Shown here one piece after another: positions 1 to 64,000 of a stretch of DNA of 64,000 nt; positions within the stretch are counted from its first letter, which is position 1, and each line of letters begins with the position of its first letter. Source of the DNA: Halothiobacillus sp. (lineage in GTDB: Bacteria; Pseudomonadota; Gammaproteobacteria; JAAZVP01); assembly GCA_018623495.1 (NCBI GenBank), contig JAAZVP010000004.1:2016-66015 (forward strand), read 5' to 3'. A model generated the notes under the pieces. The model did not search any database. It was not told the DNA's origin and worked only from the letters and a program-made list of their open reading frames with translations. Both the position numbers and the translations under genes were made by a program.

Positions 1-115
1 CCTGGCCGAGGTGATGGTGGCCAAGCAGAAGGCCAGCCTGTCCTTCACCGCGATGAGCCAGGTGCGCAACAAGGTCGTCGAGGCCTACAAGGAAATCATG
101 AACATGCCGGTGTAA
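1..115 (+). CDS. fliE: Flagellar hook-basal body protein FliE, 3' fragment
   Basis: Frame from nt 2 reads [37 protein letters not shown], the typical FliE C-terminus. Lies directly upstream of fliF. Confidence 0.93.
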
Positions 116-142
116 CGGCGGACTCGCAGAGGGTGAGCGAAA

Positions 143-1897
143 ATGGCGGAAGCACAACGGCAGTTGCAGACGGTGGGCGCGGGCGCCGGTGAGGGCGGTG
201 CCGCGGCCGGCGGCGCGGACACGGGCTTTTTCAATCGCCTCGAGGCCTTCAGCCGCAGCCAGGCGTTCCGCCAGCTGTCCGCCCTGGTGGGCCTGGCGGC
301 CGTGGCGGCGGTGATCGGCGCGATGATCCTGTGGTCGCAGAAGCCCTCGATGGCCCCCCTGTATGCCGATCTCGCCGACCAGGAGGCCGCCGAGGTGACC
401 AAGGCGCTGCGCCAGACCGGCATCCCCTTCGAGATCGATTCCGCCACGGGCCAGGTGATGGTCCCGCGTGACCGGGTGCACGAGGCCCGCATGCAGCTCG
501 CCGGCCAGGGCCTGCCCAATTCCAGCGGCGGCCCGCTGGGCCTGGAGTTCCTCCAGCAGGAGCAGGCGCTGGGCACCAGCCAGTTCATGGAGACCAAGCG
601 CTACCAGCATGCCCTGGAGGTGGAGCTGGCCCGCTCGGTGACCAAGCTCTCGCCCGTGGAGAAGAGCCGCGTGCACCTCGCCCTGCCCGAGGAGTCGGTG
701 TTCGTCCGCGATCGCACGCCGCCGTCGGCCTCGGTGCTGGTGCACCTCTTCCCCGGCCGGACCCTGAGCGACGGCCAGGTGGCCGCCATCGTCCACCTGG
801 TGTCCTCCAGCATCCCCCACATGACCGCCGAGGGCGTCACCGTGGTCGACCAGCAGGGGCGAATGCTCAGCAACACCGGTGCCGACGGCCTGGGCCTCAG
901 CGACCGCCAGTACGACTATCAGCGCAAGGTCGAGGACGACTATGCCAGCAGGATCGAGCGCCTGTTGACACCGGTGGTCGGCCAGGGCCGCGTGCAGGCC
1001 TCGGTTTCGGCCAAGCTGGACTTCTCCCGGCGCGAACAGACCCGCGAGAGCTATGGCCCCGAGGAGGGCGTGGTCCGCAGCGAGCAGGTTTCCGAGCGCC
1101 AGCGTCGGTTCACCGACGTGGCCGGCGGCGTACCGGGCGCACTCTCCAACCAGCCGCCCGGGGCCGGCACTACCCAGCCCCAGGACGGCGAGGGCCTCTC
1201 CGTCGAGGACATGGAGAAGCTCGCCGAGTTGCCGCCGGCCAATTCCCAGACCGACACGACGCGCAACTACGAGGTGGACCGCACGCTCAGCCATGTCCAG
1301 TCGGCGCGCGGCGAGGTCGAGAAACTGACGGTCGCGGTTGTGGTCGACAACAAGATGGTGCCCAATGACGAGGGTGTGCTCGAGCCGCAGCCGCTGACGG
1401 AGACGGAGATCGAGGAGCTCCGCCAGCTGGTCCGCGAGGCCGTCGGTTTCGACGCCGAGCGAGGGGATCGGATCACCATCACCAACACCCCCTTCGTCCG
1501 CGAGGAGATCGAGGCGCCGCCGGCCGAGCCCATCTGGAAGCAGGACTGGATCTGGAACGTGGCCAAGCAGGTGCTGGTGGGCCTGGTGGTGATCTATCTC
1601 TTCTTCGCCTACGTTCGCCCGCTGCTCAAGCGCGCCGGCGGCGCGGGCGGCGGCGGCCGGGCCGAGGAGCAGCCCGCCCTGGAGGGGGCCGGCGGCGCGG
1701 GCCCCGGTGGCGAGGGCCTGGCCGAGGACCGCCTGAGCCTGGGCGGCCAGACCCAGCAGCCGCCCTCCGAGGACGAGCAGATCCTGCGGCTCTCCGAGCA
1801 GCCCAACTACGAGCGCAAGCTCACCGAGCTGCGCAAGATGGTCGACCAGGATCCCAAGCGCCTGACCAGCGTGATCAAGAAGTGGGCGGAGGAGTGA
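143..1897 (+). CDS. fliF: Flagellar MS-ring protein FliF
   Basis: Two TM segments; motifs ALEVELARS, RVHLALP..SVF, GGVPGALSNQPP, TRNYEVDRT, AVGFD..RGD. Confidence 0.97.
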   Translation: MAEAQRQLQTVGAGAGEGGAAAGGADTGFFNRLEAFSRSQAFRQLSALVGLAAVAAVIGAMILWSQKPSMAPLYADLADQEAAEVTKALRQTGIPFEIDSATGQVMVPRDRVHEARMQLAGQGLPNSSGGPLGLEFLQQEQALGTSQFMETKRYQHALEVELARSVTKLSPVEKSRVHLALPEESVFVRDRTPPSASVLVHLFPGRTLSDGQVAAIVHLVSSSIPHMTAEGVTVVDQQGRMLSNTGADGLGLSDRQYDYQRKVEDDYASRIERLLTPVVGQGRVQASVSAKLDFSRREQTRESYGPEEGVVRSEQVSERQRRFTDVAGGVPGALSNQPPGAGTTQPQDGEGLSVEDMEKLAELPPANSQTDTTRNYEVDRTLSHVQSARGEVEKLTVAVVVDNKMVPNDEGVLEPQPLTETEIEELRQLVREAVGFDAERGDRITITNTPFVREEIEAPPAEPIWKQDWIWNVAKQVLVGLVVIYLFFAYVRPLLKRAGGAGGGGRAEEQPALEGAGGAGPGGEGLAEDRLSLGGQTQQPPSEDEQILRLSEQPNYERKLTELRKMVDQDPKRLTSVIKKWAEE

Positions 1898-1898
1898 C

Positions 1899-2924
1899 AT
1901 GGCCGAAGCCGAGAGCGGAAACCTCCCCGAACTGAGCGGTCCCCAGCGTGCGGCAGTGCTGCTGATGGTGCTGGGCGAGGGCAGCGCGACCAAGATCTTC
2001 CAGCAGCTCGACCCGCGCGAGGTGCAGCTGGTGGGCCAGGCGATGTCCTCCATGCCGCGGCTGACCCAGAAGGAGATCGAGACCATCGTGGAGAGCTTCA
2101 TCCACGAGCTCGAGGACGAGAGCGGTCTCTCGCTGGGTGCCTCCGACTACATGCGCAACGTGCTCTCCTCGGCGCTGGGCGCGGACAAGGCCGAGGGCAT
2201 CCTCGAACGCATCACGGCCGGCGAAGAGGGCGCGGACACCCGCAATCTCGCGGCCCTGAAGTGGATGGATGCCCGCGCCGTGGCCGAGATCGTGCGCCAC
2301 GAGCACCCCCAGATCATCGCCACCGTCCTCTCTCACCTCGACGGCGACCAGTCCGCCGAGGTCCTCGGCCTGCTGCCCGAGAACATGCGTTCCGACATCG
2401 TCATGCGCGTGGCCACCCTCGAGCGCATCCCGCCCAGCGCGCTTTCCGAGCTCAACGAGGTGATGGAGCAGCGGGTCGCCGGCGACACCACCTTCCAGTC
2501 CTCCAAGGTCGGCGGCGTGCAGGTGGCGGCCAACATCCTCGGCAATCTCGAGGGCTCCACCGAGGAGACCATCATGGAGGACATCCGCGAGAGCGACGAG
2601 GAGCTCGGCGACCGCATCGAGGACCTGATGTTCGTCTTCGAGGACCTGCTGGAGGTGGAGGATCGCTCCATGCAGACACTGATGCGCGAAGTGAACACCG
2701 AGACCCTGACCAAGGCGCTCAAGGGCGCGGATACCGAGCTCAAGGAAAAGTTCTTCTCCAACATGTCCTCGCGCGCCGCCGAGATGCTGCGCGACGACCT
2801 GGAGGCCATGGGCCCGGTGAAGCTCTCCGACGTGGAAGGCGCGCAGAAGGAGATCCTGGCGACCGCCAAGCGCCTGGAGGAGTCCGGCGAGATCACCCTG
2901 GGTGGTGGAGAGGACTATGTCTGA
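1899..2924 (+). CDS. fliG: Flagellar motor switch protein FliG
   Basis: EHPQIIA, MFVFEDL, NMSSRAAEML..D, GPVKLSDVE.AQKEI motifs; follows fliF. Confidence 0.97.
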   Translation: MAEAESGNLPELSGPQRAAVLLMVLGEGSATKIFQQLDPREVQLVGQAMSSMPRLTQKEIETIVESFIHELEDESGLSLGASDYMRNVLSSALGADKAEGILERITAGEEGADTRNLAALKWMDARAVAEIVRHEHPQIIATVLSHLDGDQSAEVLGLLPENMRSDIVMRVATLERIPPSALSELNEVMEQRVAGDTTFQSSKVGGVQVAANILGNLEGSTEETIMEDIRESDEELGDRIEDLMFVFEDLLEVEDRSMQTLMREVNTETLTKALKGADTELKEKFFSNMSSRAAEMLRDDLEAMGPVKLSDVEGAQKEILATAKRLEESGEITLGGGEDYV

Positions 2925-3579
2925 TCCTGGCAAGATCATCGAGCGGGACCGCGTCGTCGAGCCGGCGCGGTGGCAACAGTCGCTGGAGGCGGCCGCGCCC
3001 GCCGAGGGCGCCGAGGCCGCGGAGGCGGAGCCCGAGCCGGCGCTCCCCCCGGAGGAGTACGAGGCCCTGCGCGAGCAGGCGCGGGAAGAGGGCCACCGGG
3101 CGGGCTACCAGGCCGGCTTCGAGGAAGGCGAGGCGGCCGGTCGCGAGGCCGTCGAGCAGCGCGCCGAGCGGCTCGAGCAGCTGCTCGGGCACCTGGCCCG
3201 ACCGCTGGCGGCCGTGGACCGCGAGGTGGAGGACCAGCTCGAGCAGCTGGCCGTGGTGCTCGCCAAGCAGATCGTGCGCCGCGAGTTGCACATCCAGCCC
3301 GACCAGATCGTGGCCACCGTGCGCGAGGCCGTGGGCATGCTCCCCGCCGCCGAGCGACGGATCGAGGTACACGTCCATCCCGAGGACGCCGAGCTGCTGC
3401 GCACGCAGGCGACCGGCGGCGGGGACGGCGCCTGGGAGATCGTCGAGGATCCGTCGTTGACCCGCGGCGGCTGCCGCGTGGAGTCCGGGCCGGCGAGCGT
3501 GGACGCGACCCTCGAGCGCCAGCTGGGCCAGCTCGCCGCCCGCCTGCTGGGTGACGAGCGCGAGGAGGAAGAGGCATGA
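2917..3579 (+). CDS. fliH: Flagellar assembly protein FliH
   Basis: GxxxG repeats ([14 protein letters not shown]), [24 protein letters not shown] at 2917 overlaps the fliG stop. Confidence 0.93.
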
Positions 3580-4931
3580 GCGTCGCCGACCCCGAGAGCG
3601 CCGGCCGTCGCTGGGCCGAGGCCCTGGCCGGTGCCCGCGAGAAACTGGACAGCGGACCGCTGATGCAGGCCGAGGGCGCGCTCACCCGCATGGTGGGCCT
3701 GACCCTGGAGGCCGAGGGTTGCCGGGCCGGCATCGGCGACGTCTGCGAGGTCCACCCCCCGGGCGGCGAGGTGATCGAGACCGAGGTGGTGGGCTTTACC
3801 GGCGAGCGGATCTATCTCATGCCCACCGGCGACCCCCGTGGGCTGGTGCCCGGGGCCCGGGTGGTCCCCACCGGCCAGAAGTCGCGCGTACCGGTGGGCG
3901 AGGCCCTGCTGGGCCGGGTGCTGGACGGCGCCGGTCGGCCCCTGGACGGCCGGGGCCCGCTGCGGGCCGCGGGCAAGACCACCATGGCGGGGCGCCCGAT
4001 CAACCCGCTGGAACGTCGCCCGGTGCGCGAGCCCCTCGACGTGGGCGTGCGTTCCATCAACGGCCTGTTGACGGTGGGCCGCGGCCAGCGCATGGGTCTG
4101 TTCGCCGGCTCCGGGGTGGGCAAGAGTGTCCTGCTGGGGATGATGACCCGCTACACCGAGGCCGACGTGATCGTGGTGGGGCTGATCGGCGAGCGGGGCC
4201 GCGAGGTGCGCGAATTCGTCGCCGACATCCTCGGCGAGGAGGGCCTGGAGCGGGCGGTGGTGGTCGCCGCGCCGGCGGACAACTCGCCGTTGATGCGCAT
4301 CCACGGGGCGATGCTCGCCACCCGCCTGGCCGAGTACTACCGCGACCAGGGGCTCAACGTGCTGCTGCTGATGGACTCGCTGACGCGCTTTTCCCAGGCC
4401 CAGCGCGAGATCGCCCTGGCCATCGGCGAGCCGCCCGCCACCAAGGGCTATCCGCCGTCGGTGTTCGCCCGCCTGCCCCAGCTGGTGGAGCGGGCCGGCA
4501 ACGCCGAGGCCGAGGGTGGCACCATGACGGCTTTCTACACCGTGTTGGTGGAGGGCGACGACCAGAACGACCCGGTGGCCGATTCCGCCCGCGCGATCCT
4601 CGACGGCCACATCGTCCTCTCGCGGCGGATCGCCGAGCGCGGCCGCTACCCGGCGATCGACGTGGAGGCCTCCATCAGCCGGGTGATGACGGGGATCGTG
4701 CCGCGCGAGCAGCGCGACCTGGCGATGCAGTTCAAGGAGCTGTTGTCGACCTACAATCAGAACAGGGACCTGATCAGCGTGGGGGCCTACGAACAGGGCT
4801 CCGATCCGGCGGTGGACGAGGCCATCGCCATGCACGACGAACTGGAACGCTATCTCGCCCAGGACATCGAGGAATCCGTGAGCCTGGACGAGTCGGTGGA
4901 CGAACTGGCCGCGATCCTGCAGAGGGCATAA
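3576..4931 (+). CDS. fliI: Flagellum-specific export ATPase FliI
   Basis: Walker [46 protein letters not shown]. Confidence 0.97.
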
Positions 4932-4934
4932 GCC

Positions 4935-5369
4935 ATGAGCCGAGCAAGTCGAATGCAACCGGTCCAGCGCCACGCGCGCCAGCGGGAGGACCGCGCCGCG
5001 CGCGAGATGCGCGAGTCGCAGACACGCCTGGAGCAGCAGGAGCAGCAGCTCGAGCTGCTCCGGCAATACCGCGAGGAGTACCTGCGCAACTGGCAGGTGA
5101 CCAGTGGCGCGGGCGTCTCCATGGTGCAGATGCGCAACTACCGGAGCTTCCTGGAACGCATCGGGAGCGCCCTCGAGCAGCAGCAGGCGGCGGTCCAGGG
5201 TGCCCGGGAGGACCTCGAGCGGGCCCGCAACGGCTGGCTCTCCCGGCGTCGGCGCCGGGAGGCGGTGAGCAAGGTGCAGCAGCGACTGGGCGAAGAGGAA
5301 CGCCGCGACTGGCAACGCCGCGAGCAGAAGGAAACCGACGACTGGGTGGCGGCCAACAGTGGCCGCTGA
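4935..5369 (+). CDS. fliJ: Flagellar export protein FliJ
   Basis: 144-aa coiled-coil protein after fliI; QL..L..YR.EY, NY..FL and EQK..DD motifs. Confidence 0.92.
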   Translation: MSRASRMQPVQRHARQREDRAAREMRESQTRLEQQEQQLELLRQYREEYLRNWQVTSGAGVSMVQMRNYRSFLERIGSALEQQQAAVQGAREDLERARNGWLSRRRRREAVSKVQQRLGEEERRDWQRREQKETDDWVAANSGR

Positions 5370-5387
5370 ACCCCGGAGGCATGAAAA

Positions 5388-7352
5388 ATGGCAGAGATCG
5401 GCATGAAATCCCTGATGGTCGAGGGCGCCGGCCGCGGCGAGGGTCGTGGCGGGGCCGCCGACAAGGGCGGTGACGCGAAGGGGGACGCCTTCGGACGCGT
5501 CTTCGCCCGGACCTCCGGCAAGGGCACGGCGGGTGACCGGTCGGACACCGGTGCCGGCGAACCCGGACGCCAGTCGGGACCGCCGGCCGACCCGGCTCGC
5601 GCGCCCGGCGCCGGTGGGGCGTCCGGGAACGGCAAGGGGACCGCGGAGTCGGCGGCGGGCGAACCCGGCGAGGAGAATGCCGGGACCGCCGATGCCGGCT
5701 CGCGCAAGGGGGATCCCCGGGGCGAGCCGGGAGACGGCCGAGCGACCGGCCTGCCGGCTGTTCTTGCCGAGGCCGAGACCCGGGTGGCGCGTGGCGAGTC
5801 CGCGGCCGGGGGCGCCGGCGAGGGCAAGGCGCGGGGTGCCGACGCGGTCGAGGCCGGCCCGGTGGCCCGGCGGGGCCAGCCGGCCGAAGGTCGGGCCGAC
5901 GCGGCACCGGCGCGCGCGACGCAGGCCGAGGTGGCCGCGCGCACGAACCCGGAGGGAGCAGCGTCGTCGCTCCGTGCCGGGGAATCCGCCCGCCCGGCCG
6001 ACCGTGACGGCGTGGTCGAGGCGGCGCTGCGTGCGGCCGCCAACGGCAAGGCCCGGGCAACGGCGGATTCCGCCGCCCAGGCCGGGCGTCAATCCGCCGA
6101 CGCCGGCCCGGCCCCGGGCAAACCGGGGGCCGAGGGCGTCGGTGCAGGCCTCGACCGGAAAGGCCTGAACAAGGAGGCTGCCCGGCAGGCCGCCGCCCAG
6201 CGGGCGACGGCCGAGGGCGAGGCCCGCTTGCGGGGACCGGATGCCCCGGCGCTGCAGGCGACCGCGGGCGGTGATCGAGCGGGGCGTTCACCGGTGGCCG
6301 ATGCGGTCGGTGCCGTGCTCGAGGCGCGCCAGTCCCCGCGGGGCCCGGGCACCGAAGTGGCGGGCGCGGCCCGCGCTGCCAACGGAGCCCGTGGCGAGGG
6401 CGGCCGCGAGTCGCCTGGGCTCTTCGAGCACTTTAACGGCGCCCTGCGCAGCGGCGAGTCCCCGCGTTCGCCGGTGGCCGATGCGGTCGGTGCCGTGCTC
6501 GAGGCGCGCCAGTCCCCGCGGGGCCCGGGCACCGAAGTGGCGGGCGCGGCCCGCGCTGCCAACGGAGCCCGTGGCGAGGGCGGCCGCGAGTCGCCGGGGC
6601 TCTCCGAGCGCTTCTATGCCGCCCTGCGCAGCGGGGAATCCCCGGCGGCCGGCGGCCCGCAGGGCGAGAAGGGCCCCGACCTGGCCCAGCTCTTCGGCCA
6701 GCGTTCCCCGGCCGCGCCGTCGGCCGAGGCGGCGCGGGCCGCCCTGGCGGCCGAGGCCGGTCGGACACCGCCACCGGCCGATGCCGGGGCCCGGACCGCG
6801 GCCTGGGCGGAGGCCGCGGACGCCGCCGCGGAGACGCGCTCGGCCGAGGGTGGCGGCTTCTGGCGCGATGCGGGTGGCGCCGGCGGGGCGCGACCGACGG
6901 TGCAGGCGACGGTCAACGTGCCCGTGGGCCAGCAGGGCTTCGACCAGGCCGTGGGCCAGAAGGTGGCCTGGGCCATCAACCAGAACGCCGGCAGTGCCCA
7001 GCTGCAGCTCAACCCGCGTCACCTGGGGCCGCTGGACGTGCAGATCGACACCCAGGGCGAGCAGGCCACCATCCACTTCGCCGCCCAGAATGCCGGTACC
7101 CGCGAGGCCATCGAGGCGAGCCTGCCGCGCCTGCGGGAGATCCTCGCCGACCAGGGCTTCTCCGAGGTGGACGTGCAGGTGGGCCAGCAGGGTGCCGGCC
7201 AGGGCGAGACCGAGGAAGGGGCTGACGAGCAGGCCGGCGGGGGTGCCGGCGTCCCGGCCGGCGGTGCCGAGGGCGAGACCGCCGGTGACCGGGCCGTCGG
7301 CGAGGGGCACTCGGGCGTGATGACCTCGACCGGGGTCGACTACTTCGCCTGA
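5388..7352 (+). CDS. fliK: Flagellar hook-length control protein FliK (long, low complexity)
   Basis: C-terminal T3S4 domain (AQLQLNPRHLGPLDVQI...REAIEASLPRLREIL..QG, ending VDYFA); Ala/Gly/Pro-rich N-terminal ruler region. Confidence 0.92.
   Translation: MAEIGMKSLMVEGAGRGEGRGGAADKGGDAKGDAFGRVFARTSGKGTAGDRSDTGAGEPGRQSGPPADPARAPGAGGASGNGKGTAESAAGEPGEENAGTADAGSRKGDPRGEPGDGRATGLPAVLAEAETRVARGESAAGGAGEGKARGADAVEAGPVARRGQPAEGRADAAPARATQAEVAARTNPEGAASSLRAGESARPADRDGVVEAALRAAANGKARATADSAAQAGRQSADAGPAPGKPGAEGVGAGLDRKGLNKEAARQAAAQRATAEGEARLRGPDAPALQATAGGDRAGRSPVADAVGAVLEARQSPRGPGTEVAGAARAANGARGEGGRESPGLFEHFNGALRSGESPRSPVADAVGAVLEARQSPRGPGTEVAGAARAANGARGEGGRESPGLSERFYAALRSGESPAAGGPQGEKGPDLAQLFGQRSPAAPSAEAARAALAAEAGRTPPPADAGARTAAWAEAADAAAETRSAEGGGFWRDAGGAGGARPTVQATVNVPVGQQGFDQAVGQKVAWAINQNAGSAQLQLNPRHLGPLDVQIDTQGEQATIHFAAQNAGTREAIEASLPRLREILADQGFSEVDVQVGQQGAGQGETEEGADEQAGGGAGVPAGGAEGETAGDRAVGEGHSGVMTSTGVDYFA
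6285..6644 (+). repeat. Tandem 180-bp (60-aa) in-frame duplication inside fliK
   Basis: Copies at 6285-6464 and 6465-6644. Lines 6301 and 6481 are identical; the peptide RSPVADAVGAVLEARQSPRGPGTEV...ALRSGESP occurs twice. Confidence 0.97.
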
Positions 7353-7915
7353 GGCGATGGCCGAGGGTCGTCCCCGGGCACGTCGGTGGCCGGGGCGAAG
7401 CCCGGGTCGGTGGCCGCGCGCCAGCTGAAGACGAGCAGTGCCACCAGCCCCCAGGTCAGCCCCAGGACCACCCCGGCATCGACGATGCCCCGCCAGGGCT
7501 GGGGCAGCAACCGCACCAGCAGCACCAGCGTGATCACCCCGCCGGTGATGCTGGTGGCCACGATCCGTCGCCTGGACGTGGCGTGGATGAAGCCCATGCA
7601 GAACAGCGGGGCGAGCAGCAGGTGATCGGCCCGGGGGTGGCGCGCGAGGTAGCGGGCACGGGCGGCCACCCGCGGCGAAAAGGCCTTCTGGAAGCCGCGG
7701 TAGCCCTCGGCATGGGCCATGAACAGGATCCAGACCGCGGCGAAGACCCCGTGGTACCACTGCCAGGGGCTGGCCAGGGCCTCCAGCGACAGCGGCGCCA
7801 GGCGAAAGACGGCGTAGCCCAGCAGTGCGGCCACGCCGGCCACGCCCCAGGCCGCTCCCAGTTTCCCGCTCATCCTTCTGCCTTCCCCGGTCATCGTTTT
7901 TCCTCCTCCGGTCAT
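7340..7915 (-). CDS. Hypothetical integral membrane protein (start uncertain, possibly 7873 or 7894)
   Basis: About four hydrophobic segments; EGYRGFQKAFSPR and LAPLFCMG motifs; overlaps the RDD gene stop (ATGA). Confidence 0.75.
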   Translation of the reverse strand: MTGGGKTMTGEGRRMSGKLGAAWGVAGVAALLGYAVFRLAPLSLEALASPWQWYHGVFAAVWILFMAHAEGYRGFQKAFSPRVAARARYLARHPRADHLLLAPLFCMGFIHATSRRRIVATSITGGVITLVLLVRLLPQPWRGIVDAGVVLGLTWGLVALLVFSWRAATDPGFAPATDVPGDDPRPSPQAK

Positions 7916-8334
7916 CGCGTTCGCACCAGCAGCGTCCTGCTCAGGCGGTCGTGCCAGGCCAGCCGGTCGCGGTCCGCCAGCACCCAGAGAAAACCCAGCC
8001 CCAGCACCAGCCAGGACAGCGCTGCGGTCACCGCCCGCAGCAGGGCCCGGCCCGCGCCCGGACGCCTCCCACGGGCGTCGCGCACGGCGATGCCCCAGGC
8101 CCGCATGCCCAGGGTCTGCCCCTTGCCGGCCCAGAAACCCGCGAAGAAGAGCAGTGCCCAGGCCGCGAGGTAGGCCTGGTAGAGCGGCTGCCAGGGGGAT
8201 TCGGGCCCGATGGCCTGGCCGCCGGTGAGCGGCAGCAGCACCGCGGTGGCCACCACCAGGATCGCCGCCAGCAGCAGCGTGTCGTAGACGACCGCCCCCA
8301 GGCGTCGCAACAGCCCCACGTCGCTGGCCGGCAT
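7912..8334 (-). CDS. RDD family membrane protein
   Basis: RRLGAVVYD, GQTLGMRAWGI.V, WHDRLSRT are RDD signature motifs. Confidence 0.92.
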   Translation of the reverse strand: MPASDVGLLRRLGAVVYDTLLLAAILVVATAVLLPLTGGQAIGPESPWQPLYQAYLAAWALLFFAGFWAGKGQTLGMRAWGIAVRDARGRRPGAGRALLRAVTAALSWLVLGLGFLWVLADRDRLAWHDRLSRTLLVRTR

Positions 8335-9086
8335 CAGCTGTCCCCGTCCTCCTGCTCCACGGGGAAGGCCTCGATCAGCAGCCCGAAGCGGGGGTGGTCG
8401 AGGTAGTGGAGCTTTTCGCTGCGCATGCGACGACTCTGGCGCAGGGCGTGATCGCGGACGAAGGGCAGTTGCAGGGTGTAGCCGGACTCGGTGATCTCGC
8501 GGCGAGCGATGTCGCGAAAGACCAGGTCGGTGTCGACGTGCAGATAGCGGCTCAGTCGCACGGACAGGGTGCCGTCGAGTTCCTCCACCGGGCCCGCGGG
8601 CAGGTCCAGGGCGCCCCGGGCCGCCCAGGGGTGCTCGGACTCGGCCGCCGCCGCCTCCACCCGCGCGCGCAGGTCCTCGCCGCCGTGCAGGCGGATGCGC
8701 GGGGCAGCGGCCTCCGGCACCAGCCGTTGTCGCCAGGCGGCATGCAGGAGGACGCGGTAGTCGCGGCCGCGCTGGAGGCGGGCGGCGACGCGGTCGAGGC
8801 GGTAGTCGTCGCCGCCCAGGGGAATCACCGGGCGCTCGGCGGAGACCGCGGCCTCCTCCAGCGCGTGCACCACCACGCCCGATTCGTCCTCGCCGGCGGC
8901 GGCCGGCCGGCGCAATTCGATGGCCCCGGCCAGCTCGGGGCGGCGCTTCGCCGGGGGTTCGGGGTCGTGGCCGTCGAGGTGTTCGAAGACGATCACCTCG
9001 AGGTCGTAGACCCGCGCCTCCTGGGCGGCCGCCGGCAGGCCGAGGGCGGCGAGGAGGAGGCCGACGAGGACGACCCGGCGCGTCAC
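8334..9086 (-). CDS. csiV: CsiV-family periplasmic peptidoglycan-binding protein
   Basis: GTG start overlaps the mfd stop (GTGA); signal peptide; Y.LEVIVF, YRVLLHAAWRQ, LSRYLHVD.DL, QSRRMRSEKLHYLDHPRFGLL. Confidence 0.85.
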   Translation of the reverse strand: MTRRVVLVGLLLAALGLPAAAQEARVYDLEVIVFEHLDGHDPEPPAKRRPELAGAIELRRPAAAGEDESGVVVHALEEAAVSAERPVIPLGGDDYRLDRVAARLQRGRDYRVLLHAAWRQRLVPEAAAPRIRLHGGEDLRARVEAAAAESEHPWAARGALDLPAGPVEELDGTLSVRLSRYLHVDTDLVFRDIARREITESGYTLQLPFVRDHALRQSRRMRSEKLHYLDHPRFGLLIEAFPVEQEDGDS

Positions 9087-12000
9087 GCGGCCGCCTCCCC
9101 GGCCTCGAGGCGTTCGAGGACCGCGGCCACGGTCTCGATGCGGCTTTCGGCGTCCTCCAGGTCCCCGGCGAAGCGCAGGGTGTCGGAGCCGTTGAAGCGG
9201 TAGGTTTCCGGCCAGCGCTGGATCAGCTCGATGATGCGCATGGGCTCCACGGCGGGCTTCTCGGAGAAGACGATGCGCCCGTCGCGGTCGCCGCAGTCGA
9301 TCTTGACCACGCCCAGCGGGTTGGCGCGCAGCTTGAGCTCGGTGACCGCGAAGAGGTTCTTGAGGGCATCGGGCAGCAGGCCGAAGCGGTCGATGAACTC
9401 CACCCGCAGCTCGTCGAGGGCCGCCTTGTCGGGAGCGTTGGCGATGCGCTTGTAGAGGATCAGGCGGGTGTGGACGTCGGCGACGTAGTCCTCCGGGATC
9501 AGCGCCGGGATGCGCAGGTCGATCTCGGCACCGTGCTCCAGCGGCTTGTCCAGGTCGAGGTCGCTGCCGGACTTGAGGGTCTTCACGGCCCGCTCCAGCA
9601 GGTCGGTGTAGAGCGAGAAGCCGATCTCGTGGATCTGCCCGCTTTGGCCCTCGCCCAGCAGGTCGCCGGCCCCGCGGATCTCGAGGTCGTGGGTGGCCAG
9701 GGCGAAGCCGACGCCGAGGTCCTCCAGCGAGCCGATCGCCTCCAGGCGCTTGACCGCGTCGGCGGTCATCACCGCCCTGGGCGGGGTCAGCAGGTAGGCG
9801 TAGGCCCGGTGGTGGGAGCGGCCCACGCGCCCGCGCAGCTGGTGGAGCTGGGCCAGGCCCAGCTTGTCGGCGCGGTTGATCAGGATGGTGTTGGCGGTGG
9901 GCACGTCGATGCCGGATTCGACGATGGTGGTGCACACCAGCAGGTTGTGGCGGCGGTGGTAGAAGTCCGACATGACCGCCTCGAGCTCGCGCTCGGGCAT
10001 CTGCCCGTGGGCCACGCCCACCCGTGCCTCGGGGACGATTTCCTCCACCTGGCGGGCCATGCGCTCGATGGTCTTGACCTCGTTGTGGAGGAAATAGACC
10101 TGGCCGCCGCGCTTGAGCTCGCGCAGGCAGGCCTCGCGGATCAGGCCGGCGTCCCATTCGCCGACGAAGGTCTTGACCGCGTGGCGCTCGGCCGGGGGGG
10201 TAGCGATGATCGACAGGTCGCGGATGCCGGAGAGCGACATGTTGAGCGTGCGCGGGATGGGCGTGGCGGTGAGCGTGAGCATGTCCACGGCCGCGCGCAT
10301 GGCCTTGAGTTTCTCCTTGTGGCGCACGCCGAAGCGCTGCTCCTCGTCGACGATCACCAGGCCCAGGTTCCCGAACTTCATCCGGTTGCCGAGGAGCTTG
10401 TGGGTGCCGATGACGATGTCCACCCGGCCCTCGGTGATGTCGGCCAGGGTCTGTTCGACGCGCTTGCTGCCGGAGAAGCGCGAGAGCATCTCCACGCGCA
10501 CCGGCCAGTCGGCGAAACGGTCGGCGAAATTGCGGTAGTGCTGCTGGGCGAGCAGGGTGGTGGGCACCAGGACGGCCACCTGGCGACCGCCGTTGACCGC
10601 GGCGAAGGCCGCGCGCATGGCCACCTCGGTCTTGCCGAAGCCCACGTCGCCGCAGACCACCCGGTCCATGGGCTGAGGCGAGGCCATGTCGGCCAGCACG
10701 GCGTCGATGGTGGCCTGCTGGTCGGGGGTCTCCTCGAAGGGGAAGTCGGCGGCAAAGCGCGCGTAGTCGTCGGCGGCGACGGCACAGGACTGGCCCCGCG
10801 CGGCCGCCCTGCGGGCCTGGATGTCGAGGAGCTCGGCGGCGACGTCGTGGATCTTCTCGCGGGCGCGGCGCTTGGCCTTCTCCCACTTGTCCGAGCCCAG
10901 CTTGTGCAGCGGCGCGCCCTCGTCGCCGGTGCCGGTGTAGCGGCTGATGAGGTGGAGCGAGGAGACCGGCACGTAGAGCTTGTCGCCGCCGGCGTATTCC
11001 AGGGTCAAAAACTCGGTGGCCACGCCGCCGATGTCGAGGGTCTGCAGGCCGCGGTAGCGGCCCACGCCGTGGTCCTCGTGGACCACCGGCGCGCCCTCGT
11101 CGAGCTCGGTGAGGTCGTTGACGATGGCGGCGGGGTCGCGCCCGGGGCGACGGTTGCCGCGGCGCCGCTGGCGGACCCGCTCGCCGGCCAGGTCGCCCTC
11201 GGTGACCACGGCGATGTCTTCGCGGCGAAAGCCGGTCTCCAGCGGGCCCACGGTGAGCGCGAGGGGCGCGTCGTCCCCGAGGAAGGCGGCCCAGTCGTCC
11301 ACCGGTCGCGGGCGCAGGCCGGTCTCGGCCAGCTGCTCGGCGAGTGCCTCGCGCCGGCCGCGGGATTCGGCCACCAGCAGCACGCGGCCGGGGAAGGAGT
11401 CGATGAAGGCCTGCAGGCGGGCGGCCGGCTCCCGGGCGGCGCTGGCCATGGCCACCGCCGGCAGGGCGTCGTCGCTGTCGCCCTCCGCCTCCCTTGGGTG
11501 GATCTCGATCCCGCTGCGCGCGCCCAGGTCGGCGTCCAGGCGCCCGGGGTCGAGGTAGAGGGCGGCCGGGTCCAGCAGGGGGCGTTCGCGGTCGTGGCGG
11601 CGCTGTTCGAAACGCTCCTCCACCTCGTTCCAGAACGCCTGCGCCGCCGCGTCGATGCCGGGCAGCTCGACCACCAGGGCGTCTGCGGGCAGGTGGTCGA
11701 ACAGCGTGCCGGTCTGCTCGAAGAACAGCGGCAGGTAGAACTCGATGCCCGGGGGCATGCGCCCCTCGCTGACGTCGCGGTAGATGGTGGTGTCGGTGCG
11801 CCCGTCGAAGGCGGAACGGAACTGCTTGCGAAAGCGGGTGATGCCCGCCTCGTCGGTGGGGAACTCGCGCGCCGGCAGGAGGCTGATGCGGTCCACCCGG
11901 TCGACGGTGCGCTGGCTGTCGGGGTCGAAGGTGCGGATGCTGTCGACCTCGTCGTCGAAGAGGTCGATGCGGAAGGGCGCCGCGTTGCCCATGGGGAAGA

Positions 12001-12553
12001 GGTCGATGAGCGAGCCGCGGACGGCGAACTCGCCGTGTTCCATCACCTGGGCGACGCGGTTGTAGCCGGCGCGCTCGAGGCGCTCGGCGAGGGCCTCGAG
12101 ATCGAGGGTCTGGCCGGTCTCCAGCACCAGGGCGTGCTGGGCGACGAATTCCGGTGGCGCGATGCGCTGCATGAGCGTCGCCACCGGGATGACGATGGTG
12201 CCCGTGTCCAGCGTCGGCAGGCGATAGAGCGTCGCCAGGCGCTCGGAGACGATGTCCTGGTGGGGCGAGAAGACATCGTAGGGCAGTGTCTCCCAGTCGG
12301 GGAAGGCCAGGCTGTCGTCCGCGGTACCGGCGAAAAAGCCCAGCTCCTCCTGCAGCCGGGTGGCCTCGAGCATGTCCCGCGTGACCACGATCACCGGCCC
12401 GTCGTGGGCGCGGGCGGCCTCGCTGATCCGCAGGGCCAGGGCGCTGCCCGCGGGCGCGTTCCAGCGCTGTCGGGATGCCTTGTCGTGGGTGGCTCGGGAA
12501 ACTGCGGGCATGGCTCGTCGTGGGTTGTGCCGGGAAAGCCGGTATTCTGGCAT
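9083..12553 (-). CDS. mfd: Transcription-repair coupling factor Mfd (start may be 12511)
   Basis: FPDWETLPYD, GDVGFGKTEVA, DEEQRFG, TATPIPRTL, QLRGRVGRS, DLEIRGAG and a C-terminal TRCF domain. Confidence 0.98.
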   Translation of the reverse strand: MPEYRLSRHNPRRAMPAVSRATHDKASRQRWNAPAGSALALRISEAARAHDGPVIVVTRDMLEATRLQEELGFFAGTADDSLAFPDWETLPYDVFSPHQDIVSERLATLYRLPTLDTGTIVIPVATLMQRIAPPEFVAQHALVLETGQTLDLEALAERLERAGYNRVAQVMEHGEFAVRGSLIDLFPMGNAAPFRIDLFDDEVDSIRTFDPDSQRTVDRVDRISLLPAREFPTDEAGITRFRKQFRSAFDGRTDTTIYRDVSEGRMPPGIEFYLPLFFEQTGTLFDHLPADALVVELPGIDAAAQAFWNEVEERFEQRRHDRERPLLDPAALYLDPGRLDADLGARSGIEIHPREAEGDSDDALPAVAMASAAREPAARLQAFIDSFPGRVLLVAESRGRREALAEQLAETGLRPRPVDDWAAFLGDDAPLALTVGPLETGFRREDIAVVTEGDLAGERVRQRRRGNRRPGRDPAAIVNDLTELDEGAPVVHEDHGVGRYRGLQTLDIGGVATEFLTLEYAGGDKLYVPVSSLHLISRYTGTGDEGAPLHKLGSDKWEKAKRRAREKIHDVAAELLDIQARRAAARGQSCAVAADDYARFAADFPFEETPDQQATIDAVLADMASPQPMDRVVCGDVGFGKTEVAMRAAFAAVNGGRQVAVLVPTTLLAQQHYRNFADRFADWPVRVEMLSRFSGSKRVEQTLADITEGRVDIVIGTHKLLGNRMKFGNLGLVIVDEEQRFGVRHKEKLKAMRAAVDMLTLTATPIPRTLNMSLSGIRDLSIIATPPAERHAVKTFVGEWDAGLIREACLRELKRGGQVYFLHNEVKTIERMARQVEEIVPEARVGVAHGQMPERELEAVMSDFYHRRHNLLVCTTIVESGIDVPTANTILINRADKLGLAQLHQLRGRVGRSHHRAYAYLLTPPRAVMTADAVKRLEAIGSLEDLGVGFALATHDLEIRGAGDLLGEGQSGQIHEIGFSLYTDLLERAVKTLKSGSDLDLDKPLEHGAEIDLRIPALIPEDYVADVHTRLILYKRIANAPDKAALDELRVEFIDRFGLLPDALKNLFAVTELKLRANPLGVVKIDCGDRDGRIVFSEKPAVEPMRIIELIQRWPETYRFNGSDTLRFAGDLEDAESRIETVAAVLERLEAGEAAA

Positions 12554-12707
12554 ATTCGACGCCGGCTTGGGCGGTGTCGGTCGACCCCGGGAGAGACACC
12601 GGCGCGGGCGCCGAGTTCCTTTTCCCGGGTTCGGGGCTTCGTGGTGAGCGCTGGCGGGGCTAGACTGGGCCCGTGGAGCGATTTTACCGGACCCCCGAGG
12701 TGTGGCG

Positions 12708-14876
12708 GTGACAGACGCACGATCCCGAAAACGCCTGCAGGCCCTGACCCGCGAGCTGGAGGCGGTCGTCCTCCGCGACCTGGGTGGGCGCCTGGAGGCG
12801 ATGTTCGCGCATGCCGACGACTGGCTCTTCCGGCACGCCGAGGGAGTGGACGACCCGGACCGCCAGCGCCTCTACTTCGACACCATGCGGGCCCTGCGGC
12901 TGGACCGGGGGCGCATCATGGAGGCCTTCTCCCGGCAGCTGGGTGCGGCGTTTCGCGCCGACAAGGATCCGGATGCCCTCGCGGGCATGGCGCTGCAGGC
13001 CGATGAACTCCAGCTGGCCGACAGCCGCGAGCTGGAAGAGAACATCGCCCTGTCGGACCTGGTCAGCCGGGCGACCTACCGGCAGTCGGCCGGACTCGAC
13101 GTGTTGCGCCGGCGCTTCGGCTGGCTGGCAGAACAGGGCGTGACCGGCGCCTCCGCCGACGCGCTCGCGCCGCGGGCCGTCGCGTTCGCCTTCCAGGAGG
13201 CCCTCCGGCCCCAGGAGCTGGAACGGGATCTGCGGCTGGTCGTCTACCGGCTCTTCGACCGCGAGCTGCTCGCCGGGCTCGGGGAGCTGCACGCGCAGAT
13301 CGACCGGCGATTGCAGGCCGCCGGCGTGCTGGCCGATGTGCCCGCCGCCCCCGGGGCGGGGGTCGACGCCCGTGACGCCGCCCGGGCGCGCCGCGGGGAG
13401 GACCGCGAGCCGGGGATCCCCGAATGGGACCGGGCCGCCTTCGTCGCCATCCTCCGGGAAGTCCAGGGGAGTACCCAGGCCGTGGCCGTGACCGGCCTGC
13501 CGAGCGCCCAGCGGGCCACCGCGGAGCTCCTCCAGCGCCTCGCGCTCTTGCAGGGGGCCACCGAGCGCCCGCGTCGTGCCCGCGAGGAGCACGTCCGGAT
13601 CGTGCACTCGGTCAACACGCTCTTCTCCCGCCTCTATCTCGACCCGGACCTGCCCGGGGTCGCCTGCGAGGCGATCGCGCTGGTGCAGATCCCGGTGATG
13701 TGCGCCGCGCTCGAGGAACCGGTTCTGCTCGAGGACCCGGCCCATCCGGTCCGGCGGCTGCTGCAGGCGATGGTCGAGCAGGGGCGCGAGCTCGACAATC
13801 CCGGGGCATCGGTGCGGCTGTGGGACGTGGCCGAGCGGGTGGCCGAGGCCGAGGACGTGGTGGCGACCAGTGCCCGGGCACTCGCCGAGCTGCAGGGCGA
13901 GGCGGGCGCCGACGAGCCGGGTATCCAGGGCCAGGAAGCGGCCCGCGAGCGGGCCCGGCGCTACGTGATCAACGAAATGCGGGGCCGCCTGCGCGGCCGC
14001 GTGGTGCCCGAGGAGGCCCGCAGCTTCCTGCTGCAGGGGTGGGGGCCCCGGCTGATGGAGATCGTCCGGCGCGCCGGGCCGGTCTCGGAGGACTGGCAAC
14101 GGGCCATCGACCTGCTCGAGCGGTTGGTGGACTGCCTGCAGCCGGAGAGCGGCCCCGCGGGTTGCGGTGGCGAACTGCATGCCGCGCTGCGCATGGGCCT
14201 CGAGCGGGCGGGGTTCTCCCCGGAGCGGATCAACGCCCTGGCCGGACCGCTGGAGGACCGGCTGGCGGCGCAGCCCGCGCGATATTCCGGCCCGGCGGGC
14301 CCGGCCGGCGGGGTGCGGGTCCCCGAGCCCGACGAGGCCCTGCGCGTGCCCCCGCGCGAGCGGCGCCGCGGGATCATCGACCCCGAGCCCATCGAGATCC
14401 GTTTTCCCGAACCCCCGGCGCCGGCGCGCGAGCCCGAACCGGTCAAGGGCCCGGCAGCCGGGCAGGACGACGGCGAGGTGTCCGCGGCTCCTGCCGAGGC
14501 GCGCCACCACCCCGGGCAAGACGTCGCGGGGTCGCGGGCCGACGGGGACGCGCCCGTCGCGGGGCGCGCCGGTCCGCCGCTGTCGGCCGACCAGTGGGAC
14601 TTTCTCGAGGCGGTGTTTCGCCGGGGCGAGTGGTTCGAGGTCCACATGGGCGAGGGCCGCGCGGTACGCCGGCTCAAGGCCCTCGGCCTCGATCGTGGTC
14701 GGGCGCGCGCGATCTTCGCCGACCGGACGATGGTGGCCGTGCTGGAGAAGGAGGCGGCGGGTTTCCTCCGGGACCTTCTGGCCGGGCGCTCGCGGCCCAT
14801 CTATGCCGACGGCGAGTATCGGCGTCGCCTCGAGGCCCTGCCGGCCGATCGGGGCGAGTCCGGCGAGGAGGGGTGA
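12708..14876 (+). CDS. DUF1631-like protein, paralog 1
   Basis: ADDWLF...[15 protein letters not shown]....LEENIA, R.LVVYRLFD, L..D..HP.RRLL and a C-terminal G.WFEV domain resemble DUF1631. GTG-ACA-GAC start shared with paralog 2. Confidence 0.75.
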   Translation: MTDARSRKRLQALTRELEAVVLRDLGGRLEAMFAHADDWLFRHAEGVDDPDRQRLYFDTMRALRLDRGRIMEAFSRQLGAAFRADKDPDALAGMALQADELQLADSRELEENIALSDLVSRATYRQSAGLDVLRRRFGWLAEQGVTGASADALAPRAVAFAFQEALRPQELERDLRLVVYRLFDRELLAGLGELHAQIDRRLQAAGVLADVPAAPGAGVDARDAARARRGEDREPGIPEWDRAAFVAILREVQGSTQAVAVTGLPSAQRATAELLQRLALLQGATERPRRAREEHVRIVHSVNTLFSRLYLDPDLPGVACEAIALVQIPVMCAALEEPVLLEDPAHPVRRLLQAMVEQGRELDNPGASVRLWDVAERVAEAEDVVATSARALAELQGEAGADEPGIQGQEAARERARRYVINEMRGRLRGRVVPEEARSFLLQGWGPRLMEIVRRAGPVSEDWQRAIDLLERLVDCLQPESGPAGCGGELHAALRMGLERAGFSPERINALAGPLEDRLAAQPARYSGPAGPAGGVRVPEPDEALRVPPRERRRGIIDPEPIEIRFPEPPAPAREPEPVKGPAAGQDDGEVSAAPAEARHHPGQDVAGSRADGDAPVAGRAGPPLSADQWDFLEAVFRRGEWFEVHMGEGRAVRRLKALGLDRGRARAIFADRTMVAVLEKEAAGFLRDLLAGRSRPIYADGEYRRRLEALPADRGESGEEG

Positions 14877-15018
14877 TTGCACCCGCGGCGGCCGGCAGCG
14901 ACACTAAGGGACCTTTGCACGAATCGTGCAGCATTCGGGTGCCCCCCGGGAGCGGCAACCGGTTCGTTCGACGGTTTCCGGACTGCGTAAACGCCACTGC
15001 GACGAGGCAGCGACGACG

Positions 15019-17604
15019 GTGACAGACAGCCCATCCACGGAGCAGATGAAGACCCTTGCCCGCGAGGTCGAGCGCCGCGGCAGCGAACGGCTCGACGAGC
15101 TGATCGGCGGCATGTTCGAGAATGCCGACGATTGGCTCTTCGCGATGGCGGAAAAGGCCGAGAGCAACCAGCAGCAGAACCTCTACTTCGACACCATGCG
15201 GGCGCTGCGGCTCGATCGCGACCGCATCGCCGATGCCTTCGACCGGGCGCTCCACGCCAGCTTCTGGAAAGGGCGCGACAGTGGCGGTCTCGGCTCCATG
15301 GAGCTCGACGTCGAGGACCTGCAGCTGGTGGACCAGGACGAGCTCGAGGAAAACGTCGCGGTGACCAACATGGTCACCAAGGCCGGCCACCTCTACAAGG
15401 AGCCCGCCGCGCAGCTCGAGACCCGCTTCGAATGGATGAACGAGCGGGGCCTGGAGTCGCTCTCCCCGGGCGCTCTGAGCCCGCGCGCGGTCGCCGAGGC
15501 CTTCCAGAAGGCCATGCGGCCCGTGGACCTCGACCTCGAACTCCGCCTGATCGTCTACAAGCTCTTCGACCAGCACGTGATCTCCGAGCTGGAACCGATC
15601 TACGTCGAGGCCAATCGCTACCTCGTCGACGCCGGGATCCTCCCCCAGATGCGCGTCGCCGGACACGTGCCGGGTGGCGGTGGACCGGCGGCCGCCGCCG
15701 GTGGCGGCGAGGCCACCGATGCCGGGGTGGACGAGCCTGCCGCGGAGGCGGCCCCGGTCTGGGGTCGCGACGAGCTCATCGGCGTGCTGCGCGAGCTCCA
15801 GGGCAGCACCCGCGCCACCGCCTCCACCGGCGTGGGCAGCGCTCGCGAGGCCACGGCCGACCTGCTCGCCCGGCTTGCCGGGGTCCGGGGCCGGGCCGGG
15901 GAGCCGGGGCGCGTTCGCGACCGCGAAGAGCGCATCATCGACTCGGTCAACGGGATGTTCTCCGACATCCTCACCGACCCCCACCTGGCGGACTTCGTCA
16001 AGACCGCCATCGCCCGGATCCAGATCCCGGTGGTGCGGGTCGCCCTCGAGGACCCGTCCTTCCTGCGGGATCGGGACCACCCCGCACGGCAGCTGATCCG
16101 CGAGATGGCGCGCATGGGGGCCGAACTGCACGGCCGAGACGCCCCCGAGTACGCGCGGATGCAGGACGTCGCCGAAATGGTGGTGGCCGAGTTCGCCGAC
16201 GACCCGACGCTGTTCTCCGAGGCCCTGGCCGAGCTGCGTGGCGAGTTCGCCGACGAGGTCGAGGAAGAGCGCTTCCTCGAGGAAGAGCGCGAGGAGATGC
16301 GCCTGCGCCGGCGGGCCATCCAGGAGAAGGCCAAGCGTTTCGTGATCCGCGAGATGCGCCGCCATATCCGCGACAAGGTGATCCCCCGGGAGCTGCGCAT
16401 CCTGCTGCTCGACGGCTGGGGCCCGCTGATGACGGTCACCTATATCCGCGATGGCGAGGCCTCCGAGGCCTGGGAGCGGGGTGTCGCCCTGCTGGATCGC
16501 CTGGTGGCCTGCCTGCAGCCGCCCGAGGCCGGCCGGGGGCTCCCCGAGGATTGCGACGACGATCTCGTCGACCGCGTGCGGCGGGCCCTGGCGGACGTGG
16601 GTTTTTCCAGCGAGCGAGTGGACGAGCTGGCGGGGCCGGTGGAAGGCCTGCTGGCCGAGCAGCGCGCGCGGCTGGATCGGGGCGAGTTCGTCGAGGCCGA
16701 GGTGGTCGACGGCGAGCCGCTGGAGGAACTGCCCGCGCCCGGCCAGGGGGCACCGGAGCCCGGCACTGCCGAGGGCGAGGCCGAGCCCCGGCGGGCCCTG
16801 GCCCACGCCCCGGAAACGGCCGGGGAGGCGCAAGCCTCGGTGCCCGAACCCGAACCCGAACCCGAACCCGAAGCCGAAGCCGAAGCCGAAGCCGAAGCCG
16901 AACCCGAAGCCGAACCCGAAGCCGAACCCGAAGCCGAACCCGAAGCCGAAGCCGAAGCCGAACCGGAGCCGGAGCCTGAGCCCGAGGCAGGGCCGGAGCC
17001 CGAGGCAGGGCCGGAGCCGGGGCCAGAGCCGGAGCCGGGGCCAGAGCCGGAGCCCGAGGCAGGGTCGGAGCCCGGGGCAGGGCCGGAGCCCGAGGCCGAG
17101 CCAGCGCCCGAACCCGGATCCGGGACCGGGGCAGTGCCCGAGCCGGAGGCAGGGCCCGAACCCGAACCGGAGGCGGAAGCCGAGCCCGAGGCCGGGCCGG
17201 AGTCCCCGTCCGGGGCCGAGACCGGGTTCCCGGAGGTCGAAGCGGCCCCGGGCGGGGCCGCGACGGAGGAGCAGGAACCCGCCGAGACGGCCGCTTCGGC
17301 TCCAGCCGCTGCAGCGGCTTCGCGTCGCTCGCTGTCGGCCGAGGAACTGGCGTTTCTCGGCGAGATCTTCCACCGGGGCGAGTGGTTCGAGGTGCACATG
17401 GGCGAGGGTCGGGCCGTGCGTCGCCTCAAGGCCCTCGCCATCGATCGCGAGCGCAGCATGCTCGCCTTTGCCGACCGCAAGATGGTCAAGGAGCTGGAAA
17501 AGGACGCCCGAGGCTTCCTCCAGGACCTGGTCGCCGGGCGCTCCCAGCCGATCTATGCCGACCGCGACTACGAGCGCCGCCTGCAGTCCTTTCGCAGCGA
17601 CTGA
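15019..17604 (+). CDS. DUF1631-like protein, paralog 2, with Pro-Glu repeat linker
   Basis: Colinear with paralog 1 (ADDWLF..AE...[16 protein letters not shown]; [21 protein letters not shown] identical). GTG start at 15019 chosen by alignment. Confidence 0.78.
16843..17200 (+). repeat. Coding VNTR: (SCCGAA)x20 followed by degenerate 18-bp PEPEAG units
   Basis: 16843-16962 is an uninterrupted run of CCCGAA/GCCGAA hexamers, followed by CCGGAGCCCGAGGCAGGG-like units. Confidence 0.95.
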
Positions 17605-17675
17605 GGCGGCCGCGGCCGACGGCCCGGCAGGGCCGGTCGTGAGGGGCCCCAGGGGGCGGCTGCGCCTGCGCTGCT

Positions 17676-18674
17676 TCAGTCCCCGGCTGGCTGGAGCATG
17701 CCCTCGACCAGCGGCAGGCCGAGGACGTGCAGCGCGCCCAGCGGCGTGGTCAGGGCGCGGGCGTCCAGGGAGATCACCTCGCGTTCGGGGAAGGCGTCGG
17801 CGAGGAGCCGTCGGGCCGGTTCGTCGGCGGGATCCGCGAACGCCGGGACGATGACCCGTTCGTTGGTCACCAGGAACTGGGTGTAGCTGGCCGGCAGGGG
17901 CGAGCCGTCGGCCGCGGCCACCGGCCGCTCGGGCCGGGGCAGGGCCAGACGCTGGAAAGGCCGGTCGTCGGGATCGCGCAGCGCGGCGATCTCCGTGGCC
18001 AGCGCCGGGTCATCCACGTGGGCGATGCACTGGCGGCCGACGAAGCGCGCCAGCAGGTCGACCCGCCCGCCGCTGGCATCGCCGGACGGCCCGTCGGCTT
18101 CCAGCCAGAGCACGTGGCGATGGCGGAAGAAGCTGGTGAGCATGGCCTCCATCGGCCGCGGCGTGCCGATGCGCTCGGGAATCGAGCCGCGATGCATCAG
18201 CAGGCTGTCGTCGCCGTTGGTCTCCACGGCCGCCGGCGAGAGCTCGAAGTTGAGCCGGCTGATGCGGATATCGGGGCGCAGCCGGCCGCAGCCGTGGAGC
18301 TGCTGGCTGAAGTGACGCTCCAGCGGGCTCCACGGGCCGAGCGCCCCCGCCCGTGACTGGAAGGCCAGCAGGTGGGGCTGGTCGCCCATCAGCACCGTCT
18401 GTGGGCCGAACAGGCGCATCAGGCTCGAGCCGACGGGCAGCTCCAGCCATTCCACGTCGGCGGTGGCGCCCAGGGCCCTCTCGGCATCCGCGCGCCGTTC
18501 GTGGTCGCCGCAGACCAGGAGGACGGGCTGGTCGGCCGCGACCGTCCGGATCAGCTCCGCCATGCTTCGGCGGGCGGCGTCGGTGTCCTCGAAGCCGGTG
18601 CCCGGCCAGACGAAAAGCAGGGCGTCCTGCCGCGCCCAGGTGGCGGGCAGGTGCCCGAGCGAGCGTTGTTTCAT
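17676..18674 (-). CDS. Agmatine deiminase (PAD_porph) family homolog, predicted catalytically inactive
   Basis: Scaffold motifs LPA.W..Q, WP, LPASY..FLVTN..VIVPAF..PAD..A...L..AFPEREV are present; the catalytic Asp, His and Cys positions are substituted. Confidence 0.85.
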   Translation of the reverse strand: MKQRSLGHLPATWARQDALLFVWPGTGFEDTDAARRSMAELIRTVAADQPVLLVCGDHERRADAERALGATADVEWLELPVGSSLMRLFGPQTVLMGDQPHLLAFQSRAGALGPWSPLERHFSQQLHGCGRLRPDIRISRLNFELSPAAVETNGDDSLLMHRGSIPERIGTPRPMEAMLTSFFRHRHVLWLEADGPSGDASGGRVDLLARFVGRQCIAHVDDPALATEIAALRDPDDRPFQRLALPRPERPVAAADGSPLPASYTQFLVTNERVIVPAFADPADEPARRLLADAFPEREVISLDARALTTPLGALHVLGLPLVEGMLQPAGD

Positions 18675-18684
18675 GCCTCGGGAA

Positions 18685-19017
18685 TCAGGGGTCGGACTTG
18701 ACGGGGTGGTGGCGTACCGCGTGGATGACGCTCCGGTTCTCGAAGTGGACGGTGAAGTCCTCGTAGACCCAGCGCGTGATCGGCGGGCGGATGGCCGAGT
18801 AGCCTCCGACGGCGGGCAGGCGCTCCTGCGGTTCGCCGAATTCCGCCCGGACCGCCTCCATGCTCATGCCCCGGCCGGGCAGGGGGCTCTCGGGCGTGGA
18901 TTCGCTCACCAGCGGGCGCTTGTCCGGCATTTCCAGGGTCTCGGCTGCCGCGGGTCCGGCAAGCAGCAGCCAGGAGAGGGCCGCCGCGAGCGTCAGGGCA
19001 TGGTCGATTCGGGTCAT
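18685..19017 (-). CDS. Small secreted protein with SmpA/BamE-like motif
   Basis: Signal peptide ending PAAA; PGRGMSMEAVRAEFGEP...PPITRWVY..FTVHFE..VIHAV. Confidence 0.8.
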   Translation of the reverse strand: MTRIDHALTLAAALSWLLLAGPAAAETLEMPDKRPLVSESTPESPLPGRGMSMEAVRAEFGEPQERLPAVGGYSAIRPPITRWVYEDFTVHFENRSVIHAVRHHPVKSDP

Positions 19018-19107
19018 GACAGTTCCTTTGATGCGGTACGATGCTCTGCCCACCAAGACTATATCATTCACCCGGCATTGCCACCGGCTGCCGGTCCCGG
19101 ATTGGCC

Positions 19108-19815
19108 ATGCACTACCATCCGCCCCTGATCCCGGGTCGCCTGCTGCGTCGCTACAAGCGCTTTCTCGCCGACGTGGCGCTCGCCGACGGCCGCGAGGTG
19201 ACCGCCCACTGCGCCAACACCGGGGCCATGACCGGGCTGGCCGAGCCGGGGATGCGCGTCTGGCTGCACGACAGTGGCAACCCGAAGCGCAAGCACCCGC
19301 TGAGCTGGGAGCTGGTCGAGCCGCGTCCCGGCGTGCTGGCCCACGTCAACACCAGCCGCAGCAACGCCCTGGCCGCCGAGGCCCTGGAGAACGGGCGCAT
19401 CCCCGAGCTGGCCGGCTACCCGGTGATGCGCCGCGAGGTGCGCACGGGTGCATCGGGCAGCCGGCTGGATTTTCTGCTCGCGGGCCGGGGCAGGGCGGAC
19501 TGCTACCTCGAGGTCAAGCACCTCACCCTGCAGACCGGGGCGGGCCACGGCGCGTTCCCGGACGCGGTCACCCGGCGGGGTCGGCGCCACCTGGAGGAGC
19601 TCGCCGGGCGGGTCGCCGGGGGCCAGCGGGCGGTCCTGCTCTTCTGCGTGGCCCGCACGGACGTGGAGTCGGTCGGCCCGGCGCACGCGATCGATCCCGA
19701 TTACGCCCGGGCGTTCGACGACGCCTGGGCCGCCGGCGTCGAGGTGCTGGCCCGGCGCCTGGAGATCGGGAAAAATCGGGTTTTCCTGTTACGGCCGGTG
19801 CCCGTAACGGGTTAG
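19108..19815 (+). CDS. sfsA: SfsA family nuclease-like protein (sugar fermentation stimulation protein A)
   Basis: RRYKRFLADV, AHCANTGAM.G, SRLDFLL, YLEVK, FPDAVTRRG.RHL.EL, IDP.YA. Confidence 0.95.
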   Translation: MHYHPPLIPGRLLRRYKRFLADVALADGREVTAHCANTGAMTGLAEPGMRVWLHDSGNPKRKHPLSWELVEPRPGVLAHVNTSRSNALAAEALENGRIPELAGYPVMRREVRTGASGSRLDFLLAGRGRADCYLEVKHLTLQTGAGHGAFPDAVTRRGRRHLEELAGRVAGGQRAVLLFCVARTDVESVGPAHAIDPDYARAFDDAWAAGVEVLARRLEIGKNRVFLLRPVPVTG

Positions 19816-19918
19816 AATGCCCGCTTGCCCTGTGGATGGAATCGGCAGCCTGCCGCCAGCCGGGTGACGCATCCGACCCCCGGGGTGTCGTCCCGGGCGG
19901 TCTGCCAGAGGCGAAGAG

Positions 19919-21166
19919 ATGATCCGACCCTTCGAGCTATTCGTCGGCCTGCGCTACACGCGTGCCAAGCGGCGCAACCACTTCATATCGTTCATCTCGG
20001 CGACGTCCATGCTGGGCATTACCGTGGGCGTGATGGCCCTGATCACGGTGATCTCGGTGATGAACGGCTTCGAGAAGGAATTGCGCGAGCGCATCCTCGG
20101 CATGGCCTCCCACGTGGTGGTTTCGGCCGGCAACGAGCGCCTCGAGGACTGGCTGGACGTCAGCCGCCGCGTGAATGGCCACGAGGCAGTGGAGGCCTCC
20201 GCCCCCTACGTCCAGGCCGAGGCCATGCTCGCCGCCCAGCCGCGGGTGAGCGGGGCGGTGGTGAGGGGGGTGCTGCCCACCCTGGAAGCCGGCGTCACCG
20301 ACGTCGCCGACAACATGGTGGTCGGGCAGATGGACGACCTCCATGCCGGGGGCTACGGCATCGTCCTGGGGCGGGAGCTGGCCGCCCAGCTCGGGGTGAC
20401 CCTGGGCGACCCGCTGATGTTGATCACCTCCAACGTCAGCGTCACCCCCATCGGTGCGTTGCTGCGCGAGCGGCGCTTCACCGTGGTGGGCATCTTCGAG
20501 GTGGGGATGTACGAGTACGATCGCGGCACCGCCTTCATCCACATGAGCGATGCCCAGAAGCTCTTCCGCATGGACGACGCGGTGACCGGCGTGCGCCTGC
20601 GCCTGGACGAACTCTTCTCGGCCCCACGGGTGGCGCGCGAGCTGGGTTCCGAGCTCTCCGCCGAGCACTGGCTGCGCGACTGGACCCAGCGCCACGCCAA
20701 TTTCTTCCGCGCGGTGAAGACCGAGCGCACGGTGATGTTCGTGATCCTGGCGCTGATCGTTGCCGTGGCGGCCTTCAACATCGTCTCCACCCTGGTGATG
20801 GTGGTCACCGACAAGCAGTCCGACATCGCCATCCTGCGCACGCTGGGGGCCTCGCCACGATCGGTGATGGCGATCTTCATGATCCAGGGCACGCTCATCG
20901 GCGTGGTGGGCACGGTCCTGGGGTCGATCGCGGGGGTGACGCTGGCGCTCAACGTGGAGACGCTGGTGCCGGCGCTGGAGCAGCTGTTGGGCGTGCAGTT
21001 CCTCTCGCCGGACGTCTACTACATCTCCGAGCTGCCCTCCGAGCTGCACTGGGGCGACGTGGGCAGGATCGCGCTGCTGTCCTTCGGCCTTTCGCTGGTG
21101 GCCACCCTCTATCCCTCCTGGCGCGCGGCCCGGACCGAACCGGTGGAGGCGTTGCGCTATGAATGA
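19919..21166 (+). CDS. lolC: Lipoprotein-releasing ABC transporter permease (single LolC/E, LolF-like)
   Basis: [49 protein letters not shown]...PVEALRYE. Confidence 0.93.
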
Positions 21167-21890
21167 CACCTATCTCGGCGGGCCGGTGGTGGAGTGCCGT
21201 GCGCTGACCCGCTCGTTCACCGACGCGGGCCACCGGGTCACGGTGCTGCGGGGCGTGAACCTGGCCGTGGCACGCGGCGAGCGCGTGGCCATCGTGGGCA
21301 CCTCGGGGGCCGGCAAGAGCAGCCTGCTGCACCTGATGGGCGGGCTCGACACGCCCACCAGCGGGCAGGTGCGGGTGGCCGGGCAGGATATCAGCCGCCT
21401 GTCGGGCGGCGAGCGGGGCCGGCTGCGCAACCGCAGCCTCGGCTTCGTTTACCAGTTCCACCACCTGCTGCCCGAGTTCAGCGTGGTGGAGAACGTCGCC
21501 ATGCCCCTGCTGGTCCGCCGCGAGGGGGTCCACCGGGCCCGCCAGAAGGCCACCACGCTGCTCGAGCGGGTGGGGCTGACCTCGCGCCTGGATCACAAGC
21601 CCGGCGAGATCTCCGGCGGCGAGCGCCAGCGGGTGGCCATTGCCCGGGCCCTGGTGAACGACCCCCTGTGCGTGCTCGCCGACGAGCCCACCGGCAACCT
21701 CGACCCGGCCACCGCCGATTCGGTCTACCAGCTGATGATGCGGCTCAACCGCGACCTCGGGACCAGTATCGTCACCGTCACCCACGACATGGACCTGGCG
21801 CGGCGCATGGACCGGGTACTGCGGATGAGCGGGGGCTACCTGGAGGAACTCAGCCCCGACGACGTTCGCGCCGGGAGCGCAGCTGGCTGA
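21159..21890 (+). CDS. lolD: Lipoprotein-releasing ABC transporter ATPase LolD
   Basis: [46 protein letters not shown]. Confidence 0.95.
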
Positions 21891-22368
21891 TCACCGCCAG
21901 CCGCCAGGACAGCCGCACGCCGAAATACCCCGCCAGTGACACCACCGGCGCGATCATCAGCGCTCCCAGCCAGAGCGGCACCCAGATCTGGCTGAGCACG
22001 GCGATGAACCAGTCGAGGTTCATCCGCTCGGGCATCCCCAGGGGCTCCCAGCCCAGCACCCAGCATCCCAGCCGGTAGGCCGAGTAGAAGGTCGGCGGCA
22101 TGGTCAGCGGATTGGTCACCCACACCAGGATGGCCGCCAGCGGCAGGTTCACCCGGAAGATCAGTGCCAGCGTCGCGGCGAACAGCATCTGCGCCGGCAT
22201 GGGCAGCATGGCGGTGAACAGGCCGGCGGCGAAGGCCCCGGCCACCGAGCGGCGGTTGAGGTGCCAGAGGGCGGGGTCGTGCAGGCGGTGGCCGAGCATG
22301 CCGAGCAGGCGGTGCTCACGCACGTAGTCGGCCGAGGGGGCCATGCGTCGGAAGAACTTGCGCGGCAT
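21850..22368 (-). CDS. DUF2062 family membrane protein
   Basis: [30 protein letters not shown]; conserved position between lolD and comEC. Confidence 0.88.
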
Positions 22369-22518
22369 GTCGCGTGGGAACCTCTGTACGAACCCCGTGT
22401 GCCGGACCGCCGGCGGGTCTAGACTCCGGGGAACCCGGGCCTGCGCCGAGCCGCCGGTTTTCCGCGGCGGTCCCGATGGAATCGGCTCGCCCCGAGTCTA
22501 CACGGAGGTTGTGAAGCC

Positions 22519-24798
22519 TTGCTGACACGCGCCCTGGCGATGCTCGTCGGCACCCTGGCAGCCCTCTGGCTGGCACCGTTCAACCGGGGTGCGGGGTTTT
22601 TGCTGGCGCTGCCCCTGTTGCTGATCGGCGCCCGGCGGGGCTCCGTGCCGCTCTCCTGGCTGGCCTTCGGCTGCCTCTGGGCCGGGCTGGTGGTGGCGAT
22701 CGCGGGCCCTCGGCCACTGCCGCCCGGGCTCGAGGGACGCGACCTGGCCGTGACCGGGCGCATCGCCACCATTCCCGACGAGCGCTCCTACGCTAGCCGA
22801 TTCGTGCTCGAGGTCAACCACGGGCGCACCGCGGTCACGCTCCCCGACCGCCTGCGCCTGAGCTGGTACGGCGAGCCGCCCGTGCTGCGCGCGGGTGATC
22901 GCTGGCGGCTCACGGTGCGCCTCCAGCGCCCCCACGGCTTCGTCAATCCCGCCGGCTTCGACTACGAGCGCTGGCTCTACCGCCAGGGCATCGGGGCCAC
23001 CGGCTACGTCCGCGCCTCGCCGGAGAACCGGCGCCTCGACTACGCGGGCTGGCGACTGGTCGCGCTGCGCGGCCGGCTGCTCGAAGCCCTGCGCGCCGAG
23101 CTCCCCGACACCCGCGCGGCGGGCCTGGTGCCCGCCCTGGCCCTCGGTTACCGCGGGGACATCCCCGGGGCGCTGTGGGAGGTCCTGATCCGCACGGGGA
23201 CCAATCACCTGGTGGCCATTTCCGGCCTGCACGTGGGCATGGTGTTCGGTGCCGTGTTCTTTCTCGCCCGTGGCCTCTGGGGCGCGCTGCCGAGGGCGGC
23301 GCTGGCCCTGCCGGCCCCCGTGGCGGCGGCGCTCGCGGGCTGGTCGGCCGCGCTCGCCTACGCGGCCCTGGCGGGGTTCGCGGTGCCCACGCGCCGGGCG
23401 CTGGTGATGCTCGGCGTGCTGGTGGCGGTGATCGTCCTCAGGCGCCGGGTGCGGCCGGGTGACGGCCTGGGCATGGCCCTGGCGGCCGTCCTGCTGGCCG
23501 ATCCCCCGAGCGTGCTCGATGCCGGCTTCTGGCTTTCCTTCGTCGCCGTGGCCGTGATCCTCTGGGCGGTGGCCGGCCGGCGTCGCCATGCCCTGGCCGA
23601 CTGGGGGCGTGTCCAGTGGGCCGCGGCGGCGGGCCTCGGTCCGCTCACCCTGGCGCTCTTCCAGCGGGCCTCGCTGGTGGCACCGCTGGTCAATGTCGTG
23701 GCGGTGCCCGCGGTCGCCTTCGCCGTGTTGCCGCTGGTGCTCCTCGGTACCCTGGCCCTGCTGGTCGCCCCGGCCCTGGCGGGTATCCCCCTGGCCCTGG
23801 CCGTGCACCTGCTGGAGATCGGCACGGGGCTTCTCCAGGCCGTGGCGGACTGGCCGCTGGCGGCGCATTCCGGTCGTGCCCCCACGCTGTGGCTGCTGTT
23901 CCCCATGGCCGTCGGCGTGGCGTGGTTACTGGCGCCGCGGGGCGTCCCCGGGCGCGCGCTCGCGCCCCTGTTGGTCGTCCTGCCGCTGCTGACCGGGCCG
24001 CCCCGTCCGGCCGCGGGCACCGCGCGGGTGACCCTGCTGGACGTGGGCCAGGGCATGGCGCTGGTGGTGGAGACGCGGACGCACGCGCTGCTCTTCGATG
24101 CCGGCCCGCGGTTCTCGCCCGCGCTGGATGCCGGCGAGGCGGCGGTGGTCCCCTTCCTGCGCCAGCGCGGCATCCGCCGGCTGGACGGGGTGGTGATCAG
24201 CAACGGCGACAGCGACCATGCCGGTGGACTGGGGGCCGTGCGCCGCGCGGTGGCCACCGGCTGGTTGCGCAGCGGCGAGCCGTCCGCGGTGGCCGGTAGC
24301 GCCCCCTGTGTCGCCGGCCAGTCCTGGAACTGGGACGGCGTCTCGTTCCGGGTCCTGCACCCTGCGGAGGGGTTCGTGGGTGAGGCCAACGACCGTTCCT
24401 GCGTGTTGCTCGTGGCGGCCGGTGGTCGGCGCCTGCTGGTCACTGGCGACATCGAGGCGGCCGCCGAGAAGGCATTGCTGGCCAGGGGGGTGGATCTCGG
24501 GGCCGGGGTGATCACCATGCCCCACCACGGCAGCCGGAGCTCGTCGACACCGGCGTTTCTCGACCGCGTCTCGCCCTCGCTCGCGCTGGTGTCGGTGGGC
24601 TACCGCAACCGCTATGGCCATCCCGACCCGGCCGTGGTCCGGCGCTACCGGGAGCGGGGCGTGGCGATCCGCCGCACCGACCGCTGCGGGGCGATCACCC
24701 TGACGCTGGGGGCGGACGAGCCGGAGCCGGAATGCGCCCGCTCGCAACGCTACCCCTGGCGCGCCCTCAGCCCGCCTCCAGCGACTGGAGCTCGCTGA
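22519..24798 (+). CDS. comEC: DNA uptake competence protein ComEC/Rec2
   Basis: OB domain (NPAGFDYERWL), GTNHLVAISGLHVG, GF.VPTRRA, GFWLSF and a beta-lactamase domain (LDVGQG, DHAGG, PHHGS, NRYGHP). Confidence 0.95.
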   Translation: MLTRALAMLVGTLAALWLAPFNRGAGFLLALPLLLIGARRGSVPLSWLAFGCLWAGLVVAIAGPRPLPPGLEGRDLAVTGRIATIPDERSYASRFVLEVNHGRTAVTLPDRLRLSWYGEPPVLRAGDRWRLTVRLQRPHGFVNPAGFDYERWLYRQGIGATGYVRASPENRRLDYAGWRLVALRGRLLEALRAELPDTRAAGLVPALALGYRGDIPGALWEVLIRTGTNHLVAISGLHVGMVFGAVFFLARGLWGALPRAALALPAPVAAALAGWSAALAYAALAGFAVPTRRALVMLGVLVAVIVLRRRVRPGDGLGMALAAVLLADPPSVLDAGFWLSFVAVAVILWAVAGRRRHALADWGRVQWAAAAGLGPLTLALFQRASLVAPLVNVVAVPAVAFAVLPLVLLGTLALLVAPALAGIPLALAVHLLEIGTGLLQAVADWPLAAHSGRAPTLWLLFPMAVGVAWLLAPRGVPGRALAPLLVVLPLLTGPPRPAAGTARVTLLDVGQGMALVVETRTHALLFDAGPRFSPALDAGEAAVVPFLRQRGIRRLDGVVISNGDSDHAGGLGAVRRAVATGWLRSGEPSAVAGSAPCVAGQSWNWDGVSFRVLHPAEGFVGEANDRSCVLLVAAGGRRLLVTGDIEAAAEKALLARGVDLGAGVITMPHHGSRSSSTPAFLDRVSPSLALVSVGYRNRYGHPDPAVVRRYRERGVAIRRTDRCGAITLTLGADEPEPECARSQRYPWRALSPPPATGAR

Positions 24799-25303
24799 GC
24801 ACGTTGCCGAGCAGTTGCCGCTGCCGGCCGCCGATCCCCTCGGCCAGGCGCTCGTGGTCGCGTTCGCCTTCCACCATCCGGATCAGTCGCTCGCCCAGCG
24901 GGTTGTCGCCGGCGCCGTTCTCCAGGCTCGCCGAGATGGCGGCGACGGCCTCGAGCGCCTCGTGCTCGCCCCGGGTGGCCTCGAAGACCATGGCCGCGAT
25001 CATCGGTGCCGCCTGCGCGGGATCCGGCGCCGCGTCGGGATCGGGCAGGGTGGCCGGGTCCTCGATCCCGCGCTGCACCGCCGCGACGATCACCCGGTCC
25101 TCCTCGTCGAGCCGGTCCGTGTCGCCGGCCTCGCCGGCGATCAGCCCGTCCAGGGTTGCCACCAGTGCCTCCCAGCCGTCCTCGGCCATCTGGTCGAGCG
25201 TGTCGCGCACGCCGTCCGCCGAACCCTCCCGGGCCGCTTGGGCGCAGGCACGGATGAGCCCGGCATGGGTGGCGATGATCTGCTTTTCCAGGTCGGGTTC
25301 CAT
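24767..25303 (-). CDS. Hypothetical acidic helical protein
   Basis: Strong RBS (GGAGGAG), host-like codon usage, LDEEDRVIV..I.DPATLPDP motif; downstream of valS. Confidence 0.8.
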   Translation of the reverse strand: MEPDLEKQIIATHAGLIRACAQAAREGSADGVRDTLDQMAEDGWEALVATLDGLIAGEAGDTDRLDEEDRVIVAAVQRGIEDPATLPDPDAAPDPAQAAPMIAAMVFEATRGEHEALEAVAAISASLENGAGDNPLGERLIRMVEGERDHERLAEGIGGRQRQLLGNVLSELQSLEAG

Positions 25304-25316
25304 TGCTCCTCCGGAG

Positions 25317-25398
25317 AGCTGGAAGCCGGAAGCTTGAAGACGGGGGAGCCCTCATTCTGTGGCCCTTATTCCAGCTTCGAGCTTCAAGCTGTCAGCTT
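25317..25398. repeat. Inverted pair of heptamer (AAGCTNG-like) tandem arrays
   Basis: Left arm agctgga-agccgga-agcttga-ag; right arm ttccagc-ttcgagc-ttcaagc-tgtcagc-tt is its approximate reverse complement. Confidence 0.75.
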
Positions 25399-25402
25399 GT
25401 TT

Positions 25403-28216
25403 CTACATCGCCTCGATCCTGGCCCGCTGTTCGCGCAGGTTGTCGAGCTGGGTGGTGAAGTCGGCCAGGCGTTCGCGCTCCTGGTTGACCACGGCTTCCG
25501 GGGCCTTGTTGACGAAGTTGTCGTTGCCCAGCTTGCCGTTGCACTTGGCGATTTCCTTTTCCAGCTTGCCGATCTCGCGGTCCAGGCGCTCGATTTCGGC
25601 GTCCTTGTCGATCAGGCCGGCCAGGGGAATATGGACCTTCATCTCGCCGACCAGGGCGATGGCCGATTCGGGGGCCTCGGACTCGTCCTCCAGCCAGTCG
25701 ATGGACTCCAGCCGGGCCAGCTGGGTGAGGAAGCCGCGGTTGTTCTCGGCACGCTCGCGGTCATCGAGGGTGCCGCCGGTCAGCAGCACGGGGACCTGCC
25801 TGGCCGGGGCGATGTCCATTTCCGAGCGGATGCGGCGCACGCCCATGATGAACTGCTTGACCCATTCCAGCTCCTCGATAGCGGCCTCGTCGATGCGCGC
25901 GTCGTCGGGCTCGGGGAAGGGCTGGCGCATGATGGTGTCGCCGGACTTGCCGGCCAGGGGCGCCACGGCCTGCCAGAGCTCCTCGGTGATGAAGGGCATG
26001 ATCGGATGGGCCAGGCGCAGGATGGTCTCCAGTACGCGCACCAGCGTCCGGCGGGTGCCCCGCTTGGCGGCCTCGGAGGCGGCATCGTCGTTGAGTACCG
26101 GCTTGGAGAGCTCCAGGTACCAGTCGCAGTACTCGTGCCAGATGAACTCGTAGAGGTCCGAGGCCAGCAGGTCGAGACGGTAGTCCTGGATGTGGCGGTT
26201 CACCTCGGCCTCCACCTGCTGGAGGCGGGCGATGATCCAGCGATCGGCCAGCGACAGCTCGACCGCGTCGCTCTCCACACCCGTGGCCGCTCCCGGCGTC
26301 CCGTCTCCCGCGGCATTCGCACCTCCCGGTGCATCATCCAGTCCCTCGCACTGCATCAGCACGTAGCGCGAGGCGTTCCACAGCTTGTTGCAGAAGTTGC
26401 GGTAGCCCTCGATGCGGCCCATGTCGAAGCGGATGTCGCGGCCGGTGGAGGCCAGTGCGGCGAAGGTGAAGCGCAGGGCGTCGGTGCCATGGGCCGCGAT
26501 GCCCTCGGGGAATTCCTTGCGGGTGGCCTTCTCGATCTGCCTGGCCTTCTCGGGCTGCATCATGTTGCGGGTGCGCTTTTCCACCAGCGATTCCAGGTCG
26601 ATGCCGTCGATCAGGTCCAGGGGGTCGAGGACGTTGCCCTTGGACTTGGACATCTTGTCGCCGTGGGCGTCGCGCACCAGCCCGTGGACGTAGACCTCCC
26701 GGAAGGGGACGTCGTCCATGAACTTGAGCCCCATCATGATCATCCGGGCGACCCAGAAGAAGATGATGTCGAAGCCGGTGACCAGCACCGAGGTGGGGTA
26801 GAAGGTCTCCAGTTCCGGGGTCTTTTCCGGCCAGCCCAGCGTGGAGAAGGGCCAGAGGGCGGAGGAGAACCAGGTATCCAGCACGTCCTCGTCCCGGGAC
26901 AGGGGCGTGTCACCGAGATCGTGCTTTTCCCGGACCTCGTCCTCGGTGCGCCCGACATAGACGTTGCCGTCCTCGTCGTACCAGGCGGGGATCCGGTGGC
27001 CCCACCAGATCTGGCGGGAGATGCACCAGTCCTGGATGTCCTCCATCCAGTTGAAATAGGTCTTGTCCCAGTTGCCGGGGATGAAGCGGATGCGGCCATC
27101 CTTGACCGCCTCGATGGCCGGCTCGGCCAGCGGCCTGGCACGCACGAACCACTGGTCGGTGAGCAGGGGCTCGATGACCGTGCCCGAGCGGTCGCCGCGG
27201 GGCACCTTGTGACGGTGTTCCTCGATTTCCTCCAGCAGGTCCTGTTCCTTCAGGTCGTGGATGATCAGGTCCCGGGCCTCGTAGCGGTCCATGCCCCGGT
27301 ATTTTTCCGGCGCGTTCTCGTTGATGCAGGCATCCGGGGTGAGGATGTTGATTTGGGGCAGGTCGTGGCGCAGCCCCATCTCGTAGTCGTTGAAGTCGTG
27401 GGCGGGGGTGATCTTCACGCAGCCGGTGCCGAACTCCATGTCCACGTACTCGTCGGCCACGATGGGGATCTCCCGGCCCACCAGGGGCAGCAGGATGGTC
27501 TTGCCCACCAGGTGCCGGTAGCGCTCGTCCTCGGGGTTCACCGCCACCGCCGTGTCACCCAGCATGGTTTCCGGGCGGGTGGTGGCCACCACCAGGTGGT
27601 CCGAGCCGTCGGCCAGCGGGTAGCGCATGTGCCAGAGGTGGCCGGTCTCTTCCTCGGAGACCACCTCCAGGTCGGAGACCGCGGTGTGCAGCACGGGATC
27701 CCAGTTGACCAGGCGCTTGCCGCGGTAGAGGAGGTCCTCTTCATACAGCCGGACGAAGACTTCCTTGACCGCCTCGGAGAGGCCCTCGTCCATGGTGAAG
27801 CGCTCGCGGCTCCAGTCGGGCGAGGTGCCCATGCGGCGCAGCTGGCGGGTGATGCCGCCGCCGGATTCCTCCTTCCAGTCCCACACCCGCTCGACGAACT
27901 TTTCCCGGCCCAGGTCGTGGCGCGTCTTGTCCTCGGCCTCGAGCTGGCGCTCCACCACCATCTGGGTGGCGATGCCCGCGTGGTCGGTACCGGGCTGCCA
28001 CAGGGTGTTGCGGCCCTTCATCCGCTGGTAGCGGGTCAGCGCGTCCATGATGGTGTCCTGGAAGGCGTGCCCCATGTGCAGTGTGCCGGTGACATTGGGG
28101 GGCGGGATCATGATGCAGAACGGATCGCCCTGGCCGGAGGGCGCGAAATGCCCCCGCTGCTCCCAGAACGGGTACCACTTCTGTTCGATGCTCTTGGGGT
28201 TGTAGGTCTTTTCCAT
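25403..28216 (-). CDS. valS: Valine--tRNA ligase
   Basis: PPPNVTG.LHMGHA (HIGH motif), [17 protein letters not shown] and a C-terminal coiled coil ([10 protein letters not shown]). Confidence 0.99.
26286..26332 (-). repeat. REP-like palindromic element in-frame within valS
   Basis: Minus strand reads gcacc-GGGA-ggtgc gaat gccgc-GGGAgacGGGAcgccGGGA-gcggc (two stems, four GGGA motifs). Encodes an extra Gly/Ala-rich loop. Confidence 0.6.
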
Positions 28217-28473
28217 GGGAGTCCGGTCTTCGCCCGCTTCGTGTTGTTCGACTCGGCCGGCGGGTCGCCTCCCGGGACGCCGAGCGGCGGGGAGGTTCCC
28301 GGCGGGCCAGCAATCACCGCAAATCGCCGAGTATACCTGATGCGTCCGCCTCTATGGGGGATGGTCGGGGAGGGTGCAGAACCGGCCGGGACGTGGCATG
28401 GTAGGCCCAAAACCGCACTGCCGGGAAGGGAATCCCGCCGACCGAGAACAAGAACCAGCCAGGGGGTGTTCGC

Positions 28474-28893
28474 ATGAGCCGGGAGCGTCGTCGTTTCGAG
28501 CGTCTTGAGGTATTCGCCATCGAGCGGGCCGAGCGCGAGGATCTGCGCGAGTGGTTGCAGGAGATGGAGACCGGCATTCCCGGGCTGGTGCGCAATTTCT
28601 CCTGGGCCGGGCTCGAACTCTGGCTGGAGCGCGAGGCGGAGGTCCCGCCGGCGGGGATGCACATCGACTTCCCGGCCATCGAGGGACTCGGCTTCGAGGG
28701 CTGCGCGGTGGACGCGCTGCCGGTCTGGCGCGATTTCGTCGACGAGCGCTTCCAGCGCATGGGCTGCGAGCTGGTGGATGTCGACGAGCAGGCCATGCGC
28801 CCGCTCAAGCACCTGTCCGAGTCGCTGGAGGCGCTCGCCGAGACCCCTTGGCGCCTGTGCGTGCAGGTGACCCCCGCCGAGGGCCTGGCCTGA
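28474..28893 (+). CDS. Stand-alone PilZ-domain protein (putative c-di-GMP receptor)
   Basis: N-terminal RxxxR (ERRRFERL) plus NxSxxG (NFSWAG), then VWR...MGCE strands. Confidence 0.7.
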   Translation: MSRERRRFERLEVFAIERAEREDLREWLQEMETGIPGLVRNFSWAGLELWLEREAEVPPAGMHIDFPAIEGLGFEGCAVDALPVWRDFVDERFQRMGCELVDVDEQAMRPLKHLSESLEALAETPWRLCVQVTPAEGLA

Positions 28894-28899
28894 GCCGGC

Positions 28900-30684
28900 T
28901 CAGCCCGCCGCGGTGCGGATTGCCTCGAGAAACGGCTCGCCGTAACGCTCGAGCTTGTGCTCGCCCACCCCGTAGAGGGCCAGCAGCCCCTCGGGGGCGT
29001 CGGGCTTGTGGCGGGCCATCTCCCGCAGGGTGCGGTCGCCGAAGATGACGTAAGGGGGGACGTCGGCCTCCTCGGCGAGCCGCCGACGCAGGTCGCGAAG
29101 CCGCCTGAAGAGGCCGGCATCGAAGTCCCCGGCCTCCTCCTCGTGGCGCTTGATCGCGCGCGCGTCGACCCGCGGGCGGGCCAGCTCCAGCGTCTCCTCG
29201 CCCCGCAGCAGGGGACGGGCGGCCTCGGTGAGGCCGAGCACCGAGTAGTTGGCGACGTCCTGCACCAGGTAGCCGCGGTGGATCAGCTGCCGGAGGATCG
29301 ATTCCCACACCGGCGCCGAGTGGTGGTCGCCGATGCCGTAGGTGGACAGCCGGTCGTGGCCCAGCCGGCGGATGGCCTGGTTGTCGGCGCCGCGCAGCAC
29401 CTCGATGACGTGGCGCATGCCGAAGCGCTGCCCCACCCGGTAGACGCAGGAGAGGGCCTTCTGCGCGTCGACCGTGGCGTCGAAGCGCTCGGGCGGCGAC
29501 TCGCAGACGTCGCAATTGCCGCAGTCGGCGTCCGGGTGGTCGCCGAAGTAGCCGAGCAGGGCGCGGCGCCGGCAGGAGAGGCTCTCGGCGAAGCCCACCA
29601 TGGCGTTGAGCTTGTGCAGCTCGACGCGCTTGCGTTCCTCGTTCTCCGTGTTGTCGATCAGCAGGCGGGCCGTGGCGATGTCCCGGGCGCCGAACAGCAG
29701 CAGCGCCTCGGCGGGCAGGCCGTCGCGGCCGGCCCGGCCCGTCTCCTGGTAGTAGCTCTCGATGTTCTTGGGCAGGTCGAAGTGCACCACGAAGCGGACG
29801 TTGGGCTTGTCGATGCCCATGCCGAAGGCCACCGTGGCCACCACCACGCGGATGTCGTCGCGCAGGAAGGCATCCTGGACCCACTGGCGCTGACGGTCGG
29901 AAAGCCCCGCGTGGTAGGCGGCGGCCTTGTGGCCGCGCTCGATCAGCCGCTCGGCCACCGTCTCCACCCGCTTGCGCGACAGGCAGTAGACGATGCCGGA
30001 CTGGTCGTCGCGCCCGGCGAGAAAGTCGGCCAGCTGGCGGTAGGGCTTCTGTTTCTCCACCACCGTGTAGCGGATATTGGGCCGGTCGAAGCCCGTGAGG
30101 TAATGGCCGGCGGCCTCCAGCCCCAGGCGGGCGGCGATGTCGGCCCGGGTGTGGGGGTCGGCGGTGGCGGTGAGCGCGATCATGGGCACGCGGGGAAACT
30201 GGGAGCGCAGCTCGCCGAGGCGCACGTATTCCGGCCGGAAGTCGTGGCCCCACTGGGAGACGCAATGGGCCTCGTCGACGGCGAACAGGGCCACGTCCAC
30301 GTGCTCCAGGCGCTGGAGGAAGCCGGGGGCCAGGAGACGCTCGGGAGCCACGTAGAGCACGTCCAGTTCGCCGGCGTGCAGCCGTCCGAGCACCGCCCGG
30401 GCGTCCTCCGGCTCCAACGAGGAGTTGAAATGCGCCGCCGACACGCCGTTGGCCCGCAGGGCATCCACCTGGTCCTTCATCAGCGAGATCAGCGGCGAGA
30501 CCACGATGGCCACCCCCGGGCGGTGCAGGGCCGGGATCTGGTAGCACAGCGACTTGCCGCCGCCCGTGGGCATGACCACCAGGGCGTCGTCGCCGCCCAC
30601 CACGCGCTCGATGATCTCGCGCTGGTGGGGGCGGAACTCGGCGTAACCGAAGACCCGTTGCAGGGTGTCGTCCAGCGAGGAAAT
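28900..30684 (-). CDS. recQ: ATP-dependent DNA helicase RecQ (start uncertain; ATT at 30684 proposed)
   Basis: MPTGGGKSLCYQ, DEAHCVSQWGHDFRPEY, QETGRAGRDG, Zn-binding CRR...CGNCDVC, RQC and HRDC (VPPYVIFGD.TL). Confidence 0.97.
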   Translation of the reverse strand: MSSLDDTLQRVFGYAEFRPHQREIIERVVGGDDALVVMPTGGGKSLCYQIPALHRPGVAIVVSPLISLMKDQVDALRANGVSAAHFNSSLEPEDARAVLGRLHAGELDVLYVAPERLLAPGFLQRLEHVDVALFAVDEAHCVSQWGHDFRPEYVRLGELRSQFPRVPMIALTATADPHTRADIAARLGLEAAGHYLTGFDRPNIRYTVVEKQKPYRQLADFLAGRDDQSGIVYCLSRKRVETVAERLIERGHKAAAYHAGLSDRQRQWVQDAFLRDDIRVVVATVAFGMGIDKPNVRFVVHFDLPKNIESYYQETGRAGRDGLPAEALLLFGARDIATARLLIDNTENEERKRVELHKLNAMVGFAESLSCRRRALLGYFGDHPDADCGNCDVCESPPERFDATVDAQKALSCVYRVGQRFGMRHVIEVLRGADNQAIRRLGHDRLSTYGIGDHHSAPVWESILRQLIHRGYLVQDVANYSVLGLTEAARPLLRGEETLELARPRVDARAIKRHEEEAGDFDAGLFRRLRDLRRRLAEEADVPPYVIFGDRTLREMARHKPDAPEGLLALYGVGEHKLERYGEPFLEAIRTAAG

Positions 30685-30794
30685 GGCGGCCTCCGGGGCA
30701 CTTCGCGAAAGCCCTACAGGATAGCCGAACGGGCGGGGTCGCCGCCATGTGCCGGCTGACGGCCGGTCCCGTTTCCCCGGTGCCCCTCGGTGGT

Positions 30795-30803
30795 TGTTAT
30801 ACT
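30795..30803 (+). promoter_or_regulatory. Extended -10 promoter element (TGnTATACT) for the DUF1820 gene
   Basis: TGTTATACT ends 35 nt upstream of the ATG at 30839. Confidence 0.5.
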
Positions 30804-30838
30804 CGCGCGCCATCCAGCCACCGACGAGAGCCGCGCCC

Positions 30839-31171
30839 ATGGCCGAGACCACGCTGTACCGCGTCACCTTCCTCAACCGGAACGAGGTCTACGAGATCTA
30901 TGCCCGCGAGGTGGGCCAGGCGGGGATGTACGGTTTCGTTGAGGTGGCCGACCCGGTCTTCGGCGAGAAGTCGGAGGTGATCATCGATCCCACCGAAGAG
31001 CGGCTGCGCGCCGAGTTCAAGGGTGTTCGCCGGTTCTACATCCCCGTGCACTCGGTGGTCCGTATCGACCAGGTCGAAAAGCGGGGACCGGCCCGGGTGA
31101 CCGCCATGGACGATTCGAAAGGGGGCACGGTCACGCCCTTCAACCCGGGCATGCCGCCGCGCGGTAAGTGA
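30839..31171 (+). CDS. DUF1820 family protein
   Basis: YRV.FLN..EVYEIYAR, GFVEV, FGE...IIDP.EE.L..EF.GV.R.YIP.H.V.RID.V.K.G. Confidence 0.85.
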   Translation: MAETTLYRVTFLNRNEVYEIYAREVGQAGMYGFVEVADPVFGEKSEVIIDPTEERLRAEFKGVRRFYIPVHSVVRIDQVEKRGPARVTAMDDSKGGTVTPFNPGMPPRGK

Positions 31172-31398
31172 TGCGGCATTATCGAGAGGAGTGGGCAGCG
31201 TACAAGGGTGGTGGAGTACGGGTTTCGCGCGCCTCGAAGCCGTACTTCTTTTGACCCGCTTTTCCGGCGCGCGAGTATCGAGAAAATTTCGGCGCAAATG
31301 GTGCGCGAAATCCATAGCGGGTTGCTTACACGCAGCCCCTGTTTCACGCCATGGTGTGATGAACCCGATCATCCGCTGCACCGTTCCGGGAGCCCGAC

Positions 31399-33048
31399 AT
31401 GCAGAACCTTCGGCAGCACCTGCAACGCATCGACGGCAAGGGCTACAAGGCCTACGAGGACATCCGGGGCGAGTACCGCTTTCCCCGTTTCACCCTGGTC
31501 GTGGACCACGTCCAGGCCGACCCTTTCGCCGCACCCTCCCGGCTGCGGGTGCGGGTTCCCCGGGAGGTGGCCGATCTGCCGAGCCATGCGCGGCAGGAAG
31601 GGCCACGTGCCCGGGCCGCGCGGGATTTCCTGGCCCGGGCCTTTGCCCGTGCCGTCTCGAAGGAACGCTCGGTAGCCATCGACGCCGGTGCCCAGACCGT
31701 GCTGGATCGCACGGCCTGCCTGTTCACGGAAGAGGGCGTGGAACTGCGTTTCACCGTCAGCCTGCCGGCGGCCGGGCGGCGGGTCCTGGGGCGCAAGGCC
31801 CGGGACCTGCTGGTGGAGCGCCTGCCGCAGGCGGTGGCGTCGGCCACCGAGGCCGGTCGCCTCGATCTCGATGCCCTGCGCCGGCATTGCGACGCGGTGG
31901 AAGACCAGGTGGCCCTGCGCGACCAGCTGGCCGCGCGGGGGCTGGTGGCCTTCGTCGGCGACGGTGCCGTGTTGCCGCGCGCCTCGGGGATCGACGACCG
32001 GCCGCTGGCCGATGCCATCCCTCTCCAATCGCCGGACAGCCTGCGCATCACCCTGGAGGCCCCCAATGCCGGGGCCGTGACCGGCATGGGGGTTCCCCGG
32101 GGGATCACCCTGGTGGTGGGTGGCGGTTTCCACGGCAAGTCCACGCTGCTGGGGGCGCTGGAGACGGGCGTCTACGACCACCTGCCGGGCGACGGGCGCG
32201 AACGGGTGGTGACCGACCCGGGGGCGGCCAAGATCCGCGCCGAGGACGGTCGCGCGGTGAGCGGCGTGGACCTCTCGCCGTTCATCAATCATCTGCCGTT
32301 CGGAAAGCCCACCGAGGCCTTTCATACCGACCTGGCCTCCGGCTCCACCAGCCAGGCCGCGGCGTTGCAGGAGGCCCTGGAGGCCGGTGCCCGAACGCTG
32401 CTGGTGGACGAGGATACCTCGGCCACCAACTTCATGATCCGCGACGAGCGGATGCAGGCCCTGGTGGCCAAGGACAGCGAGCCCATCACCCCTTTCGTGG
32501 ATCGCATCCGCGAGCTGCGCGACGCGCTCGGTGTCTCCACCGTGCTGGTCATGGGCGGTTCGGGGGACTACTTCGACTGCGCCGACACCGTCATCCAGAT
32601 GCACGACTACGCGCCGGTGGACGTCACCGAAAAGGCCCGCGCGATCGCCGCCCGCCATGTCACCGGGCGGCGCGAGGAGCGCGAATCGGCGCTCTCCGCG
32701 CCGCGCCGTCGCGCCCTCGACCCGGCGTCGGTGCAACCGCGAAACCGCAAGGGTCGGCCGAAGGTCTCGGCCCGCGGCCGGGAGACCCTGGTCTTCGGCG
32801 AGGGGGCCGTGGACCTGCGGGCGGTGGAGCAGATCGTGGATGCCTCCCAGGTGCGGGCCATCGGGCGGTTGCTGGAGGCGGTCGCGGAGGAACCCGGCCG
32901 GGTGGCCGACCCGGTCGCCTGGATCGAGCGGCGCCTCGGGCAGACGCTGGACTCGCTGGCCCGGCGCCCCGACGGCGACCTGGCTCGCCCAAGGACGCTG
33001 GAGGTCATGACCGCCCTGAATCGCCTGCGGGGGGTGCGCCTGGGTTGA
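31399..33048 (+). CDS. ABC_ATPase-family (MRB1590-like) P-loop ATPase
   Basis: IDGKGYKAY, DHVQADPFAAPS, Walker A GGGFHGKST, ASGSTSQAA, Walker B LLVDEDTSATNFMIRD, EPITPF. Confidence 0.88.
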   Translation: MQNLRQHLQRIDGKGYKAYEDIRGEYRFPRFTLVVDHVQADPFAAPSRLRVRVPREVADLPSHARQEGPRARAARDFLARAFARAVSKERSVAIDAGAQTVLDRTACLFTEEGVELRFTVSLPAAGRRVLGRKARDLLVERLPQAVASATEAGRLDLDALRRHCDAVEDQVALRDQLAARGLVAFVGDGAVLPRASGIDDRPLADAIPLQSPDSLRITLEAPNAGAVTGMGVPRGITLVVGGGFHGKSTLLGALETGVYDHLPGDGRERVVTDPGAAKIRAEDGRAVSGVDLSPFINHLPFGKPTEAFHTDLASGSTSQAAALQEALEAGARTLLVDEDTSATNFMIRDERMQALVAKDSEPITPFVDRIRELRDALGVSTVLVMGGSGDYFDCADTVIQMHDYAPVDVTEKARAIAARHVTGRREERESALSAPRRRALDPASVQPRNRKGRPKVSARGRETLVFGEGAVDLRAVEQIVDASQVRAIGRLLEAVAEEPGRVADPVAWIERRLGQTLDSLARRPDGDLARPRTLEVMTALNRLRGVRLG

Positions 33049-33239
33049 GACGCGCGCGGGCACACCATTCGTCGTGTTCTTCCGCCTGCTGGTCCCGGAA
33101 CGCCTCGCCGGCGGTCTCCACGTCTACCCCAGGGCCTTCCCGCGGGTACGGCCGCCGGTCCGGATCACCGGTCGCGGGGGGCGACCGGGCGGCCAGCCTT
33201 CCCTGGAACAGGGTTCGCACCTGCCTTCATGGCCTGCTC

Positions 33240-33615
33240 GTGATCGGACTCGGGTAAAGCGGGACACACGGGGAAGGCCACGGGCATCCGGACCAGGCGT
33301 GCCGGCGAGGCTCCGTCCCCGCGGGACGGGATGCGCGTGCGGGTGGACCGGGTGCGGCCGCGGGGGGAGCAAGGCCGAGGCCCGGCTCGACCACGGGTTC
33401 CGGGAGCTGGCCCCTCCCGCGAGCTGCGCCCGTGGGTTGTTCACGACCCGGGGAAACGGGACGCCTTCCGCCAGCGGTACCGGGCCGAGCTCGACGCGAT
33501 GGCGGACCGGGAGGCGATCGAGACGCTGCGCGAGGCCGCCGACGGTGGCCGGGTCACGCTGGCCCACGGGGCCCGGGAAGAGCGCTGCAACAACGCGGTG
33601 GTGCTCAAGGCGTAG
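33240..33615 (+). pseudogene. Degraded DUF488/YeaO family gene
   Basis: YeaO segments are split across frames: RVKR; DGMRVRVDRVRPRG / SKAEARLDHGFRELAP / SRELRPW..HDP...FRQRYRAEL...VTL...R...NNAVVLK. Conserved Trp residues are lost. Confidence 0.75.
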
Positions 33616-33645
33616 CCGGAGGGAAGCGGCCAGGGGAGCGGGAAG

Positions 33646-33671
33646 AAAAAACCGCGCCGGAAAGGCGCGGT
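33646..33671 (-). terminator. Rho-independent terminator of the nrdJab operon
   Basis: Stem accgcgcc/ggcgcggt followed on the minus strand by a T-run, about 30 nt after the nrdJb stop. Confidence 0.75.
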
Positions 33672-33702
33672 CTCGGGGGCGGGCCGTGCTGGAGGGAACG
33701 GC

Positions 33703-34422
33703 TCAGCCGCACTTGCTCTCGCCGCAGTTGAGGCAGGTCATGCAGCCGTCCATGCGGACCATGGCCTTGGTGTGGCACTTGTTGCACAGCTGGGCGCCCG
33801 GGGGATGGGATTCCTCGCTGTCGTCGCAATCGGCCTGGGTCGGCTCCTGGGGCTCGATGGTCTGGGCGTACTCGGCCTTCTTGGCCTCGATGAAGGCCTT
33901 CTGGTGGGCGTCCATTTCCTCGGGCTCGATCATGCCGATCTTCTTGAGGTGGCGCTCGATGACGTCGCCGATCTCGGCCACCAGCGAGGGCATGAAGCGC
34001 CCGCCCTTCTTGAAGTAGCCGCCGCGCGGGTCGAAGACCGACTGGAGCTCTTCGACCAGGAACGTGGAGTCGCCGCCCTTGCGGAACACCGCGGAGATGA
34101 TCCGGGTGAGCGCCACGATCCACTGGAAGTGGTCCATGTTCTTCGAGTTGATGAAGATCTCGAAGGGGCGCCGGGCCTCGTGCTCGGTGCCGGGATTGAG
34201 GATGACGTCGTTGATGGTGACGTAGAGCGCGTGCTCGGAGAGCGGGGTCTTGATCTTGTAGGTGGAGCCCTCCAGCGCCTCGGGGCGCTCGAGGTTCTCG
34301 TGCATCTGCTCGATGGCGTCGCGATCGTCGTTGGAGGCGGCCTCCGGTGCCCAGCTGGAGGCGGTGGCCTCCTCGCTCTTCACCTCGTAGTCGACGATCT
34401 TGTTCTCGATCTTGATGGCCAT
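33703..34422 (-). CDS. nrdJb: Class II ribonucleotide reductase small subunit NrdJb (TSCPD domain)
   Basis: RPE.LEGSTYKIKTP..EHALYVTIND, RPFEIFINSKN, VFRKGGD, C-terminal CNKC...CMTCLNCGESKCG. Confidence 0.9.
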   Translation of the reverse strand: MAIKIENKIVDYEVKSEEATASSWAPEAASNDDRDAIEQMHENLERPEALEGSTYKIKTPLSEHALYVTINDVILNPGTEHEARRPFEIFINSKNMDHFQWIVALTRIISAVFRKGGDSTFLVEELQSVFDPRGGYFKKGGRFMPSLVAEIGDVIERHLKKIGMIEPEEMDAHQKAFIEAKKAEYAQTIEPQEPTQADCDDSEESHPPGAQLCNKCHTKAMVRMDGCMTCLNCGESKCG

Positions 34423-34505
34423 TGCGTTTCTACCTCGGCTCGCTGCCGTTGGGGCGGGTGGCCGGCACCCGCCGCGTTGGACTCGGTCGGATTCGCTGGG
34501 ACGGC

Positions 34506-37500
34506 TCAGAACTTGCCGTAGTAGCCTTCCTTGAGGGCGTCGTAGAGGTTGGCGGCGGTGTGGGTCTCGCCGTCGTACTCGATCTCCTCGTCGCCCTTGG
34601 CCTCGACCACCGTGCCGTCCTCGAGCCTGAAGCGGTAGGTGGTATTGGCCAGGTCCTCGCCCTTGACCAGCACGCCCTGGAAGGCCTCCGGGTTGAAGCG
34701 GAAGGTGGTGCAGCCCTTCAGGCCGTTGTGGTAGGCGTAGGTGTAGATGCCCTTGAAGTCGTCGTAGGGGTATTCCGTGGGCACGTTGGCGGTCTTGGAG
34801 ATCGACGAGTCCACCCACTTCTGGGCCGCGGCCTGGATGTCGACGTGCTGCTGCGGGGTGACGTCGTCGGCGGCGATGAAGTAGTCCGGCAGCGCGCCGT
34901 CCTCGCCGCCGGCGCCCGCCGGGAAGGCGTCGCCGTCGATCAGGTGGCGGTAGGCGAGCAGCTCGAAGGAATAGACGTCCACCTTCTCCTTGGACTTGCG
35001 CCCCTCGCGGATCACGTTGCGGAAGTAGTGGTGCGCGAAGCTGGGCTCGATGCCGTTGGAGGCGTTGTTGGCCAGCGACAGCGAGATGGTGCCGGTGGGC
35101 GCGATGGAGCTGTGGTGGGTGAAGCGGCTGCCGGTTTCCGCCAGTGCCTCCGCCAGTTCCGGGTCCTCGCCGGCCACCTTCTGCATGTAGCGGCTGTATT
35201 TCGCCCACAGCACGCGGCCCTTGACCGTCTGGCCGGCCCGGTAGCCGTCGCGCTTCATTTCCGGGCGCCGGGCCAGCATTTCCTCGGTGACCGTGTAGTC
35301 CTCGTCCATGATCGGCGCCGGTCCCTTCTCCTCGGCCAGCGCGAGACCCGAGCGCCAGCCCTGCAGGGCCAGCTCCTTGGCCACCTGTTCGGTGAAGGCC
35401 AGCGAGTCGCTCTCGCCGTACTTCATCCGCAGCATGGTCAGGGTGGAGCCCAGCCCGAGAAAGCCCATGCCGTGACGGCGCTTGCGGTAGATCTCGTCCT
35501 GTTGCTCGGGCAGGGGCAGGCCGTTGATCTCCACCACGTTGTCGAGCATGCGGGTGAAGATGTCCACCACCCGGCGGTAGGCGTCCCAGTCGAAGCGGGC
35601 TTTGTCGGTGAAGGGATCGCGGACGAACTTGGTCAGGTTCACCGAGCCCAGCAGGCAGGCGCCATAGGGGGGCAGGGGCTGCTCGCCGCAGTTGTGGGCG
35701 TGCAGGCCGTTGGCATCGAAGGTGTTGATGCCGGGCACCTGGACGTCGAAGACGTCCTCCTCGCCGTCGGCAACGATCTCGGCGACCCGTGCGACGAACC
35801 GTTCCCGGTTGAGCGAGCGGCGGTAGCCGTTCAGCGCGCTGTGCAGGCGTTCGGCCTTGGTGGTGTCGGCAAAGCCCACGCGTTCGTTGAAGGTCGCCAG
35901 GTTCTCGCCGGTGATGACCAGTTCGTGCTGGGCCCGGATGGGATAGTCGGCGGCGCCGCCCCGGCCATCGGGCAGGCGGGCCGTTTCCGCCTTGCGGCGA
36001 TCGCGGTAGATCGTCGAGGCGATGCCCAGGCGCAGCAGCATGCGCTGGACGGCCTCCAGCCGTTCGCTGTCGGATTGTGCCAGGCGAATGCTGACGCCCT
36101 TTTCCGGCGTGCCCTGGACCGAGCCGTCGGCATCGAACAAGCCGCGCAGGAAACCCTCGTAGAACCGGCTGGAGCCCTGTTCCACCTGCGCAGTGACCGA
36201 TTTGGCCCCTGGCTCCATGCCCAGGTCATCGGCCAGGCGGCGCAAGGCGCCCAGGGCCAGGCGGTGCTCGCCGCGATCGGCGACCTTGTGCCAGCCGGCG
36301 AAGTCGCTTCGATGGGGCAGGTTGCGCGCGGCATTCTCCGCTGCGGCCATGATGGCGCGGGCCCCGGCCGACAGCGCGCCCGAATCGCCATTGGCCACGG
36401 CCGGCGTCTCCCAGACCGAGAGCACGGCCTTGTCCGATTTCAGGGTGCCATCGCCGACGAGCAGGCCGGCGAGGTAGCCTTCGTCGTGGCCAAAGGCGCC
36501 GGACCATTCGGGATGCTCCCGGTGATCGTTGAGCAGGACGCGATCCCCCGGCACCAGGTCGCCGGCAGCGCACCACTCGGTATCGGTGGTGTAACGCGTG
36601 AAGCGGCTGACGCGGCGCACACGGTGGTCGGCGGTGAGGCGCAGCTTGTAGCCCTCGGCCGTCTGCAGGCGCACGACGGGCTTGGTCGCCGTGCGGAAGA
36701 AGCCCTCGGGGCCGCTGGCATGATCACGGCCGTCCACCCGGGCGGCGAACGGCCGGCCGACCAGGTCGCTCACCCGGCGCGGACCGGCGCCGGTATGGAC
36801 CCATGTGTCGGCGGTGACGCAGGGGTTGGTGGCGCGGATTTCCTCGCAGAACCAGTTGTTGTTCATCTCGTTGACGCGGTCGATGAGGATGAACCCGGGC
36901 TCGGCGTAGTCGTAGGTGGAGGTCATGATCATGTCCCAGACGCGCTGGGCCTTGACCGTGCGATAGATCCGGCAGGCCACCAGGCCGTCTTCGCGGGTGA
37001 CGTACTTGTCCTTGACCGGCCAGTCGCGCCAGATGACCTGTTGGGGGTCGTCGAGGTCGATCCCGTCCACCTCGGCCTCGCGCTCGGTGAGGGGGAAGGC
37101 CAGCGGCCAGTCGGCGCCGTCCTCGACCGCCTGCATGAACTCGTCGGTGATCAGCAGCGAGAGGTTGAACTGGCGCAGCCGGCCGTCCTCGCGCTTGGCG
37201 CGGATGAAGTCCATGACGTCGGGATGGCCCACGTCGAAGGTGGCCATCTGCGCGCCGCGCCGGCCGCCGGCAGAGCTCACCGTGAAGCACATCTTGTCGT
37301 AGATGTCCATGAACGACAGCGGCCCCGAGGTGTAGGCGCCGGCCCCGGAGACGTAGGCCCCCTTGGGACGCAGGGTGGAGAACTCGTAGCCGATGCCGCA
37401 GCCCGCCTTGAGCGTCAGGCCGGCCTCGTGGACCTTCTCCAGGATGTCGTCCATGGAGTCGCCCACCGTCGCCGACACCGTGCAGTTGATGGTCGAGGTG

Positions 37501-37793
37501 GCCGGCTTGTGGTCCCAGGCACCGGCATTGGAGGTGATCCGGCCGGCGGGGATGGCGCCGTGGCGCAAGGCCCAGAGGAACTCCTCGTACCAGTGCTCGC
37601 GCTTGTCCGCTTCCTCCACCTCGGCCAGGGCGCGGGCGACGCGCTGGTAGGTATGGTCGACGCTCTCGTCGATCACCCGGCCGTCCTTGGCCTTGAGGCG
37701 GTATTTCTTGTCCCAGATGTCTTCCGAGGCCGGCTGGATGGGGATCTCGGTGACGGCATTGGGCAGGGTGCGAACCTTGGCGGCGGTGCTCAT
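34506..37793 (-). CDS. nrdJa: Adenosylcobalamin-dependent ribonucleotide reductase NrdJa, intein-containing
   Basis: PAGRI.SNAG, STINCTVS, GGRRGAQM, FNLS, TNP/CGEQPLPPYGACLLGS, SIAPTGTIS, GLKGCTTFR. Confidence 0.95.
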   Translation of the reverse strand: MSTAAKVRTLPNAVTEIPIQPASEDIWDKKYRLKAKDGRVIDESVDHTYQRVARALAEVEEADKREHWYEEFLWALRHGAIPAGRITSNAGAWDHKPATSTINCTVSATVGDSMDDILEKVHEAGLTLKAGCGIGYEFSTLRPKGAYVSGAGAYTSGPLSFMDIYDKMCFTVSSAGGRRGAQMATFDVGHPDVMDFIRAKREDGRLRQFNLSLLITDEFMQAVEDGADWPLAFPLTEREAEVDGIDLDDPQQVIWRDWPVKDKYVTREDGLVACRIYRTVKAQRVWDMIMTSTYDYAEPGFILIDRVNEMNNNWFCEEIRATNPCVTADTWVHTGAGPRRVSDLVGRPFAARVDGRDHASGPEGFFRTATKPVVRLQTAEGYKLRLTADHRVRRVSRFTRYTTDTEWCAAGDLVPGDRVLLNDHREHPEWSGAFGHDEGYLAGLLVGDGTLKSDKAVLSVWETPAVANGDSGALSAGARAIMAAAENAARNLPHRSDFAGWHKVADRGEHRLALGALRRLADDLGMEPGAKSVTAQVEQGSSRFYEGFLRGLFDADGSVQGTPEKGVSIRLAQSDSERLEAVQRMLLRLGIASTIYRDRRKAETARLPDGRGGAADYPIRAQHELVITGENLATFNERVGFADTTKAERLHSALNGYRRSLNRERFVARVAEIVADGEEDVFDVQVPGINTFDANGLHAHNCGEQPLPPYGACLLGSVNLTKFVRDPFTDKARFDWDAYRRVVDIFTRMLDNVVEINGLPLPEQQDEIYRKRRHGMGFLGLGSTLTMLRMKYGESDSLAFTEQVAKELALQGWRSGLALAEEKGPAPIMDEDYTVTEEMLARRPEMKRDGYRAGQTVKGRVLWAKYSRYMQKVAGEDPELAEALAETGSRFTHHSSIAPTGTISLSLANNASNGIEPSFAHHYFRNVIREGRKSKEKVDVYSFELLAYRHLIDGDAFPAGAGGEDGALPDYFIAADDVTPQQHVDIQAAAQKWVDSSISKTANVPTEYPYDDFKGIYTYAYHNGLKGCTTFRFNPEAFQGVLVKGEDLANTTYRFRLEDGTVVEAKGDEEIEYDGETHTAANLYDALKEGYYGKF
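35691..36821 (-). mobile_element. Intein (377 aa) with LAGLIDADG homing endonuclease in nrdJa
   Basis: Interrupts NP|CGEQ; starts CVTADT, ends GLHAHN|C; block B LRLTADH; endonuclease motifs YLAGLLVGDG and FLRGLFDADG. Confidence 0.96.
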
Positions 37794-37861
37794 GTTCCTC
37801 TCCCTCGTCAACAGGTCGGGCGGCGGCCGCCGGGGCGCGGCCGCTCGCGGGTATCCACGAC

Positions 37862-37870
37862 TTATCCACA
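37862..37870. promoter_or_regulatory. DnaA box upstream of nrdJa
   Basis: Perfect TTATCCACA, with degenerate boxes nearby (gtatccacg at 37851; ttgtcccca at about 37885). Confidence 0.65.
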
Positions 37871-37898
37871 GCCCGTGAACAGGTTTGTCCCCACGTGG

Positions 37899-37946
37899 GC
37901 CATAGATGCTGGGGTGTCCGGGGCTCCCGGCAACAAGATATGGGGA
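37899..37946 (-). promoter_or_regulatory. Tandem NrdR boxes
   Basis: Minus-strand tccCcAtATcTTGttg (good match) and cccCAgcATcTAtggc (weaker), spaced 32 bp apart, upstream of RNR genes. Confidence 0.65.
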
Positions 37947-38040
37947 AACTAGACCGGTTTCCCCTCGCCGTCAACAGGCAGGAACGGCTCCCACGGCGCG
38001 GGCCGCATGGTGGCGGGATTCGCTGGGGCGAGCGGGGTGA

Positions 38041-39309
38041 TCAGCCCAGCCGGTAGGCGAACCGCCGCCGGCGCCGGTGGTCGGGCGAGACGTCGTCGGT
38101 CGCCCGCGACCAGTCCTGCACCGCCGCGCGCAGTCGGGCCAGGGTGGCGGCGTGTTCCGGCCGGTCGGCGACGTTGTGGGCCTCCCAGGGATCGGCCTCG
38201 AGGTCGTAGAGCTCTTGTTCGGGCCGGGTCCGGAGGATGCGGGCCTGGGCGTCGTCGAGCCCGCTGCGGCGGGCCACGCGGCGGATGGCGCGGGTGCTGG
38301 GGGAGGCGTTGACGTCGGCGGGCAGGGCATGGGGTTCGCCGAAGTAGGCGTTGTGGATGTACTTGAAGCGCCGCGTGCGGACCCCGCGGACGTGGTCGTC
38401 CACGTCGTGCCAGTTGCGCTCGATGAAGACCCGCTCGCGGCCGCTGAAGGTCCGCTCCGGGAGGGCAGGCCAGTGGCTCTCGCCGTGGAGCCTGCCGGGG
38501 ATGTCCACCCCGGCGGCCTCCAGGGTGGTGGGGCCCAGGTCCAGCAGGCTCACCAGGCCGTGGCGCACGCCGGTGGGCAGGCGGGCGGGGTGGCGCATCA
38601 CCAGGGGCACGCGCACGCCGGGGTCGTAGAGCGTGCCCTTGGCGCCGGGGAAGGGCTGGCCGTGGTCGGAGGAAAAGATCACCAGCGTGTCGTCGGCGAG
38701 CCCGGCGGCGTCGAGGAACTCGAGCACCTCGCCCACCTTGGCGTCCAGGCGGGTGATGGCCGTGTAGTAGCGCGCCAGGTCGATGCGCACGCGCAGGGTG
38801 TCGGGCAGGTAGGCCGGCACGCGCACGTCGCGGGGACGGTACTGGGGAATCTGGCCGGTGAACTGGTAGGGCCGGTGGGGCTCGAGAAAGCCGATGCTGA
38901 GAAAGAAGGGGCGTCCCGCGGGCCGCTCGCGCATGAACGCCGGCCAGTCCCGCGGCCAGGGGCGGGCGAAGTGAAAGCGTTCCCGCGCCGGCTTGCCCAG
39001 GTGCAGCTTGCCCACCGCGCCGGTGAAATAGCCGGCCCGGCCCAGCATCTCGGGGATGAAGGGGGCGTCCGCGGGCAGGGCGCTGTGCAGGTCCTCGGTG
39101 CCCGTGGCGTGGGCATACAGGCCGGAGTAGATGCTCGAACGGCTGGGACTGCATTGCGGGGCGGTGACGAAGGCATGGGTGAAACGCAGTCCCTCGCCGG
39201 CCAGCCGGTCGATGTTGGGCGTGGCGATGCCGGGGTGGCCATAGCAACCGAAGTCCGGCATGCCGGCATCGTCGGCGAACATCCAGATGATGTTGGGGCG
39301 GCGTTGCAT
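38041..39309 (-). CDS. Sulfatase family protein (N-sulfoglucosamine sulfohydrolase-like), no signal peptide
   Basis: PNII..FADD, TPNIDRLA.EG, CSPSR (CxPxR), GY.TG.VGK.H, SDHG, KGTLYD.G.RVPL, ELYDL..DP.E. Confidence 0.93.
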   Translation of the reverse strand: MQRRPNIIWMFADDAGMPDFGCYGHPGIATPNIDRLAGEGLRFTHAFVTAPQCSPSRSSIYSGLYAHATGTEDLHSALPADAPFIPEMLGRAGYFTGAVGKLHLGKPARERFHFARPWPRDWPAFMRERPAGRPFFLSIGFLEPHRPYQFTGQIPQYRPRDVRVPAYLPDTLRVRIDLARYYTAITRLDAKVGEVLEFLDAAGLADDTLVIFSSDHGQPFPGAKGTLYDPGVRVPLVMRHPARLPTGVRHGLVSLLDLGPTTLEAAGVDIPGRLHGESHWPALPERTFSGRERVFIERNWHDVDDHVRGVRTRRFKYIHNAYFGEPHALPADVNASPSTRAIRRVARRSGLDDAQARILRTRPEQELYDLEADPWEAHNVADRPEHAATLARLRAAVQDWSRATDDVSPDHRRRRRFAYRLG

Positions 39310-39380
39310 GACTGGCCTTCCGGGTCGCTGGGTGTCGCTTCGAGCGGCTGCTCCCAGGCTAGCATTCGCGCAGTAGTTCC

Positions 39381-41072
39381 TTATCGGGCCGCCACGATCC
39401 GCGGCCGTCCGGCATCGACCCGCAGGCGTTGGTTGCGTTCCTCCAGGACCCGGTAGTCGGTGCGCTTGACGCTGTCGACGAAGACCCATTCGCTCTCCAC
39501 GGACGCGGGCGTGACGGTGACCGTCATGTAGCCGCGGTGCTCGGTGTCGGCGTAGGCCAGGGGTTCGATGAGCCGGACCAGGCCCGCGGCCACGGCGTCC
39601 GGGTCTTCCTCGGGGAAGTATTCCTCCAGGCCCGGCGAGGAGACCGAGCTGGTGGCGAACTCCACGCCCACCGGGTTGCCGTCGATGTCGGCGAGGTCGC
39701 TGGCCCAGGCGTTGTGGGTGTCGCCGGCGAGGACGACCAGGTTTTTTTCCAGGGCGCGGGCCGTGCCCAGCAGGTTCTCGCGGGCAACGGGGTAGCCGTC
39801 CCAGGCATCGAGGTTGTAGGGGATGGCCGGCTGGGCGAGAACGGCCTGCTCGTCCGGGGTCAGGCTCTGCGGCGCGGTGGCCGCCTTCTGCAGCAGCGCG
39901 CTGTAGTCGGCAAAGCCCACCTGGCCGGTGACCAGCGGGGCGGGGATCTCCATGCGGCCCATCAGCACCTGCTGGCCCAGCAGTTGCCAGGTGGCCGTGG
40001 AGGCCGCCATGCGGCCCTGCAGCCATGCCATCTGCTCGGCCCCCAGCAGTTCGCGGGCGGGATCGGAGAGGGCGGCGGTGAAGGCCGCGGCGTCCAGCGT
40101 GCCGGTGGCCGGGTCGATGAACTCGGCGTAGTCCAGCTGTCGGTCGCGGGCGATCACGCGGGTGTCGAGCATGTAGAGCGAGGCCAGGTCGCCGAACTCG
40201 AAGCTGCGGTAGACGGCCTCGCGGCGTCCGTCGACGGGTTCGCGTACCGGCAGCCACTCGTAGTAGGCCCGGAGGGCCGCCGAGCGGCGGGCCGGGAAGG
40301 CGCCCTCGTCGGCGTCGTGGTTCTCGGCGCCGGCCGCCCAGGTGTCGTTGGCGATCTCGTGGTCGTCCCAGACGAGGATGAACGGCAGGGCGGCATGGAT
40401 GGCCTGCAGGTCGGGGTCCCCGCGATACTGGGCGTAGCGGCGGCGGTAGTCCTCCAGCGTGAACAGTTCGCCGGCGGGCTCGGAGACCCGGCCCATGGCC
40501 TCGGCATCGGCCGAGGCATAGCCGCCGACGCCGTACTCGTAGATGTAGTCGCCCAGGTGGATGGCGGCGTCCAGGTCGTCGCGACGGGCGGCCTCGGCGT
40601 AGACGTGGAAGTGGCCCGCCGGGTAGTTGGAGCAGGAGAAGACGGCGAACCGCAGCGCCTCCACCCGGCCCACCGGCAGGGTCCGGGTGCGGCCGACGGG
40701 CGAGTGCCGGCCGCGGTGGCCGAAGCGGTAGTAGTAGCGCGTGCCGGGCAGCAGGCCGCTGACGTCGATCTTGACCGTGTAGTCCCGGGCGCGGCCGGTC
40801 ACCGTGGTGCCCGAGGCGAGCACGTCGGTGAATCCGGCATCGGCCGCGATTTCCCAGTCGATGGCCACGTCCGCTTCCCGCGAGGGGGTGGCCCGCGTCC
40901 AGATCACCACGCCCTCGGCCCCGGGGTCGCCGCTGGCCACGCCGTGGTCGAACGTCACCTCGGCGGCGTCGTCACCCCCGCAGCCGGTCAGCGAGAGGCC
41001 GGTAGCGACGGCGGCGGTACCGATGGCGACGCCACGGATGAAGCGTCGGCGGGAGGGATCGTGGGCATGCAT
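39381..41072 (-). CDS. phoD: Alkaline phosphatase D family protein, Tat-exported lipoprotein
   Basis: Tat motif SRRRFI, lipobox LTGC, F.HGVASGDP, HLGDYIYE, WDDHEIAND, NLDAWDGY, GDTH. Confidence 0.95.
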   Translation of the reverse strand: MHAHDPSRRRFIRGVAIGTAAVATGLSLTGCGGDDAAEVTFDHGVASGDPGAEGVVIWTRATPSREADVAIDWEIAADAGFTDVLASGTTVTGRARDYTVKIDVSGLLPGTRYYYRFGHRGRHSPVGRTRTLPVGRVEALRFAVFSCSNYPAGHFHVYAEAARRDDLDAAIHLGDYIYEYGVGGYASADAEAMGRVSEPAGELFTLEDYRRRYAQYRGDPDLQAIHAALPFILVWDDHEIANDTWAAGAENHDADEGAFPARRSAALRAYYEWLPVREPVDGRREAVYRSFEFGDLASLYMLDTRVIARDRQLDYAEFIDPATGTLDAAAFTAALSDPARELLGAEQMAWLQGRMAASTATWQLLGQQVLMGRMEIPAPLVTGQVGFADYSALLQKAATAPQSLTPDEQAVLAQPAIPYNLDAWDGYPVARENLLGTARALEKNLVVLAGDTHNAWASDLADIDGNPVGVEFATSSVSSPGLEEYFPEEDPDAVAAGLVRLIEPLAYADTEHRGYMTVTVTPASVESEWVFVDSVKRTDYRVLEERNQRLRVDAGRPRIVAAR

Positions 41073-41143
41073 GGCGCGTTCCTCGCTGCGGGATGGGGGA
41101 TCGGGATGATCCGGGTATCCCATCAGCCGAATGCGGCAACGCC

Positions 41144-41172
41144 GTTGCAGGGCGGTTACGGGTCCGTGACAG
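41144..41172 (-). promoter_or_regulatory. Pho box (three 11-bp repeats) upstream of phoD
   Basis: Minus strand CTGTCAC-ggac-CCGTAAC-cgcc-CTGCAAC, resembling the CTGTCAT PhoB half-site at 11-bp period. Confidence 0.7.
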
Positions 41173-41181
41173 TCGCCGGGT

Positions 41182-41916
41182 TCAGGGCGGGAACGCGTTG
41201 CCCTCGAAGTCGAAGCGGCCGCCGGAGTCCCCGGCTCCCAGCCCGTCGATCACGGCGAACAGCCGCTCGGCGGTGAACGCGGGGGTTTGCAGCTGGCCGG
41301 CCGGCAGGCGCGCCTGGAAGGGGCGGGAGAGGGCCGTGTCGGTGGTGCCGGGCTGGAGGCCGGCCACGATCACCGCCGAGCGGTTCATCGTCAGCTCGAT
41401 GGCGAAGTTCTTGAGCAGCATGTTCAGCGCGGCCTTGCTGGCCCGGTAGCTGTGCCAGCCGCCGGAGCGGTTGTCGGTGATCGATCCCAGCCTGGCCGAG
41501 AGCACGCCGATCCGGGTGGGGTGCTTGCGGTCGATACGATCGAGAAGCCGCGCCAGGAACAGGGCGGGCCCTACGGCATTGAGGCGATAGGCCGTCACCA
41601 GGTGCTCGGCCTCCAGCTCGCGGTAGCGTTTCTCCGGCCGGTGGGTCGGGTCGTGGAGCCAGCCGGTCGCCAGCAATGCGTGGTCCAGGGCCAGGTCCCG
41701 GGGCAGGCCCTCCAGGGCGAGGTCGATGCTTTCCGGGGCGGTGAGATCCAGGATCCCGCGGAGCTCGCCGTGGCGGGCCGGCGGAAGGCCCTCGGGATCG
41801 CGCCCCAGGGCGTGCACGCGCCAGCCGGGACGGACCCGGCGGAGGTGGTCGAAGTAGGCGCGGCCGATGCCGCCGCCGACCCCCAGGATCAGCGCGTTGC
41901 CGCCGGATTCGCTCAC
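41182..41916 (-). CDS. SDR family oxidoreductase (CsgA/C-factor-like)
   Basis: GVGGGIG, SARLGSITDN..GGWHSYRASKAALNM (YxxxK), PGTTDT.LS.PF. Confidence 0.92.
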   Translation of the reverse strand: MSESGGNALILGVGGGIGRAYFDHLRRVRPGWRVHALGRDPEGLPPARHGELRGILDLTAPESIDLALEGLPRDLALDHALLATGWLHDPTHRPEKRYRELEAEHLVTAYRLNAVGPALFLARLLDRIDRKHPTRIGVLSARLGSITDNRSGGWHSYRASKAALNMLLKNFAIELTMNRSAVIVAGLQPGTTDTALSRPFQARLPAGQLQTPAFTAERLFAVIDGLGAGDSGGRFDFEGNAFPP

Positions 41917-41941
41917 AGGGCTGTCTCCGTCGGGGAAGGCT

Positions 41942-42496
41942 TCAGGCGCGCGAGCGCAGGACCAGCGAGCTCAGGTCGCGGGCGCCCGAGCTGCGGATAT
42001 GGCGTTCCAGCAGCGCCAGGGCCGGCTGGAAACGGCGCTCGTCGTCGAAACCGCTGTCGCGCTCGGCCGCGCGCATCTCGGCGTAGAGTCGTTCCCACTG
42101 CTCGATCAGGTCGCGCTGCGGGAGGAAGCGGGCCGAGGTGTAGCCGACGATGCCGCCGTCGCCGCGGATGGGCGCGAAGCGTGCCAGCACCCAGTAGTGG
42201 TCCCCGTTCTTGGCGCGGTTCTTGGTGAAGCCGTAGAACTCGTCCCCCGCCTGCAGGTGTTTCCACATGCTGTAATAGATGCTGTCGGGCATGTCCGGGT
42301 GGCGCAGGATGTTGTGTGGCTGGCCGACGAGTTCCTCGCGCGAGAAACCGGAGATCTCGGCCAGCGAGCGGCTTGCCTGGGTGATGAAGCCCGCGAGGTC
42401 GGTCTTGGACTGGATGGCCCGCCGGCCGCTGATTTCCACTTCGCGGCCGGTGACGCGGGTCACGTCCACGGGCGGGGTGTGTCCGCTGGTGAGCAC
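41942..42496 (-). CDS. Stand-alone Aer-type (FAD-binding) PAS protein
   Basis: SKTD..G.I, ISGFS.EELVGQPHNILRHPDMP, MW..L, KNRAKNGDHYWV, GYTS.R; GTG start after a GGAGG RBS; no TM or MCP domain. Confidence 0.88.
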   Translation of the reverse strand: MLTSGHTPPVDVTRVTGREVEISGRRAIQSKTDLAGFITQASRSLAEISGFSREELVGQPHNILRHPDMPDSIYYSMWKHLQAGDEFYGFTKNRAKNGDHYWVLARFAPIRGDGGIVGYTSARFLPQRDLIEQWERLYAEMRAAERDSGFDDERRFQPALALLERHIRSSGARDLSSLVLRSRA

Positions 42497-42605
42497 CTGA
42501 GTCCCTCCAGGTCGAAGAATGGATTCACCCCATGATAAAAGGGTTTCGGTGGGGGTTAAAGCGCCGGGCCGGTTCAGGGCGATCGTTGCAGGGGAACGGC
42601 GATGA

Positions 42606-42897
42606 GCGAACCTGCTGGTACTACTCGGTGACCTCGACCCGGACCGGCCCCTGGAGGTGGAGTTGGCGCGGCGGGTGGAGGCGGATGTCGCGATCCGCTG
42701 GGTCGCCGGCAACCCCGACACCGAGACCGAGGCCTGCGTCGATCATCTCTTCGGCTCGGCGCTGGCCGAGGGCAACCCCGACGGCCGGGTCGAGACCCTC
42801 GCGGGGTTGCGTGTTGCCGGGCCGGGCGGGGTGTTTCGCGGGGGGCATCCGCGTGGACGGCCTGGGGCAGGCGGGCTCGCGGTGGCTGGCGGCCTGA
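42606..42897 (+). pseudogene. Metallophosphoesterase gene relic
   Basis: LLVLLGDL..DRPLEVEL...RWVAGNPD...LFGS.LA..N.DGRV..LAGLRVAG.GGVFRG: GD and GN(H)D motifs are degenerate. No start codon, and the gene is truncated. Confidence 0.55.
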
Positions 42898-42945
42898 TTC
42901 CCGGCCCGAGGCGCTACACTACCGGGAAAACACCGGAGTGCCCGC

Positions 42946-43698
42946 ATGAATCGACGAATGCTCCTGCTCGCCCTGCCGCTGGCCTGGGCCTGCGCGTCGG
43001 CCGAGGCCGGCTGGCGGGACTGGCTGGATTCCGCCCGTGACACCCTGGACGGCAGCGGGGACAGCGGCGATCCGGCGGCAGCCGGGATCACCGATGCCGA
43101 GGTGGCCGACGGCCTGCGGGCGGCCCTGGTCCAGGGGGCGGAGCGCGCCGTGGACACCCTGGGGCGGGAAGGCGGTTTCCTCGACGACCCCCGGGTGCGC
43201 ATCGGCATCCCCGAGCCGCTGACCCCGGTGGCCCGCACCTTGCGGGCCGTGGGCCAGGGGGAGCGGGTGGAAGCCTTCGAGCGGCGACTCAACCGGGCCG
43301 CGGAAGCGGCCGTGCCTGCCGCCCGCGAGGTGGTGGTGGCAGGCATCCGCGGGATGACCCTCGCCGATGCCCGGGGCATCCTCCAGGGCGGCGACACGGC
43401 CGCCACCGACTACCTGCGGCGCACCGGCGGTGACCGCATCCGGGAAAGGATGCGCCCGCTGGTGGAAGAGGCCACCCGCGAAGCGGAAGTGACCCGCTAC
43501 TACAAGGCGGTCCACGAGCAGGCCGAGAAGTTCGCCGGTGGCGTGGTGGACCTGGAGGGCCTGGACATCGACGCCCATGTCACCGAGCAGGCCACCGAGG
43601 CGCTTTTCCGGCTGATCGCCGAGGAAGAACGACGGATCCGCGAGGATCCCGTGGCGCGGGGCAGCGAGCTGCTGCAGCGTGTCTTCGGTGGCGGCTGA
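42946..43698 (+). CDS. DUF4197 family secreted protein
   Basis: Signal peptide; GLRAAL..G...AV..LG..GGF, NRAAEAA, MT..DA..IL.GG.TAATDYL, IA.EE..IR.DP.AR....L..VFG. Confidence 0.9.
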   Translation: MNRRMLLLALPLAWACASAEAGWRDWLDSARDTLDGSGDSGDPAAAGITDAEVADGLRAALVQGAERAVDTLGREGGFLDDPRVRIGIPEPLTPVARTLRAVGQGERVEAFERRLNRAAEAAVPAAREVVVAGIRGMTLADARGILQGGDTAATDYLRRTGGDRIRERMRPLVEEATREAEVTRYYKAVHEQAEKFAGGVVDLEGLDIDAHVTEQATEALFRLIAEEERRIREDPVARGSELLQRVFGGG

Positions 43699-43747
43699 AC
43701 CCTGCCGCTGCCCGGTCTTTCAATCGACTGCGAAGGGGAGAGGACGG

Positions 43748-43999
43748 ATGGGGCTGTTTTCCTGGATCATCCTGGGCCTGCTGGCCGGTTTCCTGGCCCG
43801 CCGGCTCCTCCCGGGGATCGCCTCGGGCGGGTTGTTGACCACCCTGGTCCTGGGGGTGGTGGGGGCCCTGGTTGGCGGTTACCTCGGCACGCTGATCGGC
43901 TTCGGAGAGGTCGCCGGTCTCGACCCGGTCAGCCTGTTGCTGGCCGTGTTCGGCGCGGTGCTGGTACTGGCCGGCTACAAGCTCATTCGCCGGATCTAG
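43748..43999 (+). CDS. GlsB/YeaQ/YmgE family membrane protein
   Basis: MG..SWIILGL.AG.LA..L.PG, LGVVGA.VGG, A..GA..VL. Confidence 0.9.
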   Translation: MGLFSWIILGLLAGFLARRLLPGIASGGLLTTLVLGVVGALVGGYLGTLIGFGEVAGLDPVSLLLAVFGAVLVLAGYKLIRRI

Positions 44000-44000
44000 A

Positions 44001-44699
44001 ATGAACGGCGGGCAGACAGGGGACGAGAAAAGGCCGGGCACGGGCCCGCTCCAGGTGCTCGCCATCGTGCTGGTCACGGTTCTGGTGACCGTGGCGGGCA
44101 CCTGGTGGGTGCTCGAGACCTATGTCTTCGTCAGCGAATTCGAGCCGGTGGAGCTGCAGGCGGAGGAGCGCCGTGTCCTGGACGGCAAGCTGCGCGCCCT
44201 GGGGATTCGGCCCGAAGACGGCCCCCGGGACCGCTTGGCGCCGTCCGCCGAGGCATTCGACGAACAGGGGCGGCTCCAACCCCGGCCCTACAGCGAGGCC
44301 GGCGCGCCGCGCGAGGTGCGTTTCGACGAGCGCGAGCTCAACGCCCTGCTGGCCAACAACACCGACCTGGCCCGCAGGATGGCCGTCGACCTCTCCGATG
44401 ACCTGGTCAGCGTCAGGCTGCTGGTGCCGGTGGATCCCGCCTTCCCCGTGCTGGGTGGCCGGACCCTGCGGGTCGATGCCGGCGTCGAGGTCCGTTACAC
44501 CGGCGAGCGGCCCGCGGTGATGGTGCGTGGCGTGAGCCTGATGGGCGTGCCGTTGCCCGCGGCCTGGCTGGGCGGGCTGAAGAACGTCGACCTGGTGGAG
44601 CAGTACGGCGCCCGCCCGGGTTTCTGGCAGTCCTTTTCCGCGGGCGTGGAGGATGTCGTCGTGGAAGAGGGCAGGCTGACGGTGAAGCTGCGCGAGTAG
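44001..44699 (+). CDS. Hypothetical protein with N-terminal membrane anchor
   Basis: TM segment at about aa 17-40; ERELNALLA.NTDLA, GVSLMGVPLP.AWLGGLKN.DLV; coupled to the upstream gene. Confidence 0.8.
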   Translation: MNGGQTGDEKRPGTGPLQVLAIVLVTVLVTVAGTWWVLETYVFVSEFEPVELQAEERRVLDGKLRALGIRPEDGPRDRLAPSAEAFDEQGRLQPRPYSEAGAPREVRFDERELNALLANNTDLARRMAVDLSDDLVSVRLLVPVDPAFPVLGGRTLRVDAGVEVRYTGERPAVMVRGVSLMGVPLPAAWLGGLKNVDLVEQYGARPGFWQSFSAGVEDVVVEEGRLTVKLRE

Positions 44700-44709
44700 G
44701 GCGTTCCGG

Positions 44710-46332
44710 TCAGGTCTTGAACTCGCGGGCGATGCCGTCGAGCCGCTCGGCCAGCGCGGCGACCTCCTGGGTGGCCGTGGCCGAGTCCCCGGCGCCCGCG
44801 GCGGTCTGGCGGGTGATCTCGCGGATGGTCTCGATATTCTCGTTCACCCGGGTCATCAGGCCCGACTGGCGCTCGGCGTCGGCGAGGATGTGCTCGTTGC
44901 GCCGGGCGATGGCGTCGACCGCCTCGCGGATCGCGTCCAGGGCCTGTGCCGCCCGCCGGGACTCCGCGACGCTGGTCCGGGCCTGCTCGGTGCCCTCGCT
45001 CATGGCCCGGCGGGCGTTCTCGGAGAGCTGCTCCAGGCGCTCGAGGGTGTCGCGGATGGCGTGGGTGGACTCCTGGGTCCGCTGCGACAGGCTGCGCACC
45101 TCCTCGGCGACCACCGCGAAGCCGCGGCCTTCCTCGCCGGCGCGGGCGGCCTCGATGGCGGCGTTCAGCGCCAGCAGGTTGGTCTGCTCGGCGATGTCGG
45201 TGATCGAGGCGAGGATGCCGCCGATCTTCTCCACCCCGCCGGCGAGTTCGCCCACGGCGTGGTCCGCTCCTTCCACCCGCTCGGCGAGCCCGGAGATCCC
45301 CTCGGCCACCTGGCTCACCTGTCGCTGGCCGGTGTCGGTCTGGCCACGGGCCTCGATCGCCTCCTGGCTGGCCTCGCGGGCATTGTCCGTGGTCGTGCGC
45401 GTCGCCTCCGAGACCGCTCCCATCCGTTCCACCAGCTGGCCGGTGTCGCCTTCCTGTGACTGCATCCCCTGGCGGGTCTGGTCGACGATCCGTTGCAGGT
45501 CGTGGGCGGTGTGGGTGACATCGCCGGTGGCCCGCATGAGGTCGCCGAGGATGGCCTGGAAGTGGTCGAGCATGTGGTCCACGGCATCCCCCACGCCCTG
45601 GAACTCGTCCCGGGTCTCGAGGTGGACCCGGGGGCGGAGGTCGGTGTTCTCGTCGACGGCGGTCATGGTGCCCTGGAGATGGCGCAGCGGCCGGATCACC
45701 ACGCGGTAGAGCACCCAGCCCACCAGTACCAGCCCCACGGCGAAGATCGCCAGGTTGATGCCCGCGGCGGTCCACAGCTGGCGGCGCATCTCGGCGTCGC
45801 GCCCGGCCAGCGAGAAGTCGAGCCGCGCCGCACCCAGGACCGCGCCCTCGGGCGCCGTGTGGCAGGTGGTGCAGTCGGTGCCCTTGTAGTCCTTGCTGTT
45901 GACGAAGGGCTGGACGAGGGTGAGCACCCGCTCGCCGTCGCGGCGATCCCAGCGCACGATCGATTCGCCGTCCAGGCCGCGGCGGTCGAGGTTGTCCTGC
46001 GGCCGTTCGCTGGGCAGGCCGGGGCCGAAGCTCTCGCTGACCGCCTCGCTGCGCAGCATGCGCAGATCGAGGATCTCCTCGCGCCGGAGCAGCTTTTCGC
46101 GCGGCACCTCGCGCTGGCTCATGGTGCCCGTGTACATCATGGCATTGAGGCCGTCGAGGTAGCTGCTGACGATGTCGCGCGCCTGGCTCTCGGCGGTCTC
46201 CACCGCCTGCTGCTTCTGTTGGTGGGCGGAGTAGAGCAGCGCCAGGCCGATGGCGGCGAGAAAGATCAGCGCCACCGGCGCCAGGATCTTGAGCTGGACG
46301 GAGATGAAGCGGGTGCCTGTTTTTCCGGACAT
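44710..46332 (-). CDS. Methyl-accepting chemotaxis protein with periplasmic CXXCH (heme c) sensor
   Basis: TM-sensor(DCTTCH)-TM-HAMP-MCP; hairpin [33 protein letters not shown]. Confidence 0.95.
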
Positions 46333-46363
46333 GGATCGGCCGCGTGGTTGACTGTCTGTCCCG

Positions 46364-46390
46364 TTATCGGCGGGAGGCAGCGATCCCTGA
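46364..46390 (-). promoter_or_regulatory. Sigma-28 (FliA) promoter of the MCP gene
   Basis: Minus strand TCAG-N15-GCCGATAA, about 30 nt before the ATG. Confidence 0.85.
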
Positions 46391-46407
46391 GCCTCCGGGG
46401 CGTTTCG

Positions 46408-47757
46408 TCAGTCGCCGCTGCCCGGGGGCCGGCGCAGGAGCTGGCGCACCATCCAGGCCAGTATCGACAGCCCGCCGAGCAGGACCCCCCAGAGCACCAC
46501 CCGGGACCAGGGAAAGGGCGCTCGGGGCGGTTGCAGCCGCCCGGCACCGCCCAGGGCGAAGGGTTCGCCCGCGGTGGCGGGGCCGGCGAGTCGCTCGCGC
46601 TCGCCGCCGTCGAGACCGGCCAGCAGCCCCGCGGCCGGCCGGTGGTGGCGCGTCGATTCGTGGCTGCCCCAGGCGAGGGTGTAGGGCCCGGGTCCCTCGG
46701 CCACGAAGGTCAGCCGATGGGCCACCCAGCCCAGGGCGAGTACCGGGGGCCGGCCGGGGTCCGGTTCCAGTGCCAGGCGCCACTGCCGGTCGCCGTTGGG
46801 CGGGAAGGCCAGCGGGTCGCTTTCCAGCACCAGGCCGTCATGCGCCAGCCGGTGGGCGCCGCCCCGTGCCCGCGGCTGCCACGGCGCCGCGGCCGTCGGC
46901 CGCGACTCCAGGCGCAGCTGGCGGACGAAGTTGCGGGCGTCGCTCTCCAGCCGCGCCCGGTCCACGGGGAATCGGCCGCCGATGTCCAGCCGGTAGCCGT
47001 CGGCCGGGTCGGCTGCACGTCGCGGCGCCGGTCTCAGCCAGTTGCGGGGCCGCGGGGCCTGGCGGGGCTCGAAGCCGGCCTCGACGCCTTCGAGGGTGAC
47101 TTCGGCGAGCGCCGTCGGCCAGTCGATGCGCAGGTAGCGGGCCTCGGTCGGCGGGAGGTCGATGCGCCGCCGAACCAGCCGCGTCCCGTCGGCCGCGAGG
47201 TCGGCCACCGCCGCCCTCGCCACCAGCTTCCGCCAGTCGGCGAGGTCGTCGCCGGCGAATACCGCCAGCCGGCCGGCGAAGCCCGCGTCGGTCGGCCGCT
47301 GCCACTGCAGGGTGATCCGGGTGGGTGGCGACTCCAGACCGCCGAGGTCCACCACCCAGGCGGTGACCCGGTCGCGGGTGGCGGATTCGTCGTCGCTGCG
47401 GATCAGGGTGCCGTCGTCCCGGGTGATGATCTCCAGCCGCCGGCTCCCGGACTGCCCCTGCACGCGCAGCGGGAAGGCCGGCAGTTCCACGGCCGCCGGC
47501 GCCGTCCCGGGCCGCGTTCGGGGGTGGGTCAGGCGCAATGGAACCGGCTGGCCGTCGGCGTTGAATACCGCCAGATCGTCCAGCCGGGGACTGACCGCGT
47601 CGCGGTAGACCGCCGTCGGCACCTCCAGCGAGCGGATCGGCGCGCTGCCCGGGGTCGCGAGCTCGGCACCGAAGGCGAAGTCCGTGGGCTCGATGGCCGC
47701 GGCCGGGCCGGCAGCGAGGAGGACGGCCAGGGCGAGCAGGGCGTCAATCCGGGACAT
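46408..47757 (-). CDS. DUF3999 family protein
   Basis: Signal peptide, DLAVFNADG..VP, GDDL..WR, F.A.GPGPYTLAWG and a C-terminal TM (LWGVLLGG...L..M...L); follows DUF2339. Confidence 0.8.
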   Translation of the reverse strand: MSRIDALLALAVLLAAGPAAAIEPTDFAFGAELATPGSAPIRSLEVPTAVYRDAVSPRLDDLAVFNADGQPVPLRLTHPRTRPGTAPAAVELPAFPLRVQGQSGSRRLEIITRDDGTLIRSDDESATRDRVTAWVVDLGGLESPPTRITLQWQRPTDAGFAGRLAVFAGDDLADWRKLVARAAVADLAADGTRLVRRRIDLPPTEARYLRIDWPTALAEVTLEGVEAGFEPRQAPRPRNWLRPAPRRAADPADGYRLDIGGRFPVDRARLESDARNFVRQLRLESRPTAAAPWQPRARGGAHRLAHDGLVLESDPLAFPPNGDRQWRLALEPDPGRPPVLALGWVAHRLTFVAEGPGPYTLAWGSHESTRHHRPAAGLLAGLDGGERERLAGPATAGEPFALGGAGRLQPPRAPFPWSRVVLWGVLLGGLSILAWMVRQLLRRPPGSGD

Positions 47758-50443
47758 GGGCGTCTGCTCCTCGGGAATGGCGCGGCGGCAGGGGCGCGAG
47801 ATAGCCCATCAGCAGGGTCAGGCTGCCCACGGCGATGAAGGAGACGATGCGGGCCACGGTGTCCGCCCCGGCCAGGTCCACCAGGAACAGCTTGGCGATC
47901 ACCGCGCCCAGCAGCCCGGCGCCGGTCATCCAGGCGATCCGCCAGCCGCGGCGGGTGGCGGCCAACAGGAGCACCAGCGCGACCAGGCTCCAGGTGATGG
48001 AGGCGGCCGCCTGGAACACGGCGCTGTCCCACAGCGCCCCGGCATCGTGGGGCACCCCGGCATGGAAGTGCACCGCGCGGGCCACCATGCCGTTGATCAC
48101 GGCGAAACCGATGGCCGCCACCACGCCCCACTCGCGCCCGCTCATGTCGGGTCGGTCGGGGTCCCCGCGGCGCCAGCCGAGAAAGGCGATCAGCGCCAGC
48201 AGCTGGGTGATTTCCAGCGGGTTGAGCAGCGGCAGGTAGGGCAGCGGCGCGGGATCGCCGCGGGTGACGGTCAGCAGCAGCACCCCGGCGAGGGCGAATA
48301 TCGCCACCGGCCGCAGCATTGTGCGCCCGTAGAGCGTGGGAAAACGGCCCACCGGCCAGGCGAGCCGGTCCGCCAGGCGCGGCACCCCGGCCAGCATGGC
48401 GGCGGCCGCGAGCGGCCAGAGGATGGCCTCCCAGGTGGGGGACAGGCCATCGACCGCGTGCACCCACCAGCGCATCTCCCGGACCAGCAGTACCGCCAGG
48501 GACCAGCCGGTCAGGACGTGCCAGGCGCGCAGCAGGCTCGGCCCTCCCGGCCAGTGGTCCTCGAGTCGATGAAGGACCCGGTACTGGAGCGCGAAGGCCA
48601 GCAGCCAGGCGGGCAGGCCGGCGCGGGCCAGGGGGTGCTGGGCGCCGAGGGCGAACCACGTGGCCAGCAGGGCGACCAGGATCGCCGGCAGCAGGGCCAC
48701 CACCGCGCCGTGGATCGGCGGCCAGGCCAGGCGCCTCCCCAGCTGCAGGGCGAGGCCGGCGCTGGCCGCGGCCAGTGCCAGCAGGCCGTGATGGCGGTCC
48801 GGGGCGTCCAGGTGGCTCCAGAGCTCGTTGATGGCGCCCCCGAACCACCAGGCCAGTCCCCAGAGAAGCAACAGGTCTTCCAGTCCCCGCTCGTTGCGGT
48901 GCAGGCGGTCCCGGTGCCGCCAGAGCACGAGCGCGGAGAACAGGCCCGCGATCGCCGTGAGCAGTGTCCCGAGATAGAGGCCGTTGACCACCGGCAGGGC
49001 CCCGGCGGTGCTGCCGGCCTCGCCCAGCAGGGAGAGGCCCGCGGCGAGTTGCACGGCCAGGCCCGAGAGCCGCGCCAGCAGGCGCTGCTGGCGCAGCCCG
49101 ATCCAGAGCAGGGCGGCCCCCTCCAGCGCCCAGGCCGAGCCCGTCCACTGCGGGTCCAGGGCCAGCGGCACGGCCAGCGTGCCGAAGGCCACGGCGAGGC
49201 CGACGAACGCCTCGACCAGCAGGCCCAGGGCGGGGTCCCCCCTGCGGCCGATCGCGGTAGCCAGGCCGGCGTAGAACAGGGCCGCGCCCAGGGCGCTGTA
49301 GGCAGGCCCGAAGGCCAAGTCGCGCACCAGCCCGTACTGCAGGCCGAAGGCCACCAGCGGCAGCCCGAATACCAGCGTGCCGTCGACGAAGCCGCGCAGG
49401 CGTGGCGGTCCTCGCCGGGCGTAGAGCACGGGCAGCGCGGCGAAGATCAGGAAGAAGGCGAGCAGGAACGGCTCGGTGGAGGCGAAATGCTCGGGGCGGT
49501 AGGCGGTGATGCCCCAGGCGGCGCCGATGATGAAGGTGAAGGCGAAGCCGAGCAGGTTGAGCGCCCGCCAGCCACGGAACCAGGCGATGGCGAGGATGCC
49601 GAGGTCGAGCACCAGGTAGTAGCTGAACAGGGCCACGTGACTGCCTTTTTCGCCCAGGAGCACGGGCGCGAGGAAGCCGCCCACGATGGCCAGTGCCGCC
49701 AGGCTGCGGGCGTCCTGGAGCACGGCCAGGGCACTGGTGCAGGCCACCATCGCCACCATCAGCGCCAGGGCGGGTGCCTCGGCCAGCAATGCGTAGCGCG
49801 AGGCGGCGGCGAAGACCGCCAGGTAGACGATGCCCATGCCGGTGCCCTGGAGCACCAGGCCGTAGCCCCGCCGGCGCGAACGCAGCCGCCAGCCGCCGGT
49901 GGTGAGCGCCAGGCCGGCCACGACCGCGCCCACCAGGCGCAGCTCCACCGGCAGCCAGCCGGCCTCGATGGAATGCTTGAGCAGAAAGCCCACGCCGAAA
50001 AAGAGCACCACGGCGCCCACCCGGGCGAGGGTATTGCCGCCCAGCAGCCAGCCGCGAATCCGCTGCCAGGCGCGGTCGAGGGAGGTCTCGCGGGAGGGTG
50101 GCGGCCCTGGCTCGGGCTCGGGCGGGGGTTGCTCGCCGGTGGTGGTCGCTGCGGTCTCGGGCCCGGGTTCGGTGCCGGGGCCGGGCACGGGGAGGACCAC
50201 CCCGGGAGGCGGGGGTGCCGGCTCGGCGGCGGTCGGCGCCCGGGTCTCGGTGGTCCCCGGCGCCGTCGCAGGCTTGGCCTCGGCCGGAGGCCGTTCGCCG
50301 ACCGCGGCCGGCGCCGGGCCGCGCTCGAGTTCGGCGATGCGTTCCTCGAGGCGGCGCATGCGGCCAGCCATGCCGGCGAGGATGAAGGGCAGGGCGATGA
50401 AGAACAGCGCCCCGATCAGCAGGAACAGGTAGATGAGCCCCAA
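47744..50443 (-). CDS. DUF2339 family polytopic membrane protein
   Basis: GGN..ARVG.VVLFFGVGFLLK, GGFLAPVL, FVDGTLVFGLP, WALEGA, YLPLLNPLE, KLFLVDL.....RIVSFI.VG. Confidence 0.9.
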   Translation of the reverse strand: MGLIYLFLLIGALFFIALPFILAGMAGRMRRLEERIAELERGPAPAAVGERPPAEAKPATAPGTTETRAPTAAEPAPPPPGVVLPVPGPGTEPGPETAATTTGEQPPPEPEPGPPPSRETSLDRAWQRIRGWLLGGNTLARVGAVVLFFGVGFLLKHSIEAGWLPVELRLVGAVVAGLALTTGGWRLRSRRRGYGLVLQGTGMGIVYLAVFAAASRYALLAEAPALALMVAMVACTSALAVLQDARSLAALAIVGGFLAPVLLGEKGSHVALFSYYLVLDLGILAIAWFRGWRALNLLGFAFTFIIGAAWGITAYRPEHFASTEPFLLAFFLIFAALPVLYARRGPPRLRGFVDGTLVFGLPLVAFGLQYGLVRDLAFGPAYSALGAALFYAGLATAIGRRGDPALGLLVEAFVGLAVAFGTLAVPLALDPQWTGSAWALEGAALLWIGLRQQRLLARLSGLAVQLAAGLSLLGEAGSTAGALPVVNGLYLGTLLTAIAGLFSALVLWRHRDRLHRNERGLEDLLLLWGLAWWFGGAINELWSHLDAPDRHHGLLALAAASAGLALQLGRRLAWPPIHGAVVALLPAILVALLATWFALGAQHPLARAGLPAWLLAFALQYRVLHRLEDHWPGGPSLLRAWHVLTGWSLAVLLVREMRWWVHAVDGLSPTWEAILWPLAAAAMLAGVPRLADRLAWPVGRFPTLYGRTMLRPVAIFALAGVLLLTVTRGDPAPLPYLPLLNPLEITQLLALIAFLGWRRGDPDRPDMSGREWGVVAAIGFAVINGMVARAVHFHAGVPHDAGALWDSAVFQAAASITWSLVALVLLLAATRRGWRIAWMTGAGLLGAVIAKLFLVDLAGADTVARIVSFIAVGSLTLLMGYLAPLPPRHSRGADAHVPD

Positions 50444-50503
50444 TTGCGTCTCCCTGGCAAATCGTCCTTGGGCCCCACTATAGCCGATGGCCGCCGGGAG
50501 GGG

Positions 50504-51496
50504 TCAGGACCGGTCGAGCATTGCATCCAGCGCCCGGCCGAAGGCCCGGGGGGCCTCCACCCAGGGGAAATGGCCGCAGTCGTCGAGCAGCTGCACGCTG
50601 GCGAAATCGATCTCGCCGCGCATGGCGTCGAGCTGCTCGGGCATGAACAGGTCCTGGCGGCAGGAGAGGAAATGGATCGGCAGCCCCCAGCCGCGGATCT
50701 CGGCAGGGCGCACCGGCCGGCGCTCGTAGGCCTGCCAGCCGCGGATGTTGAGTTCGACGTCGAAGTCGTCCGGCGAGAACTGCCGGCCGATGGCCCGGTC
50801 GTGGAAATAGGCGGGCAGGACGCGCTCGATCTGTCGGCGGGCCTGTCCCTCGGCGTCCGTGCCCTCGCGGTTGGTGTTGTCCCAGGCGGCCGGGTCGTCC
50901 CAGCCCGGCACGTCCCCGCGCCGCTCGGCGATCTCGGTGGTGATGTGGCGCATGGATGCCAGGCCCGGGTCCACCGGGTTGAGCAGCAGCAGGCGGGCGA
51001 CCCGTTCCGGGTGGGCACGGGTGTAGAGCAGGGCCATCAGCGCGCCCCAGGAGTGGCCCGCCAGCTCGACCGGGGAGTGCCCGAGCGCCCGGCGCACGGT
51101 CTCCACCTGGCGGATCCAGGCATCCAGCAGGTCGCCGTCCACGGGGCCCTCGTTCTCGCCCACGCCCAGCATGTCCATGAGTACCACCCGGCGGCCGCTC
51201 GCCGCGGCCCGCGCCTGGACGGGCTGGAGGTTCCAGCTGGAGAATCCCGGCCCGCCGCCGAGCAGGATCAGTACCGGCCCGTCGGCCGGGCCCTGGACGT
51301 GGTAGCGAAGGGTCCGCTCGCCCATGGCGACGGTCCTCGCCGGCGTGTCGAAGCCCGCCGGGGCGGCGGGCGGTGCGGCGAGGAGCAACAGGCAGGCGAG
51401 CACTGCCAGCCGGCGGCCAGCGGACGGGGTTCGTGAAACGGGGCGCCGGCCGGTTTTTTCGCCGGGTCGGTCGATGCGGTACTGTCTCGGGCTCAC
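50504..51496 (-). CDS. Alpha/beta hydrolase (proline iminopeptidase-like), probably exported; start uncertain
   Basis: GGPG oxyanion motif, GHSWG nucleophile, D..CGHFPWVE.P; hydrophobic signal-like N-terminal stretch. Confidence 0.85.
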   Translation of the reverse strand: MSPRQYRIDRPGEKTGRRPVSRTPSAGRRLAVLACLLLLAAPPAAPAGFDTPARTVAMGERTLRYHVQGPADGPVLILLGGGPGFSSWNLQPVQARAAASGRRVVLMDMLGVGENEGPVDGDLLDAWIRQVETVRRALGHSPVELAGHSWGALMALLYTRAHPERVARLLLLNPVDPGLASMRHITTEIAERRGDVPGWDDPAAWDNTNREGTDAEGQARRQIERVLPAYFHDRAIGRQFSPDDFDVELNIRGWQAYERRPVRPAEIRGWGLPIHFLSCRQDLFMPEQLDAMRGEIDFASVQLLDDCGHFPWVEAPRAFGRALDAMLDRS

Positions 51497-51541
51497 CCCC
51501 GTGATTCTGCTCGGCCCATTTCCCGCGAACAAGGAGATTGC

Positions 51542-52102
51542 ATGGAAATCAAGGCGGCGATCTTCGCCTACCTGTTGTCCATCCCGCTCTGGATTGCCAG
51601 CTGGTACTCGGCGACCGGCTTCAGGCTCATGCGCCACAACCGGCTGCTGATGCTGCCCTTCGGCCTCAGCCTGGTCTACCTGGCCGGCAACGCGATCCTG
51701 GTGGGCGCCTTCGCCGAGGTCAGCGGCCCGGCCCAGGAGGAGGCCCGCATCGCCATCATCGCCGAGCGGTCGCTGATCGCCGTCCAGGCCACCGCGAGCG
51801 TGCTGATCGTGGCCACCATCGTCTACGGCCTGAGCATCCGCCGGGTACCGCTGCACTTCATCCGCTTCATGGTCTACGCCTTCGTGGCGATCCTCGGGAT
51901 CATGGCCCCGATCCTCTGGATCCCCGCCCAGGAGGCGTCGCTGTTCTTCGTCCTGCGCCATATCCAGGCCATCGCGCTGAACTTCGGCCTGTTCTTCTGC
52001 GTGGCCGGTATCGTGATCCTGCTCCAGGACCTGCTGACCCACGGCGACGCCCGGGTGAGCCTGGTCGGTGCCGAGACGATGGCGGAGGACGAGCGGGACT
52101 GA
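51542..52102 (+). CDS. Hypothetical integral membrane protein
   Basis: AGGAG RBS, about five TM segments, strong host codon usage. Confidence 0.8.
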   Translation: MEIKAAIFAYLLSIPLWIASWYSATGFRLMRHNRLLMLPFGLSLVYLAGNAILVGAFAEVSGPAQEEARIAIIAERSLIAVQATASVLIVATIVYGLSIRRVPLHFIRFMVYAFVAILGIMAPILWIPAQEASLFFVLRHIQAIALNFGLFFCVAGIVILLQDLLTHGDARVSLVGAETMAEDERD

Positions 52103-52472
52103 CTGCCACCCCGGGGCACCGCGCTGGCGTGAATCCCGCCCCGGATGGCCGCTCGGCAGGACCGGCGACCCCGCCCCGGTGAGAGACGGGAACGCGACGA
52201 ACAGCCCGCCAGGGACGCCGGGTCGAGGCCGGATTTCGGCCCGAACGGTACGCGAGATCCCCGTCACGTCGCTTGGATGCCCCCTGTTTCACGGCAAAAT
52301 GCAAAGACCTTTTTCATCATCGCCTGCAACCGCCGCCGGCACGGCCTGCACGACATCCTCGCCGGTTGCCCGGGCATCGAACCCTGATTCGACATCGCCG
52401 GGCCGTTTCGGTAGGTTCGTCGGTTTTGCCGGGGCGTGTGCCTCCCCCGGACACGTTGGCATGGGCGGCTGA

Positions 52473-54353
52473 ATGCGGTCTGGATGGGTCGGCAACCTGG
52501 GGGTGATGCTTATCGTCGGTCTCGGCTACTTCGCCGGGGCCTGGCTGGGCGTGACCCAGACCATCACCCCCGAGGGCATCGCCATCCTCTGGCCGCCCAA
52601 CGCCGTGGCCCTGGCGGCCCTGCTGATCCTGCCCGTGCGCCGGTGGCCCTGGGTGGTGCCGGCGGTGCTGGCCGCCGAGTTCGTCGCCGACGTGCCCGCC
52701 TTCCCGCCCTGGGCGGCCATCGCCTTCGGCCTGGTGAATCTCCTCGAGGTCTTCCTGGCGGCCGCGCTGATCCGTGGATCGAGCGCCGGGTCCTTCGATT
52801 TCGATCGCCTGTCCCGGGCGGCGCGTTTCGTGCTCTACGCGCCGGTGCTGGCCTCGGCGCTGGCGGCCGTTCTGGGTGCCGGTGTCTACCTGCTGCTGGG
52901 GCGCGGCGAGACGGGGTTCCTCTTTCTCTGGCGCACGTGGTGGTTCGGTGACGCCCTGGGCCTGTTGTTGCTCACCCCGCCGCTGGTGGTCTTCTGGCGG
53001 TGGCTGGAGGGCGGTCGGCGTGACCGGCAGGGGTCCCGGTTCGCCGAGCTGGCGCTGGTCTGGGCCGCGATCGTCGGCCTGGGCCTGCTGGCCTTCTCGG
53101 CACCCGACCCCTACCTGCTCACCGTGCAGCTCTCGCCGGTGGTGCTGCTGCCCTTCGTGATCTGGGCGGCAGTGCGTTTCGGCGTGCCGGGGGCGGCGGC
53201 CACCGTGGTGCTGGTGGCGGCGCTGGCCATCTTCGAGATGGTGCATGGCCACGCCCCCTTCGGTGACCTGCCGGCCAACTACGCCGTCTGGGTCGTGCAG
53301 GAATACCTGGCGGTGGTGGCCTTGCTCGGCACCGGGCTGGCGATCCTGCTCCACGAGATCGAGCAACAGCGACTGCAGTTGCGCCTCCAGGGGCGGGCGA
53401 TGCGCGACACCAACGATGCCATCGTGATCGCCGACGCCCGCCGGCCGGACCGGCCCATCACCTGGGTGAACGCCCAGTTCGAGGCACTCTTCGGCTACAC
53501 CGCCGAGGAGGCCGTGGGCCGCAACTGCCGTTTTCTCAATGCCCCCGAGCCGGACCAGCCCGGCCTGGACACGGTGCGCGAGGCCCTGGCCGAGGACCGG
53601 GCCTGCCGCGCGGTGGTGCGCAATTACCGCAAGTCCGGCGAGCCGTTGTGGATCGAGCTGAGCATCGCCCCGGTGACCGGCCAGCGGGGCGAGATCACCC
53701 ACTTCGTGGGGGTGCAGCACGATCTCACCGAGCAAAAGCGTATCGAGGACGAGCTGCGCGAGGCCCACGCGGCCCTCACGCGCCAGAACGCCGAGCTCGA
53801 GGAGCGGGTGAGCGAGCGCACCCGGGCCCTGCGAGAGGCCAATGCCCGCCTCGAGGAGCTGGCCTCCACCGACCGGCTCACCGGGATCGCCAACCGCTGG
53901 CACTTCCTGGAGCTCGCCGAGCGGGAGCTGGACCGGCGGCGGGCCTCGGGTGAACCCCTGGCGCTGGTGATGCTCGACCTGGACCACTTCAAGGGGGTCA
54001 ACGACCGCTATGGCCACCTGGCCGGGGACCGGGCGCTGGCGGCGCTGGCCGAATGCGTCCGGGCCACCATACGGCCACTGGATCTCTGCGGGCGTTTCGG
54101 CGGCGAGGAGTTCCTGGTGCTCCTGCCGGGGATCGATGCAGAGGGGGCGCTGCACATCGCCGAGCGCCTGCGCAGCGCCATCGCCGCCACCCCGGTCGAA
54201 TTCGACGGCCAGGCCATCCCCATCGCCGCCAGCCTCGGCGTGGCCGCCTGGGACGGCCGGTCCGGCATCGACGACCTCATCCGCCGTGCCGACGAGGCCC
54301 TCTACCGGGCCAAGGCGGCGGGGCGCAACCGGGTGGTCGCGACGGTTTCTTGA
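52473..54353 (+). CDS. Diguanylate cyclase, MASE1-PAS(LOV-like)-GGDEF
   Basis: MASE1 (WPPNA, WWFGDALG), GRNCRFL PAS, coiled coil, D.LTGIANR, DLDHFK.VND.YGH.AGD, RPLD I-site, GGEEF. Confidence 0.93.
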   Translation: MRSGWVGNLGVMLIVGLGYFAGAWLGVTQTITPEGIAILWPPNAVALAALLILPVRRWPWVVPAVLAAEFVADVPAFPPWAAIAFGLVNLLEVFLAAALIRGSSAGSFDFDRLSRAARFVLYAPVLASALAAVLGAGVYLLLGRGETGFLFLWRTWWFGDALGLLLLTPPLVVFWRWLEGGRRDRQGSRFAELALVWAAIVGLGLLAFSAPDPYLLTVQLSPVVLLPFVIWAAVRFGVPGAAATVVLVAALAIFEMVHGHAPFGDLPANYAVWVVQEYLAVVALLGTGLAILLHEIEQQRLQLRLQGRAMRDTNDAIVIADARRPDRPITWVNAQFEALFGYTAEEAVGRNCRFLNAPEPDQPGLDTVREALAEDRACRAVVRNYRKSGEPLWIELSIAPVTGQRGEITHFVGVQHDLTEQKRIEDELREAHAALTRQNAELEERVSERTRALREANARLEELASTDRLTGIANRWHFLELAERELDRRRASGEPLALVMLDLDHFKGVNDRYGHLAGDRALAALAECVRATIRPLDLCGRFGGEEFLVLLPGIDAEGALHIAERLRSAIAATPVEFDGQAIPIAASLGVAAWDGRSGIDDLIRRADEALYRAKAAGRNRVVATVS

Positions 54354-54474
54354 AGGTTTCAGAAAGGCCGTCCAGGATGGACCGGCCGGTGGCATCCCGC
54401 CGGCAGGCTCCGGCGCGGCAAGGGAGGGCCCGGGAAAGCGGGGTGCCGGAGATTTCAGCCCAGATCGTGCATCG

Positions 54475-55314
54475 ATGCCTCCCATGTCCCAACGCGTCCG
54501 CAACCGCTGTTTCGTCGTCGGCGCCTCGCGCTCCGGTACCACGCTCGTCCAGCGCACCCTCGCCGCCCACGAGCGCGTCCATACCTTTCCCGAGACGGGG
54601 GTCTTCCTCAAGGCCCTGGGCATGCGCCGGCCCGCGCCCTGGGCGTGGTTCGGCTGGAGCTCCGGCCGGGAAATCCGCCAGCTGCGGAACCTGGCCCGCA
54701 CGCTGGGGCAAGACGCCCCGCTGCCAGCGGCCCGGCCGAGACCGCTGGGACGGGCCGCCGCTCATGTCCAGGCGGCACTGGATGCCTGGGCGGAGGCGGC
54801 CGGGGCCGACTGCTGGCTGGAAAAGACGCCCCGGCATTTCATCCACGCGGGCCGCATCACGCGGCTGGTGGAAGGGGCGAGGATGGTGCACGTGGTGCGC
54901 GACGGGCGCGAGGTGGTGGCCTCCATCGTCGATCGCGCCCGGCGCTATCCCCACCGCTTTCCGCGCCAGCGCGATCCGGGCTATGCCGTACGCCTGTGGA
55001 ACCGCGCGGTACGCCACCACCGGGCCTGCCTGGGCCGGCCCGGCCACCGGCTGGTGCACTACGAGGCCCTGGTGGACGACCCGGAAGGCGTGGTCCGTTC
55101 GCTGTGCGAATGGCTGGACCTGGAGTTCTGCCCGTCGATGCTCGACCCCCGTTCCACCGCGGGCTTCGTCCGCGAGGGCGAGGCCTGGAAAGCGGGTGCC
55201 GGGCGGCCCATCCACCCCCCGCAGGGCAAGTTCGACCGGCTCTTCGACCCGGCGAGCCGGGCCCGGATCGAGCGGGCCCTGGACTGGCGCAGCTACGCCC
55301 GCCTGTCACGGTGA
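54475..55314 (+). CDS. Sulfotransferase family protein
   Basis: 5'-PSB FVVGASRSGTTL, WLEKTP.H, 3'-PB HVVRDGR.VVAS, YEALV.DPE. Confidence 0.9.
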   Translation: MPPMSQRVRNRCFVVGASRSGTTLVQRTLAAHERVHTFPETGVFLKALGMRRPAPWAWFGWSSGREIRQLRNLARTLGQDAPLPAARPRPLGRAAAHVQAALDAWAEAAGADCWLEKTPRHFIHAGRITRLVEGARMVHVVRDGREVVASIVDRARRYPHRFPRQRDPGYAVRLWNRAVRHHRACLGRPGHRLVHYEALVDDPEGVVRSLCEWLDLEFCPSMLDPRSTAGFVREGEAWKAGAGRPIHPPQGKFDRLFDPASRARIERALDWRSYARLSR

Positions 55315-55444
55315 GCCGGGGGCGCGGGAGGCGGGTTGTTGCCGGAAGGCGCCCGGCGTGGACAAAATACCCCGGTCAAGGTAGGGCAAAGACCCCGCTT
55401 TGAGTACACTGTAGAAAAAGAACGAGCGCCAATGGAGGACGAGC

Positions 55445-55906
55445 ATGGAGGAGCACGGCAACCAGAAGGGCAGCCAGGGCACGGTGCTGGTGGAGCGCGA
55501 CCGGGCGAGCATGGCCACCATCGACGTGCCCAAGGACGAGCCGGTGGACCTGGACGAGCCCGCGCTGGTGGGCGTGAGTGGTGATTTTCGTGACCAGCGG
55601 TTTCGTCTCGGGCCGGGCAAGACCACCATCGGTCGGCGACCGGACAGCGATATCGTCCTGCCCGATGACAGCGTCTCTTCCCTGCATGCCTGGATCATCA
55701 AGGACAAGAGCGGCTACCGGGTGATGAACATCCTCTCCACCAACGGCACCTTCGTGAACGACCGCAAGATCACCGAGGAGGTCGTGGAACAGGGCGACCG
55801 GATCCGGTTCGGCGGGGTGGAGCTGGTATTGCACACCGGCCTGGACGCCGGAGGCGGCACGGCCGCCGCGCCGCGGGCTGGGCGCGGTGGCTGGCCGGGT
55901 TGGTGA
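55445..55906 (+). CDS. FHA domain protein (likely frameshifted C-terminal TM; may extend to 55953)
   Basis: IGRR..SDI...D.SVS..HA, STNGTFVN, GD.I.FG; GGAGG RBS. Confidence 0.92.
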   Translation: MEEHGNQKGSQGTVLVERDRASMATIDVPKDEPVDLDEPALVGVSGDFRDQRFRLGPGKTTIGRRPDSDIVLPDDSVSSLHAWIIKDKSGYRVMNILSTNGTFVNDRKITEEVVEQGDRIRFGGVELVLHTGLDAGGGTAAAPRAGRGGWPGW

Positions 55907-56002
55907 TCGTGGCCGCCCTGGGGGCCGGCGCGTGGTTGTGGCTGGCACCATGAGCCGGGCTCGACCGGCGGTTCCCGCCCCGACGCAAGGGCATCGGAGG
56001 CA

Positions 56003-57814
56003 ATGATGGCCAGGCGTTTCGGGCGCTACGAGCTGCGCGAGGAACTCGGCCGCGGGGCAATGGCGATCATCTACCGCGCGATCGATCCCCGGATCGGCCG
56101 CCCGGTGGCGATCAAGACCCTGCGGGACGAGTTCGCCTCGCGGCCGGAATACCGTCGCCGGTTCCTGCAGGAGGCCCGGGCGGCGGGCACCCTGAGCCAT
56201 CCGAGCATCGTCACCATCTTCGACGTCGGCGAGATCGATGGCTGCCCGTTCATCGCCATGGAGCTGCTCGAGCACGTCACGCTCGACCGCTTCGTCCAGG
56301 AGCAGGGCGGGCGCCTGGAGTTGCCGCTGCTGCTGCGCATCGCCATCCAGGTGGCCGACGCCCTGGATTTCGCCCACCGCCGGGGCATCGTCCACCAGGA
56401 CATCAAGCCGGAAAACATCGCCATCACCAGCGCCAACGGCGACATCAAGGTGATGGACTTCGGCATCGCCCGCATCCTCAGCCAGGACGAGTGGCAGGAG
56501 CACACCAGCAACAGCGAATACCTCTCGGGGACCCCGCAGTACATGTCGCCCGAGCAGATCACCGACTCCACCATCGACGGGCGCAGTGACCTCTACGCCC
56601 TGGGGGTGATGCTCTTCGAGCTGCTCGCCGGCCACGCGCCCTACGAGGACGACGACCACTGGTCGCTGTGGCGCCGGGTGCTCAACGAGCCCTTGCCCCG
56701 GTTGCGTCCGCGGGACAAGGACACCCCCGAAACGCTGGTGGAGCTGGTGCTGACCCTGCTCGCCAAGCGCCCCGAGGACCGTTACCAGTCCGCCTCGGGC
56801 GTGCTCGCCGACCTGCATTCCGTCCAGCAGGAGCTCGCCGAGCGCAACAGCAACTGGTGGATGCGCCAGATCATCCCCCTGGGGGTGCGCTGGTCGCTCT
56901 TGATGGGCGTGGTGATGACGGTGGTCATGGTCATCGGCCTGCTGGTGGTCTCCCAGCGCCAGAACGACGCGATCTCCGAGATGGCCTTCGACTACGGCTT
57001 CTCGCTTTCCGAGTGGGTGGCCACCCAGACCGCCGAGGACCTGCTGCTGCAGGACCGGCTCGCGCTGCAGGCCTGGGTGTCCAGCATGGGCAACAACGCC
57101 AAGATCGTGTTCATGGAGATCCGCGGGCCGGAAGGCGGGATCGTCGCGCGCAGCTACGGTGCGGGGGTCGACGGCACGGTGGCCGAGCAGTTGCGGGCGG
57201 ACCGGGTGGTGGCCACCCGCGGCGAACAGAAGGTCTACGAGGTGCGCACCGACGAGGGCCGGGCCTTCGACGTCTTCGAGATGCCCATCGCCTACCAGGG
57301 ACACCGGATCGGCCGCCTGCACGTGGGCCTGACCACCGATTCGCTGGCCGCGGCCAACCGGACCATGTGGATCACGCTGGTGCTCTGGATCGTGGGCATC
57401 CTGGTGGTGGTCGTGGTGGGGACCTACTGGCTGGGCTGGCGGATGCGCGTGCCCCTCAAGGTGCTCGACAATGCCCTCGACCAGATCAAGGAGGGCCACC
57501 TCGAGCACCGGATCCCCCAGCATCGCCGGGACGAATTCGAGGAAACCTTCGCCAGCTTCAACACCATGGCCGACGCCATCGAGGCCCGGGCCCTGCGGGC
57601 CGCCGGTCGCAGCAGGATGGCGGGGGACGGCGAGGGCGTGGCCCGCGCCGGCGACGGCACGGTCTGCCTGGAAAAACCGGAAGGGGAGGCCGCCGGGGAG
57701 GACCCGGCGGCGCAGGACAGCGTCAGCCCCACGGTCATCGAGGATCCCGGCAACATCCGCCGGGAACGGGAAGGCGAGTCCGGGGAAGGTCCGCGCCGGC
57801 GGATCGGTGGCTGA
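56003..57814 (+). CDS. Hanks-type Ser/Thr kinase with TM-periplasmic-TM-HAMP C-terminal region
   Basis: LGRGAM, VAIK, HQDIKPEN, DFG, GTPQYMSPEQ, RSDLY; two TM helices; HAMP (PL..L......I..G....RI...RRDEF...F..FN.MA). Confidence 0.93.
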   Translation: MMARRFGRYELREELGRGAMAIIYRAIDPRIGRPVAIKTLRDEFASRPEYRRRFLQEARAAGTLSHPSIVTIFDVGEIDGCPFIAMELLEHVTLDRFVQEQGGRLELPLLLRIAIQVADALDFAHRRGIVHQDIKPENIAITSANGDIKVMDFGIARILSQDEWQEHTSNSEYLSGTPQYMSPEQITDSTIDGRSDLYALGVMLFELLAGHAPYEDDDHWSLWRRVLNEPLPRLRPRDKDTPETLVELVLTLLAKRPEDRYQSASGVLADLHSVQQELAERNSNWWMRQIIPLGVRWSLLMGVVMTVVMVIGLLVVSQRQNDAISEMAFDYGFSLSEWVATQTAEDLLLQDRLALQAWVSSMGNNAKIVFMEIRGPEGGIVARSYGAGVDGTVAEQLRADRVVATRGEQKVYEVRTDEGRAFDVFEMPIAYQGHRIGRLHVGLTTDSLAAANRTMWITLVLWIVGILVVVVVGTYWLGWRMRVPLKVLDNALDQIKEGHLEHRIPQHRRDEFEETFASFNTMADAIEARALRAAGRSRMAGDGEGVARAGDGTVCLEKPEGEAAGEDPAAQDSVSPTVIEDPGNIRREREGESGEGPRRRIGG

Positions 57815-57852
57815 AGGCGGTCGGGGCCGGGCCCTGACCCCCGCCGCCGTGT

Positions 57853-58758
57853 TCAGTCGCCGCGTTCGTCCAGCTGCTGGAGGCGACGGCGGAGTTCCAT
57901 GGCCCGGGCGCGGTAGCCCAGCGCCGCCTGGTAGTCGGGGGCGATCTCCAGGGCCCGGTTCCACAGATCGATCGCACGGTCCAGGTCATGCGCCTGGTAG
58001 GCGGCCAGTGCGCGCTCGTGGTAGCGGGTGGCGATCTGCCGGGCCAGCGCCTGCATGTGGCGTTTCGCCGGTTGCAACGTCGGTTCGATGGCCACCGCGC
58101 GCTTGAATGCCAGGTAGGCGGTCTTGTCCTCGCCCCGTTCCAGCGCCTCCAGCCCGGTCGCCTGGTGATCCAGCGCGGCTGGCGCGTATTCCGGCGCACC
58201 CCCCGCCGGCGCCTCGGCCGTTTTTTCATCGCGTCCGGCGTCTTCGGATCTCGGCATCTTTTCGGTTTTCTCGCCGTGGTCGCTCGCCGGCAGCTTGATC
58301 ACCTGGCCCACGCGCAGGTTGCGGCTCACGTCGATCCCGTTGTAGCGCGCGAGGATTACGAATTTCATCGGGTTGCCCAGGTGCTCGGCGGCCAGTGCCC
58401 CCAGCGTGTCGCCCTCGCGGATGGCGTATTCGCGTGCCGGGGGGCCGAGGGCCTCGCGCGGGTCGGCCTCGAGCTGCGCCAGCAGGCTCTCGGCGGTGGG
58501 CGAGTCCGGGTGCACGTGCAGGTACCACTGGAGCACGCGGCGGCCCTTTTCCAGCTTGCCCTGCTCCAGCATGTCGATGATCGCGCCGATCTCCGGGGGC
58601 TCGGGGGGCGGTTCCGGCTCGGCGGGCTTCGCCGGCTCGGGCGCCGGGGCCGGCGGAGCCTCGGGCGGGGGCCCCTCCTGCTTGACGCCCAGCTGGTTGC
58701 AGCCCGCCACGACGGGCAGTAGCAGGAACAGCGGGATCAGTTGACGGCGAATCGGCAT
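57853..58758 (-). CDS. LysM- and TPR-containing lipoprotein
   Basis: Lipobox VVAGC, Pro-rich linker, LysM (YAIREGDTLG.LA...N.I.....L.VGQ.I.LP), C-terminal TPRs (AIDLWNRALEIAPD). Confidence 0.88.
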   Translation of the reverse strand: MPIRRQLIPLFLLLPVVAGCNQLGVKQEGPPPEAPPAPAPEPAKPAEPEPPPEPPEIGAIIDMLEQGKLEKGRRVLQWYLHVHPDSPTAESLLAQLEADPREALGPPAREYAIREGDTLGALAAEHLGNPMKFVILARYNGIDVSRNLRVGQVIKLPASDHGEKTEKMPRSEDAGRDEKTAEAPAGGAPEYAPAALDHQATGLEALERGEDKTAYLAFKRAVAIEPTLQPAKRHMQALARQIATRYHERALAAYQAHDLDRAIDLWNRALEIAPDYQAALGYRARAMELRRRLQQLDERGD

Positions 58759-58782
58759 TGGGTTGCTGCGGTTCTCTGCGAT

Positions 58783-59589
58783 TTACGTGGGACAACGGCC
58801 TATCGGCAGGGGAAGCCTGCCCAGCCAGCCGGACGGCCGGGAGCGCCAGACGGCGAGGCCGATGTTGTCCCCCTTCGGCCCGCCGCGGTGCGCCGCCTCG
58901 GCCACCCAGCCCGAGACACTCGTCGGCAGGTGGCGGGCGTCGAGCATGTCGGCGAGGGCCTCGCGGGGTTCAATGGTATCCCAGAAACCGTCGGAGCACA
59001 GGAAAAAGGCCATGCACGGCGCCACCGACATCTGCCCCTGGGCCGGCTGCACCTCGTCCTCCATCCCCAGCACCCGCAACAGCTGGTTGCGTTGCGCGTG
59101 GACGCGGACCTCGTCCTCGCCGATCCGGCCCTGGTCCACCAGCGCCTGGACCAGCGAATGGTCGCGGGTGCGGTGGACCAGCCGGCCGTTGCGAAAGCAG
59201 TAGAGCCGGCTGTCGCCCACGTGCAGCCAGTAGGCCCGCCGGGGCGTGACCAGCAGCGCGACGAGGGTGGAGAAACCCTGGCCGCCGTGGCCGGCGGAAC
59301 GCTCGCGGATGGCCTCGTTGGACTGCCGGCAGAGGTCGCGGAGAAAGCCGGCCGGGTCGCTGGGGACCGTCTCCAGGTCGGCGAAGCACTCGCCCGCCAG
59401 CTCCACGATCGTCTGCGCCGCCAGCGCGCCGCCCCGGTGGCCGCCCACGCCGTCGGCGACCACCAGCAGCCGCATCGAGCCATCCGCCGACGTGCGGCAG
59501 AGCACACGGTCCTGCTGGCTGGCGCGACCGCCGATGTGGCTGTCGCAACCGATGGCATCCTTGAAACCGCCGCGTCTACCCAGGATCAC
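58783..59589 (-). CDS. PP2C/PPM family Ser/Thr phosphatase (start 59589 or 59604)
   Basis: GGR..QQDR, VVADG.GGH.GG, HVGDSRLY, TRDHS, RN.L.R.LG, LCSDG, GDN. Confidence 0.93.
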   Translation of the reverse strand: MILGRRGGFKDAIGCDSHIGGRASQQDRVLCRTSADGSMRLLVVADGVGGHRGGALAAQTIVELAGECFADLETVPSDPAGFLRDLCRQSNEAIRERSAGHGGQGFSTLVALLVTPRRAYWLHVGDSRLYCFRNGRLVHRTRDHSLVQALVDQGRIGEDEVRVHAQRNQLLRVLGMEDEVQPAQGQMSVAPCMAFFLCSDGFWDTIEPREALADMLDARHLPTSVSGWVAEAAHRGGPKGDNIGLAVWRSRPSGWLGRLPLPIGRCPT

Positions 59590-59778
59590 TCCCTGCTTCC
59601 CCAACCGGGCGCCGGCGGCCGGGCCGCCTCGGGCGCGAAGATCTCCCGTGATGCTAGCACGGATGGCGCCCGCGCCGTCGCCGCGGGCGCCTGCGGGCGG
59701 CGGGGATCGGCCACTTGCACCGCTCGCCTGGTTTGGCGCAACAGTGGCGGTCGGCCTGGATCGGTGGGGCCGCCGTCC

Positions 59779-61029
59779 TTATCCCGCCGTGCTGAAATGC
59801 CGCCGGAAGCGGGCCATGGCCACCAGGAAGACGGCCAGGCCGATGGCGGCCATCATGACGAGTTCGTCTTTCACGATGGCCAGATCCGCGTCGCGGAAGA
59901 GCACGGCCATGGAGAAGTCCACGTAGTAGCGCAGCGGGGAGATGGCCATCAGGTCCCGCAGCCAGCCGGGCATGGATTCGGCGGGGGTGAACACCCCGGA
60001 GAGAAAGACCATGGGCGTGACCACCAGCATCAGTACCAGCACGAACTGCGCCACGGTGCGCACCAGGGTGGCCAGCACCATGCCGATGGCGGTGGCGGAG
60101 AACTGGTAGACCAGGGTCCCCAGCAGGAACAGCGGTGTAGAACCGGGGATGGGAGTGGCCAGCACGTTGCCGATGATGATCCACAGTGACAGAGTGGCCC
60201 CGACCTGCACCACCAGGGCATTCGACCCGATCTTGGCCAGCATGATCTCCGCCGGGGTCAGGGGCATGACCAGCAGGTGCTCGATGGTGCCGTGTTCCTG
60301 CTCGCGGATCAGGGCGGCGGCGGGGAGCATGATGGAGAGCACGGTGACCATCAGCAGCAGCTCCGCCACGCCCAGAAACCAGGTGGCTTCGGCGTTGGCG
60401 TTGTACTGGATGCGGACCACGGCATCGATCGGCGGGGCCCGCTCGCTGGATTGCAGAAAGCGGCGGGTCTCGTCCTCGATGATGCGCTGGATGTAGACCG
60501 CGCCGGTGAAGGCCTGGCCCACGGCCGTGGCGTCCACGTTGAGCTGCACGGTGGGCGATTGGCCCGCCACCAGGTCGGCCTGGAAGTCCGGCGGGATGTC
60601 CAACACGAAGGTGTAGCGGCCGGAATCCAGAGCCTCGTCGATGGCGTCGACCGAAATGCGTTCCGGCGGCTGGAACTCGGGTTCCTGGAAGCCGGCCACG
60701 ATCCGCTGGGCCACCGTGGAGCGATCCTCGTCGACCACTGCCACGGCGGCGTTTTTCACCTGCACCGCCTGGTCGGTGGCGGTGATGATGTCCAGGGAGA
60801 AGGCATAGACCACGAACAGCAGCAGGATCGGGTCGTGGCGCAGGCTGGCCAGTTCCTTGATGCCGAGGTGAAAGATCCGCAAACACCCCGAGAGAACTGC
60901 TGCGCCACCCGATGGCTGCGTTGGGAGGTGCTCGCTTCCTCGCCTATCTGCTTGATATGTCTCGGGCGCTGCGCGCCTTCCGCCTTGCCCTCGGGTCGCT
61001 CGCGACGCTCTCTCAGGGTGTTTGTTCAT
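59779..61029 (-). CDS. yhhJ: ABC-2 type permease (YhhJ-like) with N-terminal element-derived extension
   Basis: LGIKEL.SL.HD, AVVDED.S, IPPDF..DL.AG, IREQEHGTIEHLLVMPL, LSG..TP.ESMP. Confidence 0.88.
   Translation of the reverse strand: MNKHPERASRATRGQGGRRAAPETYQADRRGSEHLPTQPSGGAAVLSGCLRIFHLGIKELASLRHDPILLLFVVYAFSLDIITATDQAVQVKNAAVAVVDEDRSTVAQRIVAGFQEPEFQPPERISVDAIDEALDSGRYTFVLDIPPDFQADLVAGQSPTVQLNVDATAVGQAFTGAVYIQRIIEDETRRFLQSSERAPPIDAVVRIQYNANAEATWFLGVAELLLMVTVLSIMLPAAALIREQEHGTIEHLLVMPLTPAEIMLAKIGSNALVVQVGATLSLWIIIGNVLATPIPGSTPLFLLGTLVYQFSATAIGMVLATLVRTVAQFVLVLMLVVTPMVFLSGVFTPAESMPGWLRDLMAISPLRYYVDFSMAVLFRDADLAIVKDELVMMAAIGLAVFLVAMARFRRHFSTAG
60881..61023. mobile_element. 143-bp MITE/RPE-like palindromic element
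   Basis: Terminal inverted repeats aaacaccccgagaga / tctctcagggtgttt (14/15 match); internal self-complementarity; lower GC than the surrounding genes. Confidence 0.8.
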
Positions 61030-61030
61030 C

Positions 61031-63859
61031 TCAGCGCTCCCGCTTGCGCAGCAGCAGGGTGCTGGCCGCCGTGATCACCGCGAAGAAGATCACCAGGGCC
61101 GCGTAGTCGTCCAGCAGCGGGGCGATCCCCAGGTCCTTGGTGAAGGTGCCCACCGAGATGTTGAGGAAGTAGGTGGTGGGGAACAGGTTGCCGAACAGCC
61201 AGGATCCGCCCTCCAGGCTGGAGACGGGTGAGAGCAGCCCCGAGTACTGGAAGGAGGGGATCATGGTCAGGATCAGGGTGACGAACGAGGCGGCCACCTG
61301 GGTGCGGGTGAAGATCGAGATCAGCAGCCCGATGCTGGTGGCCGCGAAGGCGAAGGGGATGGCCCCCAGCACCAGGGCGGTGATGCTGCCGCCGATGGGC
61401 ACGTCGAACAGCAACACCGTCAGCCCGGCCAGGATGACGAAATTGAGGAAGGTGATCACCGCATAGGGCAGCTGCTTGCCCCACAAGAACTCCAGCTTGC
61501 GGGTGGGCGTGGCGTAGAAGTTGGTGATCGAGCCCAGCTCGCGCTCGCGGACCACGGCCACCGCGGTGAGCATGGCCGGGATCAGCACCAGGATGGCGGC
61601 GATCAGCCCGGGGACGAAGGCGTTTTTCGAGAGCAGGGCCTGGTTGTACCAGTAGCGGGTGGCCACGTTCACGTCGGCCGCCAGCAGGGCCTCCAGGCCA
61701 CGATCCCGGGCCAGGCGCTCGACATGATCGGCATGCACCCCCAGGGCATAACCCCGGGCGGTCTCGGCCCGGTAGGGCATGGTGCCCTCGATGCGCAGGG
61801 CCACCTCGGTGGGCCGCCCCGAGCGCAGGTCGGCACCGAAATCCGGAGGGATCTCGATGCCCAGGCGCGTCTGTCCCTGCTGGAAGCTCTTTTCCATGGC
61901 CGCCTGGCTGTCCACGGTCACGATCTTCTCGAAGTAGGGCGAGGCCGCAAAGGCCTGCACGTACTCCCGGCTTTCGGGGCTCCGGTCCTGGTCGAGAACG
62001 GCAAAGGGCAGGCGCTGGATGTCCAGGTTCAGGCCGAAGCCGAAGATCAGCATGAGCATCACGGGCACCAGGAAGGCGGAGAACAGCCGGAAGGGATCGC
62101 GCCAGATTTGCAGGGTTTCCCGCCAGGCGAGCGCGACCAGGCGGGCGGGGGAGAAGCCCCTTGCCCTCACCCCAACCCCTCTCCCGGAGGGAGAGGGGCC
62201 AACGGCAGCATTCGGCGCTTTCCCGTGATTCGATGGGCCACCATCGGCGGCATTCGTTGCTTTCCCACGGTCGAGGGGAGCACCCATAGCCCCTCTCCCT
62301 GGGGGAGAGGGGTTGGGGTGAGGGGATGAACCCTCCCCCCGATCCTCCCGGATGTATTCCACGAAGGCCGCCTCCAGGTCGCTGGCGCCCCTGGACTCGA
62401 TCAGTCCCTCGGGGGTGTCGCAGGCCAGGATGTGGCCGGCGTTCATCAGAGCCACGCGGTCGCAGCGCATGGCCTCGGCCAGGTAGTGGGTGGAGACGAA
62501 GATGGTGGTGCCAAAGTCCCGGGCCAGTTCCTGGAGCCGGGCCCAGAACAGGTCGCGGGCCACGGGATCGACCCCGGAGGTGGGCTCGTCCAGGATGAGG
62601 ATGGCCGGTCGGTGGATCACCGCCACGGCCAGCGAGAGCCGCTGGCGCAGGCCCAGCGGCAGGTCGCTGGCGGTCTCGTTGCGAACCCCTTCCAGGTCGT
62701 AGCGGTCGAGGGTTTCCGTCACCCGTTCGCCGATTGCTCCGGGTGGCACACCGAACAGCCGGGCGTGCAGGGCGAGGTTCTGGCCCACGGTGAGCTCGCC
62801 GTAGAGCGAGAAGCTCTGGGACATGTAGCCCAGGTTGCGCCGCAGGTCGCGATCGCCGGCCTTCACCTTGCGGCCGAAGAGCTCGGCCTCGCCCGCCGAC
62901 GGGCGCAGCAGCCCGGTGACCATCTTCATGGTGGTGGTCTTGCCGCAGCCGTTGGGGCCCACGAAGCCGAAGATCTCGCCGCGGCCGATCTGGAAGTCCA
63001 CGCCGTCCACCGCGGTGAACGAGCCGAAGCGCCGGGTCAGTCCCCGGGCCTCCACGGCGGGCTCGGCGTATGGTGTCGGGCGCCCCTCGTCCTCGAAGGC
63101 GGCGTGGCCCTGGCGCTTGTCCTCGGGGAGCAGGCGGATATAGGCATTGTCCAGGGTATCGGCCCCGGTGCGTTGCTTGAGCTCGGCGGGTGTGCCCTCG
63201 GCGATGAGGCGGCCGTCGTTCATCATGGCCAGACCGTCGAAGCGATCGGCCTCGGGCATGTAGGAGGTGGCCACGATCACCGCCATCCGCGGGGCGTGTT
63301 CCCGCATCCGCTGGATCAGTTCCCAGAACTCTTCCCGGGAGAGGGGATCGACCCCGGTGGTGGGTTCGTCGAGCAGCAGCAGGTCGGGCTCGTGGATCAG
63401 GGCGCAGCAGAGCCCCAGTTTCTGCTTCATCCCCCCGGAGAGGTTGCGGGCCCGGCGCCGGGCGAACGGGGCCAGGCCGGTGGCGGCCATCAGCTCGTCG
63501 CGGCGCTGGCGAAGGCGGGCCCGGGGGATGGAGAAGAGCCGGCCGAAGAAGTCGATGTTCTCCGCCACGGAGAGTTCGCCGTAGAGGTTCTGCCCCAGCC
63601 CCTGGGGCATGAAGGCGATGCGGTGGCAGACCGCGAGGCGGTGGTGCTCCCGGGCCATGTCCCCGCCCAGGACCGCGATCTCGCCCGACTGGACGTGTTT
63701 CACCCCGGCGATCAGCCCCAGCAGGGTGGACTTGCCCACGCCGTCCGGGCCGATCACCCCGAACAGCCGGCCCTCGTCCACGGCGAGGTCCACGCCGCGC
63801 AGGGCGGGGGTGTCGCCGTAGCGGTGGGCGGCTCCGCGGACGTGGACGGCCTCAGCCAT
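61031..63859 (-). CDS. rbbA: RbbA/YhiH-like ABC protein (two ATPase domains plus permease)
   Basis: GPDGVGKS, MPQGLG.NLY, LSGGMKQKLGLCCALIH, GPNGCGKT, LPLG.RQRLSLAVA, DEPTSGVDP, VRERELGSI.NFY.TP. Confidence 0.92.
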   Translation of the reverse strand: MAEAVHVRGAAHRYGDTPALRGVDLAVDEGRLFGVIGPDGVGKSTLLGLIAGVKHVQSGEIAVLGGDMAREHHRLAVCHRIAFMPQGLGQNLYGELSVAENIDFFGRLFSIPRARLRQRRDELMAATGLAPFARRRARNLSGGMKQKLGLCCALIHEPDLLLLDEPTTGVDPLSREEFWELIQRMREHAPRMAVIVATSYMPEADRFDGLAMMNDGRLIAEGTPAELKQRTGADTLDNAYIRLLPEDKRQGHAAFEDEGRPTPYAEPAVEARGLTRRFGSFTAVDGVDFQIGRGEIFGFVGPNGCGKTTTMKMVTGLLRPSAGEAELFGRKVKAGDRDLRRNLGYMSQSFSLYGELTVGQNLALHARLFGVPPGAIGERVTETLDRYDLEGVRNETASDLPLGLRQRLSLAVAVIHRPAILILDEPTSGVDPVARDLFWARLQELARDFGTTIFVSTHYLAEAMRCDRVALMNAGHILACDTPEGLIESRGASDLEAAFVEYIREDRGEGSSPHPNPSPPGRGAMGAPLDRGKATNAADGGPSNHGKAPNAAVGPSPSGRGVGVRARGFSPARLVALAWRETLQIWRDPFRLFSAFLVPVMLMLIFGFGLNLDIQRLPFAVLDQDRSPESREYVQAFAASPYFEKIVTVDSQAAMEKSFQQGQTRLGIEIPPDFGADLRSGRPTEVALRIEGTMPYRAETARGYALGVHADHVERLARDRGLEALLAADVNVATRYWYNQALLSKNAFVPGLIAAILVLIPAMLTAVAVVRERELGSITNFYATPTRKLEFLWGKQLPYAVITFLNFVILAGLTVLLFDVPIGGSITALVLGAIPFAFAATSIGLLISIFTRTQVAASFVTLILTMIPSFQYSGLLSPVSSLEGGSWLFGNLFPTTYFLNISVGTFTKDLGIAPLLDDYAALVIFFAVITAASTLLLRKRER
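62164..62324. repeat. Inverted pair of 35-bp CCCTCACCCCAACCCCTCTCCC-type palindromic elements, in-frame in rbbA
   Basis: 62164-62198 and 62290-62324 are reverse complements (33/35). Each holds a CCCCTCTCCC..GGGAGAGGGG hairpin, and a 42-bp-period direct repeat lies between them. Confidence 0.9.
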
Positions 63860-64000
63860 CGTCGGCCGGTTCCGGTTGGGTCAGCTCGATCTCGGCCACG
63901 CCCGGCATGCCGGGTTTCAGCAGGCCATCGGGATTTTCCAGGGCCCGGACCTTCACCCGGAACATCAGCTTCTGGCGCTCGGCCCGGGTCTCCACCTGCT
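63852..64000 (-). CDS. HlyD/YhiI-like membrane fusion protein, 3' fragment
   Basis: QVETRAERQKLMFRVKVR...LLKPGMPGVAEI; stop codon overlaps the rbbA start. Confidence 0.88.
   Translation of the reverse strand, partial: QVETRAERQKLMFRVKVRALENPDGLLKPGMPGVAEIELTQPEPADDG

What the first reader, a model, noticed from the sequence alone, without database searches (positions are those of the whole stretch)
55445..59604. Self-contained four-gene Ser/Thr phospho-signalling module (FHA, kinase-HAMP receptor, LysM-TPR lipoprotein, PP2C) with no T6SS
Seen: two convergent gene pairs encoding a reader (FHA), a writer (membrane Hanks kinase), an eraser (PP2C) and an envelope lipoprotein with LysM and TPR domains. 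Known: in Proteobacteria, Fha/PpkA/PppA trios usually regulate type VI secretion, but no tss genes occur in this window and the flanks are a sulfotransferase and an ABC operon. Inference: a trans-envelope pathway in which the peptidoglycan-binding lipoprotein engages the periplasmic domain of the kinase and signals to the FHA protein. This is the best candidate for an undescribed system here.
Basis: partly seen in the sequence, partly recalled or inferred. Interest (0 to 1): 0.78.

Follow-up and report, generated by a model that had tools for sequence, protein, structure and literature searches.

The report
Cell-envelope Ser/Thr signalling cassette without T6SS
Four adjacent genes encode this bacterium's only serine/threonine kinase, phosphatase and phospho-threonine reader plus a cell-wall-binding outer-membrane lipoprotein, a conserved cassette that probably monitors the cell envelope and whose sister version switches on a bacterial weapon in other species.

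Summary
The four genes are an FHA protein, a Hanks kinase fused to a Cache-like sensor and a terminal HAMP, a LysM-TPR lipoprotein and a PP2C phosphatase. They are the only Pkinase, FHA and PP2C_2 matches in a 99%-complete genome, which gave no match to any T6SS query.

The same cassette, in the same order, recurs complete in 17 of 30 loci of one kinase clade: Halothiobacillus, Guyparkeria, Thioalkalivibrio, Dyella and Thauera relatives. None of the 30 loci holds a T6SS gene.

The sister clade (54 loci, mostly Burkholderiales) adds a deacetylase and a TPR gene. It is often embedded in T6SS clusters beside TagH, TagF and TssM. The module is therefore a T6SS-independent relative of a T6SS trigger.

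Kinase and lipoprotein co-distribute almost perfectly: 12 shared, 1 lipoprotein only, 0 kinase only, in 201 genomes. A complex prediction gives only weak support for binding.

Two points are new:
- The FHA proteins are tail-anchored membrane proteins with a conserved N-terminal Gly-Thr motif.
- In this genome a one-base frameshift cuts off the anchor.

Most likely function (inferred): peptidoglycan or envelope surveillance, analogous to PknB/PstP/FhaB. I found no description of the module in print. Verdict: new variant of a known kind.

The parts
55445..55906 (+). FHA-domain gene as it reads now (153 aa). It has an N-terminal conserved Gly-Thr motif (residues about 11-16) and an FHA domain at residues 60-123.
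   Evidence: Pfam FHA, E 5e-18. The alignment of 26 homologues shows the conserved G-T-x-L/F motif and the FHA pThr-binding residues GR, SxxH and NG. It is the only FHA match in the genome.
55876..55953 (+). Detached 3' end of the FHA gene. It codes for the tail-anchor transmembrane helix in the -1 frame relative to the FHA domain, which implies a one-base frameshift between about 55840 and 55895.
   Evidence: Three-frame translation. 25 of 26 homologues end in such a helix preceded by W-x-W. Contigs of two runs are identical over 55300-56300.
56003..57814 (+). Membrane Hanks-type Ser/Thr kinase (603 aa). Order of parts: cytoplasmic kinase domain (residues 9-262), TM1 (about 297-317), periplasmic Cache/PDC-like sensor (about 318-455), TM2 (about 455-478), cytoplasmic terminal HAMP (476-527) and a low-complexity tail.
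   Evidence: Pfam. AlphaFold model of residues 285-546, pLDDT 79.6. Foldseek: the WalK sensor plus HAMP model 9a5d_A, E 1.5e-9, TMq 0.69; WalK extracellular domain 4ywz, E 3.5e-4. It is the only Pkinase match in the genome. The catalytic K38, D133, N138 and DFG are invariant, and the HRD arginine is Q here.
57853..58758 (-). Lipoprotein (301 aa). Order of parts: signal peptide with lipobox Cys20, Pro/Ala/Glu-rich tether, short TPR-like hairpin, LysM domain (111-157), variable linker and C-terminal TPR (about 196-300). It converges on the kinase gene with a 38-nt gap.
   Evidence: Pfam LysM and TPR. The lipobox Cys is invariant in 31 of 31 sequences. The family holds at least 819 proteins. It co-distributes with the kinase.
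58783..59604 (-). PP2C-type Ser/Thr phosphatase (273 aa from a TTG start), 24 nt upstream of the lipoprotein gene on the same strand.
   Evidence: Pfam PP2C_2, E 1.5e-17. NCBIfam Stp1/IreP, 157 bits, below the 230-bit cut-off. It is the only PP2C_2 match in the genome.

Best explanation
This is a self-contained, T6SS-independent trans-envelope Ser/Thr phospho-signalling cassette. It is the organism's only such system.

Proposed mechanism:
1. An outer-membrane lipoprotein binds peptidoglycan through its LysM domain and reaches the inner membrane through its tether and TPR domains.
2. There it acts on the periplasmic Cache/PDC-like sensor of a dimeric membrane kinase. The kinase's terminal HAMP and N-terminal Hanks domain sit in the cytoplasm.
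3. The kinase is a non-RD type. It phosphorylates the conserved N-terminal Gly-Thr motif of a small, normally tail-anchored FHA protein, and possibly other targets.
4. The FHA domain reads that phospho-threonine in cis or in trans, which switches the adaptor's state at the membrane.
5. The PP2C phosphatase resets the system.

The likely input is the state of the cell wall or envelope. The downstream output is not known. By analogy with PknB/PstP/FhaB it is probably cell-wall growth or division.

Shown: the gene content, the domains, the conservation, the independence from T6SS, the kinase-lipoprotein co-distribution and the frameshift. Inferred: binding, the phospho-acceptor site, the signal and the output.
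For: Domains and topology.

Sole system: the genome has exactly one Pkinase, one FHA and one PP2C_2 match, all in this cassette.

Conservation:
- A scan of genome contigs found 135 relatives of the sensor-HAMP part, of which the best 80 were kept.
- On a tree of 84 kinases the window falls in a clade of 30, separated from the other 54 with 100% SH-aLRT support.
- In those 30 loci the FHA gene lies directly upstream in 30 of 30. The lipoprotein gene is present in 23 of 30, PP2C in 17 of 30, and all four in the same order in 17 of 30. Two further loci are cut by a contig end.
- Nothing else around the cassette is conserved between genera.

T6SS independence:
- No T6SS gene in 0 of 30 loci or in the whole window.
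- TssC is present in 3 of 14 genomes tested, never within 36 kb of the cassette.

Kinase-lipoprotein coupling:
- In 201 genomes of another family (200 genera), 12 have the kinase and 13 have the full-length lipoprotein. 12 have both, 1 has the lipoprotein only and none has the kinase only.
- In 10 of those 12 genomes the two genes lie on one contig, 2-3 kb apart in nine and about 11 kb apart in G513.

Complex prediction, sensor residues 316-458 with lipoprotein residues 56-301:
- ipSAE was 0.38 in each of 3 runs, against a best control of 0.00. The tool's verdict is 'weak support'.
- The mark was reached by 58 of 80 solved complexes and by 2 of 110 mismatched pairs. At a score of 0.60 or under, only 7 of those 80 passed, and both passing mismatches scored in that range.
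- The runs agree in at least 77% of contacts, and the partner's pLDDT is at least 74.

FHA adaptor: the Gly-Thr motif is invariant in 26 of 26 sequences, the pThr-binding residues are intact, and a tail anchor is present in 25 of 26.

Nearest named families are the Gram-positive cell-wall trio, all below their cut-offs: PknB-PASTA catalytic domain 301 bits, Stp1/IreP 157 bits, FhaB/FipA 62 bits. TagH scores 43 bits.

The sensor fold resembles that of WalK, a cell-wall homeostasis sensor controlled by accessory extracytoplasmic proteins (WalK's role is from my own knowledge).
Against: - No experiment bears on any step.
- The complex score is weak. By the tool's own calibration such a pass is more often wrong than right unless the guess was likely beforehand.
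- 7 of 30 clade members lack the lipoprotein gene next to the kinase, and 11 lack PP2C there. The core is therefore the FHA-kinase pair, and the lipoprotein is dispensable in some lineages (Halothiobacillus neapolitanus type, several Thioalkalivibrio).
- The Cache-like pocket could bind a small ligand of its own.
- In this genome the FHA gene has lost its membrane anchor by a frameshift. The local copy may be impaired or working differently.
- LysM also binds chitin oligomers, so peptidoglycan is not proven as the ligand.
- The output is unknown.
- ORFs in related loci were called with my own heuristic. It failed at least once, at the sulfotransferase gene.
- The tree is a quick LG+G4 search with a midpoint root only.
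Confidence: 0.55

Rival explanations
1. The kinase is a ligand-sensing receptor. Its Cache-like domain binds a small periplasmic molecule (a nutrient, a muropeptide or a chito-oligosaccharide). The LysM-TPR lipoprotein is only a scaffold or localiser, as TssW is for PpkA, and is not the sensor.
For: - The sensor has the sCache/PDC fold of CitA, DctB and chemoreceptor ligand-binding domains.
- 7 of 30 clade members have no lipoprotein gene beside the kinase.
- In Acidovorax citrulli an outer-membrane protein encoded between ppkA and fha positions PpkA rather than sensing (PMC12607579, passages read).
- In the sister clade a polysaccharide deacetylase follows the kinase, which points to a GlcNAc-type glycan as the ligand.
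Against: - Near-perfect co-distribution of kinase and lipoprotein in 201 genomes.
- No ligand-binding motif was identified.
- The sCache_3_2 match sits only at the cut-off.
Confidence: 0.2
2. The cassette is a decaying remnant of a T6SS threonine-phosphorylation pathway, left behind after loss of the T6SS. It has no present function in this organism.
For: - The sister clade is embedded in T6SS clusters.
- This genome has no T6SS.
- Its FHA gene is frameshifted.
Against: - The kinase, lipoprotein and PP2C ORFs are intact, with catalytic residues conserved.
- The compact cassette forms its own old clade. It has its own kind of FHA protein (short and tail-anchored, not TagH) and its own non-RD kinase signature. 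It is kept in at least five bacterial families without any T6SS gene nearby.
- 11 of 14 carrier genomes tested have no TssC.
Confidence: 0.1
3. The cassette is an anti-phage defence kinase system of the PD-T4-6 or Stk2 kind.
For: The kinase's catalytic domain matches PADLOC PD-T4-6 models strongly (303 bits), but only over residues 7-284. It also matches mad6 and PglW kinase models.
Against: - The match is to the generic Hanks domain only.
- The FHA protein and the lipoprotein match no PADLOC model.
- The architecture is that of an envelope receptor: two TM helices, a periplasmic sensor and a HAMP.
- The flanks are housekeeping or transport genes that differ between genera. They are not defence islands.
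Confidence: 0.05

Closest known systems
T6SS threonine phosphorylation pathway (TagE/PpkA, TagG/PppA, TagH/Fha1, with TagQRST or RtkS as activators) of Pseudomonas aeruginosa, Serratia and Agrobacterium (review PMC13584744, passages read)
   Same: Both have a membrane Hanks kinase, a PP2C eraser and an FHA reader, with an outer-membrane lipoprotein upstream (TagQ). The sister clade of the window's kinase sits beside TagH, PP2C, TagF and TssM.
   Different: - This genome and the 30 clade loci have no T6SS genes.
- The FHA protein is a short tail-anchored protein without the T6SS_FHA_C domain.
- The periplasmic part is Cache-like and is followed by a second TM helix and a HAMP, not PpkA's vWA domain (the vWA domain is recalled).
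- The lipoprotein is LysM-TPR, not TagQ.
TssW-PpkA-Fha axis of Acidovorax citrulli (PMC12607579, passages read)
   Same: A gene for an outer-membrane protein lies between the kinase and FHA genes. Its product binds the kinase and sets where the system works. This is the same logic as the LysM-TPR gene beside the kinase.
   Different: - It is T6SS-specific.
- The C-terminus of A. citrulli PpkA is periplasmic (PhoA fusion), so it has no second TM helix or HAMP.
- The text mentions neither LysM nor TPR in TssW.
- Homology of TssW to the window's lipoprotein could not be tested, because no sequence was at hand and the supplements are closed.
PknB/PstP/FhaA-FhaB cell-wall signalling cluster of Actinobacteria, and StkP/Stk1-Stp1 of Firmicutes (my own knowledge)
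   Same: A membrane Hanks kinase senses the cell wall outside the membrane, and is paired with a PP2C and small FHA proteins. These are the best-scoring NCBIfam models for three of the four proteins.
   Different: - There are no PASTA repeats. Peptidoglycan binding would be delegated to a separate LysM lipoprotein.
- All scores are below the families' cut-offs.
- The FHA protein is anchored at its C-terminus. FhaB is anchored at its N-terminus (recalled).
- The host is a Gram-negative bacterium.
Cache_heme-HAMP (CHH) receptor with a separate Ser/Thr kinase and PP2C in Pseudomonas azotoformans (bioRxiv 10.64898/2026.05.25.727664; abstract, section 5 and discussion read)
   Same: A periplasmic Cache domain, TM helices and a terminal HAMP with no downstream output domain, working with a PknB-like kinase and a PP2C. 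In that system the HAMP is the docking site and substrate of the kinase.
   Different: - Here the kinase domain is fused to the N-terminus of the receptor.
- The sensor has no cysteine, so it has no CXXCH haem site.
- The helical HAMP-binding repeats of the CHH kinase are absent.
- An FHA protein and a lipoprotein are added.
WalK (YycG) with YycH/YycI in Firmicutes
   Same: The best structural match of the sensor-TM-HAMP part. WalK is an extracytoplasmic sCache sensor plus HAMP, controlled by accessory extracytoplasmic proteins, that governs cell-wall homeostasis (its role is recalled).
   Different: WalK's output is a histidine kinase. Sequence identity is only 12-13%. The likeness is one of fold, not family membership.

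Membership tests
T6SS threonine phosphorylation pathway (TagE/TagG/TagH) | Membrane Hanks-type kinase and PP2C phosphatase encoded together | tested here: met
   Pfam Pkinase and PP2C_2.
T6SS threonine phosphorylation pathway (TagE/TagG/TagH) | FHA protein of the TagH type (FHA plus T6SS_FHA_C) | tested here: not met
   The window's FHA protein has only an FHA domain. TIGR03354 TagH scores 43 bits against a cut-off of 120. The TagH type occurs only in the sister clade.
T6SS threonine phosphorylation pathway (TagE/TagG/TagH) | T6SS core genes in the genome or locus | tested here: not met
   No match for PF05943 or PF05591. No tblastn match for 13 kinds of T6SS protein in the genome or in the 30 clade loci. 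Genome completeness is 98.97%.
Stk1/PknB PASTA kinases (NF033483) | Whole-protein score over the curated cut-off, and extracellular PASTA repeats | tested here: not met
   301 bits against a cut-off of 450, matching residues 7-282 only. There is no PASTA domain in Pfam, and the extracytoplasmic part is Cache-like.
Stp1/IreP PP2C phosphatases (NF033484) | Score over the curated cut-off | tested here: not met
   157 bits against a cut-off of 230. It is a member of Pfam PP2C_2 (64 bits against a cut-off of 24).
FhaB/FipA (NF049868) and OdhI/GarA (NF041660) | Score over the curated cut-off | tested here: not met
   62 bits against 125, and 56 bits against 200. The shared trait is a small FHA protein with a phosphorylatable N-terminal threonine, which is inferred here from a conserved Gly-Thr motif.
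CHH receptor-kinase system (Cache_heme-HAMP) | CXXCH haem site in the Cache domain | tested here: not met
   There is no cysteine in residues 318-455 of the kinase.
CHH receptor-kinase system (Cache_heme-HAMP) | Terminal HAMP without a downstream output domain | tested here: met
   The HAMP at 476-527 is the last domain. Homologues end right after it.
Bacterial lipoprotein with LysM (PF01476) and TPR | Lipobox cysteine after a signal peptide, a LysM domain and TPR repeats | tested here: met
   (lipobox). Cys is invariant in 31 of 31 sequences. LysM scores 28.7 bits against a cut-off of 20.9, and TPR_14 is over its cut-off.
Anti-phage kinase PD-T4-6 (PADLOC) | Match beyond the generic kinase domain, and a defence-island context | tested here: not met
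   The matches cover residues 7-284 only. The other three proteins have no defence match apart from a weak PP2C hit. The flanks are a sulfotransferase, a GGDEF protein and an ABC transporter.

The most novel reading that the evidence does not exclude
Gram-negative bacteria have a counterpart of the PASTA-kinase cell-wall checkpoint in which peptidoglycan recognition is handed to an outer-membrane LysM-TPR lipoprotein.

That lipoprotein spans the periplasm and gates a WalK-like Cache-HAMP sensor fused to a non-RD Hanks kinase. A tail-anchored FHA protein with a self-binding phospho-threonine motif is the only reader.

The same sensor unit, extended by a deacetylase and a TPR protein, was recruited as a so far undescribed cell-wall-damage trigger for T6SS firing in Burkholderiales, or it gave rise to the compact form.
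Probability: 0.3. Interest if true: 0.75.

Novelty: new variant of a known kind. Interest (0 to 1): 0.6.

Why it matters
Ser/Thr kinase, PP2C and FHA trios in Proteobacteria are known almost only as T6SS switches. How Gram-negative cells sense the state of their wall through Hanks kinases is largely open.

This work defines a compact, mobile-looking cassette that carries all Ser/Thr signalling of small-genome sulfur oxidisers and denitrifiers. It links the cassette by descent to a T6SS-embedded version and names concrete testable parts:
- the lipoprotein-sensor contact;
- the Gly-Thr motif of the FHA protein;
- the non-RD kinase;
- the terminal HAMP.

The T6SS-embedded sister module (kinase, deacetylase, TPR, LysM-TPR) would be a third kind of upstream activator of the threonine phosphorylation pathway, beside TagQRST and RtkS.

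Tried and rejected
- A 13-sequence alignment of the sensor was too divergent for the search for related loci. A 5-sequence alignment worked.
- Two literature searches failed on syntax and were rephrased.
- The sequencing-run search listed no RNA holder, so nothing can be said on expression.
- The promoter and terminator scan of 55200-59900 gave 0 promoter-like sites. It gave 3 terminator-like sites inside genes against 1.4 expected, and none in the 38-nt gap between the convergent genes. This was uninformative in DNA of 70% GC.
- Whether A. citrulli TssW is a LysM-TPR homologue could not be settled. The profile search of 5.8 billion proteins listed no Acidovorax name among the 120 rows shown, of at least 819 hits. 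Only 13 of 201 genomes of the Roseateles family have the full-length lipoprotein. The paper's supplements are closed.
- My GC3-based ORF caller chose a wrong-strand ORF (54277-55215, -) at the sulfotransferase gene. An ORF it labelled 'deacetylase' in L114 includes kinase HAMP sequence and gave spurious tblastn hits. Those hits were ignored.
- The idea that the adjacent MASE1-PAS-GGDEF gene, the sulfotransferase or the ABC genes belong to the module was dropped, because none is conserved next to the cassette in other genera.
- Programmed frameshifting in the FHA gene was considered. I saw no slippery heptamer by eye, and no test was run.


Full report
OBSERVATION

- FHA protein, 153 aa.
- Kinase, 603 aa: Pkinase at 9-262, sCache_3_2 at 322-451 (28.4 bits, exactly the cut-off), HAMP at 476-527.
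- LysM plus TPR protein, 301 aa, with a signal peptide and a lipobox cysteine.
- PP2C_2 phosphatase, 273 aa.

The flanks are also as stated. They are a Sulfotransfer_3 gene at 54010-55314 and ABC-2 transporter genes at 59779-63859.

The window is contig C43 of a 2.46-Mb genome of 110 contigs, 98.97% complete. The only runs that hold it are labelled marine metagenome. Among 40 relatives offered, none is closer than 'same class'.

ANATOMY

The kinase has a cytoplasmic catalytic domain, a first TM helix, about 140 periplasmic residues, a second TM helix and a cytoplasmic HAMP that is the last domain. Homologues end right after the HAMP.

An AlphaFold model of residues 285-546 has pLDDT 79.6 and pTM 0.52. 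It shows a long helix, a six-strand PDC/Cache sheet, a second long helix and a helix-loop-helix. Foldseek matches:
- the sensor-TM-HAMP part of WalK in an integrative WalK-YycH model (9a5d_A, E 1.5e-9, TMq 0.69);
- the WalK extracellular domain (4ywz, E 3.5e-4);
- CitA (1p0z, E 2e-3).
Sequence identity to these is 12-15%.

The catalytic lysine, the catalytic aspartate, the asparagine and DFG are invariant in 31 aligned kinases.

The lipoprotein has a Pro/Ala/Glu-rich tether, a TPR-like hairpin, LysM, a variable linker and a C-terminal TPR. The lipobox cysteine is invariant in 31 of 31 sequences. No homologue has Asp at +2. By the E. coli rule (recalled) this points to the outer membrane.

THE FHA PROTEIN

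The alignment of 26 homologues shows three conserved parts:
- an N-terminal motif with an invariant Gly-Thr followed by hydrophobic residues at +2 and +3;
- an FHA domain with the pThr-binding residues GR, SxxH and NG;
- a C-terminal TM helix preceded by W-x-W, present in 25 of 26.

The window's copy is the exception. Its reading frame stops after W-P-G-W. The helix is encoded in the -1 frame at about 55876-55953, so the gene carries a one-base frameshift.

Contigs assembled separately from two public runs of one study (depths 15 and 13) are identical to the window over 55300-56300. They may be the window's own source. An assembly slip is therefore unlikely but not excluded.

SELF-CONTAINED AND WITHOUT T6SS

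In this genome the Pkinase, FHA and PP2C_2 models each find exactly one match, the cassette's own genes. TssC and TssB models find nothing. Neither does tblastn with 13 kinds of T6SS protein taken from related loci.

RELATIVES

The sensor-HAMP part alone finds about 38 proteins in the 5.8-billion-protein set. All have Pkinase plus HAMP, and they include Halothiobacillus and Guyparkeria.

In a sample of 400 genomes of the class, 12 have strong matches. A scan of one genome per species (genome contigs) found 135 relatives, and the best 80 were kept.

I called ORFs in 88 stretches: part of the window, the 80 named loci and 7 earlier ones. I clustered the 1337 products and named the recurrent clusters with Pfam. 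Recurrent neighbours of the kinase, counted in loci:

| Neighbour | Loci |
|---|---|
| LysM-TPR | 61 |
| Polysaccharide deacetylase | 45 |
| PP2C | 42 |
| TPR protein | 27 |
| Short FHA | 26 |
| TagH-type FHA (FHA + T6SS_FHA_C) | 24 |

TssM, TagF, VgrG, DUF2169, DUF6484 and PAAR-like genes also recur.

TWO CLADES

I built a tree of 84 kinases. Four loci without a called full-length kinase ORF were left out. The method was quick IQ-TREE with LG+G4 and a midpoint root only. The tree splits with 100% SH-aLRT support into a clade of 30 and a clade of 54.

Clade I (30 loci) holds the window, with Halothiobacillus nearest at 58% identity. It also holds Guyparkeria, Thioalkalivibrio, Dyella, Rhodanobacter, Thauera, Pseudothauera, Azoarcus and MAGs.

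A six-frame HMM check of these 30 loci gave:
- the short FHA gene directly upstream of the kinase in 30 of 30;
- the lipoprotein gene, convergent and just downstream, in 23 of 30;
- PP2C behind the lipoprotein gene in 17 of 30;
- all four genes in the window's order in 17 of 30, with two more loci ending at a contig edge.

No T6SS gene lies in any of the 30 loci or anywhere in the 64-kb window.

Of 14 clade I genomes tested for TssC, 3 have it: a Dyella MAG, Rhodanobacter umsongensis and a Rhodocyclaceae MAG. In each it lies on another contig or at least 36 kb away. Genes around the cassette differ between genera.

Clade II (54 loci) has the kinase followed by a deacetylase and a TPR gene, with the LysM-TPR gene convergent.
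- In 27 loci, T6SS genes lie within 10 kb. A typical order is VgrG, DUF6484, DUF2169, kinase, deacetylase, TPR, LysM-TPR, TagH, PP2C, TagF, TssM, as in Roseateles, Rubrivivax and Albitalea.
- In one gammaproteobacterial genome the kinase abuts TssA, TssB, TssC, Hcp, TssE and TssF.
- Of 9 clade II genomes tested, 4 have TssC. Each time it is on the kinase's contig, 3-36 kb away. The other 5 have none.

The two clades also differ in the kinase itself. The HRD arginine is Q or H in 13 of 15 aligned clade I kinases and R in 16 of 16 clade II kinases. Clade II keeps a threonine pair in the activation loop that clade I lacks. Clade I kinases therefore look like non-RD kinases that do not depend on activation-loop phosphorylation (inference from general kinase knowledge).

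COUPLING OF KINASE AND LIPOPROTEIN

I searched the same sample of 201 genomes (200 genera) of the Roseateles family with both profiles.
- The full-length lipoprotein (E below 1e-50) occurs in 13 genomes.
- The kinase sensor-HAMP occurs in 12 genomes.
- 12 genomes have both, one has the lipoprotein only, none has the kinase only and 188 have neither.

Relatives are not independent, so no statistic is attached.

A complex prediction of the sensor (316-458) with the lipoprotein (56-301), each with a 31-row alignment, gave the following.
- ipSAE was 0.38 in all three runs, against 0.00 for the best of three controls. The tool's verdict is 'weak support'.
- Its calibration: 58 of 80 solved complexes and 2 of 110 mismatches reach the mark. 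At 0.60 or under, only 7 of the 80 pass, and both mismatches that pass fall in that range.
- The runs agree in at least 77% of contacts, and the partner's pLDDT is at least 74.

I take this as a small addition to a guess that was already likely from the genomic evidence.

MECHANISM

Shown: the parts, their topology as predicted, their conservation as a unit, and their independence from T6SS in this clade.

Inferred:
- the lipoprotein tethers to the outer membrane and to peptidoglycan, and contacts the sensor;
- the signal passes through the TM helices, with the terminal HAMP acting on the kinase domain of the same dimer;
- the kinase phosphorylates the Gly-Thr motif of the FHA protein;
- the FHA domain binds that motif, as GarA/OdhI does (recalled);
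- PP2C reverses it.

A recent preprint shows that a terminal, 'uncoupled' HAMP of a Cache receptor can be both the docking site and the substrate of a PknB-like kinase encoded next to a PP2C (10.64898/2026.05.25.727664; abstract, section 5 and discussion read). This makes such a role for the HAMP here plausible.

The output is unknown. The best-scoring named families are the Gram-positive cell-wall trio, all below their cut-offs: PknB-PASTA catalytic domain 301 bits, Stp1/IreP 157 bits, FhaB/FipA 62 bits. TagH scores only 43 bits. I therefore favour wall or envelope surveillance, with about 0.55 confidence.

In this particular genome the FHA protein would be soluble because of the frameshift. 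The module may be altered or partly disabled here.

COMPARISON WITH WHAT IS KNOWN

- T6SS threonine phosphorylation pathway. A 2026 review lists TagE, TagG and TagH, with TagQRST and RtkS as activators (PMC13584744, passages read). The window's cassette fails two of the pathway's defining features: a TagH-type FHA and the presence of a T6SS.
- TssW-PpkA-Fha in Acidovorax citrulli. An outer-membrane protein is encoded between ppkA and fha, and it binds and positions the kinase (PMC12607579, passages read). Homology to the LysM-TPR protein could not be tested.
- Searches for the module itself found nothing that describes it. The term sets were: T6SS, threonine phosphorylation pathway, HAMP, LysM; FHA, Hanks, HAMP, Cache, PP2C; PpkA, PppA, HAMP; LysM, tetratricopeptide, lipoprotein, threonine kinase, FHA, phosphatase (0 papers); Pkinase, HAMP, sCache. 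The library lacks most subscription journals.

VERDICT

- a T6SS-embedded sister module exists;
- the FHA adaptor is a membrane-anchored family, and its gene is frameshifted here;
- lipoprotein-sensor binding rests on genomic coupling plus only weak predicted support.

It is a new variant of a known kind of system. Interest is moderate to high.

Noticed in passing
L107 (Roseateles sp. MS654), L123, L125, L128 and other clade II loci; also L043 (G140): A T6SS-embedded sister module. A Pkinase-Cache-HAMP kinase is followed by a polysaccharide deacetylase (PF01522) and a TPR protein, with a convergent LysM-TPR lipoprotein, next to TagH, PP2C, TagF, TssM, VgrG and DUF2169. This could be an undescribed upstream sensor of the T6SS threonine phosphorylation pathway.
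   Followed up: partly
L044 / L094 (G031, Gammaproteobacteria bacterium Ga0074134): TssM, TagF, PP2C and a TagH-type FHA gene lie right beside the kinase. Even so, the TssC model finds nothing in this 100%-complete genome. It is either a T6SS remnant or a divergent sheath.
   Followed up: no
alignment A3; window 56396-56398 (codon 132 of the kinase): Clade I kinases have replaced the HRD arginine with Q or H (13 of 15) and lack the activation-loop threonine pair. All 16 clade II kinases keep both. This is a regulatory change that goes with the loss of the T6SS context.
   Followed up: partly
window 52473-54353 (+) and 54010-55314 (+): A MASE1-PAS-GGDEF diguanylate cyclase gene lies just upstream. 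The longest sulfotransferase ORF overlaps its end by 344 nt, so the sulfotransferase probably starts later. Neither gene is conserved next to the cassette elsewhere.
   Followed up: no
window 46408-50443 (-): An adjacent DUF3999 (449 aa) and DUF2339 (899 aa, predicted membrane protein) gene pair, next to an MCP gene at 45000-46332.
   Followed up: no
G000:C76:4549-5274 (-), outside the window: A second Cache-HAMP-like match to the sensor query in the same genome (E 2.5e-12), inside a 1027-aa open frame. It is not a Hanks kinase, since the genome has only one Pkinase match.
   Followed up: no
L091 and L096 (Azohydromonas): Two kinase genes of the family lie back to back with a GNAT acetyltransferase gene between them.
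   Followed up: no
L052, L053 (Halothiobacillus neapolitanus type) and L063-L065, L067 (Thioalkalivibrio): These clade I loci keep only the FHA-kinase pair. The lipoprotein and PP2C genes are replaced by unrelated genes. They are natural 'minimal' versions, useful for comparison.
   Followed up: no
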